A stretch of DNA of 64,000 bases, taken from assembly GCF_000143415.4 (NCBI RefSeq), contig NW_003314377.1, positions 310,001-374,000 of the forward strand. Reading direction: 5' to 3'. Of the stretch, positions 1-64,000 are shown piece after piece (position 1 is the stretch's first letter; each line of letters starts with the position of its first letter). The stretch is from Selaginella moellendorffii (taxonomy: Eukaryota; Plantae; Lycopodiophyta). The notes beneath the pieces are model-generated. The model was given only the letters and a program-made list of their open reading frames with translations, had not been told where the DNA came from and ran no database searches. Made by a program: the position numbers and the translations under genes.

Positions 1-95
1 ATCTCGAAATCCTCTCAAAGTAGGCTAAAGGAGATACTTTCTGAACTTGCCAAAAGCCTCTTCTAACACATGCTTGAGGATTAGAGAGGGCTTGG

Positions 96-430
96 GTGAG
101 TTGGCAAAGTGTAGTTTTGGTCTTTCTCTTGAAGATCATGGACCTCACTTCACTACCGCATAAAGGGATCACTGCGTTTGCTCATTGTGGCGAGGGCGAG
201 AAAGTCCTCGATGGGAGTGTGGAAGGTGACATTCCGGCCTGCGCCTACATCAGCTCCGTGAATCGCAACAAGGATTTCTTTCTTCTTGTGACAGAGGATT
301 TTAGGATCGCGCCAGGCAGGGATCACTTCGTCTGCATGATCGATATCTTCGGCCGTGGCAGGCAACTGGAGAATGCTGAGGAATTGCTGCGTGCCATGCC
401 GTTTGTGCCGGATGCTCTGGTTTGTAATGT
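96..430 (+). pseudogene. PPR (PLS/E-class) protein C-terminal fragment
   Basis: Translation contains EDFRIAPGRDHFVCMIDIFGRGRQLENAEELLRAMPFVPDALV, typical of the last PPR motifs/E domain. No intact repeat array in frame. Confidence 0.65.
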
Positions 431-638
431 TTCGGGCATTGGATCGACGTATGTGCTGGCAAATCGCTTCAAGAGAGTGTTTAAAATGGAAATTGGCGGG
501 AAAGCGATGTGTTTGTTTTTTATTCTATCTATCTGTGCTTACGAAAGTCTCCACTATCGAAAGGTGAGAGCTTTGAAAAAATAATTTATTTATATATGTA
601 ACTTAGTCAAGTCAGCCTCGCAACCTTTGGAGAAACTT

Positions 639-1304
639 TCAAGTCATGCCGATGAGCTCTCTCAGCTTCTGGATGAGACCACGGTCGTCAATCTGGAATG
701 CTTTCGCGATCACGTCGTCATTGATTGGAGGATTGGAATCAAACACCGCCTTGGCCACCTGAGTCGCCCCGGGGTTTTGGCTGTTGAAGCCAGCCATCGC
801 AACCGCAGGCTCCTTTCCAACGTTGAGCTGGAAGTGAACGAGTCCCCGAGGGAAGACGAACAGATCTCCGGGATAGAGCATTTGGGCGAAGAGCTTGTTG
901 TCCGGCAAGGTGGTGACGAATCCGACTAAGAGGTTCCCATGCACGAGGAAGAGCAGCTCGGATCCTCGGGGATGGACGTGGGGGGGATTGGTGCCGCCGG
1001 GAGCATAGTCAACGCGGGCAAAAGCTACACCAAAGGTGTTGAGACCGGGGAAATTGTTGACACTCGCCAGCGTGACGTTGGAGCCGAGCTTGTTGTCGGT
1101 GTTCCCGGGAGTCGCCAGCAGGCTCGACTTGAAGTCCTCGGCTTTCACATCAGCGGCCGCCTTGCAGACCACGCCGTTTACTTTGATCTTGGAGCCATTG
1201 TCTGCAACGCAAAAGTCCTGCAGCATATCTTCATCCGCGGCATGCACAAACAAGATGGAGCTGATTGCTAGGAGGAAGGATAGAACAAAACGAAGATGAG
1301 CCAT
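639..1304 (-). CDS. Germin-like protein (cupin), secreted, intronless
   Basis: Signal peptide MAHLRFVLSFLLAISSILFVHA, LQDFCVAD box, and Mn-ligand motifs NPPHVHPRGSE and FPRGLVHFQ. A TATAAAA overlaps the upstream ATG at 1355, so the start is placed at 1304. Confidence 0.93.
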   Translation of the reverse strand: MAHLRFVLSFLLAISSILFVHAADEDMLQDFCVADNGSKIKVNGVVCKAAADVKAEDFKSSLLATPGNTDNKLGSNVTLASVNNFPGLNTFGVAFARVDYAPGGTNPPHVHPRGSELLFLVHGNLLVGFVTTLPDNKLFAQMLYPGDLFVFPRGLVHFQLNVGKEPAVAMAGFNSQNPGATQVAKAVFDSNPPINDDVIAKAFQIDDRGLIQKLRELIGMT

Positions 1305-2574
1305 CTTGCGAGCTTGGAAAAGACTGATGGAGCTATATGAGGGAGGGGCAGGCATTTTATAGCCGGAGGAGGGGAGGCGAGGTCCTTTGGACGACTTCGT
1401 CGTGAATCGTGCACGATTTTAGGTACACGGTCTTCTCTTCCCTTCTATTTCATTTTTTACTCTTGCTGTCCGCGTAACACAATCTGATTTGTTTGCTGCC
1501 AAGTCGTCTCAGAAGTTTTCTTCTACCGGCTTGTCTAGAGCCGTCAAAATCATCTTTTCTGTGTGTAGATAATGACGACCTTGGTTTTGATGGTAGGAAC
1601 CGGTCTCAGTGAAACTCGAGTTTTACAAGGTCTTACACTAAATTGCTTTATTCTTCTTAGCACCAGAGACTTTTTATGTGTGGAGTTTTAACGGAATTAT
1701 GGGTATAGTATGGTTATCAATTTTGTAGACAACTGTGTTGTCAGAAGGATACCTACTCACATAGTCAATAGCCATTGTGATTATTGTTTGCATCATTGCC
1801 AAGGACAAAATAGAATGTTTATTGAAATTGTTTTAGAAAAGAAAAGGTTTATTAAATGAAAAGTGACCTAAAGCTAATCAATAAAACTGTAATATGATAT
1901 AATAATTAATAAAATCATATTTTTATCATAGATTTATTTCTATTTTACTACATTCTACAACCATTCCTTATTGATAAGGGCTGCCACTTTATTAATCAAT
2001 TTAATGCAATAAACTTATGATATTGGAAAGTTTTATAATTTGTTAGTTAGAACGACAAAACTGTTATTTAATTAAAAATTAATGTATATAACTTAGTTAT
2101 ATTCAAGAGTAAAGATATTACAATTCAGATTTAAATAACAAAAAATTGATAAATACATTCTTATAAAAGTTACAACAAAAATAGTCATTATAATCCAGTA
2201 AAAAAATTATTATTTATTTTTTAATTTTTTTCCTTATTATAGATATAAAAAACAAACAAATAATACTAGTTGTAAAAAATTATTAAAATTAAAAATTAAA
2301 AATTATTCTTATTGTGTGAGTGCTTGGAATATAGAAAGGGAATATAAAAAATGTGCATATTAATTAGCCCAAAAACCCTAATTTATATACAAGAGTGAGT
2401 GGTTCAAATTGAAACCAATCTGATGGTTACCAAAATCCTACTACTCTAATATTAGTATATAGCATTGTAGCCATACATTTGGCCCTCACATCATCCCCTC
2501 CTTTCGGAATAATGGAAAACCATCAGGGTTTTTTTGTAGACAGGCTAAGATCTAAAGAAATGTCAGGAGGAGGC

Positions 2575-4214
2575 TGTAAGCGACTAAATTTTCCATTCTA
2601 CTTTAGTCACTTAACCACACCTCCGACCACTTGGAGGAGTCTCATTCACAACCTCCATCAGTCCAATTCAGGACTTGGGACTTGCTAGCCCCAAGAATGG
2701 CATCCATGCCACTCCACACTTGCACCTGGTCCAAGTGCTCCACGTGTCCGGTCCTGAGACCGACACCCAAAGGTACCACTAACATCTCGGCCCGTTACGC
2801 TAAGGCCATGGCCATTCACCTTTACTGCACTAGTGGTTCAACACCACTTGCATCACCACCCCGTCTCTCCAAGACTGGGCCATGTGTCCACGAGTGGTCA
2901 TCCTAGATCCACTCCTTAGCATCCTTAGGATGCCCACAGACCTGGGGAGCTGCCTTCCCCAAAGTCCCTTTGTCAGTTCCTACCAAGTCCCTTTCTGCCC
3001 CTGGCCGTGTTTGCCAACACTGCCACTGGATCGAGGCCCACAGGCACGACCACTAAGTCCCACGGTCCTCTGGGACTTCCTCACCACATGACTGTGTCCT
3101 TGGTCACTACCCCAGAGGACTGCTCCTCTTCCTTTCCACAGTCTGGGCCTTTGGGACAACATTTCGGAACACCGTGGCCTTACGCGAGCCACCTGGGTAC
3201 TCTCCCCATCTATCGCCTTTAGGTGCTCTAGCCATGGGCTTAGAGCGGGTTCCGTTGAGCCACACCAGGTATCCAAGTAGGTAGTGCCACCCACACTTGG
3301 ACTGGGAGCATCGGCCAGTCGATCTCCCGGGGGAACTAGAGCCGGCTCTTGAACACTTCACCAAGCTACCCCGCTTGTCGGTCCGTGTTCACTCTAGTCT
3401 TGGACTTCCCAGTGGGCAGCTCATCACCCAACACTGGGTCCGGCCTTCCTGGGCCAAACTGGCCTTTCCTGGCCAAACTGGCTCCACTGCAGTCCTCCCC
3501 CTACTATACTTTTGGGGCTCACCAAACCCCCCAGGGTCTGGGAGACGAACGCTTTGGGCTTTCACCCTCTCAGGCTCCGGACTCGGACTCGGACTCGGAC
3601 TCGGACTCGGACTCGGATTCGGACTCGGACTCGGGCTCGGGTTCGGGCTCGGTCTTGGCCTCGGCCTCGGTCTCGGTCCCGATCTCGGTCTCGGTCTCGG
3701 TCTCAGTCTCGGTCCCGGTCTCCGTCTCGACTTCGGACTCCATCTCGGACTCCATCTCGGACTCCATCTCGGGTCCATCTCGGACTCCATCTCGGACTCC
3801 ATCTCGGGTCCATCTCGGACTCCATCTCGGACTCCATCTTGGACTCCATCTCGGACTCCACTTCGGACTCCAACTCGGGTCCATCTCGGGTCCACCTCGG
3901 ACTCCAACTCGAGTCCATCTCGGACTCCACTTCGGACTCCAACTCGAGTCCATCTCGGACTCCAACTCGAGTCCATTTCGGACACTCCCACGTGTCATGT
4001 GTTGGTCCTTTTGGGTCCCTTTTTGGAGCCTCGCCTTTTGCTCGCTTCGTGCTCGTTCCTCGAGCACTTCGTTGGGAGTTCCACTCCCGCTCTTGACTTT
4101 TCAAGTCGGAGCTTTTGGTCCAAACGTGTTACGCTCGTTTGGCTCTCGCTTCGGCCACTACCATGTGGCGCCCTTCCGGCTCCACTTTGGGGCCTAGGGA
4201 TTTTGTGTCTCACA
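2575..4214 (-). repeat. 3' LTR of element B (1640 bp) with (GGACTC)n/(GGTCTC)n and 11/12-bp CTCCATCTCGGA arrays at ~3578-3985
   Basis: Direct repeat of 8276-10007. ORF-track peptides outside the arrays are identical between the two LTRs. Confidence 0.95.
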
Positions 4215-7200
4215 ACTCCACCACCCATAGACGAAGTTCGATGTCCTCATCGAATGGTAAACCCTTTCATAAAGTAACACCCACACGTGTTACCATTTCC
4301 ATCCTTGGCACCTAGCCAATCTTTGTCTATGGTTTGACATCAAAGGCTCACCATGCCTTGTCCATCCTTTAAGGGGCGTAGTCTCTCCAACTTAGAGACT
4401 GATTGGACCACATGTAATGGTTCTCCCCTTTTATTGGTTTAGTTCTCGCTAAACCTCTTAGAGACCCTTCTCTAAGTCAATCCCACTACTCCTTCTCGAG
4501 TAGTCTCAATTTCCATCTATTGAATGTTTGCACCTTGGAACTTTTACTCTTTTGACTTTTTGGAAGTCAATTTTCTAGGTGTCTCCAAAACCTTGCATTG
4601 CACAGATTGTGCAACTCCACTTCCCTATCCTAGGAAGTTCATTACTTGAGGGCACCATCATCCTCTCTTCTATTTCGTGCCACCTTGGGCAAAGTTCCAT
4701 TTATCATACTTTGTGCTAGGGCTGTCCATGGCCCTATCATTTGGCTACCTTACCGCTCCCTCACTTGGAGCCTTTACTTCGCCAAATTGGAGCACTTAGG
4801 GATCCGTCCTTGAAAGTCCGCTTCCTTTCCCACAAGCTGTTAGCATCGAACACATTAGTGTTCCTTGGCTAACTTTGCCATTTGGATCCCTTCCATTAAA
4901 TTTCATGGCCCAAACTTTGGCCACTAGTCCTTTGCTCCTATCCTTGATTGTTGCACCCAGCAACATCGGATCGCTACCTCCATTTTTGAGGTATCCTTTC
5001 GGTTCCATAGCAAAGACTCTTCTTTGCCAAGTCCGGAGGATGTTCACCCCTAGTATGTCTCTTTAGCATATTCTGCTATGGGCTCTATCCATGGCCCAAC
5101 TTTGTGACCCTCCCATGGGTCTTTTATAGAGACTACTTTCCTCGGACTTACTATGCCATCGGACGGACATAGTTTATTTCCCTTAGGTGCTCTTCCCACT
5201 TGGTCATCACGACCAAGCCACACCATCTTAAACAGTTCAATTTCAACATTTTGAACCAGGAACTTCATTCCTTAGCCAACCAAGGACCTTGTCCTTATCT
5301 GGCCATAAGATCACCTAGTGATCTCACCTTGGCACCTCAACAGAGTTGCCAAGAGGTACTTGGTCTTCTAGACCTCCAAGTTGTTGACTATAACCCCGGG
5401 GGCATCCCCCACACTTGGCGGTGCACCCAAGCTAGCCCTTACGGCCAAGGGTTCATAGCAACTGAGATTAGGTGTCCCCATCTCACTCACCACGACCTTG
5501 GTGCCACTTGCACCAAAGCGTTCAAGTTAGATATGCCGAGCTTTCACACTAAGCAATCTAACCGTGCATCACGACTCCGAGGCATCCCTCGCTTGGCGGT
5601 GTGCCCAAACCAGTCTCCCCACTGAGAGTCCATGACCACCGAAATATGAGTGTCCTCATATTCCAAACCATCACCACGCCCTAGTGATTTGGGACTCGAA
5701 CCCAAGCACTAGAGGGTCGGGACTCGAACCCAACCTCCGTATATGCATCTACGGACGGCATCACACTAGATGCCTGGCGTGACTCCCCACGCCGGTGCAC
5801 CAACCTATTTTTAAAGCGCGCTACAGATCACAGCTTAGGAACCTAGTTCCTCCACACTACCAAGTCCTCTCACTTGACATGTCTGTGATCATGCATGGAC
5901 TCCTCCATGCTCGGCCCCATGGCCCACCCTTTTTGAAGTTATCACCTTCAACTAGGGTCTTTGTTCCCCCGATGTGCCAATCTCACTTGGCAAGTTCTCC
6001 GACCATTGTAACATGGTTCCTGCATAAGCGTGAAAGTCCTTGACCATCGACTTTCGTTCAAAGCCCTTTCTTTGAACACTCGGGAACTACTTCCCTAACC
6101 TTGATAACCTTGCCTCATGGCAAGCTTCAAGACCACGCTTCTGCTGCGCCACTCTGATTTCGCGCGTTCCATGAACCATTTACACTTGGCCTTTCTAGGT
6201 ACTACGCTACCTAGAATTGTCTTTGGGAACCTTGAAGGAACTCTGTCCCTCAGCTTGCTAAGGCCTCCCCTTTCGCAAGCTTTATAGTTGCCATATAGTC
6301 TAACATGGACAATTCCATATTTTAGACTCTCTATGGCATCACGGTTGCTAGCAACAACATCCTCGAGCACCCTCTTGATTCTCCACTCCCAACTTTCATA
6401 ACCACTATTGGATATGCCCTTTGATTTCTATGGTTCAGTTCCATCCCAACACTACTTGCCTTTGGCTTCACACCTTTCCTTCGGTCATTCTCCTCCAGAC
6501 CAGGAGGATAGCTTTGCACTTTCTATCATGCCTTAGCAAGTATTCTTAGGGATGAACCTACCCAATAGCCCAGGGAGTGGTTCCTCAATCCGGGTATGCT
6601 CAGCTTATAATCCCACACACTGGGGTTACGTTGTTGCTTATGGGCCTTTACATGCCCATCACTAGCCTTGCCAAAATTCCATTTTTGGCTTTGTCCAACT
6701 TGGGTAGACAGTCCTCTCCTATCTCCGCAACCTTGGACATTTGGATAGCACCTTCTATCCATCATTCGCTAGGGACTTAGTCCCTTGGGCTTTATCCATT
6801 GCCTTCGCGACATCAAACACCACCTTCTGGTGTTCTAGAGTGTTCGGGTGTCCCAATGATGGCTTTCTTGACAATGAGTATTTCCTTTTATGACATTGAC
6901 TTACTATATCGCAACATAAGCAACTTATCCCCCGTAAGGGTATATCCGACTTCCCTATACTAGAAGTCTTGGGTAGCTACTTTCTACCCGTTTAACCAGT
7001 TATTTTGCACCTTTTGCTTAGTTGCCTCATAGTTGTCAAGTCCTACAACTCATTGCTTGGTGCTTTCACACCTCCATCACTATCTGGGTCACCACACTCC
7101 AACTGCATGCTCTACAGCTTAGGCTATGCCATTCCCATTTCCATTGGGATTCCTTTGGCAAGGGGTTCTCATGAACCCACCAACATAGCCTCAAGGTATC

Positions 7201-8275
7201 ACACCTTAGCACATTTGGTGCCTCCACACCATCGGCTCCACGAGCCTACCTCTATGACATTTCCCTTCGTGTCTAAGTCTTTGCCAAGACCAACACCGCT
7301 CTTTCTCATGCCAACCATCTGTTAGCACTGCCCCATAGAGGTCACACACAACTTTATGTCAAAGTTGTTTTCTTCTGGGAACACCTTTCCCATAACTTTA
7401 GCATGGCACATTTTGCCATTGATGAGATACTCTCTGTTCTCATCCTTGGATCCTATGATCCCCCCCCCATCCTTTGTGGGGTACAACGCACCTCAGTCCA
7501 AATGCTTCATTCAGTCCTTTTTAGGACCATCCCTTGACTCTACTTGAGTCGTCTAGCAGTTTTGGACTTGGTTAATCCACCGACCTGTAAGGTCCTACTT
7601 GTGAGGCACTAGCTCACTGAAATACACATCTTGCATTCCGGTCCTACTCAAAAGGACTATTTTCACAAGTGTTACTCCGACACTTGATTTTGTTCTCTGG
7701 GGGCAACCTTTGCCCCTTAGGACTACTTGTCCATGTGATGAGAATACCAACTCATCCACTTAATACACCCCCAACTCCTTGGGTTGTTCCAGCATTTATT
7801 AGAGGTAGCCCCGGCCACCATTTCAAGGACTTGAGTCCTCTTCCGTATTTGACCTTCCACGGTCATTACCTTTGGTCTCACATTCATGAGCACCAACCTC
7901 AACTATATGAGGATAATCTTGTGACTCCTTTATTGTTTTGGAGTCTCTATCTTTCCCGTGATCCCAACTTTAGTTGTTTACCACAACAACCTAAGCCAAT
8001 TTGCTGAGACAAATGCTCATCCAGATCACATCCTCAACTCAATGAGGAAAACCTTGCACTGTTCCCAAGATCCCAAAGTCGTTCCATTATTGGCCCTTTT
8101 CTATCCACCACCTCGTCTACAAGTTCACACATGAACTGTAATGGAGAGCCATGTCTTCCAGACTTGCTACTCCTCAAGGATAGGCCCACTCCTCGGACCT
8201 TCCGATGCCAACACTAGTGGTGATATACTTGAACACCAATAAAAGTCGGACTAAGGAACAGCTCCGATACCAAAT

Positions 8276-10007
8276 TGTAAGCGACTAAATTTTCCATTCT
8301 ACTTTAGTCACTTAACCACACCTCCGACCACTTGGAGGAGTCTCATTCACAACCTCCATCAGTCCAATTCAGGACTTGGGACTTGCTAGCCCCAAGAATG
8401 GCATCCATGCCACTCCACACTTGCACCTGGTCCAAGTGCTCCACGTGTCCGGTCCTGAGACCGACACCCAAAGGTACCACTAACATCTCGGCCCGTTACG
8501 CTAAGGCCATGGCCATTCACCTTTACTGCACTAGTGGTTCAACACCACTTGCATCACCACCCCGTCTCTCCAAGACTGGGCCATGTGTCCACGAGTGGTC
8601 ATCCTAGATCCACTCCTTAGCATCCTTAGGATGCCCACAGACCTGGGGAGCTGCCTTCCCCAAAGTCCCTTTGTCAGTTCCTACCAAGTCCCTTTCTGCC
8701 CCTGGCCGTGTTTGCCAACACTGCCACTGGATCGAGGCCCACAGGCACGACCACTAAGTCCCACGGTCCTCTGGGACTTCCTCACCACATGACTGTGTCC
8801 TTGGTCACTACCCCAGAGGACTGCTCCTCTTCCTTTCCACAGTCTGGGCCTTTGGGACAACATTTCGGAACACCGTGGCCTTACGCGAGCCACCTGGGTA
8901 CTCTCCCCATCTATCGCCTTTAGGTGCTCTAGCCATGGGCTTAGAGCGGGTTCCGTTGAGCCACACCAGGTATCCAAGTAGGTAGTGCCACCCACACTTG
9001 GACTGGGAGCATCGGCCAGTCGATCTCCCGGGGGAACTAGAGCCGGCTCTTGAACACTTCACCAAGCTACCCCGCTTGTCGGTCCGTGTTCACTCTAGTC
9101 TTGGACTTCCCAGTGGGCAGCTCATCACCCAACACTGGGTCCGGCCTTCCTGGGCCAAACTGGCCTTTCCTGGCCAAACTGGCTCCACTGCAGTCCTCCC
9201 CCTACTATACTTTTGGGGCTCACCAAACCCCCCAGGGTCTGGGAGACGAACGCTTTGGGCTTTCACCCTCTCAGGCTCCGGACTCGGACTCGGACTCGGA
9301 CTCGGACTCGGACTCGGATTCGGACTCGGACTCGGGCTCGGGCTCGGTCTCGGCCTCGGCCTCGGTCTCGGTCTCGGTCCCGATCTCGGTCTCGGTCTCG
9401 GTCCCGGTCTCGGTCCCGGTCTCCGTCTCGACTTCGGACTCCATCTCGGACTCCATCTCGGACTCCATCTCGGGTCCATCTCGGACTCCATCTCGGACTC
9501 CATCTCGGGTCCATCTCGGGTCCACCTCGGACTCCATCTCGGACTCCATCTCGGGTCCATCTCGGACTCCACTTCGGACTCCAACTCGGGTCCATCTCGG
9601 GTCCACCTCGGACTCCATCTCGGACTCCATCTTGGACTCCATCTCGGACTCCACTTCGGACTCCAACTCGGGTCCATCTCGGGTCCACCTCGGACTCCAA
9701 CTCGAGTCCATCTCGGACTCCACTTCGGACTCCAACTCGAGTCCATCTCGGACTCCAACTCGAGTCCATTTCGGACACTCCCACGTGTCATGTGTTGGTC
9801 CTTTTGGGTCCCTTTTTGGAGCCTCGCCTTTTGCTCGCTTCGTGCTCGTTCCTCGAGCACTTCGTTGGGAGTTCCACTCCCGCTCTTGACTTTTCAAGTC
9901 GGAGCTTTTGGTCCAAACGTGTTACGCTCGTTTGGCTCTCGCTTCGGCCACTACCATGTGGCGCCCTTCCGGCTCCACTTTGGGGCCTAGGGATTTTGTG
10001 TCTCACA
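8276..10007 (-). repeat. 5' LTR of element B (1732 bp) with expanded minisatellite at ~9279-9778
   Basis: Adjacent to the PBS. 92 bp longer than the 3' LTR, and the difference lies in the tandem array. Confidence 0.95.
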
Positions 10008-11188
10008 GAGGCATTGGCAGGCCTGTAGGTGGTATTAATTGCTCTTCCTTTTGTATAAAGCATTTCAACCGTTGCACATGCACAATCTTTGGAGGATCGG
10101 CCACAATACCCGATACAGTCCTTTTTATTGTGCAAGGAGCCTCTTAGATAAACCACGTACTGTAAGATGGGGAAAACAGATTAACACTAAATCATCCACT
10201 TTGTACTCCACAGGTGGATGATGATGGGAGTTGTAGTGTCGTTGTTGTCCCATTTGTACGTGACTTAAGTGTTTGGTAGACTTTGCTCGGACAAGTGGAA
10301 GAATGCTCATTAAATACTAATCCCACGACTTAGCATCAGTAGTTCGTGGCAATTGCGAGGGTAAATTTAGCTCCGTTAGTAATATTGAATTATGACTATA
10401 TATGAGTTTATATGGTGAACCACCAATACAACTCTGCACCCTTGTGATATATGCATACCAAAGAGATGGCAAATAACCATCCAAATCCAAATATTGAAGT
10501 GATCGAACCAATGGTACACATCATCCCTAAGATTCCCGTGAAAGAATTCTAGTTGAACGCAAGGATTGGCACCAAGAGTAGGAGGAGTTGTGCCATGAAT
10601 GCTACCATCAACTAAGTTTGGTTGTTTAATTGCAAGCACATAGCATCAAGCAATTGTACCAACTGTTGCTCCAGAGTCAAAGGAGGAGATTGCTAATCTG
10701 CCATGAAGATGAACGAAAAAGAAAGAGTAAAGAAGAGAAATGACAAAAAACTAAAAGGAAATGGTAGATCTAGACAATGCAAAATGCTAAATTTAAACCA
10801 AAATCTTGAAAGAAAAGAACAAAAGAAAAGAAATGGAAAAACGTAGATCAAGATGATGCAAAAGCTAAATTTAAACTAAAATCCCAAATCCAAGCACTTC
10901 TTAGGGACAATCAAAAGTGCTCCTCACCTCCACCAATGTGAGTACTTAGAATATAGAAAGGGAATACAAAAAATGTGCATATAAATTAGCTAAAAACCCT
11001 AGTTTATATATAGAAGCGAATGGTTCAAATTAAAACCAATCCGATGGCTACTAAAATCCCACTATACTAATATTAACATACGGCATCGTAGCCGTACACT
11101 TGGCTCTCACAATTGCTTTTATAAATAAATACTTTATAATTTATTTTTAAGTGTGTTTAGACTATTTGTTATAAGGTTTTATAAACAT

Positions 11189-14100
11189 TGTGAGGGCCAA
11201 GTGTACGGCTAAGATGCTGTATACTAATATTAGCATAGTGCGATTTTGGTAACCATCACATTGGTTTTCAATCTAGACCACTCGCTTCTGTATATAAATC
11301 AAGGTTTTTGGGCTAATTGATATGTACATTTTCTGTATTCCCTTTCCATATTACAAGCATTCATATTGGCATTTTTGATTGTCCCTAAAGAGTGCTTGGA
11401 TTTGGGATTTTGGTTTAGATTTAGCTTTTGTTTCATCTAGATTTAGCTTTTTCTATTTCCTTTTTTTTATTCTTTTCTTTCAAGATTTTGGTTTAGATCT
11501 AGTTTTTTGCATTGTCTAGATCTACCATTTCCTTCTAGTTTTTTGTCATTTCTCTTCTTTTGCTCTTTCTTTTTCGTTCATCTTCATGGCAGATCAGCAA
11601 TTTCTTCCTTTGACTTTAGAGCAGCAGTTGGTACAATTGCTTGATGCTATATGCTTACAATTGAACAACCAAACTTAGTTGATGGCGGCGTTCATGGCAC
11701 GTGGTACAACTCCTCCTGCTCTTGGTGCCAATCCTCACGTTTATTCGGAGTTCTTTCGCGGGAATCCTGGGGATGATGTGTACCATTGGTTCGATCACTT
11801 CACGGTGATTGCCATATATCATTCTTGGGATGATGCTCGATGTTTGCGTGAGTTTCCCACATGTCTTCAAGGGATGGCATTGCAGTGGTATAATGATTTG
11901 AGCGCAACCACTCGTATGGATTGAAGTGTTCTCCCGGACGTCTTCAAATGCGCCTTTGGACATGCCGACAACTGTGATGATGCCTTCCAACAATTGCATC
12001 GTCTTCGCCAAGGGCTATCTGAGTCGGTGATGCAATTTGGTGTTCGTTTTCGAAGTCTTTTGCTTCGTGTGGAGCCAAATATGTCAGAGCGGATCAAGCT
12101 AGGAATGTTGTAGCCAGCACTTCGTCAAGATTTTGTTAGACTTATGCATGCATTTGCTCCCGCCACTATTGACAATGCTCTTTGCTTGGCACAACGTTAT
12201 GAGACGTCGCCTTTTCCACTTCTTGTTGCACATCTTTTAACTCCACTTCCTATGGGTGATGGTCCTGTTCCAATGGAGGTTGATGCTACTGCTGCTCGAG
12301 TCCAAGGACATGGTCGTGGCCGTGGTCGTGGCCGTGATGTTCGCTGTTAAGCATGTGATAAAGTTAGTCATACTTATCAGTGTTGTTGGCACTTTTCGAA
12401 TTGGTGACCTTTATTCCCTGAGTGGAGACCTTGGTGTTAGTAACGTCTTGTTGGTGCTGTTGCATTGGAAGGTTTAGACACCAAGATGCATCCGGGAAAC
12501 GAAGAGTCATATGAGTAACGGAGGGACCTTGCACAAATAAGTCAGTGACCCCTTCATCTTTCTTTCGGGAGTATCATCAAGGGGTTCACTCAGCACCGGT
12601 TCATCTAGTGTTTACTTTTTGTAGCGCATGTGATCATGGGTTGAGATTTGGATATACTGTCACCGTGGATCCTTGGAACCTTGGGGGATAAACGGGTGGA
12701 TGATTAGTTGCCTCACATGGAATAGATGGTCTACACAATAGAAGGATTGATAGATTGAGTGCGGAAATGGAGGTGTTGATTCCCCTTGGCTCAATAGGGG
12801 TTGTCAGTCAATAGTCAATGAGGATATTAACATTTCTGAAGGGGGGGTGAGTGTAGTGCATATGATCATGGGTTGAGATTTGGATATACTATCACCGTGG
12901 ATCTTTGGAACCTTGGGGAATAAATGGGGATAAAATAGCCACTAAGGGCTCTCTCATCAAACAATTGCCCCTTTTTCAGTTGGCTTAAGGGGAGAGAGAT
13001 AAGGTGCGCTACACTTTTGAAGCTCGTTTTTATAACAAGAGCTCTCCTATTATTCTTTTTGTGTTGGTTGATACAGGTTCAAGTTTATCTTCTATTGCTT
13101 GATCTGTTGCCACATGTTGCCATCTACACTTGTGTCGTGCGGTAGAACCAGTTTTCATTTTTTATGGCAATAGCCATACACATGCATGTGAATGGGATGA
13201 GGTGGACCTGATTATGTGTGTGAGCGATTTCGAGCTTGAGTTGCAGTCATTGCGGGTGGTGCCGAGTTAAGCTTTTGACCTCATTTTTGGTATAGATTGG
13301 TTGTAGTGCAATCATGCCAAGTGTGACTTTGAGGCTTCTCCCCCTTGTCTCATACTTCCTTATATTTCATCCATTTCTTTCACTTCCATACCTTTTCGTC
13401 CCTTTACTTTTACCTCTATTTCCATTACTTTTGTTCCCCCACTATTTCCTCCTATCTTTCCATCTTGTTTTGTTCTTCCATTTTCTGATCCCTCCGACAA
13501 TCTTTGTGTTGCAGCGGTTGACCGGCTCATGACGGAGTATTCTGATCTCTTTGAATTTGACATATCATCTGGGGCCAAGATTGCCACACGTCATCCGATT
13601 CCAACCAGGGATGCTCGTCCAATCAAGGTTCCTGTTCATGTCGGTCACCTAAGGAGATCAAGATTTTATGTTCAAACATCAAAAAGATGTTGGAGAAGGG
13701 TGTTATTTAGAAGTTGCAAAGTCCTTAGGCATGTGAACTTCATCTTGTGATGAAGCCTGATGGGAGTATTCATTTTTGCATCGGCTATCGTCCGTTAAAC
13801 GAAGTGACGATCCCAGATATGTACCCTCTTCCTCACACTACTAATCTCTTGGATCATCTGGGGCGAAGTCGTTAGTTCACCAAGCTAAATCTTGCTTATG
13901 ATACTGGCAAGTACCAATGGCTGAAGAAGATATTCCTAAGACTAATTTTTGTACATTATTTGGTTTGTACGAGTTCTTGGTGATGCTGTTTGGTTTGAAC
14001 AATGCTCTAGCAACTTTCCAGTGGATGATGGACAAGGTTCTTTGCAATATGCCAGAGGTGACTGATCCACTCGGAGGGGACATGGGAGCAGCACGTTCGT

Positions 14101-16557
14101 GATATTTGTAAAGTGTTGGGTTGGCTACATGATGTTGGTTTAAAACTGAAGCAGTTGAAGTGCGTGTTTGGGTCCAAGGACACAATTTATCTTGGGTACC
14201 GTATTTCTCGTGAGGGTTTGCAAGTTGATCCTGACAAACTTGTGGCTGTTCTAAACTTCCCTACTCCGAAATGTGTGAATGATATGTAGTGCTTCTTGGG
14301 CAAGGTGCAATATCTCAGTCGTTTTGTGGATCATCTTTTTGATCGTACTGCACTGTTACAAGTGTTGCTAAAGTCATCAATGCCATCTTTCATCTGTTCT
14401 CTAGATTGTGAGTGGGCATTCGTGGATCTCAAATGGCTATTGACAACTCCTTTGGTTTTGGCATATCCTAATTACACTCGACCTTTTATTTTGCACATGG
14501 ATGTTTATGACATTGGTCTTAGAGGTGTGTTGATGCAAAAGAGATCAAGTGTGCTTAGTCAGTGCCATCCCATTGCGTATATAAACCGTACATTACAACC
14601 AACGGAGATGAATTACTCCATGACAGAGAAGGAGTGTTGAACAGTAGTCTGAGGTTTCGAGAAACTTCATACATATTTACATGGTTCTCAGATGTTATTT
14701 GAAGGTGACCATGCTACTATTACGTTATTATTGAAGTGGAAAAACTTAGTTGGTTGTATTGCTCGATGGGTTTTGAAGTTTTAGATATATGATTTTGATG
14801 TTGTTCATCGCCCAGGGAGTTCTATGGCTGATACTGATGCCCTTTATCAAGCTTCTTTTCTTTTTCCACTCTCTTCTCATATTTCTGATGAGCCTATTGT
14901 TTCAGCATCTGTGGATTTTTTTTACGAGGATTTTATGCTATCAGCAGTTGCTATACTTGATATTCAATGTCTATAAGGCGCACAACAAGATCTACCTTCT
15001 CTTGATGAGGTTCGCGAGGCTCAAAAGATTAAGCCGTGGATTCGAAGGCTTCAAGATGGGTTTGAGAATCTTGCATCACTTGTTGATGACCTGCCTTTCT
15101 AGCATTTACATTTTTAATATCACCTTGAAGACGGCCTTCTTTATTTTGTGGGGACGGATCCTGATGATCATTTATGGCTGGTGGTGCTTTCTGTCTTTGT
15201 TCTGTGGTTTCTCCATGCCTACCATGATTCTCTTGTTCTAGGTGGGCATATGGGATATCGTCATGTAACTGAGAAGCTATACAAGTCTTTCTATTAGTTG
15301 AAGAAGCAATGTGATTTTATTTGGTATGTGCATAATTATGTTTGGTGCCAAGCTTGTAATACTCCCTCTCGTGTTGCGGAAGGACGGTTGGAGTGAATTG
15401 TAGTTTCCCGTTTGTTTGAGTTGGTGGTGTTTGATCTTATGGGACCTTTTCCACAGTCGACTGCTGGTAATAAGTATGTTATTATTGCTTTTGACTACTT
15501 GATTTATTGGGTGGAAGTTGGTGCTTTTGCTAATATCTTTGCAACTGCTGTTGGATACTTCCTCCTCAATCGAGTGGTATTCCAACATTCTTATCTAGAA
15601 CGGATTCTTTCAGATAATAGTCCCATATTTATGGGTTAGGCATTTCATGTTTTGACGTCTCGATTGGGGATACACCACACTTTCACGAGTGCTTATCATC
15701 CATAATCAGATGGTCTAGTGGAACAGCTCGTTCGGACATTCAAAAGGATGATTGCAAAGTATGTGAACTTTTAACATTTAGATTATGATGCCTTCTTTTT
15801 GGTATGCATATGTCACAAGGGTGTAGAGTTTTGTTGGTGCTTCACCATATAAACTCTTTTATGGTCATGATCCAATATTATCAATGGAGTTGGGCTTACC
15901 TTCGCAATTGCCACAAGCTGCCGATGCTAGGTCATGGGATCAGTATTTGACAGACATTCTTCCACTTGTCTGAGCAGAATTTGTTGTACACTTAGGCTGC
16001 ATACAAGTGGGACAACAATGGCACTATAACTCCTATCATTATCCACATACGGAGTACAAAGTGGATGATTTAGTGTTGGTTTGTTTTCCCCATCTTACGG
16101 TATGTGGTTTATCTAAGAGGCTCCTTGCACAATGGAAAGGACTGTATTGGGTGTTGCGGCAAGTTGGACCACAAGTTTATAAGGTTTGACATGATGTCTA
16201 GCAGGCCGACCCTCCAAAGATTGTGCATATGCAACAGTTGAAACACTTTATACAAAAGGATTAGAAGCAATTAATACCATCTATAGATCTGCCGATGCCT
16301 CCTCTTGACGTTCCTCTAGATCTCGGGCCATCTACAAGAGAACCTTGATGCTTTTCCATTATTCCGAGAGGAGGGGATGATGTGAGGGCCAAGTGTATGG
16401 CTATGATGCTGTATACTAATATTAGCATAGTGGGATTTTAGTAGCCGTTGGATTGATTTTCAGTCTGGACCATTCGCTCCTGTATATAAGTTAGAGTTTT
16501 TGGGTTAATTGATATGCAAATTTTTTATATTCCCTTTCCGTATTTCAAACACTCACA
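11189..16557 (+). mobile_element. Full-length but degenerate short-LTR Ty3/gypsy element (A2), same family as A1
   Basis: LTRs 11189-11365 and 16381-16557. 4-bp TSD ACAT at 11185-11188 and 16558-16561. [18 protein letters not shown] at 16366-16380. Frameshifted gag (GPVPMEVD), protease (LVDTGS), RT ([11 protein letters not shown], YxDD deleted), RNaseH (LAYPNYTRPFILHMD) and integrase (DLMGPFP, ILSDN) in gypsy order. Confidence 0.93.
12620..12930 (+). repeat. ~75-bp direct repeat inside A2, possible remnant of a small nested TRIM-like element
   Basis: TGTAGYGCATRTGATCATGGGTTGAGATTTGG... starts at 12620 and at 12852. The second copy is preceded by the purine tract GAAGGGGGGGTGAG. Confidence 0.45.
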
Positions 16558-17726
16558 ACATTAAATTTAATAAATTTACATTTTTAATCAGACTCATTAA
16601 CTTAATACTTTATAATATTTTAAATAGTTAAACATTTTTACACTTAACTCTTAATATGAATTAGTGTGTGGGAGAGGGGAGATAAAATCAGTAATTGGCT
16701 CTTTAAAAAGTGCTTTTTGAGGTGTATACATGAACATTTTATATTTTTTCTCCCCATATTAAGTATTTAAAATGACATTTTTATTTATAAATGATGTAAT
16801 AAAATTAAAAATACCTAATTTATAGTAAATATAAATATAAATTTATTATTTAAAACAATTAATTTTATTTATTTTAATGTTTAAACTAGAAAATGATTGT
16901 AAAAGCTTTATAAACACCATGATTAATTAATGTGTTATAAGAGCATAAAGGAAAGTGTTACATAAAGTTACACTTCACTAGCCTTTACAGCAATTGCATT
17001 TATAGCTTTTTCTTAATTTAGAATTTATTGGGAATTATTGTGCAAAATTTAAATTAGTTATTTTAAAATATTAAATCATAAGCATTATTTTTGTATTTAC
17101 TAAATAGGGCTACTATTTTGAAAGAAAGGTTGCAACTTTACTCTATCAGCAGCAGAAGAGCTAGAGTTTTGTTGATGGCGTGGAGGAAAATGACTCATGA
17201 AACACCATACCATGTGCATTAGTGATTTTGATCTCCAAGCTGGGCTCGTTTTTGAGCCAGCAGGCCAGGCTTGGGAGCTCGTTGGAAGGCAGCATGTCAC
17301 TGGGAGGTCCTCCACAATGGCCCGGGGACAAACGGAAACAAAGCTAAAAGTGGTGAGTTCTATTTTTCTCTAACATGGCCACGCAGATCAGTGGCAAATT
17401 GCCACCAGCAAAGCCCCACAGATTCACACTTCGTCATGCTGGAGAAGAAGAAGAAGTTGGCTTGTTTCAACTCGTTTTCCACCTAGATTGTTTTGTTCGT
17501 GATTCTTTGCGGACCAGGCAGATTTGCAAACGGATTGAAGAATGACGAGCAAAATACTCAAAGCAACATTCAATCAATCAAATTTAAATGAACGATACAC
17601 ATTTTGTTTGTGCCATGCTAAGATTCTTTAAATAACTTACTTTGTTAACGATCAAAACAATTCATTATCATTATTCAGCTTAAAGTTGCAAGGGAGAAAA
17701 GAAGAGCAGAATGCTGAAAAAGGAGT

Positions 17727-19037
17727 TTACTTGGCCTGATGCCTTGCCTGGAAATCCTTCATGAGCGCCACCAGCTTCTCCACGCCCGCCCTGGGCATGG
17801 CGTTGTAGATGGACGCTCTCACGCCCCCAACCGAGCGATGCCCCTTGAGCTGCACCATCCCTTTGCCAGCAGCCTCCTTGACAAACGCGGCCTCCATCTC
17901 CGGCGACGCCATGGTGAAAGGAACGTTCATCACCGACCTCACCGACGCCTCCACCGGGCACTTGTAGAAACCGTCGCTGCCATCGATGGCCCGGTACAAG
18001 ATCTCGGCCTTGTCATTGTTCTTCCTGGCTATGGCTTCCAGCCCGCCCTGGTGGAGGAGGTCCTCGAAAACGAGCCCGCACATATAGATGGCGAAGCACG
18101 GCGGCGTGTTGTAGAGCGACTTGTTGTCGGCGTGCGTCTTGAAGTCGAGCATGACGGGAGTGGTCGGCTGCGCACCGCCCACCAAGTCCTTCCTCACAAT
18201 CGCGATCGTCACCCCGGACGGCCCGACGTTCTTCTGCGCGCCGGCGTAGATCACCCCGAACTTGGACACGTCCACCGGCTTGGAGCAGAAGTTGGAGGAC
18301 ATGTCCGCCACCAGGATCGTCCCCTCCCCGACCGCCGGATACCAGTCCTTGAATTCCACTCCGTGGATCGTCTCGTTGGCGCAGACATGGACGAACTTGG
18401 CACCTGGAGTGAGCTTGAGCTCCGACCCTGACGATGGAATGGAGGTGTACTTGGTGGCCTTGCCGCTCCACGCGAGATTCGCCTTGCAGTACTTCTGCGC
18501 TTCCTTGTAAGCTTTGTCGCCCCAGGAGCCCGTGACGATGAAGTCGGCAGTGTCCTCCGGCGAGCAAAGGTTGAGCGGGATAGCCGAGAAGAGCGTGGAA
18601 GCCCCGCCTTGCAAGAAGAGGACCTCGTAGTTGTCTGGAATTGCCAGCAGCGCTCGAAGATCTGCCTCGGCCTTTTGGATCACGGAAAGAAATTCTTTCC
18701 CCCGGTGGCTCATCTCCATGATGCTCATCCCACAGCCCTGCCAGTTGTAGAGATCCTGCTGCGCCTTCTTCACCACATTGGCGGGCAGCGTCGCCGGCCC
18801 GGCCGCGAAGTTGTAAACCCTGCCATCGTTCTCGATGCTCTCGATCCGCGACGACGGCGCAATCCCGGTGCCTACCGTCGCCGTGCACGAAATCTCGCGC
18901 TGCCGCCGATCGGGGCGCCCGATCCTGACGTGGGAGAATGGCGATACCTGTGAAGCCGGTGACGAGCAGCGCCCATCGCCGCCGAGGAATGTGGATCGGG
19001 CCACCAGCGCGCGCGCCATGCCCGCATTTGCCGCCAT
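17727..19037 (-). CDS. PSAT: Phosphoserine aminotransferase, plastid-targeted, intronless
   Basis: 436-aa ORF with [24 protein letters not shown] (PLP lysine), NTPP and [15 protein letters not shown]. Transit-peptide-like N terminus. Confidence 0.97.
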
Positions 19038-19290
19038 CGATCGGTCGCCCTCTCAAGAACCCTAGCTCCCAGTGCTCGATTAAATAATAACAATGGGAAT
19101 GTCAAGTACGTCTTCCTTCCTTCCTTTCTCCTTCCTGGGTTGCTGAGATCACACCAACCAACCATGTTTGACAAGCATATTCGATAAAATATTTCACTAT
19201 GATCAAAGTATTTCTCACTGTGAGCGAAGCTTTCGTCATTCCTCCAATGCTCTTGATTTTATGATCAGGCTTTCGCTCGGCATCGCTCCA

Positions 19291-21728
19291 TCAGTAGTAG
19301 TTTCCAATCTTTCGGTGGTGCACGGCAGTTCTAGCGTCTGGCTTTGACACACTGCCCTCGGTGGCGTGAGCGTAGATGATCCAGTGATCGCTCACTTCCA
19401 TTCGAGTCACCACCGTGCACTCGAGATAAGCTAGAGCATCCACCAGGATGGGACACGAATTTTTTCCAACAGTCCATTCCACTCCCTCGAAGCGATCGGC
19501 TGTAGCGGCAAAAATCACAGAGAGATTCTTAGTAGCATTAGACGGTAGTGCTCTGGTGATGCTTACCCCCAGGAGGAAAACGTTTTAGAAAGTGTTTCAT
19601 TAGTTTTGTGGAGTTTCCTTCTTCCAAACAGTTGAGGACGAAGTTGTCACCAACCTGTGAGTAAAATCTAAGGGGACATCAAATAAAAGAGATGGACGAA
19701 CCTGCATGAGAGACTCGATAGCTCTGTCTTTGGCGACTGCTATGGTAATGCCTAGAGGTTTGAAGCTAGCCTGCTCGGATAATCACCCACTCAGTTGTAG
19801 AATCTCAAGGCAAAGTTTTGTTTTATTACCTGGGACACCCAAGATGCGATCATAGCTCCTTTTGTTGAGCCTTTAAAGGCAGTCACGACGTAGATCCCGC
19901 CTGACACTCGAGCTATTGCCTTGGCAACATTCACAGGCATCTGTGTCTTTTTGGCTTCAATGACTTTCTTTTGAGAAAGCAGTTGTCCCAAGTCCGTGCC
20001 TGCTTCTTCAAATTGTTGATACCTGCATATACGACGACGTTAGTCGAAACCAGCAGGATTAAAAAAAAAGTATCTTCTATACGTTGATTCTGTCGGTGTT
20101 TCCTTGACTCTTAAAGCAGGAAGAGGAGTTGGAATTCCTAGCTCCACAAAACGTTGCAAAATCGTATCAACGGGCTCATCGTCGCCTCCATAGCTTTCTG
20201 CTATCAAAACTGGCTGCAACACATGTTGGTCGATTTCAGTAAGACAAAACACAAGACGCAAGTTCCAAATCAAGTTCCAAACCTTCTTTGTTTTCAACGC
20301 TGCGTAGAGCGTGCTGATGGCTGCGTTTGCAGGTCCTGTGCTTGGAGGCGTCATTAAGAATACCGCACTATTTCGAGCAACGCTCTCTACAATCTCTTGC
20401 GAATCTGTCGAGTTCAAGTCAATCATCTGAGCTCCCGTATCCGTCTTCGTCAGGCCTCTAGCGAATGTCTGGCCAAATGAAGTTAAGCGTCGCACAACAT
20501 CCGATGAAAACGCTTACCTGAGAGAGTCGATCGCTGTAGCCATAATCCGAGACGTAAAGCACAGCGACACTAGCTAGCTGTTTTTCCAGTGCCTGCTTGC
20601 TCCAGTTTTCATATTTGCTCATCAGCTCTGGAACATTATACCTCAGTAAAGGCCCGTGTCCCGTTGCAATTACTGCGAAATCCAGGTCCTTCACCCGCTT
20701 GAGCCCGACTAACACAGACCGAGCATTCGGCTTCATGAGACAGTCGTAGTAAAACCGATAGTGTGGTTCGATTGTCACGAGATCCTCATCATAAGTCTGT
20801 AAATGCCATTTTAGAAAATTACGAGTGTCAAAGAGACCACAACGACTTACCGCTGTTGAACAGTAGTGCATTCCAAATGCATCGCACGTAAAAAGAACTT
20901 TGGAACCATGATCGAAGGTAAACATGGTGTCCGGCCAATGTAAATTAGGAGCCATCACAAACTCCAAGACATGACCTTTTCCCAGATCGAGCTTCTCCCC
21001 TCCCTGCGATCATACAGTTCCTGCAGTCAATAGAAAAAGCACAAAGAAATCACGGACAAAAACACACTCTTGTACAAAAAGAGATAGAAAAACAAAAGCA
21101 AAGCGAAGACGAAGTTTGATACAAACCTTTACGACCATGCTCTTGAACGGGGTGAGAACAAGGTTCTGCAAGAACTGTATGCAAACTTTGGACCCAACGA
21201 CGACAGCATCCGGCGCAAGCTTGAGAATTTCTGGAATAAGGCCACTGTGGTCGGGCTCCGTGTGATTCGCGATAACGTAATTGATGGTGGCCGGATCGAT
21301 CTGTTCCTTGAGTGCTGCAAGGTACTGGAACCGAAACTTCTCGTGTGACGCGTCGATGATCGCAAGCTGGTCTCCCTCGATGATGTAGGAATTATACGTT
21401 GTTCCATTTTGCAATCCAAACTCGCTGTTATTGCCAGCATTGGATCAAGAAATCACGATTGGATGGGAAAAATTCTCAACACTTACATATCGAAGCGATC
21501 TCGGTCCCAATCCAGCGATCGGAGCGTTGTCACAGCAGGCGCCACGGGAGATACCTGCGTTTGGAGCCGCTTCCCGCCCTGAATCTTTTCAATCCCCGAA
21601 ATCTTGCTCCTCTCGGCGGCGATCGTGAAGCTAGAGCCAGATTTCGCGGAAATAATCGATCTTCTTCGACCAGTGCGATGCGTCGAGGCGGAGAACAATG
21701 CGCCCTCGCCCAAGCTCAAGCCCGCCAT
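19291..21728 (-). CDS. FLVB: Flavodiiron protein (FLVB/Flv3-type: metallo-beta-lactamase + flavodoxin + flavin reductase), multi-exon
   Basis: Exons encode SLDWDRDRFDIEFGLQNGTTYNSY, NHTEPDHSG, APNLHWPD, TCDAFGMHY, ATGHGP, SDYGYSDRLSQ, ASWVSQ and AVHHRKIGNYY. The canonical diiron ligands suggest the Flv3/FLVB class. Confidence 0.92.
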
Positions 21729-21883
21729 TGCCACAAAAACTCAACCCCCGGATCGACCGTTGATTGTTTAAGCCCATATCAGCCGTGGATCCACCAAAGC
21801 AATATCTGGGCCGTCTGTTGGCAAGAGATAAAGCTTAAGGATTAGGGTAGCCGCCAAGGGTTTTTGGCGACTGAAGCGTAGCA

Positions 21884-22389
21884 ATGGGAGAGACTGCTTG
21901 CACATATGCCGCTCTAATCCTTCACGACGATGGGATCGCCATTACGGTAAGCGCTAGAGCTCTAGATTTTGGACGCGAAATTGATCGATCGTGGCGCTGG
22001 AACAGGCCGAGAAGATTGCGACGTTGGTGAAGGCCGCGAATGTGAAGGTGGACTCCTACTGGCCGAGCCTTTTCGCCAAGCTGCTTGAAAAGAGGAGCGT
22101 CGATGATCTCATCCTCAGCTGTGGATCCGGTATGCTAGAAAGTTCGTGAGATTTCTTGCTTTGACAATCCAATGGATTCGCAGGAGGTGGAGGGGCCGCA
22201 GTGGCCGTGAGCGCTGTTGCTGGGGATTCCGCGGCCGCGCCTGCCGCTGCCGAGGAGAAGGAAGAGAAGAAGGTATGAATTTGGGGGTTTTCCTCTGGTC
22301 TCTGGGCTGAAATTAGGTTTTTTGGCTTGAAACAGGAGGAAGCGAAAGAAGAGAGCGACGATGACATGGGCTTTAGCTTGTTCGATTAG
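21884..22389 (+). CDS. RPP1: 60S acidic ribosomal protein P1 (4 exons)
   Basis: Spliced translation [46 protein letters not shown]...[13 protein letters not shown]. Not shown intact in the ORF track because the exons are short. Confidence 0.95.
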
Positions 22390-22522
22390 TGTGATTCGGC
22401 GAAAAAAGAAAATTTTCGAAAGTTTTGAGCCAATGTAATTCAACCTTTTAATCTAGACTCTCTAATGAGCATATTCTTCGCTTTTTAATGTGAGAAAAAG
22501 GAATGCAAGAACGTAGCCTAGA

Positions 22523-23781
22523 ATGGAAGAGGGCGTATTTCGCATCCTAGACGGAAGCTCTATTCGCGAGGCGCTGCTAGGGTCGCAGCTCCCGGATCGC
22601 GTGCGCCGCCGATTCCAGCGGCTTGTCAAGGCGGCGGATGGATCGCCGTCGTCTTCGTCTGTGGATGCGCGGATTGCTGCCGAGGAGGAAGCGGCGGCAC
22701 TGCTTCTTGGATCGGAGCTGTGCGGGCGGCAGCTTGTGGTGACTGCTGCGGCGTCGCGGCTGCCCGATCCAAATACGCCGCTAGATGCCGCGGCTTTTGA
22801 GGCGAGTCTTCGCAGCTATCTCGAGGCCGTGGCGGATGCTCTCCAAGGTGAGGGGTTGATAGATTGCTTCGCCTTTTTTCCTCGATCGAGATTATTTCGT
22901 GTTCTTGATCCAGTTTCTTTGTCTAATCGATCTGTCCATTGCGCAGAAAAGCCGATCGTTGTGTCGGTTCTGGACGGATCGGCATTCAAGGGACTCTTGG
23001 AAGACGAGGACGAATTCGCGATGGTTGCAGAGAACGTTTTCGACGAACTGGATGCTGATAACAGTGGCAAGCTCAACCGTAGCGAGCTTCGATCTGCCGT
23101 GCTCCAGCTGGTTGCGGCAGTGGGATGTCCCAATCCATCTGGTAAGTTTCATCTTTCCACTTACATTGTAATAGCTTGATGGTTCTTCCTTTTTGTCATT
23201 CTCATTTTCAGCCAAGCCGGATGTTGAAGATCTCCTCACCAAGCTGCTAAGCAAATACGCTAGCCAAGATAGCAAAGAGCTCGGGCAAACCCAGTTCGCC
23301 AAGCTGCTCCAAGACGTTCTCCAGGATCTCTCCGAGACTCTGGCCTCGCAGCCCATTGTGGTTGTCCGGGACGTGAAAGTTTTGGATGGATCCAATCTCC
23401 GCAAGGTACTTCCTTCCAGCAAAATTCTCAAGGAAAAAAACGCTGACTCCAATCGATCAGGTGTTGCACGACGAGGAGCTCTTCTCGGACATGGCCAAGG
23501 ACACGTTCAAGGAGCTTGACTCGGACAAAGATGGCAAGCTGAGCAAGTCGGAGATCCGCCCGGTTTTCGAGAGCCGCGCCGCCCAGTGGGGCCTCCCGCC
23601 GCTGGACGAAGACTCGGCGGATGAGCTCTACGCGCAAATTTTCAAGGAGATCGATGCCGATAGCAGCGGGGATGTGGACGAGCGCGAATTCCAGTCGCTG
23701 ATGAGAGCGCTGATCGAGAGCTTCGCGGCGCAGCTCAAGATGAATCCCATTCTTGTAGATGTCGAGACCGCGGTTCAGTGA
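22523..23781 (+). CDS. Calcium-binding EF-hand family protein (4 exons)
   Basis: EF loops DADNSGKLNRSE, DSDKDGKLSKSE and DADSSGDVDERE. Repeated (I/V)LDGS motifs. GT-AG introns. Confidence 0.88.
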
Positions 23782-24014
23782 AAAAAAACTCCATTCCAGA
23801 TTTTAGGGTTCTTGGGTTCTTTTGAAATTTAGGGCAGCGGGAGATCTGGCGATGGCGACACACGCGTTGCTTGTGGATCTTGCGCCAATCTTTGCGTTGC
23901 CTCATGCAAAGAATCGCCATTCCGACACTCCGGGCTCGCCTCGTATAAATCTCCACTGTAAGTCTCTTGAATTGGGGGAGTTTTTCCATTCTTCTAGCTG
24001 GACGATCTTGTGAC

Positions 24015-25449
24015 ATGGCTGTCGCGCCGGTGTCCGACCTCCAGATCGAAGTTGGCTCCTCCAAAATCGTCGCTCCAGCGCAGGCAGTGGAGCACAGCAC
24101 ACTGTTCCTCTCAAACATCGACCAGGAGGCAATGTACAAGGTGGAATCGGTCTATGTTTTCGCTGCCAACCCTGAGCGAGCGAGCGACGATCCTGCCGAG
24201 GTGATCGAGGCGGCGCTGGCGAAAACGCTGGTAACGTACTACTTCCTGGCCGGGAGATTTGCGCCGAATGCCAAGGAAGGACGGCTCGAGGTGAATTGCA
24301 ATGGAGCCGGGGTCTTGTTCGCTGCTGCTACGAGCAAGCTCCGGCTTTGCGACCTGGGAGATCTCTCGGTTCCAAATCCAGCATTTCGGAGCCTCCTCGT
24401 CCAGCCGAGTGATTCTCTGGGATTGTTTGAGACTCCACCCGCAACGTTCCAAGTAAGTTCTCGCAAACTTCTTCTTGCTCTTCGTTCACGATGGTTCTTT
24501 CTTCTAGATCACTAGATTCAAGTGCGGTGGCTTCGTCTTTGGAATGACCATCTTTCACTCGCTGATGGACGGAGTTGCGATCACCGGCTTCTTCGACAAT
24601 CTCGGCTCCATCGCGAGAGGTGGCGGCGTCGTCATGGTGCCGAATCCAAACCGGGAGTTCCTCAAGGCCAGGAATCCTCCGCAGCCGCAGCACTACGAGC
24701 AGCTCATGTGCCGCCAGTTCCGAGTGTCGAGCTTCTCCGAGATCCCGCTGCTGCCATTCAATCCCACGACGTCGAGCGTGAACAACTTCGCCCCGGAGAA
24801 GCACGTCTTCAGGAGCTTCCCGGTGTCGAGCCAGATGATCTCGGAGCTCAAGCAGGCCTGCCTCAAGGACGAGACACTCTCCCGCTGCTCCAGCTTCGAG
24901 GCCATCACCGCTCACGTCCTCCGCCAAGTCGCGCGCTCCCGCCCCAGCGATCCCTCCGCGCTCGTCTCGACGTTCCTGGCGGTGGACTTCTCCCGGAGGC
25001 TCCAGCCGCCGCCGCCGCCCAACTTCTGCGGCAACGCGGTGGTGGCGGCGTGCGTCGCCGCCACCCGCCAGGAGCTTTGCACCTACAGCCTGGGCCACTT
25101 CGCGCGCCGAGTCCAGGAGGTTCTCAGCGACGTCGACGACGAATATGTGCGATCCTGGACGGACTTCTGGGAGCTCCATCGCATCGGCCCCGCGAGGATT
25201 CCAATCGGCGCCTGCCTCTCCGCCTGGTGGAAGCTGCCATTCTACGCGCTCGACTTCGGGTGGGGGACGCCAATCTTCGCGGGGCCGGTCCCAAACCAGC
25301 TGGTTGGATTCATCGTGATCGTGGCGAACGGGAAGAACGATGGCGGAGCAAACGTTTATCTCGGCTTGGAGCCGCAAGAGATGGCGGCGTTCGAGAAGAA
25401 CATCTACGAGCTAGCCGAGTCTCCGCCGCTAATACACGCAGCGTTTTAG
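24015..25449 (+). CDS. BAHD acyltransferase (2 exons)
   Basis: FLSNIDQ, YYFLAGR, HxxxD (HSLMDG) and DFGWG motifs. Intron ~24453-24515 follows the conserved Gln. Confidence 0.95.
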
Positions 25450-25962
25450 ATTAAACAAAAGTGAGATTTGCGCGCTAAGTAAGCAAGATTGAAAAGAGAT
25501 TGTGGACTTTTCTGAGAGAATCCAAGCTAACCGGGGGATGACGTCATGCGCGGGCCATGCCCATGCCCATGCATGGAGAATATGCCACCCCCATTTGGTC
25601 CGCGTTTTCACACGGAACTTCTTTCCCTTTTTTCATTCCTCTAGCCTAGTGTGTGTGTGTGTTCTTCGCGCAACGCAGTAATCGCTCCACAGTTGGCACG
25701 CGCGGTGGCGGAGGGCGTGCGATCGACCATTGCAGCTTTGATTTGCGGAGGGGCAGGGATTTCAGCTTGGATCCGGGGCGGTGATGCGTCGCCGGAGCTA
25801 GGGTTTGGTGGTGGGGTGGGAATTGGCGTGGATCTCATGGCGGCGGCGCTGTAGCTGGCCATGGTGTGCTCGAATTTCGGGTTTTGGGGCGATTGCGTGC
25901 TGCGATTCGGCTCCGGGCGGGGACCTGGAAGAGGAGCGGGGAGGTAAGGGCAGCGGCGCTGC

Positions 25963-27170
25963 ATGGGACAAGGGGGACGCGGGGAATTTTTGGCCCGGCG
26001 CTACAGGTTTTCGGAAGATCTCATGGATCTGGATGGGGACGCATCGACCTCAGGAGGAGAAGGCTACATCGTGCACTATGTTTCGAAGCGGGACACTCTT
26101 GCGGGAATTGCCATCAAGTATGGTGTGGAGGTTTGTGCTCGATGAAAACTTTGGTGTAGGAATGGAAAACTAACTAGAAAAATTCATCCAGGTTGCCGAT
26201 GTCAAGCGACTGAATGGCTTGTCAACAGATCTTCAAATGTTTGCACGAAAGAGCCTTCGCATCCCATCGTCGGCAAAGCATCCTCCATCAGAGCAGTTCG
26301 CATCACACAGGTACATTTTTTCATTCTAGTTCTCGAAACCTTGAAGATAAAAACAATCTTTCTTCCTTTTCGATGCATGTTAGCAGCAGTGCGAACTCAG
26401 AGCAGCCTCGTCTCGGGAGACATTCGTTCTGCGACATCGTGCTTCCCAACAAGAGCGAGGAGCCAACGAAAGTGAGCTCCGCGATGAGCTTGATGAGAGG
26501 TTACTACGGGTTATCGACATCAAAACTCGAGGGTGAAGGAACCGAGATGGAAGTCTACAGAACAGACAATGGCTATCAATCCGAGGACGAGCCATTCACT
26601 CCGCGGGACCAGGTCTCCAACAGACCAAGAGCTCACGCTCCCACCAACTTGGCCACGGAACCAAAGCTCGCCAGCTTCAACAGCATGGTGAGCATGGCTA
26701 GAGATTTCGTGGCCCACGAAGTAGAAAAGGCGAGGGAGCGTGTCGCGGTGCGGCGGCGTCCCAAAGGTGAAGCTCTAGCGGCCGAGGATCATAGTGCTAA
26801 GCAGCAACTTCTTGGTGACAGGACAAACTACGCAGTGAGAAGCAGCGTTCCAAGGCCGAAAGCTTCGAGACTAGGACTAGAGGTAGAGGTGGATTGCCCG
26901 GCTGGTCGAGCCGTGGTCTTCAACTCCGGGGGCGAAGCTGGGAATGGGAAAGGCCTACGCAGTGGCAAAGTAGTGGAAGAGCTCATCTTCAAGCTCAAGA
27001 AGTCGCCCAGCGCTCCAAACTTCCAGGACGAGAAGCCTCCGCCGTCTTCCATGCTCAAGAATGGAAGCAAAGGAGATCTAGCGAGCTGGAGCCAGGCACA
27101 TAGCCAGAGCAGCGTGACGATACCATTGCTGGACAGCTTCACGAGGCGCAGCAAGGCTGCATTAGACTGA
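25963..27170 (+). CDS. LysM-domain intracellular protein
   Basis: HYVSKRDTLAGIAIKYGVE/VADVKRLNGLSTDLQMFARKSLRIP, then SSAMSLMRGYYGL and C-terminal KAALD. The start could instead be the ATG at 26023. Confidence 0.88.
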
Positions 27171-27772
27171 ATAGAAAGGATCCGGTTTTGGATCGAGCAG
27201 AGCAGCGACACCATTCTTTGATCGAGGACGCAGCAAGAAGGATCCGATGGAAGTGAGAACGAGAAGAAAGAGGAGTTTTTGGGCTGCAAGACTCGCACGA
27301 ATAAGTTTCTTCGCTAGAAGTGACCAGATAGAAGAAATTCATAGTGTTTGTAATATACGAGGTAGAAACTAGGAAATTCTTTCATTCACGCACGACCGTC
27401 GATTGGCGGGGGCGTTACGATCCGGAATGGCATTGGCGAGGCAAAATATCGTGGGCCAATGTCTGGCATTATTTTAATCTTAGCCTGGCTTTACTGGTAA
27501 AAGGAAATGCCCGGCGCTTGTATCTTCCTTTAAAACCATGACCTTGTGTGGCGAGCAAGCTTTTTAGGGTTGGCAGTGTGGAGATAGGAATTAGGGATTT
27601 TAGCGGCAGGCGATGCATGGCGCGGAGGTAGGCGCTGTGGATCCTCGCGTTGGAGAGCTTGGTCGCGCCGGGAGTGGAGATTTTTGAGCTGCGGCGCTGC
27701 GATTAGTGCTTGGCTGCGGGGGTTTAGGTCCGGAATTTCTTGTGCTGCTGCCAATCTCATGGTCTGCGAGGG

Positions 27773-30700
27773 ATGACAATGTGCCAGAGGCCTGTTGGTG
27801 ACCCCTGCCAAAAGCTTCTCGAGGAGAGCCGGATTTGCGCCGGAGGTATCGATCAGAGCTACACGAACCAGGAGTGGAATGCTTTTGTGGACGATGCTTG
27901 CGTCCAGCATGGCGTGCAAGGGGCCGAGTCCGTGGCTGCCCAGGCCGAGCCGGAGGCGGACATGGAGCTTGACCAGCTGTTTTTCTTGCTCAAAGAACCG
28001 GAAAAAAATCTGGTGAGTTGTTTTTAGAATTTTTTTTTCGTTCTCCAACTTAGCTTTGTTCTTTTCTTTGTGGCAGCAAGATATAGTCGGGCAGGACGAG
28101 ATTCTAGCAGCGCCAGAAACTAGCCCTTTAGTACAAGCGCCACAAGAGTGTAAGTTGGCTTCTGTTTTTTTTTTTTTTTTGTTTTTTCTGTTTCTGAAAA
28201 ACTTGTTTTCCAGATACCCATGGAGTGTCACCTTCTTTACATGATCCCTCGTCTTCGGCAACATTCCCGTACTATCAATCCAGTGACTACGACAGGTCTA
28301 GCGGTTCAGTTATCGGGGCAGAGGGCGAGGTTTATGATCCAACGTTGAATTCCACTACTTTCACTCCAGTGTGTGAGAGCTCCTGGTCTTTTGGTAATGG
28401 TGCTGCGGCGAAGTCTGAGGTTATCGAGATTAGTGACGGTGAAGAAGATGAGGTTGGGATTGTAGGAGAGAAGCGCAAGCTGCCCCTGAGCTTCGCTTCT
28501 CAGGAGACCACTTCGAAGGCCTGGTGGTATGCTCAGGAGCAGACCAACGCCAGCGTAAAGAAAGAAGAGAACGGGAACGCTGAAGTTCTTAACTCAGATG
28601 ACGAGTCTGATCAACGGGACGAAAGAGGTGGAACCACCCGGAGGCATTACTCTTCAGAACCACGGGTACAGGAAGATAGAAACCTCCGAACAATCTTGCA
28701 GGTACGTTTTTAGATTGTTCATTGCGGCAGCGATTTTATTTCTTTTTCGGTAGAGGATGATCACTGTCGATGAAAAGGAAGAGGCCAGTCCAGAGGAGGG
28801 CTTGATGACAATTCCTCTTCTCAAACATCAGGTGCGACTTTTTCTTATCTTCAACCTCTTCTAAGAAGCTTTTCTATGCAGAGAATAGCTTTGGCGTGGA
28901 TGGAAAAGAGTGAAAATCGTGTGGAATGTTCTGGGGGAATCCTTGCAGACGATCAGGTAGGCCTATGTGATGGTGGTCATGTTTTTCCTGATTGCTGAGC
29001 TTTTTGTTGTGTGTTCGTAGGGACTTGGTAAAACCGTGTCTACGATAGCACTTATCCTTAAAGCTCGGGCGCCAGTTTCAAAGCTAAACTTGGCCATATC
29101 GGAGACAGCACTTATTGAATCTGAGCCTGTGGATCTTGACGACGATGAGGATGGGGACAAAGACGATGACGAAAGTTCTCAAAAGCTGGATGATAGAAAG
29201 TCATCTCTAGGCAGAGGAAGAAAAACAGGTGGCACCCTTGTTATCTGCCCAACGAGTGTTTTGAGACAGTGGGCACATGAGATCAAGGCAAAGGTGACAC
29301 CCGCCGCGAATCTCTCGATTTTGGTATATCATGGAAGTAGCAGGACAAGGAGTGCCGACGACCTTGCGAAGTACGACGTTGTTCTAACAACGTATCCAAT
29401 CGTGAGTATGGAGGTGCCGAAGCAGCTATTGCCAGAAGAGAAAGAAGAAGATAAGAGGAATTACGATGACTACGGGCTTGGCAACTTTCGAGGATATCCG
29501 AAAAAGAAGAGCAAGCCAAAGAAGAGACTCTCGGACGAGAAGATTCCCGAGTCGGGTCCTCTAGCAAAAGTGAGCTGGTATCGAGTTGTTTTGGACGAGG
29601 CGCAAAGCATAAAAAATTCAAGGACACAAGTAGCTCGGGCTTGCTGGGGGTTGAGGGCCAAGAAGCGATGGTGTCTATCAGGTACACCAATCCAGAATGC
29701 AATTGACGATCTGTACAGCTACTTTCGCTTCCTACGCTTCGACCCGCTGGACACGTATAAGTCCTTCAGATCGGAGGTGAAGGACCCGATCACTCGAAAT
29801 CCAGTTTTGGGATATAAGAAACTGCAGCTGATTCTTCAGGTGGTTATGCTTCGTCGAACAAAAGGCAAGTTTTTTGTATTTTCTATCAAATCTCTGACGA
29901 CTTTTTTCTTTTTCAGCAACATTGATCGATGGACAACCAATCGTAAACTTGCCTCCGAGATTTGTTTGCCTCCAACAGGCTGAATTCAGCGAAGAGGAGC
30001 GTATATTCTATAATAGTTTGGAACTCGAGTCACGCAGACAGTTCCAGGTATGATAGTCTGGTTGTTTTGTCTGCCAACTGACTTCATGTCTATGTATGCC
30101 ACCAGGTTTATGCTGAGGAGGGCACGCTTCAGAGTAACTACGTGAACATCTTGTATATGTTACTGCGGCTTCGGCAAGCGTGCGACCACCCTCTCCTTGT
30201 CAAGGAAACAAACAACGAGTCGACGGAGTTCGACGCGGTTGAAAACGTAAAGAAGTTGGCGCTGGAGAGAAGGGTGGAGCTCCAGAATACTTTGGATCGG
30301 AACAAGTCCATATGCACTATATGTGCGGTAAGTTTTTTTGTTTGCTTTCGGGGCTATGTCTAATATTTTGTGAACATTTCAGGATGTTCCCGAGTGGGCC
30401 GTTATAAGCTGGTGTGGTCACGTCTTCTGTAGGCAGTGCATCTCAGAGAAGCTAGCCACCAGCGATGACACTGAATGCCCTTTCCCAAAGTGCACCATTC
30501 AGCTCAACAGTTGCCTATTGTACAGCCTGACTGCGTTGAGGAATTGCAACCTGGGTATTGAGCCCACCACCAACAACAATAACAAGGGAAAGAAGAAAAG
30601 GCAGCCAACCGACACCAACGGATGGATCTCGTCTTCCAAGATTGAAGCGGTCATGAAGCTGCTGAAAAATCTTCCCGTAAAAAATCCTGCCGGACCAGCG

Positions 30701-31310
30701 CCAGACGGGACACGAAGGAGAGCTGAGACAGAAAAGGCGATTGTTTTCTCCCAGTGGACAAGTATGCTGGACTTGCTGGAGCCCCAGCTAAGGAAGGCCG
30801 ATCTTCGTTTCAGCAGATTGGATGGTACAATGACTGTTGTGGAAAGGGACTCTGCGGTCACGGAATTCAACACCAATCCAGAGGTACGCAATCCTTTTTT
30901 CTCAAAACAAACTTTGTCTGACGTCGTTTTCTTCACAGGTGTCTGTGATGATCATGTCACTCAAGGCCGCAAGCTTGGGACTCAACATGGTTGCTGCGTG
31001 TCATGTTCTTCTTCTCGATGTGTGGTGGAATCCCACAACGGAGGACCAAGCCATCGATCGAGCTCATCGTATCGGACAGACTCGTCCCGTCCACGTTTCA
31101 AGGTTTACCGTGAAGAACACCATTGAGGATCGAATTCTAGCGTTACAGGTACGAGCTTTGAATGTGAAGCTTTGGTTTAATGGTCTAACGCTCTTGTTTG
31201 CGCAGGAACGAAAGAAGCAAATGGTTTCGTCGGCGTTTGGAGAGAACGAAGGGAACAATCAAAAGAGTAGGCTCACAATGGACGACATACGCTTCCTCTT
31301 CTCGGGCTGA
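27773..31310 (+). CDS. SNF2/RAD5-like helicase with RING finger (CHR27/CHR28-like), multi-exon
   Basis: [43 protein letters not shown] cysteines, FSQW and [13 protein letters not shown]. The 5' start is uncertain. Confidence 0.9.
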
Positions 31311-31522
31311 CAGACGAGAGAATAAACACAAGAACAAAGGTACGTGAGTGAGTGAAGGCGTCCGAAATTTTGGATTTGACAATTTACCGGCCCAGAGATT
31401 TTAGCTTGTATGATACCATTTGATGAAATAGTAGTCTTATACTACGCTCGCTAGAGACTCGTAAGCATGTCTTTCAATTTCTGTTTGAGAAAAGTTCTCG
31501 TTTCTTTTGCAGAAGATGGTTT

Positions 31523-32890
31523 CTAGAACTCGGATGAATCGACCTCTTCCGGAAACTTGGACAGCATCTTGGTGACCACGGCGATCACTGCCTCGACGTC
31601 GGGCCTGTTTGCGACTCGAGGCTCTACCATCCACGAAACGAGCTTGTGAAACGAGCGAGGATATGGCGGAGTGCTCGGCCATTTTATCTGCCCGCTCATG
31701 GACGCCAACTGTAAGCTTCCGCCGGCCTCGCTGAGTGAGTGCTCGAATGGCGAGACGCAGTACCTGAGAAGAGTAGAGACGAAGCCTCTCAATCTCAAAA
31801 CTTTCGGAGAAAAAACTTACAAAGTTGGAGGAAGAACTTACATGATCGCGAAGAGTGTACAGCCGAGTGACCAAACGTCGACTCGCTCGTCAATGTCCGC
31901 GATGCTGGGACAGTCCCACAGCTCCGGTGCTCGATACGGAGCCGAGCAGTGCTCGGCGGCCCATTCCTGTGGACAAGGCAAGCTGTTCGCATTCGGTGAC
32001 AAAGCTAACTTCTTCTCCTCCTCCTCTTTTTCTTTGGCTTTGTTACCTGGATGGCGAGAGCTTCCGAGCGAGACCGAACGCGTTTCCTTGCTAGAGTCGC
32101 GCTGCCAAAGTCCATCACCACTGCTTTGGGTGGATCTTGGTTGCTGGACTTGGAAAGGAGAACGTTTCCTGGCTTGACGTCGTTGTGGGAGTAAGATGGA
32201 TCGTGCTTGTGCATTTGCTTCAAAGCTTGGCAGATCTGTGCAAAGAAGAAACGAGTGTGATGAAGATCGAAGAAGCCACGACTGGTTTTCTACCTGTTGG
32301 AAGATGTGAAGAACCGTGACTGCTGGGAAGAACTCGCCTCTAGATCGCATCTCCTCCAGCTGACTTTGGAGCGTTCCATCGGGATACACTGGAAACAAGA
32401 GATAGGCCTCGGTGTTCCAAGTGCCTTCTCGCGATCCCTGCTTGGATTGTTTCACGCTGAGAGCGATCTTGGATCGGAGAAAGAGAGGCAAACCTTGACG
32501 GCGATCATGGAATGCTCCAGGAGAGGCAGGAGATTGGGATGCTTGAAGAGCGACGAGACTTGGATCTCGCGCTTGACGAGCGCGAGCTGCTCCTCGGACT
32601 GGATCAGCACTTTCTTCACGGCATACAGACCGTCGTCTGGAAAGAGATCGAGCAAAATATCGGTCAATCGAGCGATCTAGCAGGGCGCGCGCGCGTGGGG
32701 ACGAACCTGAGACTTGGGAGGATTGCTTGAGAGGCCGATCGCCTTGGATCTCCCGGGCGAGGTAGACGAACGCGAATCCGCCCTCGCCGAGCTGCCGCAC
32801 GATCCGGAAGCGGCGCTCGTTGATCCAGATGTCGGCGGCGCCGCTGACGGCCTCATAGAGCGCATTCAGCCCCGAGAACGAGCATCCCAT
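31523..32890 (-). CDS. STK16/NAK-family Ser/Thr protein kinase, multi-exon
   Basis: MGCSFSGL myristoylation-type start, GEGGFAFV, YAVKK, HNDVKPGN, DFGS and YRAPELWD. Confidence 0.93.
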
Positions 32891-33041
32891 AGCTCATTCC
32901 TCTCACGCGAGCGCGTGGAAAATTAGGTCTAGATCGAAGATCATCATCGTTGGTTCGTATAAACCCTAGAATCTAGGGCTCCAGTTGTGGTGAGAGCGCT
33001 CAGTGCCTCCAGCCGCCCAAGCCGCGGTGAGGGGGGGCGCG

Positions 33042-35429
<2,388 letters not shown>

Positions 35430-35604
35430 GCAAGAGATATCGTCAGCGATCTCTCCTTTTGCGCAAGTTTTGTATCAGTAGCAATGTAGAGTACTCATAT
35501 CTAAGTTCTAAGCTGTGATCGCGCTCGTGATGCTATCCTCAAGTAACTTCTTCGTAATAAAATGATATATTACAAATATTAGGGCATGGTTGGATCGCGA
35601 GAGG

Positions 35605-37077
35605 ATGGTGCTCGAGCTATGGCGCATGGCCGTTGTGTGGACGCTCGTTCTGCTATGCGCGTATTTCAGGCTCTTGTTTCGGCTGGTGTTTGGTCGCGCC
35701 GCCATTTATCCTCGCTGCGCGCCCGCCTCGCATTGCGCTCGAGCTTGCATCGTCACTGGGGTATGTTTCTCTCTTTCGTTTTGATCCTCTCTAGCTTTAA
35801 GTGATGTTCTTCCCAGGCTTCGTCGGGGATTGGGAAGGCAACCGCAGAGATCCTGGCTCTCGAAGGCTATCACGTAGTTCTAGGTAGCAGCAAGCTTTCT
35901 CTTCCTTTTGCTTCGCTTCTTATTCTTTGATCAGCTGGAAGATCACTAGCCAACCTTGAGAAGGTATGCCTACATTCTCTTATCCATCGCTGACTTGGGA
36001 GTTCTCTTAGGCTGCGAAGGAGCTACACAAGACGCATGAAGATCTTTTGCTCTATCCCATGGTGCTCGACCTGTGCTCAGTGCCATCAATACTGAGTTTC
36101 GTGAAATCGGTGGAGGAGTGGCTGGGAACTACACAAGTCTCGCTCCAGCTGCTCGTCAACAATGCGGGGATTTTTGCCGCGACTCCGCAATGCACGAGCG
36201 ATGGATACGATCGGTAACAAACTTTCTCCCTCTTTCTTTTCTTTCTTTCTTTCTCTCACTTCTCGTTTTATCCTTTTGCATTTCAGGGTGGTCATGACGA
36301 ACTATCTGGGGCCTTACATACTCACGCAATTGCTTCTTCCGAAGCTTCAAAAGTCCTCGCATACGGCACGTATTGTGAATGTCGTTTCTTTCACGCACAG
36401 ATCCTGTGAGTACATTCTTGCGCAAACGCTCTCTTGTGCGCTGAACTTCGCTTTCCAGCGCGAAAGCTTCCTTCAGAATTTTGGAAGATGCTGGGAAAGA
36501 AAAAGCTGGACGACGAGGACAACTATAGAATGGCAATGACTTACGAGGTTTCGAAACGTAAGCTCCTTGCTAACATGATACTTGGTTCTTCCGCTTCTGA
36601 TTCACCATATTTGTAGTTTATGAACTTTTGTGGACATATCAGCTCCATCGGAAGTACTTGCGAGTTTCAGTCATGTAAGATCCAGTTCATCTTTGTCTAG
36701 CGTTGAGTTTCTTGTTCATTTCTACAGGGCAGCTGATCCGGGGGTAGTCGAGACGAAAATCCTGAGAGAGCTGCCGTGGTGGCTTGTGCAGTTCGCGTTC
36801 ATGATGCTAAAAGGAGTGTTTTTGCTACAATCGCCACGGTGTGGAGCGAGAGCCGTGGTTGATGCCGCTCTAGCTCCCATGGTAAATCCAAATCCTCATC
36901 GCCACCCTTCTAAATCCCCTTCACAACTCGCAGGAAGTCTCTGGGAAGTATTTCTTCGGTGGAAACGGCTTCACGCTCCCTTCATCGGCGCTGTCCCGCG
37001 ACGAGAAACTGGCCAAGCGGCTATGGAACCTCACAGAGGAGGCCTACGCGGCAATCATGGAACGCTACACAGCGTAA
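35605..37077 (+). CDS. Short-chain dehydrogenase/reductase (retinol-dehydrogenase-like), multi-exon
   Basis: CIVTG/ASSGIG, LLVNNAGI, TNYLG, RIVNVVS, YEVSK (YxxxK) and DPGVVET. N-terminal hydrophobic segment. Confidence 0.88.
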
Positions 37078-37177
37078 GTCGGTTCATTCACATCTCAAAC
37101 TCTAAAAACTTGTGATCTTTGTTTCGTTCCCAGACCATCCTCAAATTTGTTTCGTAGGAGGTAAGAGTCTCGAAGAA

Positions 37178-37255
37178 AATCAAAGAGCATCGTCAAGAAA
37201 TCAAAGAGCATTGTCAAGAAATCAGGCTCAAAGAAAGTAAAGAGCATTGTCAAGA
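37178..37255. repeat. 21-bp tandem repeat (AATCAAAGAGCATYGTCAAGA x2 plus a partial copy)
   Basis: Seen directly between the SDR and COL genes. Confidence 0.8.
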
Positions 37256-37405
37256 CAATTGGCTCTTTTTTTTCTTCTTCTTTTTCTTTGCCACTAGATT
37301 GCGTACTGGAGGTTTTCTGGCTCGCCAACTTTACTGAGAGTGGACAAATATGTGGCTCTTGGCCAAGCCGTGCGCACTGGTCACTGTCCCCGCCACCTTG
37401 GCACC

Positions 37406-37543
37406 GACGTGGCACAAAGTGTGGACACTGGATCACGAGCTGCCCGGCGAAACGCGCCAGCGTGGAGGCGCCAGTGGGAAAGATAAAGATTGACAGGCGC
37501 CCATCGCTAGCCACGTGTGCGAGCCTTCCACGTGGCGATAAAG
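37406..37543 (+). promoter_or_regulatory. G-box/ABRE cluster upstream of the CONSTANS-like gene
   Basis: GACGTGGC at 37406, CACGTG at 37512-37517 and 37529-37534, adjacent GATAAAG. Confidence 0.55.
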
Positions 37544-37902
37544 GCTTGGTTGTTGGTGACGCATCCTATCTACACTGGGGGGCGTATATTCGCGAGGCGA
37601 GAAATGGCTATGGAGGTTCCATCTAGTTCTTCCAGTCAATCCATAGCGCGCTCTGCCCTTTGGCGCTGACACTCGCGATTGGATCGTCAGGTACTGGTTG
37701 GATCGGTGATGGATTAGCGGCTTAGCTGAACGGCACAAGGCAGATTTCTTGGTTCTTTGGATCACGATCGAGGATTCCAGCGAAATATCGGAGAATCGAT
37801 CGCCAAATCTTGGCATCGACGGCCATTTCCATCGAATCGACCGATATTTCGGCCAAATCTTGCGGCATCGACGGCCATTTCCACGAATCGATCGATCCAG
37901 CA

Positions 37903-39219
37903 ATGACGAAGCCATGCGATGCGTGCCAGTCGGGGAATGCAGTGATCTACTGCCGGGCGGACGCGGCCTTCCTGTGCTGTTCTTGCGACAACAAGGTCCA
38001 CTGCGCCAACAAGCTCGCGTCGCGACACGAGCGCGTCCTCGTCTGCGAGGTCTGCGAGCACGCCCCGGCGGCGGTCACCTGCAAGGCGGACGCGGCGGCG
38101 CTGTGCGTCACCTGCGACAGCGATATCCACTCCGCCAATCCCCTCGCCCGCCGCCACGAGCGCGTGCCAATCACGCCCTTCGTCGACTCTAGCGACGGCG
38201 GCGCCGCTCCTCCTCCAGCTCCGCCAATCCTCCACGACACCGGCAACGCGAACCACGTCAAAGCCCAGGACCACCACGACCAGCAGCAGCAATGCAGCTA
38301 TCTTCTCAAGGACGAGGACGAGGACGACGAGGAGGAGAGCTCCGCTGCGGAGGCCGCGTCGTGGCTCCTCCCACAGCCCAACAATCTCGCCAAGAGCGAT
38401 GGAGAGAAGCTCGGCGGCGGCGGTGGCAGTGGCGGCTCCAGCGATGGCGGCGCTGGAGACGGCGACTCCAACGATCCCGACGACTTTGCTGGCGGAGGCG
38501 ATGGTGGCGGCGATGTTGGAGTGGAGAGCACCGACTTCTACTCCACTCTCAAGCCATCGGCACCTCCGCCCCTCCGGATCGAGAAGCTCCTCCTCAAGTC
38601 CCAGGCCGCGGCCAACTTCGATCTCTTCTCGGACGAGGACTCCTACTTGGACATGGACTTCCTGGGCGCGCTCCACTCGGTCACCGACAGCTTGGTTCCA
38701 ATCCACACCACCGGAGGAGCTCTCCACTCCTCCTCGCCAGTGGGATCCAACGCCGACTCATACGATCTCGACGTCCACGACAAATCACCTCCACACGCCT
38801 ACTGCCCCGGCCTGAGCCTCAGCGTAAGTTCTTCACAAGCTCTCTCTTTTCACGTTTATAATCTTCGCTCTTTCCTCCGCCAGGCATCCTCGATCGATGT
38901 TGGAGTCGTCCCGGACGCAAGCTTGAGCGACATCTCAACTCCCCAGAGCCGGCCGACTTCTTCGTCAGTGTTTGGCAGCGGCGAGGCGCAGGCGGCGGCG
39001 GCGCCACTCCACCACGCCACTCCCCTCGAGCCGATCGCGCGGGAGGCCAGGGTGCTGCGCTACAGGGAAAAGCGCAAGAACAGGAAGTTTGAGAAGACGA
39101 TAAGGTACGCTTCTCGCAAAGCTTACGCTGAGACCCGGCCCAGGATCAAAGGAAGGTTTGCCAAGCGAGGCGAGATGGACTCTTACGATGCCTCCTTTGG
39201 CGTTGTTCCTTCCTTTTGA
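37903..39219 (+). CDS. COL: CONSTANS-like protein (two B-boxes, VP motif, CCT domain)
   Basis: CDAC...[76 protein letters not shown]. Intron 38824-38883. Confidence 0.96.
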
Positions 39220-39548
39220 GCTCTCGCCCGGAGTTTCTTCGCGTTTTAGCTCTTGACAGTTGGCTCCAGTGAGAGAGCTGCTCCAAGTTACTTGGAGAGC
39301 GGGCTCTCGTTCCACCATAGCCGAGCTCCCGGTCTACGTAAAATCTCACAGCTTGTACAGTGATCACCGGCGTGCTGCTGGAGTCCCTTTTTTCTTTGAT
39401 GCGCGATTTCTTCCTGGACGTACTATAATGTATTTCACTATCGCAAACAAATCAAAGTTACACGTTAGAAGCTCTCTCCGAGTCAAGGAGAATCAAAAGT
39501 ATACCTTCACAGATAGACTTTATTTCTTGCGAGCATTGGATCAAACTC

Positions 39549-41955
39549 TCAGCTCAGCCACCTCGCCACGCCATCGTCCTCTCCCACGGCTGCCAGTACC
39601 TCCATTGACACGTCCATGGACACCTTTATGAGTTGTGACAGTGAGGAGTCAGTGAAAGAGAGAAAAATGAAAGAGACGCCGCGCTGGATAGCGCTACTTA
39701 CCCCTCTGAATTTGCTATTCACGAGCGTACAGTCGCTCAGCTGGGACCCTTCGAGCACCCAGCTCTCCCACATATCGAAATTGTGGTTGAGGAACACGAG
39801 CTCCGATTTCTTGTTGGACTGCACACACACATAAAAGCATTGACAGGAGATAAAACATAAGATCGAGGAGAACCTGTAGAAGCTTTCCACCAGCAGCCAG
39901 TGATCTCAAACCAAGACGATCCTGAAACCAAAGAGAAGAACATAGAAATGTTTAGTCCTGTGTAAGAGAGCTATGGAAAAATGAAAAAAAACGTACTCTA
40001 TTTCGTAGCACCACGAGGAACTGAGCAGCAGGATCTCTGGGAGTGACATCCGACATGACGTCCAGGCACCACCTTCGTCCGGGACCTTTCTGCCGAGCAA
40101 CGTAGTAACCATTCCCAGTCACTGGACGGACAGCAACGACGTAGCCTTCCTTCAGCACATCGATCGCTTGAAGGTCCTGCACGGACTCGCTAGCCGGTTT
40201 CTCCGAGCTCACGTCCGCGTCTTCGCGTCGGGCCTTGGAATCGTCGGGCGAGGTGAAACGGGAAGTTGAATTCACCGCTTGGTCTCTCCCGCTTGTGCCC
40301 CCGGGATCATCTCTTTGCAATGCCACCCAGTTAGCATCTCTCTCCGGAACTGGGAACGATTCTGGCACCTGGTGAGATTTCCGTCTCGAGCCCCTCTTCT
40401 TCGACTTCTTTCCCGATTTGTTGTACATACTGCGAGCCTCGCGGATCTCCTGTGGCGGATAAACAAGCTGCTTCCGGTGAAACTGCTGGCCGGTCTGCGA
40501 GTCTGCAATCCACTGATCGTCTTCTTTGGCACTTTCTCTCTCGAACCGCTCATGCTTCTCTTCCTGCCAGTCCTCTTCGTCCTCTGAAACAGAACTCGCA
40601 GGAATAACTCCATTGACAAGATAGGACCTCAGCAGAGAAAATGCCTTTAACCGGATTTCGTTCCACGCATCGTCACTGTAATCGGCACTCCGAGGAAGAA
40701 TTAACACGTTTGACATCTCCCTGACCTGTAGAAACACGAGTCAAGTTCCAAACATGTCGCATAAAAAAACCAGGTGCTTACCCACGCTTCCAGCCATTGC
40801 GGACCTTCGACGCCATCCAAAGCGCAGCCAGCAATGATGCCGTCAATGAGAGCTTGCTTCACAGCGCAGTCGTCGAGTAGATGGCAGCTGCTTGAATTCA
40901 CAATAATAGCCCCTGAGCGAAAGCACGCTGAGCTCGTCAACAAAAATTCGTGTAACACTAGAATGCGGTCATTCACGCATGGCATGCAAACGAAACCAAA
41001 AAAGAAAAAGAGAAAAAGGGTACCTGGTTTGATGTACTGCAAAGCTTCGGCGTTTATAATCTGGACGGTGTCGTTGGTGAGCGGGCAGTGAAGCGAAACC
41101 ACATCACTTTGAGAAAGAAGCTCATTCAGACTTTCCACTTTGGTAGCAAACGCAGGAAAAGACTTGCGAGTCTGCTCTTTCACCTGATAGAAAATCCACA
41201 AACAAAGTTAGCAGCTCCCTCGAAAGCACCATCAAAAAAAAATCCACAACAAAGTTAGCAGCTCCCTCACAAGCACTAAGGAAAAAAAAAATTCTTACCT
41301 CTTCGGTCTCATAGTATATCACTCTCATCTTAAACGCCAGGCAGCGAACCGCAAGAGCACAGGCGGATGGCGTCCGACCAACGATCCCCATGACGAGCCC
41401 CCGGCATCTCCTCATCCCCTTGCACAGCGGCTGGATCGATCCCAGCCAGCCAGCGCTTGCAAATCCCTGAGCCGAGAGAGAATGCGTGTGCCTCAGCAAT
41501 CCCAGGAGCAACGCCATGACCGTGTCGGCAATCTCCTCGCCCCTCCCACAATCCACATGAACGAGCTTGAGTCCCATCTCGGCCGCCGCGGCGGAATCCG
41601 CCGGCTTGTTAATAGATCCCAGGCAGAGAATCAGCTGCCAGGGCTGGAGCCGCCGCTGCGCCGCGCGGGGGAGATCCAGGGAATGGATGATCACGGCCGC
41701 CGCAGTCTCCAGCTTGCCCTCGGCAATCTGCGCGAGGTTGAGGTGCTCCAGCGTCGCAATGCCGGCCAGAGCATCGGCATTGAGGATCTGCCAATCCTCG
41801 AGGCAATTCAGCGCGACGACGAGAGGAAGCCCAGGGATCCCCGCCGCCGCTGCCCCGGCCACTTCCTTGACGATCTTGCTGCTGTTGCCCACTGCGTAGC
41901 TCGGATTTTGCGAGGTGGCGCCATTGCCGGGGGAGCTCACATCGACCTTGGTCAT
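39549..41955 (-). CDS. AN: ANGUSTIFOLIA (plant CtBP/BARS-like), multi-exon
   Basis: PLVVALNCLED, EEIADTVMALLLGLLR, GWLGSIQPLCKGMRRCRGLV, SDVVSLHC, DGVEGPQWLEAW, VLILPRSADYS. Confidence 0.95.
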
Positions 41956-42209
41956 CCTGGCTTGCAAATCTGGCCAATGCTCCCTCTAGGCTCTGGATTT
42001 CCCCCGCATTCTCTCCTGGATGCCAAAGCCCTAGCTAGCCCTAGCCCTAAAACTTGGCATTTATGAATAATCTTTATTTTATTCTACTATAGAGAATCGA
42101 GCCCGAAACGTTTGTTTAGAGAGGCCGATGTCCTAACTGACTGGTCTAAGCTGTTTTTGTGAGCTTGCGAGCCAGAATAGCGGCTACTTATTGAGCAAAA
42201 TATTTGCAT

Positions 42210-42311
42210 AAAAGTCCTTGTTGAGTGGACCCTTCGGCATCGAACCCGGGTCTTGTACAACGGTTTACCTCTACACTTACCTGATAGCCATCATCTCGGC
42301 AACCGGGTTCC
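42210..42311 (-). ncRNA. Putative Pol III tRNA-derived small RNA, copy 1 (unassigned family)
   Basis: Minus strand carries A-box-like TTGCCGAGATG (42292-42302), B-box GGTTCGATGCC (42236-42246), and a GTCC/GGAC hairpin followed by TTTT. Three near-identical copies with diverged flanks. Confidence 0.65.
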
Positions 42312-42689
42312 CGTAATAAAAAAATCATACCATGTACTTGAACCATGTGTCTTTGCGAAATCCATTTAGATCGCCCATTATCCCGCGCATTCGTCCTGCT
42401 GGGCGTTTCGTCCCCGTCTGGTTTTAGTAGGACAGGATTTAGATGAATCGATCATCGTGGCAGCGCTCTATCGCCTCGCCGCCCACCCTCTCCCATCGCG
42501 GTTCTAAATGCTTCTCGCGAAGGAAGGAAAATTTCACAGGAGTGATTCAAACTAAAATCGAGCAGACCCTCTTGGCTCACTGAGAGTAAAACAATGCTCT
42601 CCTCGGCTGCGCCTTACCGTGTATCAGGCTTCCTCCAGGAGTTTCACAGAGTCAGCGGGAAAAGGCAGCACTGGCAGAGAGTGGCACAA

Positions 42690-43866
42690 GCAACAAAAGG
42701 TTTGAATAAGCTCTACATTTTTCCTCCCATTTCATTGCCACCATGGCCGCTGACTGCTGTAAAACTTCTAATGCTAGCTTTAGTATTGAACACAAGAAAG
42801 TGTAACATTAGCTTGCCATCCAGCAACTTTGCGCTGCTTCGTTTTCACCAAGATTGATAAAAGATAAAAACAACCAGTTCCAAGCCTGAAGCCTCATGAT
42901 AAATCCAGCTCAAGAAGAAAGTTTTTAACTTCCCAGGCTGTACATATTGAAAACTCTCCTCCATGGATCTAGCAAAGCGCAGCTAGATCGATTTTTAACA
43001 GCCGGAAGCTATAAGAGAAGCTCTCCCAAAGCTCCTGGGTTACCTTGTTGGCTCGCGTTTCTCTTTGTGTGGTGGATGGGAAACGCAAGCGTCTACATTG
43101 TTCTCTCGAAATACCTCTGGAGTAGTCTGGACAGAATGATTTCTCCGAGAGCCCATTTACAGCCACACCAATTATCACCACCAGTATCATCACTTCGTTT
43201 CTCAGCCACTTGATGAGCTTTTGGCGCTTCTGCTTCCCAAGAGCGTATGGACAGATGAAATCCACGGTTTTGCATCCGGAGGATGCTCGTCGATGTGAAG
43301 AAATCCCTGCATGAATGGAACAGCAACATCAAGATCTCTTCCAAAACAATCAGCAATATCACAAACCTTGTCATACTGGATCGTCAATGTTGCAATAGAA
43401 ACTCGCAGAGCAATCTCCACGGCAGCAGGAGCTTTGCGATCTTCCGCTGGTGTGACTCTCATCAGTCTGAACTCCACGTTTCGGGCATCCTGTAGGTGTG
43501 GCCATACAAACAAACATACCACGGAACCATCTGGAGGATCATAATGTCATACCTGGAAACAGTCCCGGGAGCATCTTTTGCCCGAAACGAAATGACGATG
43601 GATCCCCTTGCATTCTCGCTGTCAGCCAAGGGCGAGCCCAAGACCAATCCACCGGAGCTCTCCAAGTTCAAACTCGCTGTGTGTGCCATAAAAGAGAGCC
43701 TGAAGACGACGCGAGCACCCGACTTGGAGCAGAACTGAGGCTAAAAACACGATTATCCACGAAGTTGGTGCCTGTTTCGACCAAATGCTTCGCCAAGCTC
43801 TCCTCCAGCTCCAAATGGACACTACTTGTAGTTGCAAGCGGGCACTTGCCTTCCAGCTTTGTTTGA
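42690..43866 (-). pseudogene. Inverted, deletion-riddled copy of the 3' part of PIG-T, including an intron and 3' flank
   Basis: KLEGKCPLATTSS, TPAEDRKAPAAVEIALRVSIA and QGFLHIDEHPPDA match 45700-47460 in reverse. Frameshifts and deletions. Confidence 0.9.
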
Positions 43867-43876
43867 GACAAACATC

Positions 43877-43945
43877 CGGCTTGCCCTCGGCAGCAATCTG
43901 CACGAGGTTGAGGTGAATCCTTCAGCGCGACAACGTAGCTCGGCT
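43877..43945 (-). pseudogene. Collapsed fragment of AN exon 1
   Basis: GCTTGCCCTCGGC, GCAATCTGCACGAGGTTGAGGTG, TTCAGCGCGAC and GTAGCTCGG match separate parts of 41710-41905. Confidence 0.8.
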
Positions 43946-44098
43946 TGTGCACCTCGGTCAAATATTTATAATATCGAGAAAAGAATCGAACCAGAAACAT
44001 ATGGTTTGGGAGACTGAGGTCCTAACTGACTGGTCTAAGCTCTTTTAGTGAGCTGGCGAACCAGAATAATGGCTCCTTATTTAGTAAATTTTTTGCAT

Positions 44099-44200
44099 AA
44101 AAGTCCTTGTTGAGTGGACCCTTCGGCATCGAACCCGGGTCTCGTACAACGGTTTACCTCTACACTTACCTGGTAGCCATCATCTCAGCAACCGGGTTCC
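44099..44200 (-). ncRNA. Putative Pol III tRNA-derived small RNA, copy 2
   Basis: 3 substitutions vs copy 1, two of which preserve the 5' stem on the minus strand. Confidence 0.65.
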
Positions 44201-44790
44201 AATAAAAAATATCATACCATGTAGTTAAACGGGTACCCGAGGAGATTATTCCCCGTCCCTGAGAGGCGCGAATCGGTGGTGATTCCATCCGAGCTGGCAG
44301 CGAGCGCCTCGAATGCGCCTCTTTTCTCCTGGTTCCAGTAATAAAATATCGTACCATCTACTTGAACCAATATGACAATATGGGTGCATTCGAGGCTGGC
44401 GTTTCGTCTTTGGGAGAATCCCTTCCAGATTTTGGAGCTAGGAGGACAGGATCTACCGAGGGAACGATCTCGTGCTTGATTGCCATGGCCACGCTCAATC
44501 ACCTTGCCTCTTCCAGGATGCTTGATGCCAGGAACAAGAAGCGAGCGGCCGGATGAAAACTCTCGTGGAAGCCTGCCAAGGAGCTCCATCGCGATTCTAA
44601 ATGAAGCGCGCGATGGCACTCGCGGGCTCCCAACAGGCTTGTGCCTACGGTCCTGTGGCTATACGTTTTCAGCGCTAATTCTCGACAGGGAGCTCCACGA
44701 GCTTGACTACTCACATTTTAGGGCTCTTGAGATTGAGATTATTCCAGTAATATTCTTACTGTACGGTAGAACTTGGAAGAACCCTAAAGT

Positions 44791-46951
44791 ATGGATCTTC
44801 CTTTTGCCCTTGCTTTTGTTCTTCTTCTGACCTCTTGCTATGCGATCGATGAGGACTTTTCCGAGGAGCTGTTGCTGCGTCCGCTCCCCGACGGCAATGT
44901 GCTCGCTCATTTCCACTTCGCCAGCACATTGCCGCCCGTCGATCACTACGGCGTGCATCACCGGCTCTTCCCCAAGGCCATCTTCCAGCTCGTAAGTCCT
45001 CAAATCCCTTCTCCAGGAAACGATGATAAGAGAATCGCTTGGAACAGGTCCGGAAGTTTCGAATCAAGGAAATGGAGCTCTCCTTCACGCAAGGGCGATG
45101 GAACTACCAGCGCTGGGGCGTGGGCGATCCGATCGCACAGCTCGCCGCCAAGCCAGTGGGAGTGGAGCTTACGGCATCTCTCGACGTTCCAGAGGCAGAG
45201 GTGGATTCGACGTGGGGAAACCTCACGCACGCTCTCTCGGGCCTCTTTTGCGCCTCGATCAACTTCCTCGAGTCGCCAACTACGTTCTTGGAGCCGTGGT
45301 TCTCGTGGAGGCCCGAGGCAAACTGGACAGGAGGAGGAGGAGCTTTCGACGCTCCCGGCGTGAAGAGGGTGGTGAAAGGAAAGAAATGGAGCAAGAGCTC
45401 GAGAACCAGGTATGGAGCACTCCCGAGAGAAGCAGTCTGTACGGAGAACCTCACGCCATGGCTCAAGCTTCTCCCGTGTAGAGACAAGGCTGGGCTCACG
45501 ACGCTCCTGGACAGGCCGACGATTTACAGTGGTATGTACCATTCCCAGAGGCTGATTATCACTTCCGGTGACTTCGATCGAGACGAAGAAGGCACGACGT
45601 TGGAGCAAACCTTGACGGTTGTTTTGCGAAAGCCAGCAGTTTCAGAAGGTCTGTCTTCCAAGCTGCAAGACTGGACACTCTCCGGGTTGTTTGGCTCAAA
45701 GCTGGAAGGCAAGTGCCCGCTTGCAACTACAAGTAGTGTCTATCTGGAGCTGGAGGAGAGCTTGGCGAAGCACTTGGCTGGAGATCTCAGCAAAGAAACA
45801 CGCATCAACTTCGTGGACAATCGTGTTTTCAGCCTCAGCTCTGCTCCAAGTCGGGTGCTCGCCTCCCTTTCAGGCTCTCTTTTACTCGAGTATGAAGCTG
45901 GCACGCACAGCGAGCTTGATCTTGGAGTCACTTGGAGAGCCCCGGTGGATTGGTCTCCTGCTCGGGGTCGGTTCTACACAAGCCGGTACTTGGCTGGCAG
46001 CGGGAATGCAAGGGGATCCATCGTCATTTCTTTTCGGGCAAATGATGGTCCTTCTGGGGACTGTTACTCTCCAGGTATCGAGGCAGTCGAGTACGTCGAC
46101 ATTATGATCCTCCAGATGATACCGTGGTATGTTCGTTTGTATGGCCACACGCTACAGGTTTCGTTGGATGGCCGAAACGTGGAGTTTTGGTCCGTGGTTA
46201 GACTGATGAGATTCACACCAGCAGAAGATCGCAAAGCTCCTGCTGCTGTGGAGATTGCTCTGCGAGTTTCTATTGCAACCCAGGCCGTAACTCTGACGAT
46301 CCAATATGACAAGGTTTGTGATATTGCTGGTTGTTTTGGAAGAGATCTTGATGTTTGCTGTTTCATTCATGCAGGGATTTCTTCACATCGACGAGCATCC
46401 TCCAGATGCAAACCGTGGATTTGATCTGCCTTCCGCAGTTATCACTTTCCCAAGGTGCCGTGTGTTCAAACAATTCCAAAGTGATGATGTCGGTCACTCG
46501 CACATTTTGGCTGTTGTTCAGGTAGTCGATTGTTTTGTTTTTCCAAGTCCGAGTTTTGTCTTTGCTCTCCTCTTACAGAGCCAGCGTCCAATGCAAATAT
46601 ATAGCGAAGTTTCATTGATGCAACTGGCCACACCGGATTTCAGCATGCCGTACAACGTGATCACCCTGACGTGCACAGTTCTTGCGCTGTACTTTGGCTC
46701 GCTGTTAAACGCTCTGAGGCGAAGGATAGGCGAGGAAGAACGAGAAAGCAAAGGTACCTAGAGTTATCTCCCCATCCATTCCAAGCTCTCGTTCTTATGC
46801 CATTTGTTCTTGACAAGCAGAAGGGAAGAAGGCGGGGCTTCTGAGCCAAAAGCTCAAGTGGCTGAGAAACGAGAAGCACATGAGAGTGATCAAGGTGATA
46901 CTGGTGGTGATAATTGGTGTGGCTGTAAATCACTACTTGAGCTCGTCATGA
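44791..46951 (+). CDS. PIG-T: GPI transamidase subunit PIG-T/GPI16, multi-exon
   Basis: Signal peptide, FSEELLLRPLPDG, SGLFCASIN, LPREAVCTENLTPWLKLLPC, PPDANRGFD, LATPDFSMPYNVI, C-terminal TM segment. Confidence 0.96.
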
Positions 46952-48619
46952 TGGCACTCTGGGCTCTCGGAGAAATCATTCTGTCCAGACTCCTCTGGAG
47001 GTATTTCGAGAGAACAAAAAAATGTGAAAACTGGCGCTTGCATTTTCCATACACCTGACAGAAAGAGAAAAGCGAGGAGCTTTGGGACAGCTTCTCTTGT
47101 AGCTTCCGGGCGATAAAAACTGCTCTTTGCTAGATCCATGGAGGAAGATGTACAAGTTAAAAACTCTTTTCTTGGGTTGGATACTTATATCTGTATAGGG
47201 GTTTTCCTTAAGGAGTTTAGGATCAGGTGTCCGTTCTTGCCTTTGAAGGATCTGTGCTTGGCTGGTTTTATATCTTTTATGCATCTTGGCGAAAACGAAG
47301 CAGCAAAGTTGCTGGATTGCAAGCTAATGTTACACTTTCTTGTGTTTGATACTAAAGCTAACAATAAGGAGAAACTTTAAGCAAAAGAAGTATAAGTGGA
47401 GAACTTTTGTTCCACAGTAGTAGGGGCAACCATGGTGCTAATGAAAATCTTATGTTGCTCTTTTGCCTCTTGCAAGTGCTGAGAGGTGAGTATTGTTTTA
47501 TTCTTAGTAGCTTCTGTTGTTCAAGTGCTGGTGTTTAAAGACTTATTAGAGTTCACTTTAGTTGTTTTAGTTCCTTCCATCTCTATACCACTTTAAAGTA
47601 TTAAAATACAGTTTTTATTATTTGTTAGAAAAATGTTGTATTTTTTGTTCGTCTAAAAACCTTTTCAAAATTAACGAATATTCACTTACAATTCTGCTTT
47701 GCCGCTCCATATGTAATATTAATCAATAGCGTTTTGAGGGTCTTGAAGCACCTTAATGAAAGCATGAGACAACAATGCAATGGATGCAAATTAAAAAGGT
47801 TACCACTCAATGGAGGAACTCAACGAAATTCGATTTGGAACATTACAGGCGGGCTAGGACGTGAACACACTGTAATCCTGCAGCGGAGGTGCAGCGGCCA
47901 CCAAATTCTTTTCAGTAGTCATATGATTTGTCCAAAACATTCTTGCAGTACCATTAGAAAGACACTCATACAGCCAGCTTTGAAATCTTGAGAGCTGCAA
48001 CAAGCATCAAAATCCACGCACAACCAAGCGTGCCATTCGCTTCCCTCCCAGCAATCAAGCACTTTTTAACTCGAAAGAAGGGAGCACACGGCTGAGACTC
48101 ACTGCTGAAGGAGACAACGCGCCACTATACAATGAGGGCAGTTTTGGTGGTCGCTTTAATTTGGAGTCAAAGAGCTAGCAAAGATGGTGTAAACAGAAAG
48201 ATAGACTTTAAGAACAAGGCCTTCTGGTTTTGATGACGAGGTTTCCGTCCTGTAATCCAAGAATGCCTTCTGCTTCGCAGCCGAAACCAACAAGTTCATT
48301 CAAACCAAGTTCATTCAAAGTTCAAGTTCAGCGTTTACATGTAAACCTAGCTATGTTAACAAAGTCATTCTTGCGCATTATATGTGTAGCTTTTTATTTG
48401 TTATCTAATTATTAATTATTTTCTCAAAATTGTATAAAAAGACCTCATAATTCGTGGGAAAATAATAACCTAAATATTTTAATAATAATAGAGTTTCTAA
48501 ATAATATTTTATATTTAATTTTAATTTGATAAAAAATATAATACAAGGATGACATGTATAAGTCCAGTATCTAATGTTTATCTATACATTTCTTCAATAA
48601 ACTCTTTTTCAATTAGAGT

Positions 48620-50275
48620 TATGCATAAAACATAAAAATAAAAAAAATCATAACCCATATTATGAAACATTTGTATTTCCCATGATAACATTTATGATAT
48701 TTTTAGCATGTCTAGGTGGTTTTTCAACAGCATAGTGAAGAGTTACTATTAATCTTGATAATAGTATAGCATAATATAAGTTTCCAAAGTTTAGTGAAAT
48801 ACAAATTCATAAAGTTTCACCAAAGAGTAAATTGTACAAACATCATTTTAATATTGATGTTTCTACTTTTTTTCCAAATGTCATGCCATTGGAATATCAT
48901 TGGAGCACCAAAATAAACTTTTATAAACTTTGAATTCAATATATTAAACTAATCAATTTAGGATATAATTATTATACTTACAATTATCTAAAGAAAAAAG
49001 AAACTATACCTTTTATTTATTCTATAGTATACACAATAGAAAAAAATATTTTAACTTTTAATTTTTGAAATTCAAAATATATATAAATTTCTCTTTTAAA
49101 GTGAATATGGTAGCTACTCCTTGTTCTAAAATTTTAATTTCATTATAATCTATAATAAAATATTTTAAGTTTTAGTAAATATAAAAACTCTAGTTTAACA
49201 AATAAAAATTATATTTTTTATATAAAACATTAATCTCTTTGTAAAAAGGACATTTGTCAATTAAGCTACCCTTCTCAATATCATTTTTGTATAAGACAAT
49301 TGCAATAACATCATTACAAGCAAGTAAATCAAACTAACTACCAAATTTCTAAATTGAAAAATATACAATAAACATGCCTTATTCATAATAGGTATTGATT
49401 TAGGCAAGTAGTAGATGCAACTTCTTGATTTAAATGAAAGTGCTTCCTCTAATTAAATTAAGTTTACTCAATTTCTTAGTGCTTAAATTGTTATGTCACA
49501 TTGAATGGTGAGCCATTAAATATATACTTACAAATTCCTAATTAAGTATATATATATATTGAGTTCTAGTATTCGTGAATTTGAAATTTTATGATGCTGA
49601 TTTCTACATTGTACCATCAAAAGGTTTATTTATCCTATTTATATATCTAATATTTAAGGTATATATAAAAAAAATTTAATAAACTATTTCTTAATAGGAG
49701 ATATGCATAATATAAAAATTAAAAACTAATTTTGAATGCTCATATTAATAAATGTTTGTATTGTTGTGATAACATTTATGACATTGTTAGTATATTTGAG
49801 TGGTTTTTCAACAGTAGAATGAAAAGTTATTACCAATATTTCTAATGTTATGACACATTATATGTTTTCAGTGTTTTGCAAAACAAAATTTTATGGAATT
49901 TCACTAAAGAGTAAAGATTGATATTTTTACTGCTTTTTCTAAATGCCACACCATTGAAACTTCATTAGAGCACATAAATAAAATTTATAAACTCTAAATT
50001 TATTATATAAAACAAATAAATTTATGATATAATTGTTATGTTTACAATTTTCTAAAGCAAAAATAATTTATAAAATTTTAAAAAGATATATAAGTTTCTT
50101 TTGAAGTGAATATAATATTTAATCCTTGTTCTAACTTTTTAAATTAATTGTAATCTAACATAAAAAATGAGTAAATATATAGAGTTTCTAGTTTAACAAC
50201 TACAGCAAAGTCATTTGTCTTAGAAGATAATTGCAATAACATTGTTGTAGGCAACAAAGTCAAACTACTTGCCAA
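48620..50275. repeat. Diverged AT-rich direct repeat (~48620-49345 and ~49700-50275)
   Basis: Collinear shared blocks TGATAACATTTATGA, GTGGTTTTTCAACAG, AAGAGTAAA, CCTTGTTCTAA, CTAGTTTAACAA and AATTGCAATAACAT. Confidence 0.75.
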
Positions 50276-50394
50276 ATAGAAGAAATTTTTGCATAGGATA
50301 AATAAACCTCCTTAAATGGAATGATCTAAAAAGCAACAATTGAATTAAGCTATAAAATCTCAAATTCACAAATACTAGGACTAACAACATATAC

Positions 50395-50900
50395 TTGACT
50401 AAGACGTACACCATCTATAAGTATATATTTATTGACTCACCCTTCAATAGGACAATGTATTCAATAATTTTGAATGTCAAGAAATTGAGTAAATTTTGTT
50501 CAATTGGTAGACTTGCCTACACCAGTACCCATTGTGGAGTCACCAATGCAAAATTCTATGAGGCTAAAGGTGTTGGTTCTATTCTCATTGAGCTTAACAA
50601 ATGGCACTATACACATGTCCCAGAAATGCAAGAAAATTTGTTATCTATGAAAAGCCTTTTTTATACTACTCTTCAATTTCTGGAGATCAACACAGTATTA
50701 CTTTTTATTTTGATGTGGTCAAGGTGATGCACAGTACCTATTTACAAGTTTGATGCTAGTTTAGTGCCTCTCCTTGTCAAAGAATCTAAGATGGCACTGG
50801 TTCTAGCATAAAAAATATGGAAGTAGAAATGTCGCATACACTTTGGGATTGCTTGCTGATCCTCTATCCCACCTCTTATTGGTTATGGACAAGATCAGGC
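50395..50900 (+). mobile_element. Ty1/copia pol remnant (protease region)
   Basis: YEAKGVGSILIEL...HVPEMQENLLSMKSL resembles the copia G.G.V...YVP.L..NLLSV segment. Degenerate, boundaries uncertain. Confidence 0.55.
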
Positions 50901-51629
50901 TTTTTTCACATTAAAGCCTTCCTTTCTTAATAATGTTATGAAAGATCAGTAGTCCAGTGGTGCCATGCAAAAGAATATTTGTGATAGTTACTCATTTTAT
51001 GCCCTAGATAACAATTGAAAGTTCGTGGCATTTGGTGCGGTGACAACTGGGACGCTTCCAGATAGAACAGAAAGTGGTAGTTCTGCACCATCAAGCTCCT
51101 GCTGCTCTCACTAGCAATAATCAAGAGGTACGAGAGATTTAGTTCTCCTGTGGCAGATCAATGCACCATGGAAGTCTGGCTAGTAAATATCCTTGATGCG
51201 TCTCAAGAATCGGGGTGATTTTTGGGTGCTAAAATCGGGAGGAGTATCAAGCTCGGGCAGGACGGCAGTCTCTCCGAGAAAAAGCGGGCTTGTTTGATTC
51301 CCCCAAACCCACCAGGCACATGGAGAACTTCGTCCACTTGAGCTGCCTGAGGATGGAATTGCCTGTTCGTGACAGGAATGGATGGTGAATGTGTGGCGTC
51401 GATGCTCCAAGCACAGCCCTGAACCTGGAAAGATCACACCGAAAGCTTACAAAGTCTACTTCTCTGGAAGTTCATACCTCTCAACCTTGGTCCCTGAAAA
51501 CGTATCCCGCCGCCAGGGCGCCAAACACAAGGTCAGCGTCGAGAAAGCTACACTGCGAGGAGGAGGAGGAGCGACAGGAGGAGCGCCTGCGATCGATCAT
51601 GTCTTGTCAATGGAATCAGACGAGACAAG

Positions 51630-51765
51630 AGAATCAGCTGCCAGGGCTGGAGCCGCCGCTGCGCCGATAGGCCAGGAAATGGATTATCACAGCCGCCGCA
51701 GTCTCCAGCTTGCCCACGTCAATCTGCGCAACTCCAGCGTCGCGATGCCAGAGCATCCGCATTGA
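51630..51765 (-). pseudogene. Second AN exon-1 fragment
   Basis: AGAATCAGCTGCCAGGGCTGGAGCCGCCGCTGCGCCG... matches 41627-41783 with deletions. Confidence 0.88.
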
Positions 51766-51927
51766 TGATCGACGATGATTCAGTATTTGGTATTTACAAA
51801 TATCGGGAAGAGAATCGAACCCGAAACGTTTGTTTTGGGAGACCGATGTCCTAAATGACTGGTCTAAGCTGTTTTTGTGAGCCGGCGAACCAGAATAATG
51901 GCTCCTTATTTAGCAAAATTTTTGCAT

Positions 51928-52029
51928 AAAAGTCCTTGTTGAGTGGACCCTTCGGCATCGAACCCGGGTCTTCTACAACGGTTTACCTCTACACTTACCT
52001 GATAGCCATCATCTCGGCAACCGGGTTCC
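51928..52029 (-). ncRNA. Putative Pol III tRNA-derived small RNA, copy 3
   Basis: 1 substitution vs copy 1. Confidence 0.65.
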
Positions 52030-52204
52030 CGTAATAAAAAAATCATACCATGTACTTGAACCATATGACAGGGGTCTTTGCGAAATCCATGGCGTTTTTG
52101 TTAGATCGCCCACCAGACGAGATTATCCCCCGCATTCGTGCTGCTCGGCGTTTCGTCCTTGGCAAAGCCCCCTCTTGGGTTGTGAATCGATCATCGTGGT
52201 AATA

Positions 52205-53450
52205 GATCGTCAAGAGTTATGGCCTGGGTTGCAATAGAAACTCGCTGAGAAATCTCCACAGCCGCAGGAGCTTTGCGATCTTCTGCTGGTGTGAATCTCA
52301 TCAGTCCCAAAACTCCACGTTTTGGCAATCCAACGAAACCTGTAGCGTGTGGCCATTCAAACGAACATACCTCGGTATCATCCTCGGCTGCCTCGATGCC
52401 TGGAGAGTAACAGTCCCGGGAAGAACCATCATTTGCCCGAAACGAAATCACGATGGATCCCCTTGCATTCCCGCTGCCAGCCAAGTACCAGCTTGTGTAG
52501 AACTGAGCCCGAGCCGGAGACCAATCCACCGGGGCTGTCCAAGTGATGCCGAGATCAAGCTCGCTGTGTGTGCCAGCAAAAGAGAGCCTGAGGAGGACGC
52601 GAGCACCCGACTTGGAGCAGGGCTGAGACTGAAAACACGACTGTCCATGAAGTTGATGCCTGTTTCTTCGCTGAGATCTCCAGCCAAGTGCTTCGCCAAG
52701 CTCTCCTCCAGCTCCAGATAGACACTACTTGTAGTTGCAAGCGGGCACTTGCCTACCAGCTTTGAGCCAAACATGCTGGAGAGTGTCCAGTCTTGCAGCT
52801 TTCGGAAAACAACCTGCTCCAATGTCATGCCTTCTTCGTCCCGATCGAAGTCACCGGAAGTGATAAGCAGCCTCTGGGAATGGTACATACCACTGTAAAT
52901 CGTCTGCCTGTCCAGGAGCGTCGTGAGCCCAGCCTTGTCTCTACATGGGAGAAGCGTGAGCCATGGCGTGAGCCGTGGCGTTCTACAGAGTGCTTCTCTC
53001 GGGAGTGCTCGCTCTTGCTCCATTTCTTTCCTTTCACCGCCCTCTTCATGCCAGGAGCGTCGAAAGCTCCTCCTCCTCCTGTCCGGTTTGCCTCGGGCCT
53101 CGACGAGAACCACGGCCCCAAGAACGTAGTTGGCAATTCGAGGAAGTTGATCGATGCGCAAAAGAGGCCCGAGAGAGCAGCTCGCCGCCAAGCCAGTGGG
53201 AGTGGAGCTCACGGCATTTCCAGAGGTGGACGTCGACGTCCAGCCAACGACGTGGGCTGCGCGATCGGATCGCCCACGCCCCAGCGCTCGTTGTTCCATC
53301 GCCCTTGCCATTTCTTTGATTCGAAACTTCCGGACCTGTTCCAAGCGATTCTTTCATCATCGTTTCGGGATTTGAGGACTTACGAGCTGGAAGATCGACA
53401 AAAGAAAGGGCAAAAGGAGGATAGGGTTCGATTTTACCTCTCAAAAGCCT
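52205..53450 (-). pseudogene. Inverted PIG-T pseudogene (5' two-thirds)
   Basis: EQVRKFRIKEM, RLTPWLTLLPCRDKAGL and YLAGSGNARGSIVISFRANDG. Retains intron 1. Frameshifts and an internally flipped segment near 53175-53235. Confidence 0.92.
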
Positions 53451-53599
53451 CGACCACTGAGAAACGTACTTGGAGTAAGAGTTCGCACCCTTGGAGGCAT
53501 GGAGGGCAATGAGATCACTCTTCTGAAGGCCATGGGTGTTTGCACTGTGCTGGGAGATTCTCTCCAAGGGCAAGTAAATCTGTGCTTGAATTCTTTCTA

Positions 53600-56500
53600 G
53601 TAGTTGAGTTTATATGTATGGAAAGTGTGGGCTCATTGAGATGCATTTGATTGAGCAGGATGAAACACGATGATCAGTGTGTACGTGTTGCATGAGTGTG
53701 GTAAGCAAGCAATCCACCTCTATGCATACTTATGTCTAGAAGGGACAAAATGGGTTGATGTTTTGCCAGGTAGCAATTTTGTCTCTACCCAGGTTGTTCT
53801 TATTAGCATGTATATTGAGTGCAATAGTCTTGAAGTTCAAGTATCTTTTAGTGGAGTTTTGAGCCTTGGACAATTGTCATTTAGCACATATAGTTGGCAT
53901 GGAAAGTTGCAATATACATTTGTGATAGAGCAAAATGCACTAGGAAGGCTTGAGATAAAAAAAATGTGATGAATGATGGGATAAAGTGAAAGTGATAGAT
54001 CCAGAAAACAATTGAGAACTCACCAAGAAATCGTAAAAGCTCATATATGAAAAAAGTTGATGCAACCTTGTGGCTGAAATCCAAGCTGGAACCCATGCAC
54101 CAAGGTAGTAAAACCTGAAGACAAAAGAGAAGAGGTGAAAGAAAATGGAGAAAAAAGAAAAAGAAAAAAGAAGTCATTACATTAATGCTTTGAGGTGGCA
54201 ATGATTGTGAGCATGTGGAAGCTCATGGCCAATTTTATTGGCGAGCACATATGAACCACCCTCCACTTAGCACTAGATGAAGTAGAGGCTAAGCCACTGT
54301 GAAGAAAATTTGGAGGATGAAGTGAACTTTTTGAGAAGAACAAGTTGTTCAGGAGAAAAGATGATTAAACTAGGAACTTTGGAGTCAATGTCTGCCTTGG
54401 TTTGCTCAATTGAAGCCCTACATTGCTCATCAAGGGCAAGGATCTTCATGTCACGAGCATGAAGCTTGTCCATGTTGGAAAGTTGGAAGTTTGTAGTATG
54501 GCGCAAAGATAGTGCAAGCAATAATACTTGGAAATCTATGAAAGTACAAGTAGTCTAATCAAATAAAGAGGCTAGGCTACTCTCACTCATAATCATTGTT
54601 CCCACTTCAAAGGTCACGGACACCATAGAATGCACGTGCTTTATTGGAGTACCATGATGAAGGCTCTAAGATTAAGCTGCAATTGAGAGGAGATCCTCCA
54701 CATAAGGTCCACACTTGAAAAGAAATGATGTCATCAGAAGAGCCTCCACTAGGAAGATTGGCAACTCTTGAAGTTGGCCATCACTCTGATCAAACTAAGT
54801 GTTTGCTATGATAAGTGGGAAAGCCTGTGTAAATAGTATTGCACTGGAACATGTTGAACTCAGGCTGTGATGGATCTTCGATCAACTCAAGAAAGATAAC
54901 AATCAGCGAGTGGGGAAAGGGTGTCGAGGAAGATAATATTGGCTTGAAGGATATTGATTGGCTTTGAGATAGTCCTAGAGGCTATTCTTGAAGCTTTCCC
55001 AACAAAGAGTGTCCACAAGCATTATAGAAACAAGAAGTTCAGTGATTGTCGCTAATCTCTATTATGCCGAGTGACCAATTTGTAATGCCTCAAACCTAAT
55101 CATGCCAAACTTGTCCAATGATGAGGGAGTCCTTCAAAGGTGTGGAGCTGAACTTTTGGTAGTTTACCACCACAAAGTTCAAAAAAGATTCCACCCCATT
55201 AATGTAAACTCGAACACTACATCAAATGCCCGTGGGGATAACAATGTAGTTTGCAAACATCTTTAGGATCAGAGTTGTGCTTCTAGAGACTCGAAAACCT
55301 GCTCTTGTGGCTGAAGAGATCACATTTCTCCCAAATCCAAAATTGACAAAAGCATTGATGATGGGAGAACTATCGCCAAAGCCTATAGGTGCAAAAATTG
55401 CATCTAGATTAGAAGAGGAGGCTGTGTCAATGATGTGCACATCCAATAGGAAAGAGGCTATGGCTTTAGTAGACCTTGTAAAGTCCTTTAGATGCTATCT
55501 AAAGCTAGGAATCATACATGAAAGCTCACACCACAAAAAGGTGACAAATGTTTCCATCAATTGTTGAAGTGCACACTCCAAGTCCCTACCAAAGGAAGGT
55601 GCAAGATATTTGGGAAGGAGAGGCGTGAATGGGAGTTTGCATGCCACCTTTAGTGTTGGATTAGTGATTGCTGAAGGAGCTGGATCGCCATCAATTTTCT
55701 CTTGATCAGTTGTTTTCTTCTTTTGTGCTCATGTGGCTATTGTCTTTGCAAACTCTTCCTTGGGATCTTGATTGCATTGACTTGTCCCATTAGAGATTTT
55801 CCTTTGTTGGAAGATGACGAAGGTACATCCTCGATTGCATGCTGCTCAAGCTGTTGTTAGTAGCAATCCTTTGCTTGTGTTATAGTGCTATTATCAGTGA
55901 ATGGTTGCTCTTGGAGACATTGAAAACATGGTGGTCACAGCTCTAGATAAAGCTTCCAACACCTCTCTATGCTGTGAGTTGTGATGTTGCAATGGGAGCA
56001 ATACTATAAGTGACTAAGTTTTCCATTTTACTTTAGTCATTTAACCGCATCTCCGACCACTTGGAGGAGTCTCATTCACAACTTCCATAAGTCCCAGTTA
56101 GGACTTGGGGCTTGCTAGCTCCGAGAATGGCATCCATGCCACTCAACCTTTGCACTTGGTCCAAGTGCTCCACGTGTCTGATCCCATGACTGACACCCCA
56201 AAGCACCACTGACATATCGGCCCGTTACGCTAAGGCCATGCCCATTCACCTTGGTCACACTGGTGGTCTAACGCCACTTACATCATAGTCCTATCTCTCA
56301 AAGACTGGGCCATCCGTCTGTGAGTGATCATCCCAGATCTACTCCTTAACATCCTTAGGATGCCCGTAGACATGGGGAATAGCCTTCCCCGACAACTCTT
56401 TTCCAGTCCCCACCAAGTCCCTTTCTGTCCATGGCCGTGTTCGCTAACACTGCCACTAGATCAAGGCTCACAGGCTCGACCTCTAAGTCCCACTATCCTT

Positions 56501-59050
56501 TGGGACTTCTTCATCATGTGACCATATCCTTGGTCACTGCACTAGAGGACTGCTCCTCTTCCCTTTCACCGTTTGGGACTTTGTGATAACATTCCAGAAC
56601 ACCGTGGCCTTATGCAAGCCTCATGGGTACTCTCCCTGCCTTTCGCCTTTAAGTGCTCTAGCCATGGGCTTAGAGTTAGGTTCCGTTGAGCCACGCCAGG
56701 TATCCAAGTAGGTAGTGCCACCCACACTTGGACTGGGAGCATTGGCCAGTCGATCTCCCGGGGGAACTAGAGCTGGCTCTTGAACACTTCACCAAGTTAC
56801 CCACTTGTCGGTCTGTGTTCACTTTAGTCTTGGACTTCCCAGTGGGCAGCTCATCACCCAACACTGGGTATAGCCTTCCTGGGCCAAATTGGCCTTTCCT
56901 GGCCCAACTGGCTCCACTGCAGTCCTCCCCCTTACTATACTTTTGGAGCTCACCAAACCCCCTAGGGTCTGGGAGACAAACACTTTGGGCTTTCACCCTC
57001 TTAGACTCGAACTCGGACTCGGACTCGGACTCAGACTCGGACTCAGACTCGGACTCAGACTCAGACTCAGACTCGGACTCAGACTCGGACTCGGGCTTGG
57101 GCTCGATCTCGGCCTCAGTCTCGGCCTCGGTCTCGGTCTTGGTCCCGATCTCGGTCTCGGTCTCGGTCCCAGTCTCGGTCCTGGTCTCAGACTCCATCTC
57201 GAACTCCATCTCGGGTCCATCTTGGACTCCATCTCGGACTCCATCTCGGACTCTATCTCGGGTCCATCTCAGACTCCATCTCGGGTCCATCTCAGATCCC
57301 ATCTCGGGTCCATCTCGGACTCTTCCACGTGTCATGTTTTGGTCCTCTTGTGTCTTCTTTTCTAGAGACTCACTCATGGCTCGCCTCGTGCTTGTTCCTC
57401 GAGAACTTCGTTGGGAGTTCCACTCCCACTCTTGACCTTTTCAAGTCGAAGCTTTTAGTCTAAATGTGTTACGATCGTTTGGCTTTCACTTTGGCCACTA
57501 CCACGTGGCACCCTTTCGGCTCCACTTTGGGGCCTATGGATTTCGTGTCTCACAAATACCAAGAGTGTGGAGCACATTGTGGCTTCTCAGCCTACTGTAA
57601 GTGGTAAGTATGGAGCTCTTGAAGGATTTTCTCTTGCATTTGCTATTGTTATTAGATGATCTCCTTGTACCCTACAAGCTCTATCAAAGCCTTCTTAATC
57701 ACTGTAGGAAATTTGTCATCAGCAAGAGCAGGAGCAGTAGTTATATGAGAGATAGCTGCATATGAAGCTCCCTCAACCTTGGAGATACTAAGCTCCTAGA
57801 GAAGATCACACTCTAAAGTCTCAGCAGTTGCAAAAGTCTCATGACATATCCAAAATTACCTCTTGAGCATCTTGTGTTAGAAATTCCTCTTGAGTCTAGA
57901 GATGAATGCCGTGATACTATGAGGCTCATTGGTGATCACCTGCTGCTCCACACACTCTTTCTATAGGCACTAAAATGCATCATATACTTTAGCACTGACT
58001 CACTAGCTCTTTGTTGAAAGGCAAACAAGTCCATAAATAAACAATTTGCCGGCCACTGCTAATCAAAATGTGATTTGAATAAGGTCTTGAATGTGGTGTA
58101 GTCCACCATATCTGCCTCCAAAAAGAGTCTCTGCCCATGCTGTTGCTCAGTTAGTAAGCGATTGAGAGAGGTCTCGAAGCTTATGATCATCATCACCAAT
58201 GTCATTTGATGCATAATATTGCTCAAACTGAAGAATGTGTATCTTGGCCAAGATGTCCCCATTGCCTAATAAGTAAGGCAAGTCCATCCCATGTTGCACA
58301 ATATGAATTACAGGAGGAACTACTATAATAATGGATGCTCAAACTTGCTATTTGCCAAAGACTCTGAATCCTCCTCAGTTGAGAGAGCCATTTGATAATA
58401 TAGCTCATAATAGATATGTGAATAATGATTGTTAAACCTAAGGAATATTGCTAATAATATGCAAGCATCAAATATGTATGGATCTACTATAAACGGGCAT
58501 AAAATAATGCAGTCACTACATGTAACAAATGCTCCTAAAGAGTGAAAACTTCTTGGCTTTTGGAATGCTCTAAATCTAATGCAAAGATCTCATAGCAAAA
58601 AAAAAATGGCTAGAGAATTTAAGGAGAACCCTAAAAATTAGCACTCACCAACATTCAGAAGTTTGCAAAGACAAAAACTGTGAATATCTCAATCTCTAGA
58701 GTGCCAAAAAGCATGAGCAATAATGCATCAGAAAACCCTTGATGCCATCTACATAGCCATAAAAAGAAAAATTGGCCAAAATTGCCCAAAATTGAGCGAA
58801 AACAACTGAAACCACCCCTTGTACTCAAAATAAATGAACAAGTGGGAAATTGTTTCAAACTTTTTATATTGCCATTAAATGTTTTATGCAAGTACACAAT
58901 AAAAAGATCTGGTGAGGATTTATCCAAAACACTCAAGAAAGATGAAAGTGATGTTGAAACTAGAAAGAATAATCCCTTTAAAATCACAACTGTGTAATAT
59001 GTAATAAAAATAGCACCAAAACTCATGATTCTTTGCAAATTCCCTTGCAA
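53600..59050 (-). mobile_element. Highly decayed Ty3/gypsy element (gag-RT-integrase remnants), interrupted by a solo LTR
   Basis: Minus-strand remnants: TFKTLFKSHF (gag-like, ~58070), SPIINAFV...RAGFRV and NYIVIPTGI (RT-like, 55220-55380), KFSSQWLSLYFI (GPY/F-like, ~54280). Boundaries uncertain. Confidence 0.55.
56005..57554 (-). mobile_element. Solo LTR of family B (1550 bp)
   Basis: Homologous to 2575-4214 end to end. TSD AATAC at 56000-56004 and 57555-57559. Confidence 0.95.
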
Positions 59051-59684
59051 GAAAGGACTTTAATGAAAGCTAAAAAGCAAAGGGAAAAACTCAAGAAAGA
59101 AATTTCACAAAACACTCAGGAAATCTTATTGTTAGAGTTTTAGAACTCAATTGTAAAAAGAGAAGAAAAAAAGGAGCAAGAGAAAATGAAAAATCTCCCC
59201 ACTTTTTAAACTCCACTCATCAAGAAAGCACTTTTTGGAATCCTCATGACCAGATCTAAATGCCCACTCATGCAATTCTCCAAATCCATGCTAAAATTTC
59301 AAGTTTAAACCTCTAAAACTAAACTGTGAAGACAAGGGTAAATTGTGAAAGAAAAATGCTTGCATGCAATTTAATTCTCCACCAAATCAAGTGTTCTTTA
59401 ACTCTCTAGAAAGAGGAGGAGAAGTTTCTTTGACTCAAATAAGGCACAACCAAAGTGAATGCTTCTATCATTAGAAATCTCTTCAAAATCGAGTGAAATA
59501 AAGTGAAGTGGAAAAACAACACCAAGAACTCTAGATCTATGAGTCTGTGTTTTAAATTCGTGTAAGGGGAGCTTTTATTAGTGCTAGAGATCCCCCAAAC
59601 ATGAATCTAGCCACTAAAACTCCAAAATCTCTCTATCCATCTAGAAAATTCTCTTATTCTCCAACGAAAGCTAAACTAACTTGT

Positions 59685-60818
59685 TGTCGCGAATGTGACT
59701 TTAGGTATCGAAAGTTACCTGTCGGCTAGTCCTTACGGACACTTTTACCTTACTGCCACGATGGCAGGAGGTCGATATTGCTGGGCCCGTTATTAGTTTC
59801 CGCCTAAGCTAGTTGAGAAACTGGTCATCACATGTGCACTTAGACCGGAAGGGCACTAAGGAAGGAAATCCTACATTGCCATTTGTCAAGCAGACTTGAC
59901 ACGGTGATGAGAAACTCATGATGTTGGCTTGCACTTGCTAGTGTTGGGAACCCCCGCAATATTGAGATTGGTCCCTCAATATTGCTAAATGATAGCTTAC
60001 CGTGTCTGCCAAACACCCTCGCTATCATGCCTTTTGTGTTAGTCTCATTTCGGTCTCAAATACTATTTATGGAAAGTGTCCAGATTTGCTCATTTGGCAT
60101 ATCTACGGAATGTAGAGATCGGCCTGAACACAATAGTGTTCGTCCCGTGTCCAAATTCGCAATCTAGTGCCATTCCATATTTAGTAAGTTTCGAGCTTGT
60201 CCCAGAGACTAACTCCTGATACTAAGGGAGGCTTGGGGTGAAAGCCCAAAGCGTGTGTTCCTCAAGGGGGGGGGGGGGGGGGGGGTTCCAAATGTATAGT
60301 AGGGATAGTGGGTAGGTCGGGCATGGCCGACCAACCTGAGGCATAGTCTAGCTCCCGCTTGCGTGCCTGTCCTTGTTCTGCGTCCGGCTTGGGTCTAAGC
60401 CCAAGTTCCATTCCATGCTAGTTGGTGGAATACCCATGTCCTCGCGTTAGGCCACCGGTATGCCGAAATAGCGCCAGACTCCGTTTGGCTCTGTTTTGCG
60501 TGCTGGTCTTGGCATTGGGATGCTGGTTGCTCCAGGACTGTTCCAAGTCACTCCGGGCCCCTGTCCCTTCACTCCTTGGGCTGTATGCTCGGGAGTTGCT
60601 CCGTGGACCGGTTCCGTCACTCCTTGGCTCCATGCTTGGGAGTTTGGCACCGTTCCTTCGTTCAGTGGCTCAAGGCCCTGAACCTCGGGTTCCTATGGAC
60701 ACGTGGCATGTGACACGTGGCATCTGTCACGTGGCACAAAGAGGGTTAGGTTCCGCTTTGTGGTGTTATCTTATGGTAAATCACCATAGGATAAAGGGTC
60801 AAAACCACGTGCGCTACA
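59685..60818 (+). mobile_element. Solo LTR of a different family (1134 bp) containing a G20 tract
   Basis: TGTCGCG...CGCTACA termini. TSD CTTGT at 59680-59684 and 60819-60823. Shares GGGTGAAAGCCCAAAGCG...GTATAGTAGGG with family B LTRs. Strand is inferred from that motif. Confidence 0.8.
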
Positions 60819-61581
60819 CTTGTCACACTAAGTTCACCATTTGTTAGGAGCTGAGGGCTTTTTCCTAACATCTCTAATTCTAGCTCTGAAAGCCTCCATA
60901 AGCTCTTTCTAATTACTCTAAATACCCTCTTTGCCTTTGCTCTCTTGCACACAAAGATAGGGGAACATTTTAGGAATCAAAATATTCCTAATGCTCTAAA
61001 CTATGCTATCCATCTTAACAAAGTCACACTTGCTCTCTTTAATGTACTTCAAATTTGGTCTCAAACTCGATCTCATACTCAATTCTCAGACTCGACCTCG
61101 GATTTAACCTTGGATTCAGTCTCAAACTTGATCTTGGACTTGAATCTCAAACTTGGTTTTGAACTCGGTCTCGAACCCAATCTCAAATCTCAGACTCAGT
61201 TTCAAACTTAGTCTCAATCTTATCTAATGAGCTTTTTATTGTTCTAGTTTTGATTTTGGAATCTTTTCGCCTACAACAACCTAGGGGAGTTGATTCCAAA
61301 CAATAATATGTATATTGTGGGAGTATAATTATTTAACACTTGGTACATTTGTAGAAATAAAAATTGAAAAGCTAGGGTAGTGCGAGCTACTCCTTTAAAG
61401 GAAACAGGTGGTTTTATCACTGATCATTGTTGCTTTGTCATTTTGGAACATCATTTCATTAGTTTTTGTTCCTTCAAATACTAATTAAATTAGTGCCTTA
61501 ATAGTTTTAGAACCAATTGAGAAAAAAAAAACTAGTAGATAGATTGTCCATGAAAATGCATGATTTGATATTTGAAGTAGA

Positions 61582-63883
61582 TGTAAGCGACTAAATTTTC
61601 AATTCTACTTTAGTCACTTAACTACACCTTCGACCACTTGGAGGAGTCTCACTCACAACCTCTATAAGTCCTATTTTGAAATTACGGACTTGCTAGCCCC
61701 AAGAATGGCATCCAAGCCACTCAACCATTGCACTTGGTCCAAGTGCTCCACGTGTTTGATCCCATGACCGACACCCCAAAGTACCACCGACATATCAGCC
61801 TGTTACGCTAAGGCCATGCCCATTTACATTGGTTACACCAGTGGTCTAACACCACCTACATCACAGTCCCGTCTCTCAAAGACTGAGCCATCCATCCATG
61901 AGTGATCATCCCAGATCCACTCCTTAGCATCCTTAGGATGCCCGCAGACAAGAGGAATAGCCTTCCTTGACAACTCTTTTCCAGTCCCCACCAAATCTCT
62001 TTTTGTCTATGGCCATGTTTGCCAATACTGCCACTGGATTAAGGCCCGCAAGCCCAACCACCAAGTCCCATTGTCCACTAGGACTTCCTCACGGTGTGAC
62101 CATATCCTTGGTCGCCACTCTAGAGGACTACTCCTCTTCCTTTCCACAGTCTACAATTTTGGGACAATATTTCAGAACACCATGGCCCTATGTGACCTGG
62201 GTACTCTCCTCGCCTTCCACCTTTGGGTGCTCTAGCCATGGGCTTAGAGCGAGGTTCCGTTGAGCCATGCCAGGTATCCAAGTAGGTAGTGCCACCCACA
62301 TTTGGACTGGGAGCATTGACCATTCGATCTCCCGGGGGAACTAGAGCCGGCTCTTGAACACTTCACCAAGCTACCCCACTTGTCAGTCCATATTGACTTT
62401 AGCCTTGGACTTCCCAGTGGTCATCCCATCAACCAACAGATGGGTATGGCATTCCTGGGCCAAACTGCCCTTTCTTGGCCAAACTGGCTCCACTAGGATC
62501 CAACCCCCACACTCTCCCTACCCCTGCAGCCCCCCCCCCACCCTCTGGGGGATGATTGCTTTGGGCTTTCACCCAATAGCCTATATTAGTATTCAGACTC
62601 AAACTCGGACTCGAAATCGGACTCGGACTCGGAATCGGACTCAGACTCGGACTTGGACTCGGTCTCGGTCTCAGTCTCGGTCTCGGACTCGGACTTGGTC
62701 TTGGTCTCGGTCCCAATTCCATCTCAGACTCCATCTCAAGTCCATCTCAAGTCCATCTCAAACTCCATCTTGGACTCCATCTTGGGTCCATCTCGGACTC
62801 CATCTCAGGTCCATCTCGGATCCATCTCGGACTCCATCTCGGACTCCATCTCAGACTCTATCTCGGGTCTCCATCTCGGACTCCATCTCGGGTCCATCTC
62901 AGATCCATCTCGGACTCCATCTCGGACTCCATCTCAGGTCCATCTCGGACTCCATCTCGGGTCCATCTCAAGTCCATCTTAGACTCCATCTTGGACTCCA
63001 TCTCAGACTCCATCTCGGGTCCATCTTGGACTCCATCTCAGGTCCATCTCTGATCCATCTCAGACTCCATCTTGGACTCCATCTCGGGTCCATCTCAGGT
63101 CCATCTCGGACTCCATCTCGGGTCCATCTCGGATCCATCTCGGACTCCATCTCAGGTCTATCTCTGATCCATCTCAGACTCCATCTCGGACTCCATCTCG
63201 GGTCCATCTCAGGTCCATCTCGGACTCCATCTGGGACTCCATCTCGGGTCCATCTCGGATCCATCTCGGACTCCATCTCGGGTCCATCTCGGACTCCATC
63301 TTGGACTCCATCTCGGGTCCATCTCAAACTCCATCTCAAGTCCATCTCAAACTCCATCTCGGACTCCATCTTGGGTCCATCTCAAGTCCATCTTGGACTC
63401 CATCTCAGGTCCATCTCTGGTCCATCTCAAACTCCATCTCGGACTCCATCTCGAGTCCATCTCAAACTCCATCTCGGACTCCATCTTGGGTCCATCTCAA
63501 GTCCATCTCGGACTCCATCTCAGGTCCATCTCTGGTCCATCTCAAACTCCATCTCGGACTCCATCTCGAGTCTATCTCAGGTCCATCTCAGACTCTATCT
63601 CGGACTCCATCTCAGGTCCATCTCGGGTCCATCTCGGACTCCATCTTGAACTCTATCTCGGGTCTATCTCGGGTCCTCTTGTGTCCCCTTTTTTAGAGAC
63701 TCACTCATGGCTCGCTTCGTGCTTGTTCCTTGAGCCCTTCATTGGAGTTCCACTCCCCTTCTCGACTTTTCAAGTTAAAGCTTTTAGTCCAAACGAGTTA
63801 TGCTCATTTAGCTTTCACTTTGGCCACTACCACGTGGCACCCTTTCGGCTCCACTTTGGGGCCTAGGGATTTTATGTCTCACA
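61582..63883 (-). mobile_element. Solo LTR of family B (2302 bp) with ~1.1-kb expanded minisatellite
   Basis: TGTAAGCGACT...TCTCACA. TSD GTAGA at 61577-61581 and 63884-63888. Array at ~62592-63675. Confidence 0.95.
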
Positions 63884-64000
63884 GTAGAGTGTAACAAACT
63901 AAAGAAAACAACTTGAAAGCCAATTCATAGAGTTTAAATATAAAGGGAAAAAGCCTATATATCAGAGTGCACGGGAAAGTATGGCTCTGATAGCGTAGTC

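What the first reader, a model, noticed from the sequence alone, without database searches (positions are those of the whole stretch)
42210..42311. Candidate undescribed 102-nt Pol III small RNA gene kept intact in three copies
Seen: the minus strand reads GGAACCCGGUUGCCGAGAUGAUGGCUAUCAGGUAAGUGUAGAGGUAAACCGUUGUACAAGACCCGGGUUCGAUGCCGAAGGGUCCACUCAACAAGGACUUUU, repeated at 44099-44200 and 51928-52029. By hand count the core differs from copy 1 at 3/102 (copy 2) and 1/102 (copy 3) positions. The adjacent ~118-nt flank beyond the UUUU differs at ~21 and ~13 positions, and the co-duplicated AN and PIG-T sequences are shattered. It has a perfect B-box (GGTTCGANNCC), a Ser/Leu-tRNA-like A-box, and a GUCC/GGAC hairpin followed by U4. 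Two of copy 2's changes keep the GGUUGCC/GGCUAUC stem paired on the minus strand (C-G to U.G, G.U to G-C). GAACCC(GG) can pair with (CC)GGGUUC. Established: A/B boxes plus oligo-T define type-2 Pol III genes. Inference: a functional tRNA-derived RNA. It cannot form a proper cloverleaf and matches no snRNA, snoRNA, 5S, SRP or telomerase RNA that I recognise.
Basis: partly seen in the sequence, partly recalled or inferred. Interest (0 to 1): 0.88.

Follow-up and report, generated by a model that had tools for sequence, protein, structure and literature searches.

The report
Decayed tRNA-like repeat, many copies
The 102-base sequence is a decayed leucine/serine-type tRNA relic that still carries RNA polymerase III promoter signals. 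It belongs to a family of probably several tens of near-identical copies in the Selaginella moellendorffii genome, so it is not a three-copy orphan gene, and no discrete small RNA has been shown.

Summary
Three minus-strand copies (42210-42311, 44099-44200, 51928-52029) differ at 3 and 1 of 102 positions, while their flanks differ by 13-20%. All carry a perfect B box, a Ser/Leu-like D-arm/A-box and a hairpin followed by T4.

The premise of "three copies" does not hold. I fetched two more copies from other S. moellendorffii scaffolds. DNA word depth over the core is about 20-90 times single-copy depth, which suggests several tens of copies.

All five assembled copies lie in one ~3.5-kb duplicated block: PIG-T pseudogene, element, AN exon-1 fragment.

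Rfam gives no match. ARAGORN finds nothing at default settings and only a poor class-II cloverleaf when relaxed. The element is not the published Helenus-1_SMo TRIM.

Positions 1-80 are a real island of conservation, with 4 variable sites among 5 copies. A second tRNA-like relic 70 nt downstream decays at the flank rate. However, the copies are mosaics of the kind gene conversion produces, there are no compensatory pairs, and one copy has lost the T4.

PolyA+ reads are sense-strand but cross the proposed 5' end. An annotated pseudogene transcript that runs up to the element probably explains them.

Verdict: a tRNA-derived, Pol III-type multi-copy element. A functional small RNA is possible but unshown.

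The parts
42210..42311 (-). Copy 1 of the 102-nt tRNA-derived core. It lies 170-270 nt upstream of the AN mRNA 5' end, on the same strand.
   Evidence: AN mRNA depth falls from 50-87 to 0.15 at about 42039, and no splice joint leaves the core.
44099..44200 (-). Copy 2 of the core. It differs from copy 1 at 3 positions, and its upstream 35 nt have diverged.
51928..52029 (-). Copy 3 of the core. It differs from copy 1 at 1 position and carries the variant found in most genomic copies at position 57.
   Evidence: At 42255 all 11 DNA contigs carry the copy-3 letter.
42236..42246 (-). Perfect B box GGTTCGATGCC in copy 1. The same motif is at 44125-44135 and 51954-51964.
42292..42302 (-). A-box-like motif TTGCCGAGATG, the relic of a Ser/Leu-type D-arm. 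It matches 6 of 9 specified consensus positions.
   Evidence: Read directly. ARAGORN places the D-arm here.
42275..42283 (-). CAGGTAAGT, a consensus 5' splice-site look-alike. It lies in the relic anticodon arm, where ARAGORN reads anticodon AAG or GTA.
   Evidence: No splice joint was seen here in stranded RNA reads.
42210..42234 (-). Terminal hairpin (AAGGGUCC...GGACUUUU) that includes the T4 run at 42210-42213.
   Evidence: The T4 is reduced to TTTA in the copy on L001.
42312..42346 (-). 35 nt upstream of the core, containing a T7 run. It is identical in copies 1 and 3 and diverged in copy 2 and in the L001 copy.
   Evidence: RNA contigs of copy-3 type cover it.
42091..42209 (-). Downstream part of the ~260-nt repeat unit. 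It holds a second, decayed tRNA-like relic (B-box-like motif at 42094-42104) that diverges at the flank rate.
   Evidence: 27 of 122 columns vary, against 4 of 102 in the core.
44328..44377 (-). Partial fourth copy in the window: the upstream segment plus the first 6-9 nt of the core, after which the sequence is unrelated.
41625..43877 (-). Duplicated block at copy 1: AN exon 1 (41625-41788), the element, and PIG-T pseudogene pieces (42769-43877).
51164..53775 (-). Duplicated block at copy 3: PIG-T pseudogene, the element, and an AN exon-1 fragment. It is paralogous to L001:9555-13013 and L002:9815-13413.

Best explanation
The 102-nt core is a degenerate class-II tRNA relic of leucine(AAG)/serine type. 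It keeps the internal signals of a type-2 RNA polymerase III gene: an A-box-like D-arm, a perfect B box about 45 nt downstream, and a T4.

It is one member of a family of probably several tens of near-identical copies in Selaginella moellendorffii. The copies in this window were not kept as three separate genes. They ride in a ~3.5-kb block (PIG-T pseudogene, element, AN exon-1 fragment) that has been duplicated repeatedly, within this window and onto other scaffolds.

Positions 1-80 stay almost invariant while everything around them decays. I attribute this to family-level homogenisation (gene conversion among many copies), possibly combined with selection on Pol III/TFIIIC recognition or on the RNA.

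**Shown:** tRNA ancestry, the motifs, the copy number, the duplicated block, the island of conservation, the mosaic pattern, and sense-strand transcription as part of longer polyA+ transcripts.

**Inferred:** that Pol III transcribes it into a ~100-nt RNA ending at the T4, and that the conservation has any functional cause.
For: **tRNA ancestry**
- The B box is perfect.
- The GCCGAG D-arm motif, an acceptor-like pairing of GGAACCC with GGGTCC, and a long variable region are all present.
- ARAGORN at 80% stringency draws an 86-88-nt class-II cloverleaf with anticodon AAG or GTA.

**Copy number**
- DNA contigs give word depth 482 at position 0, 2011 at position 57 and 288 at position 110, against about 22 for neighbouring single-copy DNA.
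- 11 different contigs cross position 57.
- Further assembled copies are at L001:11288-11389 and L002:11499-11600.

**Duplicated block:**

**Island of conservation**
- Among 5 copies there are 4 variable sites in positions 1-80. Pairwise flank divergence is 8-20%.
- The second tRNA-like relic, in the same block, decays at the flank rate.

**Mosaicism**
- Copies 1 and 3 show 2/83 substitutions upstream and 1/102 in the core, but 16/122 downstream.
- Copies 3 and 4 are about 97% alike over the block, yet about 17% diverged from -60 to +120, except in positions 1-60.

**Strand:** all reads on the core have the same orientation as reads of the minus-strand AN mRNA.
Against: - No discrete ~100-nt RNA was observed. 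The libraries are unsuited to one, and 3 of about 5 polyA+ reads, plus an RNA contig, extend upstream of position 1.
- All five assembled copies lie in one duplicated block, so truly dispersed solo copies are inferred only from word depth. Overlapping short contigs can inflate that depth about 2-fold.
- No target-site duplications or SINE-type tail were found.
- The A box matches only 6 of 9 positions.
- The predicted fold is not unusually stable (z = -1.6), and no compensatory pair exists.
- Homogenisation confined to 80-110 nt inside a 3.5-kb repeat is itself unusual and may point to real selection.
Confidence: 0.6

Rival explanations
1. This is a genuinely functional, lineage-specific small Pol III RNA gene family, which is the reader's idea extended to many copies. 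Under this view a tRNA-Leu/Ser gene was re-shaped into a ~100-nt RNA with a new fold: an 8-bp helix GAACCCGG/CCGGGUUC closing a 52-nt domain, plus a 3' hairpin. Purifying selection would keep positions 1-80 invariant in every copy.
For: - The island of conservation starts within 1-2 nt of the predicted start in the two copies whose upstream region has diverged. Positions -1 and 0 vary, while 1-13 never do.
- There are 4 variable sites in 80 positions among 5 copies, against 8-20% divergence in the flanks.
- A neighbouring tRNA-like relic in the same block decays freely.
- 5 of 7 CpG sites in the core are kept, against 2 of 7 in the flank.
- Fast-diverging near flanks around a conserved body resemble what is reported for active tRNA genes. 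That comparison rests on my own knowledge and was not tested here.
- The RNA is from the sense strand.
Against: - No discrete transcript is shown.
- There is no covariation, and the fold z-score is -1.6.
- The L001 copy lost the T4 and changed positions 81, 87 and 88.
- The copy 1-copy 3 identity runs 100 nt upstream of the RNA, as a conversion tract would.
- Many short variant contigs in the DNA run show that the family is not uniform.
Confidence: 0.22
2. The element acts, or is simply carried, as part of Pol II transcripts or as a DNA site rather than as its own gene. One form is a tRNA-like structure in the 3' UTR of PIG-T-like pseudogene mRNAs, as in dicistronic tRNA-mRNA transcripts. The other is a TFIIIC-bound B-box site between the tandem PIG-T and AN genes, acting as a boundary or terminator.
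For: - The coding sequence of RefSeq model LOC112340462 (P0024) ends 14 nt upstream of copy 3's core.
- PolyA+ reads and RNA contigs run across the proposed 5' end and carry copy-3-type upstream sequence.
- S. moellendorffii had the most dicistronic tRNA-mRNA transcripts of nine land plants surveyed (PMC8166872).
- In every copy the element sits between a PIG-T 3' end and an AN 5' end.
Against: - A promoter-only or protein-binding role would constrain the two boxes, not 80 contiguous bases.
- The host transcripts are pseudogenes.
- The functional PIG-T gene in the window has no such element at its 3' end.
- The consensus 5' splice-site motif is not used.
Confidence: 0.1
3. The element is inert. 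Under this view the similarity of the copies comes entirely from recent or ongoing gene conversion among paralogous blocks, and the Pol III motifs are fossils.
For: - Phylogenetic incongruence between segments. Copy 3 groups with copy 1 in the patch from -100 to +109 but with copies 4 and 5 outside it.
- The T4 is lost in one copy.
- There is no covariation.
Against: - Conversion alone does not explain why the shared invariant segment begins at position 1 in two independently diverged copies.
- It also does not explain why the core is about 5-20 times more abundant at >=95% identity than any other part of the block.
Confidence: 0.08

Closest known systems
tRNA-derived SINEs and tRNA-pseudogene repeat families (type-2 Pol III internal promoter)
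   Same: It has a tRNA-derived head with A and B boxes and a T-run. It no longer folds as a tRNA. It is present in tens of near-identical copies. S. moellendorffii is reported to have an inflated count of tRNA-like loci (1290 tDNAs, PMC2888827).
   Different: No target-site duplications, LINE-related body or A/T-rich tail were found. The five assembled copies arose by segmental duplication of one block, not by visible retroposition. Old copies have not decayed in positions 1-80.
Helenus TRIMs (TRIMp3), including Helenus-1_SMo of S. moellendorffii (PMC10886601)
   Same: It comes from the same genome. The layout also resembles a Helenus LTR: about 33 nt, then a tRNA-like segment with boxes A and B, then a short stretch with TTTT. 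The tRNA-like part is likewise judged unable to give a working tRNA.
   Different: The sequence is unrelated to the published Helenus-1_SMo LTR (its A-box motif is absent from the window). There is no second LTR, no primer-binding site, no polypurine tract and no 5-bp target duplication next to any copy.
Cytosolic class-II tRNAs (Leu/Ser)
   Same: It shares the GCCGAG D-arm motif, the long variable region, the TTCGA T-loop, acceptor-like complementarity and an 86-nt length. ARAGORN's relaxed call gives Leu(AAG) or Tyr(GTA).
   Different: Only 2-3 pairs of the T-stem survive, and the anticodon stem has mismatches. It is not detected by ARAGORN at default settings or by Rfam's tRNA model.
Dicistronic tRNA-mRNA transcripts and tRNA-like structures in plant mRNAs (PMC8166872)
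   Same: A tRNA-like sequence is co-transcribed with a neighbouring Pol II gene model, in the species with the most such cases.
   Different: Here the tRNA-like part is degenerate, the host is a pseudogene, and no mobility or processing has been examined.

Membership tests
Type-2 Pol III gene | B box GGTTCGANNCC | tested here: met
   Perfect in all three window copies and in the L001 and L002 copies.
Type-2 Pol III gene | A box TRGCNNAGTGG, 30-60 nt upstream of the B box and about 10 nt from the start | tested here: inconclusive
   TTGCCGAGATG at positions 10-20 matches 6 of 9 specified positions. The spacing to the B box is about 45 nt. The GCCGAG D-arm motif is intact.
Type-2 Pol III gene | Run of at least 4 T shortly after the B box | tested here: met
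   T4 at positions 99-102 in 4 of 5 copies. It is TTTA in the L001 copy.
Type-2 Pol III gene | A discrete Pol III transcript with defined ends | tested here: inconclusive
   Only polyA+ or unknown-type libraries could be laid. The few reads are sense-strand but cross the proposed 5' end.
tRNA | Cloverleaf detectable by tRNA finders or a covariance model | tested here: not met
   ARAGORN finds 0 genes at default settings. Rfam gives no hit even at E<=10. The relaxed ARAGORN cloverleaf has a 2-3-bp T-stem.
SINE | Many dispersed copies | tested here: inconclusive
   Word depth is about 20-90 times single copy, with 11 variant contigs. However, all 5 assembled copies lie in one duplicated block.
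SINE | Target-site duplications and a 3' tail or LINE-derived end | tested here: not met
   No matching direct repeats flank the unit, and there is no tail beyond the T4. The flanks are homologous between copies.
Helenus / TRIMp3 | Two LTRs flanking a primer-binding site and polypurine tract, with a 5-bp target duplication | tested here: not met
   No second LTR-like copy, no PBS-like TGGTATC motif after the unit, and no target duplication. The sequence is unlike Helenus-1_SMo.
Any described RNA family (Rfam 15) | Covariance-model match | tested here: not met
   No match at gathering scores over the window, and none at E<=10 over 42100-42420.
Spliced-leader RNA | A 5' mini-exon ending at a donor site that is joined to many mRNAs | tested here: not met
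   The donor-like CAG|GTAAGT follows 31 nt. No joint or loose end was reported there, and an RNA contig of the AN mRNA ends at 42039 followed by what looks like sequencing adapter, with no leader.
Small protein gene | Conserved open reading frame with homologues | tested here: not met
   A 52-aa ORF spans the unit in copies 1 and 3. It is broken by a stop in copy 2 (read) and has no homologue.

The most novel reading that the evidence does not exclude
A lycophyte-specific family of ~100-nt Pol III RNAs that arose from a class-II tRNA gene, lost tRNA function and took on a new fold. Purifying selection would hold it invariant over positions 1-80 in tens of gene copies while its flanks turn over quickly. 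That would make it a plant counterpart of tRNA-derived regulatory RNAs such as rodent BC1.
Probability: 0.2. Interest if true: 0.65.

Novelty: new member of a known kind. Interest (0 to 1): 0.35.

Why it matters
**If it is only a tRNA-derived repeat.** It is an undescribed repeat family of S. moellendorffii that inflates tRNA-like gene counts. It also sits 170-270 nt upstream of the ANGUSTIFOLIA mRNA start and at the end of transcribed PIG-T pseudogenes. That is useful for annotation but not surprising.

**Why the conservation is still worth explaining.** Eighty bases stay invariant inside blocks whose other parts have diverged by 10-25%, next to a sister tRNA relic that decays freely. This makes a clean natural test case for separating selection on a Pol III unit from concerted evolution. 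One small-RNA library and a genome-wide alignment would settle it.

Tried and rejected
- **AN 5'-UTR exon ending at CAG|GTAAGT: rejected.** AN mRNA coverage stops at about 42039, and no joint leaves 42281.
- **U1 snRNA on the plus strand (ACTTACCTG): rejected.** There is no Rfam hit on either strand.
- **Helenus-1_SMo TRIM: rejected.** The sequence is different and there is no TRIM anatomy.
- **Solo LTR with TG...CA ends: rejected.** A 120-141-nt TG...CA unit can be drawn, but no 5-bp target duplication flanks it.
- **Small protein: rejected.** The 52-aa ORF has no homologue and is broken in copy 2. Exact-product look-ups of the ORFs found nothing (one search used a mis-set range).
- **Spliced-leader RNA:** no supporting reads.
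- **Scans of other collections:** metagenome and prokaryote genome collections held no exact match to core sub-sequences.
- **Search with the C-terminal peptide of the pseudogene model, to find more blocks:** it returned only itself.
- **Look-ups of P0024, P0003 and P0002 loci:** not on record.
- **Cross-species synteny:** could not be done, because no other Selaginella genome was reachable with these tools.
- **nhmmer with the unit and the core:** no further diverged copies in the window or in the two fetched loci.

Full report
**1. The observation**

The quoted 102-nt sequence lies on the minus strand at 42210-42311. It recurs at 44099-44200 and 51928-52029.

Copy 2 differs from copy 1 at positions 14 (C>T), 28 (T>C) and 58 (A>G). 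Copy 3 differs at position 57 (C>G). The 122 nt beyond the T4 differ at 25 and 16 positions. The core is therefore significantly better kept than the flank, with Fisher p = 3.5e-5 and 3.3e-4.

- The B box GGTTCGATGCC is perfect in all copies. The window has 8 matches to GGTTCRANNCC against 1.2 expected.
- The A box is only approximate, at 6 of 9 specified positions, but GCCGAG is the Ser/Leu D-arm motif.
- The repeat unit is about 260 nt (42091-42349), not 102.
- The unit also contains a second, decayed tRNA-like relic, with a B-box-like motif at 42094-42104.

**2. What it is not**

- Rfam 15 gives no match at gathering scores over the window, and none at E<=10 over 42100-42420.
- ARAGORN finds no tRNA at default settings.
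- At 80% stringency ARAGORN draws an 86-88-nt class-II cloverleaf, reading Leu(AAG) in copy 1 and Tyr(GTA) in copy 2. The T-stem has only 2-3 pairs and the anticodon stem has mismatches.
- The striking CAGGTAAGT motif lies in this relic anticodon arm. No splice joint uses it.
- The single-sequence fold (-31 kcal/mol) is not unusual, with z = -1.6.
- With five copies there is no compensatory pair. The two 'stem-preserving' changes are one-sided transitions.

**3. Context**

The organism is Selaginella moellendorffii. The window's PIG-T gene (44791-46948, plus strand) is 99-100% identical to its annotated PIG-T protein.

The CtBP/ANGUSTIFOLIA-like gene lies on the minus strand at 39952-41967. 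Stranded polyA+ reads put the AN mRNA 5' end at about 42039, so copy 1 lies 170-270 nt upstream of AN and is not part of its mRNA.

Self-comparison shows that each copy sits in the same arrangement: PIG-T pseudogene pieces, then the element, then an AN exon-1 fragment. The blocks are at 41625-43877, at about 43875-44230, and at 51164-53775.

**4. More copies**

Fetching loci of S. moellendorffii PIG-T-like gene models gave two further copies:
- L001:11288-11389, on scaffold GL377595.1.
- L002:11499-11600, on scaffold GL377681.1.

Both lie inside the same ~3.5-kb block.

DNA contigs of a genomic run give these word depths:

| Place | Word depth |
|---|---|
| Neighbouring single-copy DNA | about 22 |
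| Position 0 of the core | 482 |
| Position 57 of the core | 2011 |
| Position 110 | 288 |

- Eleven different contigs cross position 57, and all carry the copy-3 letter.
- After allowing about 2-fold inflation from overlapping short contigs, this suggests several tens of copies that are at least 95% alike.
- The AN fragment reaches about 5 times single-copy depth.
- The PIG-T fragments reach about 5-20 times single-copy depth.

So 'three copies' is wrong. The core is the best-kept and most abundant part of an amplified block, and it may also exist outside the block. One RNA/unknown-type contig follows positions 1-64 with unrelated sequence that is absent from the window.

**5. The island of conservation**

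In the five-copy alignment, positions 1-80 have four variable sites: 14, 28, 57 and 58. Other segments behave differently:
- Positions -35 to -1 are diverged in copy 2 (5/30 plus indels) and in copy 4 (7/34).
- The downstream 122 nt differ pairwise by 8-20%.
- The second tRNA relic varies at the flank rate. Across the whole downstream flank, 27 of 122 columns vary, and they show no excess of transitions.

This contrast within one block argues that something specific keeps positions 1-80.

The history is also mosaic:
- Copies 1 and 3 show 2/83 substitutions from -110 to -1 and 1/102 in the core, but 16/122 downstream.
- Copies 3 and 4 are about 97% alike across the 3.5-kb block, yet about 17% diverged from -60 to +120, except in positions 1-60.

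These are the marks of gene conversion between paralogues. Copy 4 has also lost the T4 (TTTA) and changed positions 81, 87 and 88.

Selection and homogenisation cannot be separated with five sequences.

**6. RNA**

- Many RNA runs hold words of the core.
- In a stranded polyA+ run, depth over the core is 0.7-3.7, against 50-87 for AN. All reads have the orientation of minus-strand RNA, and none fall in the adjacent bins.
- Three of about five reads cross position 0.
- An RNA contig runs from position 56 to -35 and then 11 nt further, into sequence that matches copy 3's upstream.
- The coding sequence of RefSeq model LOC112340462 (P0024) ends 14 nt upstream of copy 3's core.

The reads seen are therefore most simply Pol II pseudogene transcripts that run through the element. 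A discrete ~100-nt RNA is neither shown nor excluded, because these libraries would not capture one.

**7. Comparison with known kinds**

- **tRNA-derived Pol III repeats (SINE heads, tRNA-pseudogene families).** This is the nearest kind. However, target-site duplications and a tail are absent, and the assembled copies spread by segmental duplication.
- **Helenus-1_SMo.** S. moellendorffii is the only plant with a described Helenus TRIM whose LTR carries a tRNA-like segment (PMC10886601). The layout is reminiscent, but the sequence differs and there is no TRIM anatomy.
- **Dicistronic tRNA-mRNA transcripts.** The species also has the most such transcripts among nine plants surveyed (PMC8166872), which fits the read-through seen here.

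**8. Verdict**

This is a tRNA(Leu/Ser-type)-derived element with Pol III-type signals, and it belongs to a multi-copy family that no source searched here describes.
- It is not a three-copy orphan gene, and the small RNA is unproven.
- The invariant 80-nt island is the part that deserves a follow-up.

I put about 0.6 on a multi-copy tRNA-derived element kept alike by homogenisation with or without selection. I put about 0.2 on a truly functional small Pol III RNA family. The remainder goes to a role within Pol II transcripts or as a DNA site, or to an inert fossil.

Noticed in passing
window 5692-5730 (minus strand): Two perfect T-arm/B-box hairpins (GGTTCGAGTCC) lie 28 nt apart inside a repeated element. 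L002:5433-8782 matches window 4960-8415 at 70-75%. Other first-stage notes on this genome describe the same kind of twin T-arm motif. The sequence is unrelated to the 102-nt core.
   Followed up: partly
window 51164-53775; L001:9555-13013; L002:9815-13413: A ~3.5-kb block (PIG-T pseudogene, element, AN exon-1 fragment, plus about 1 kb more) is duplicated onto at least two other scaffolds. It is annotated as chimeric gene models: P0012 contains both PIG-T-derived and AN-derived peptides, and P0024 reads into the element's upstream region. Word depth suggests some PIG-T pieces are present about 5-20 times.
   Followed up: partly
window 44122-44206: One low-depth DNA contig (8.9, against 22 for single copy) joins 44122 to 44206 with 11 other letters. 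This would be a copy-2-like locus lacking most of core positions 1-78. The filler resembles positions 51-61, so it may be a rearranged copy rather than an empty site.
   Followed up: no
window 42188-42346 and 51906-52064 (minus strand): A 52-codon ORF spans the whole conserved unit in copies 1 and 3, starting at the ATG where the shared upstream segment begins. It is broken in copy 2 and has no homologue.
   Followed up: yes
window 56980-57324: A long array of 6/12-nt units (GACTCG / GACTCA, shifting to GTCTCG and to 23-nt units) lies on the plus strand.
   Followed up: no
window 48683-50277: A roughly 1-kb tandem duplication (74-77% identity) lies in an ORF-poor stretch. This stretch is also part of the homology with L001 and L002.
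   Followed up: no
window 37810-39219 (plus strand): An intact CONSTANS-like gene (B-box zinc finger plus CCT motif) lies next to AN.
   Followed up: partly
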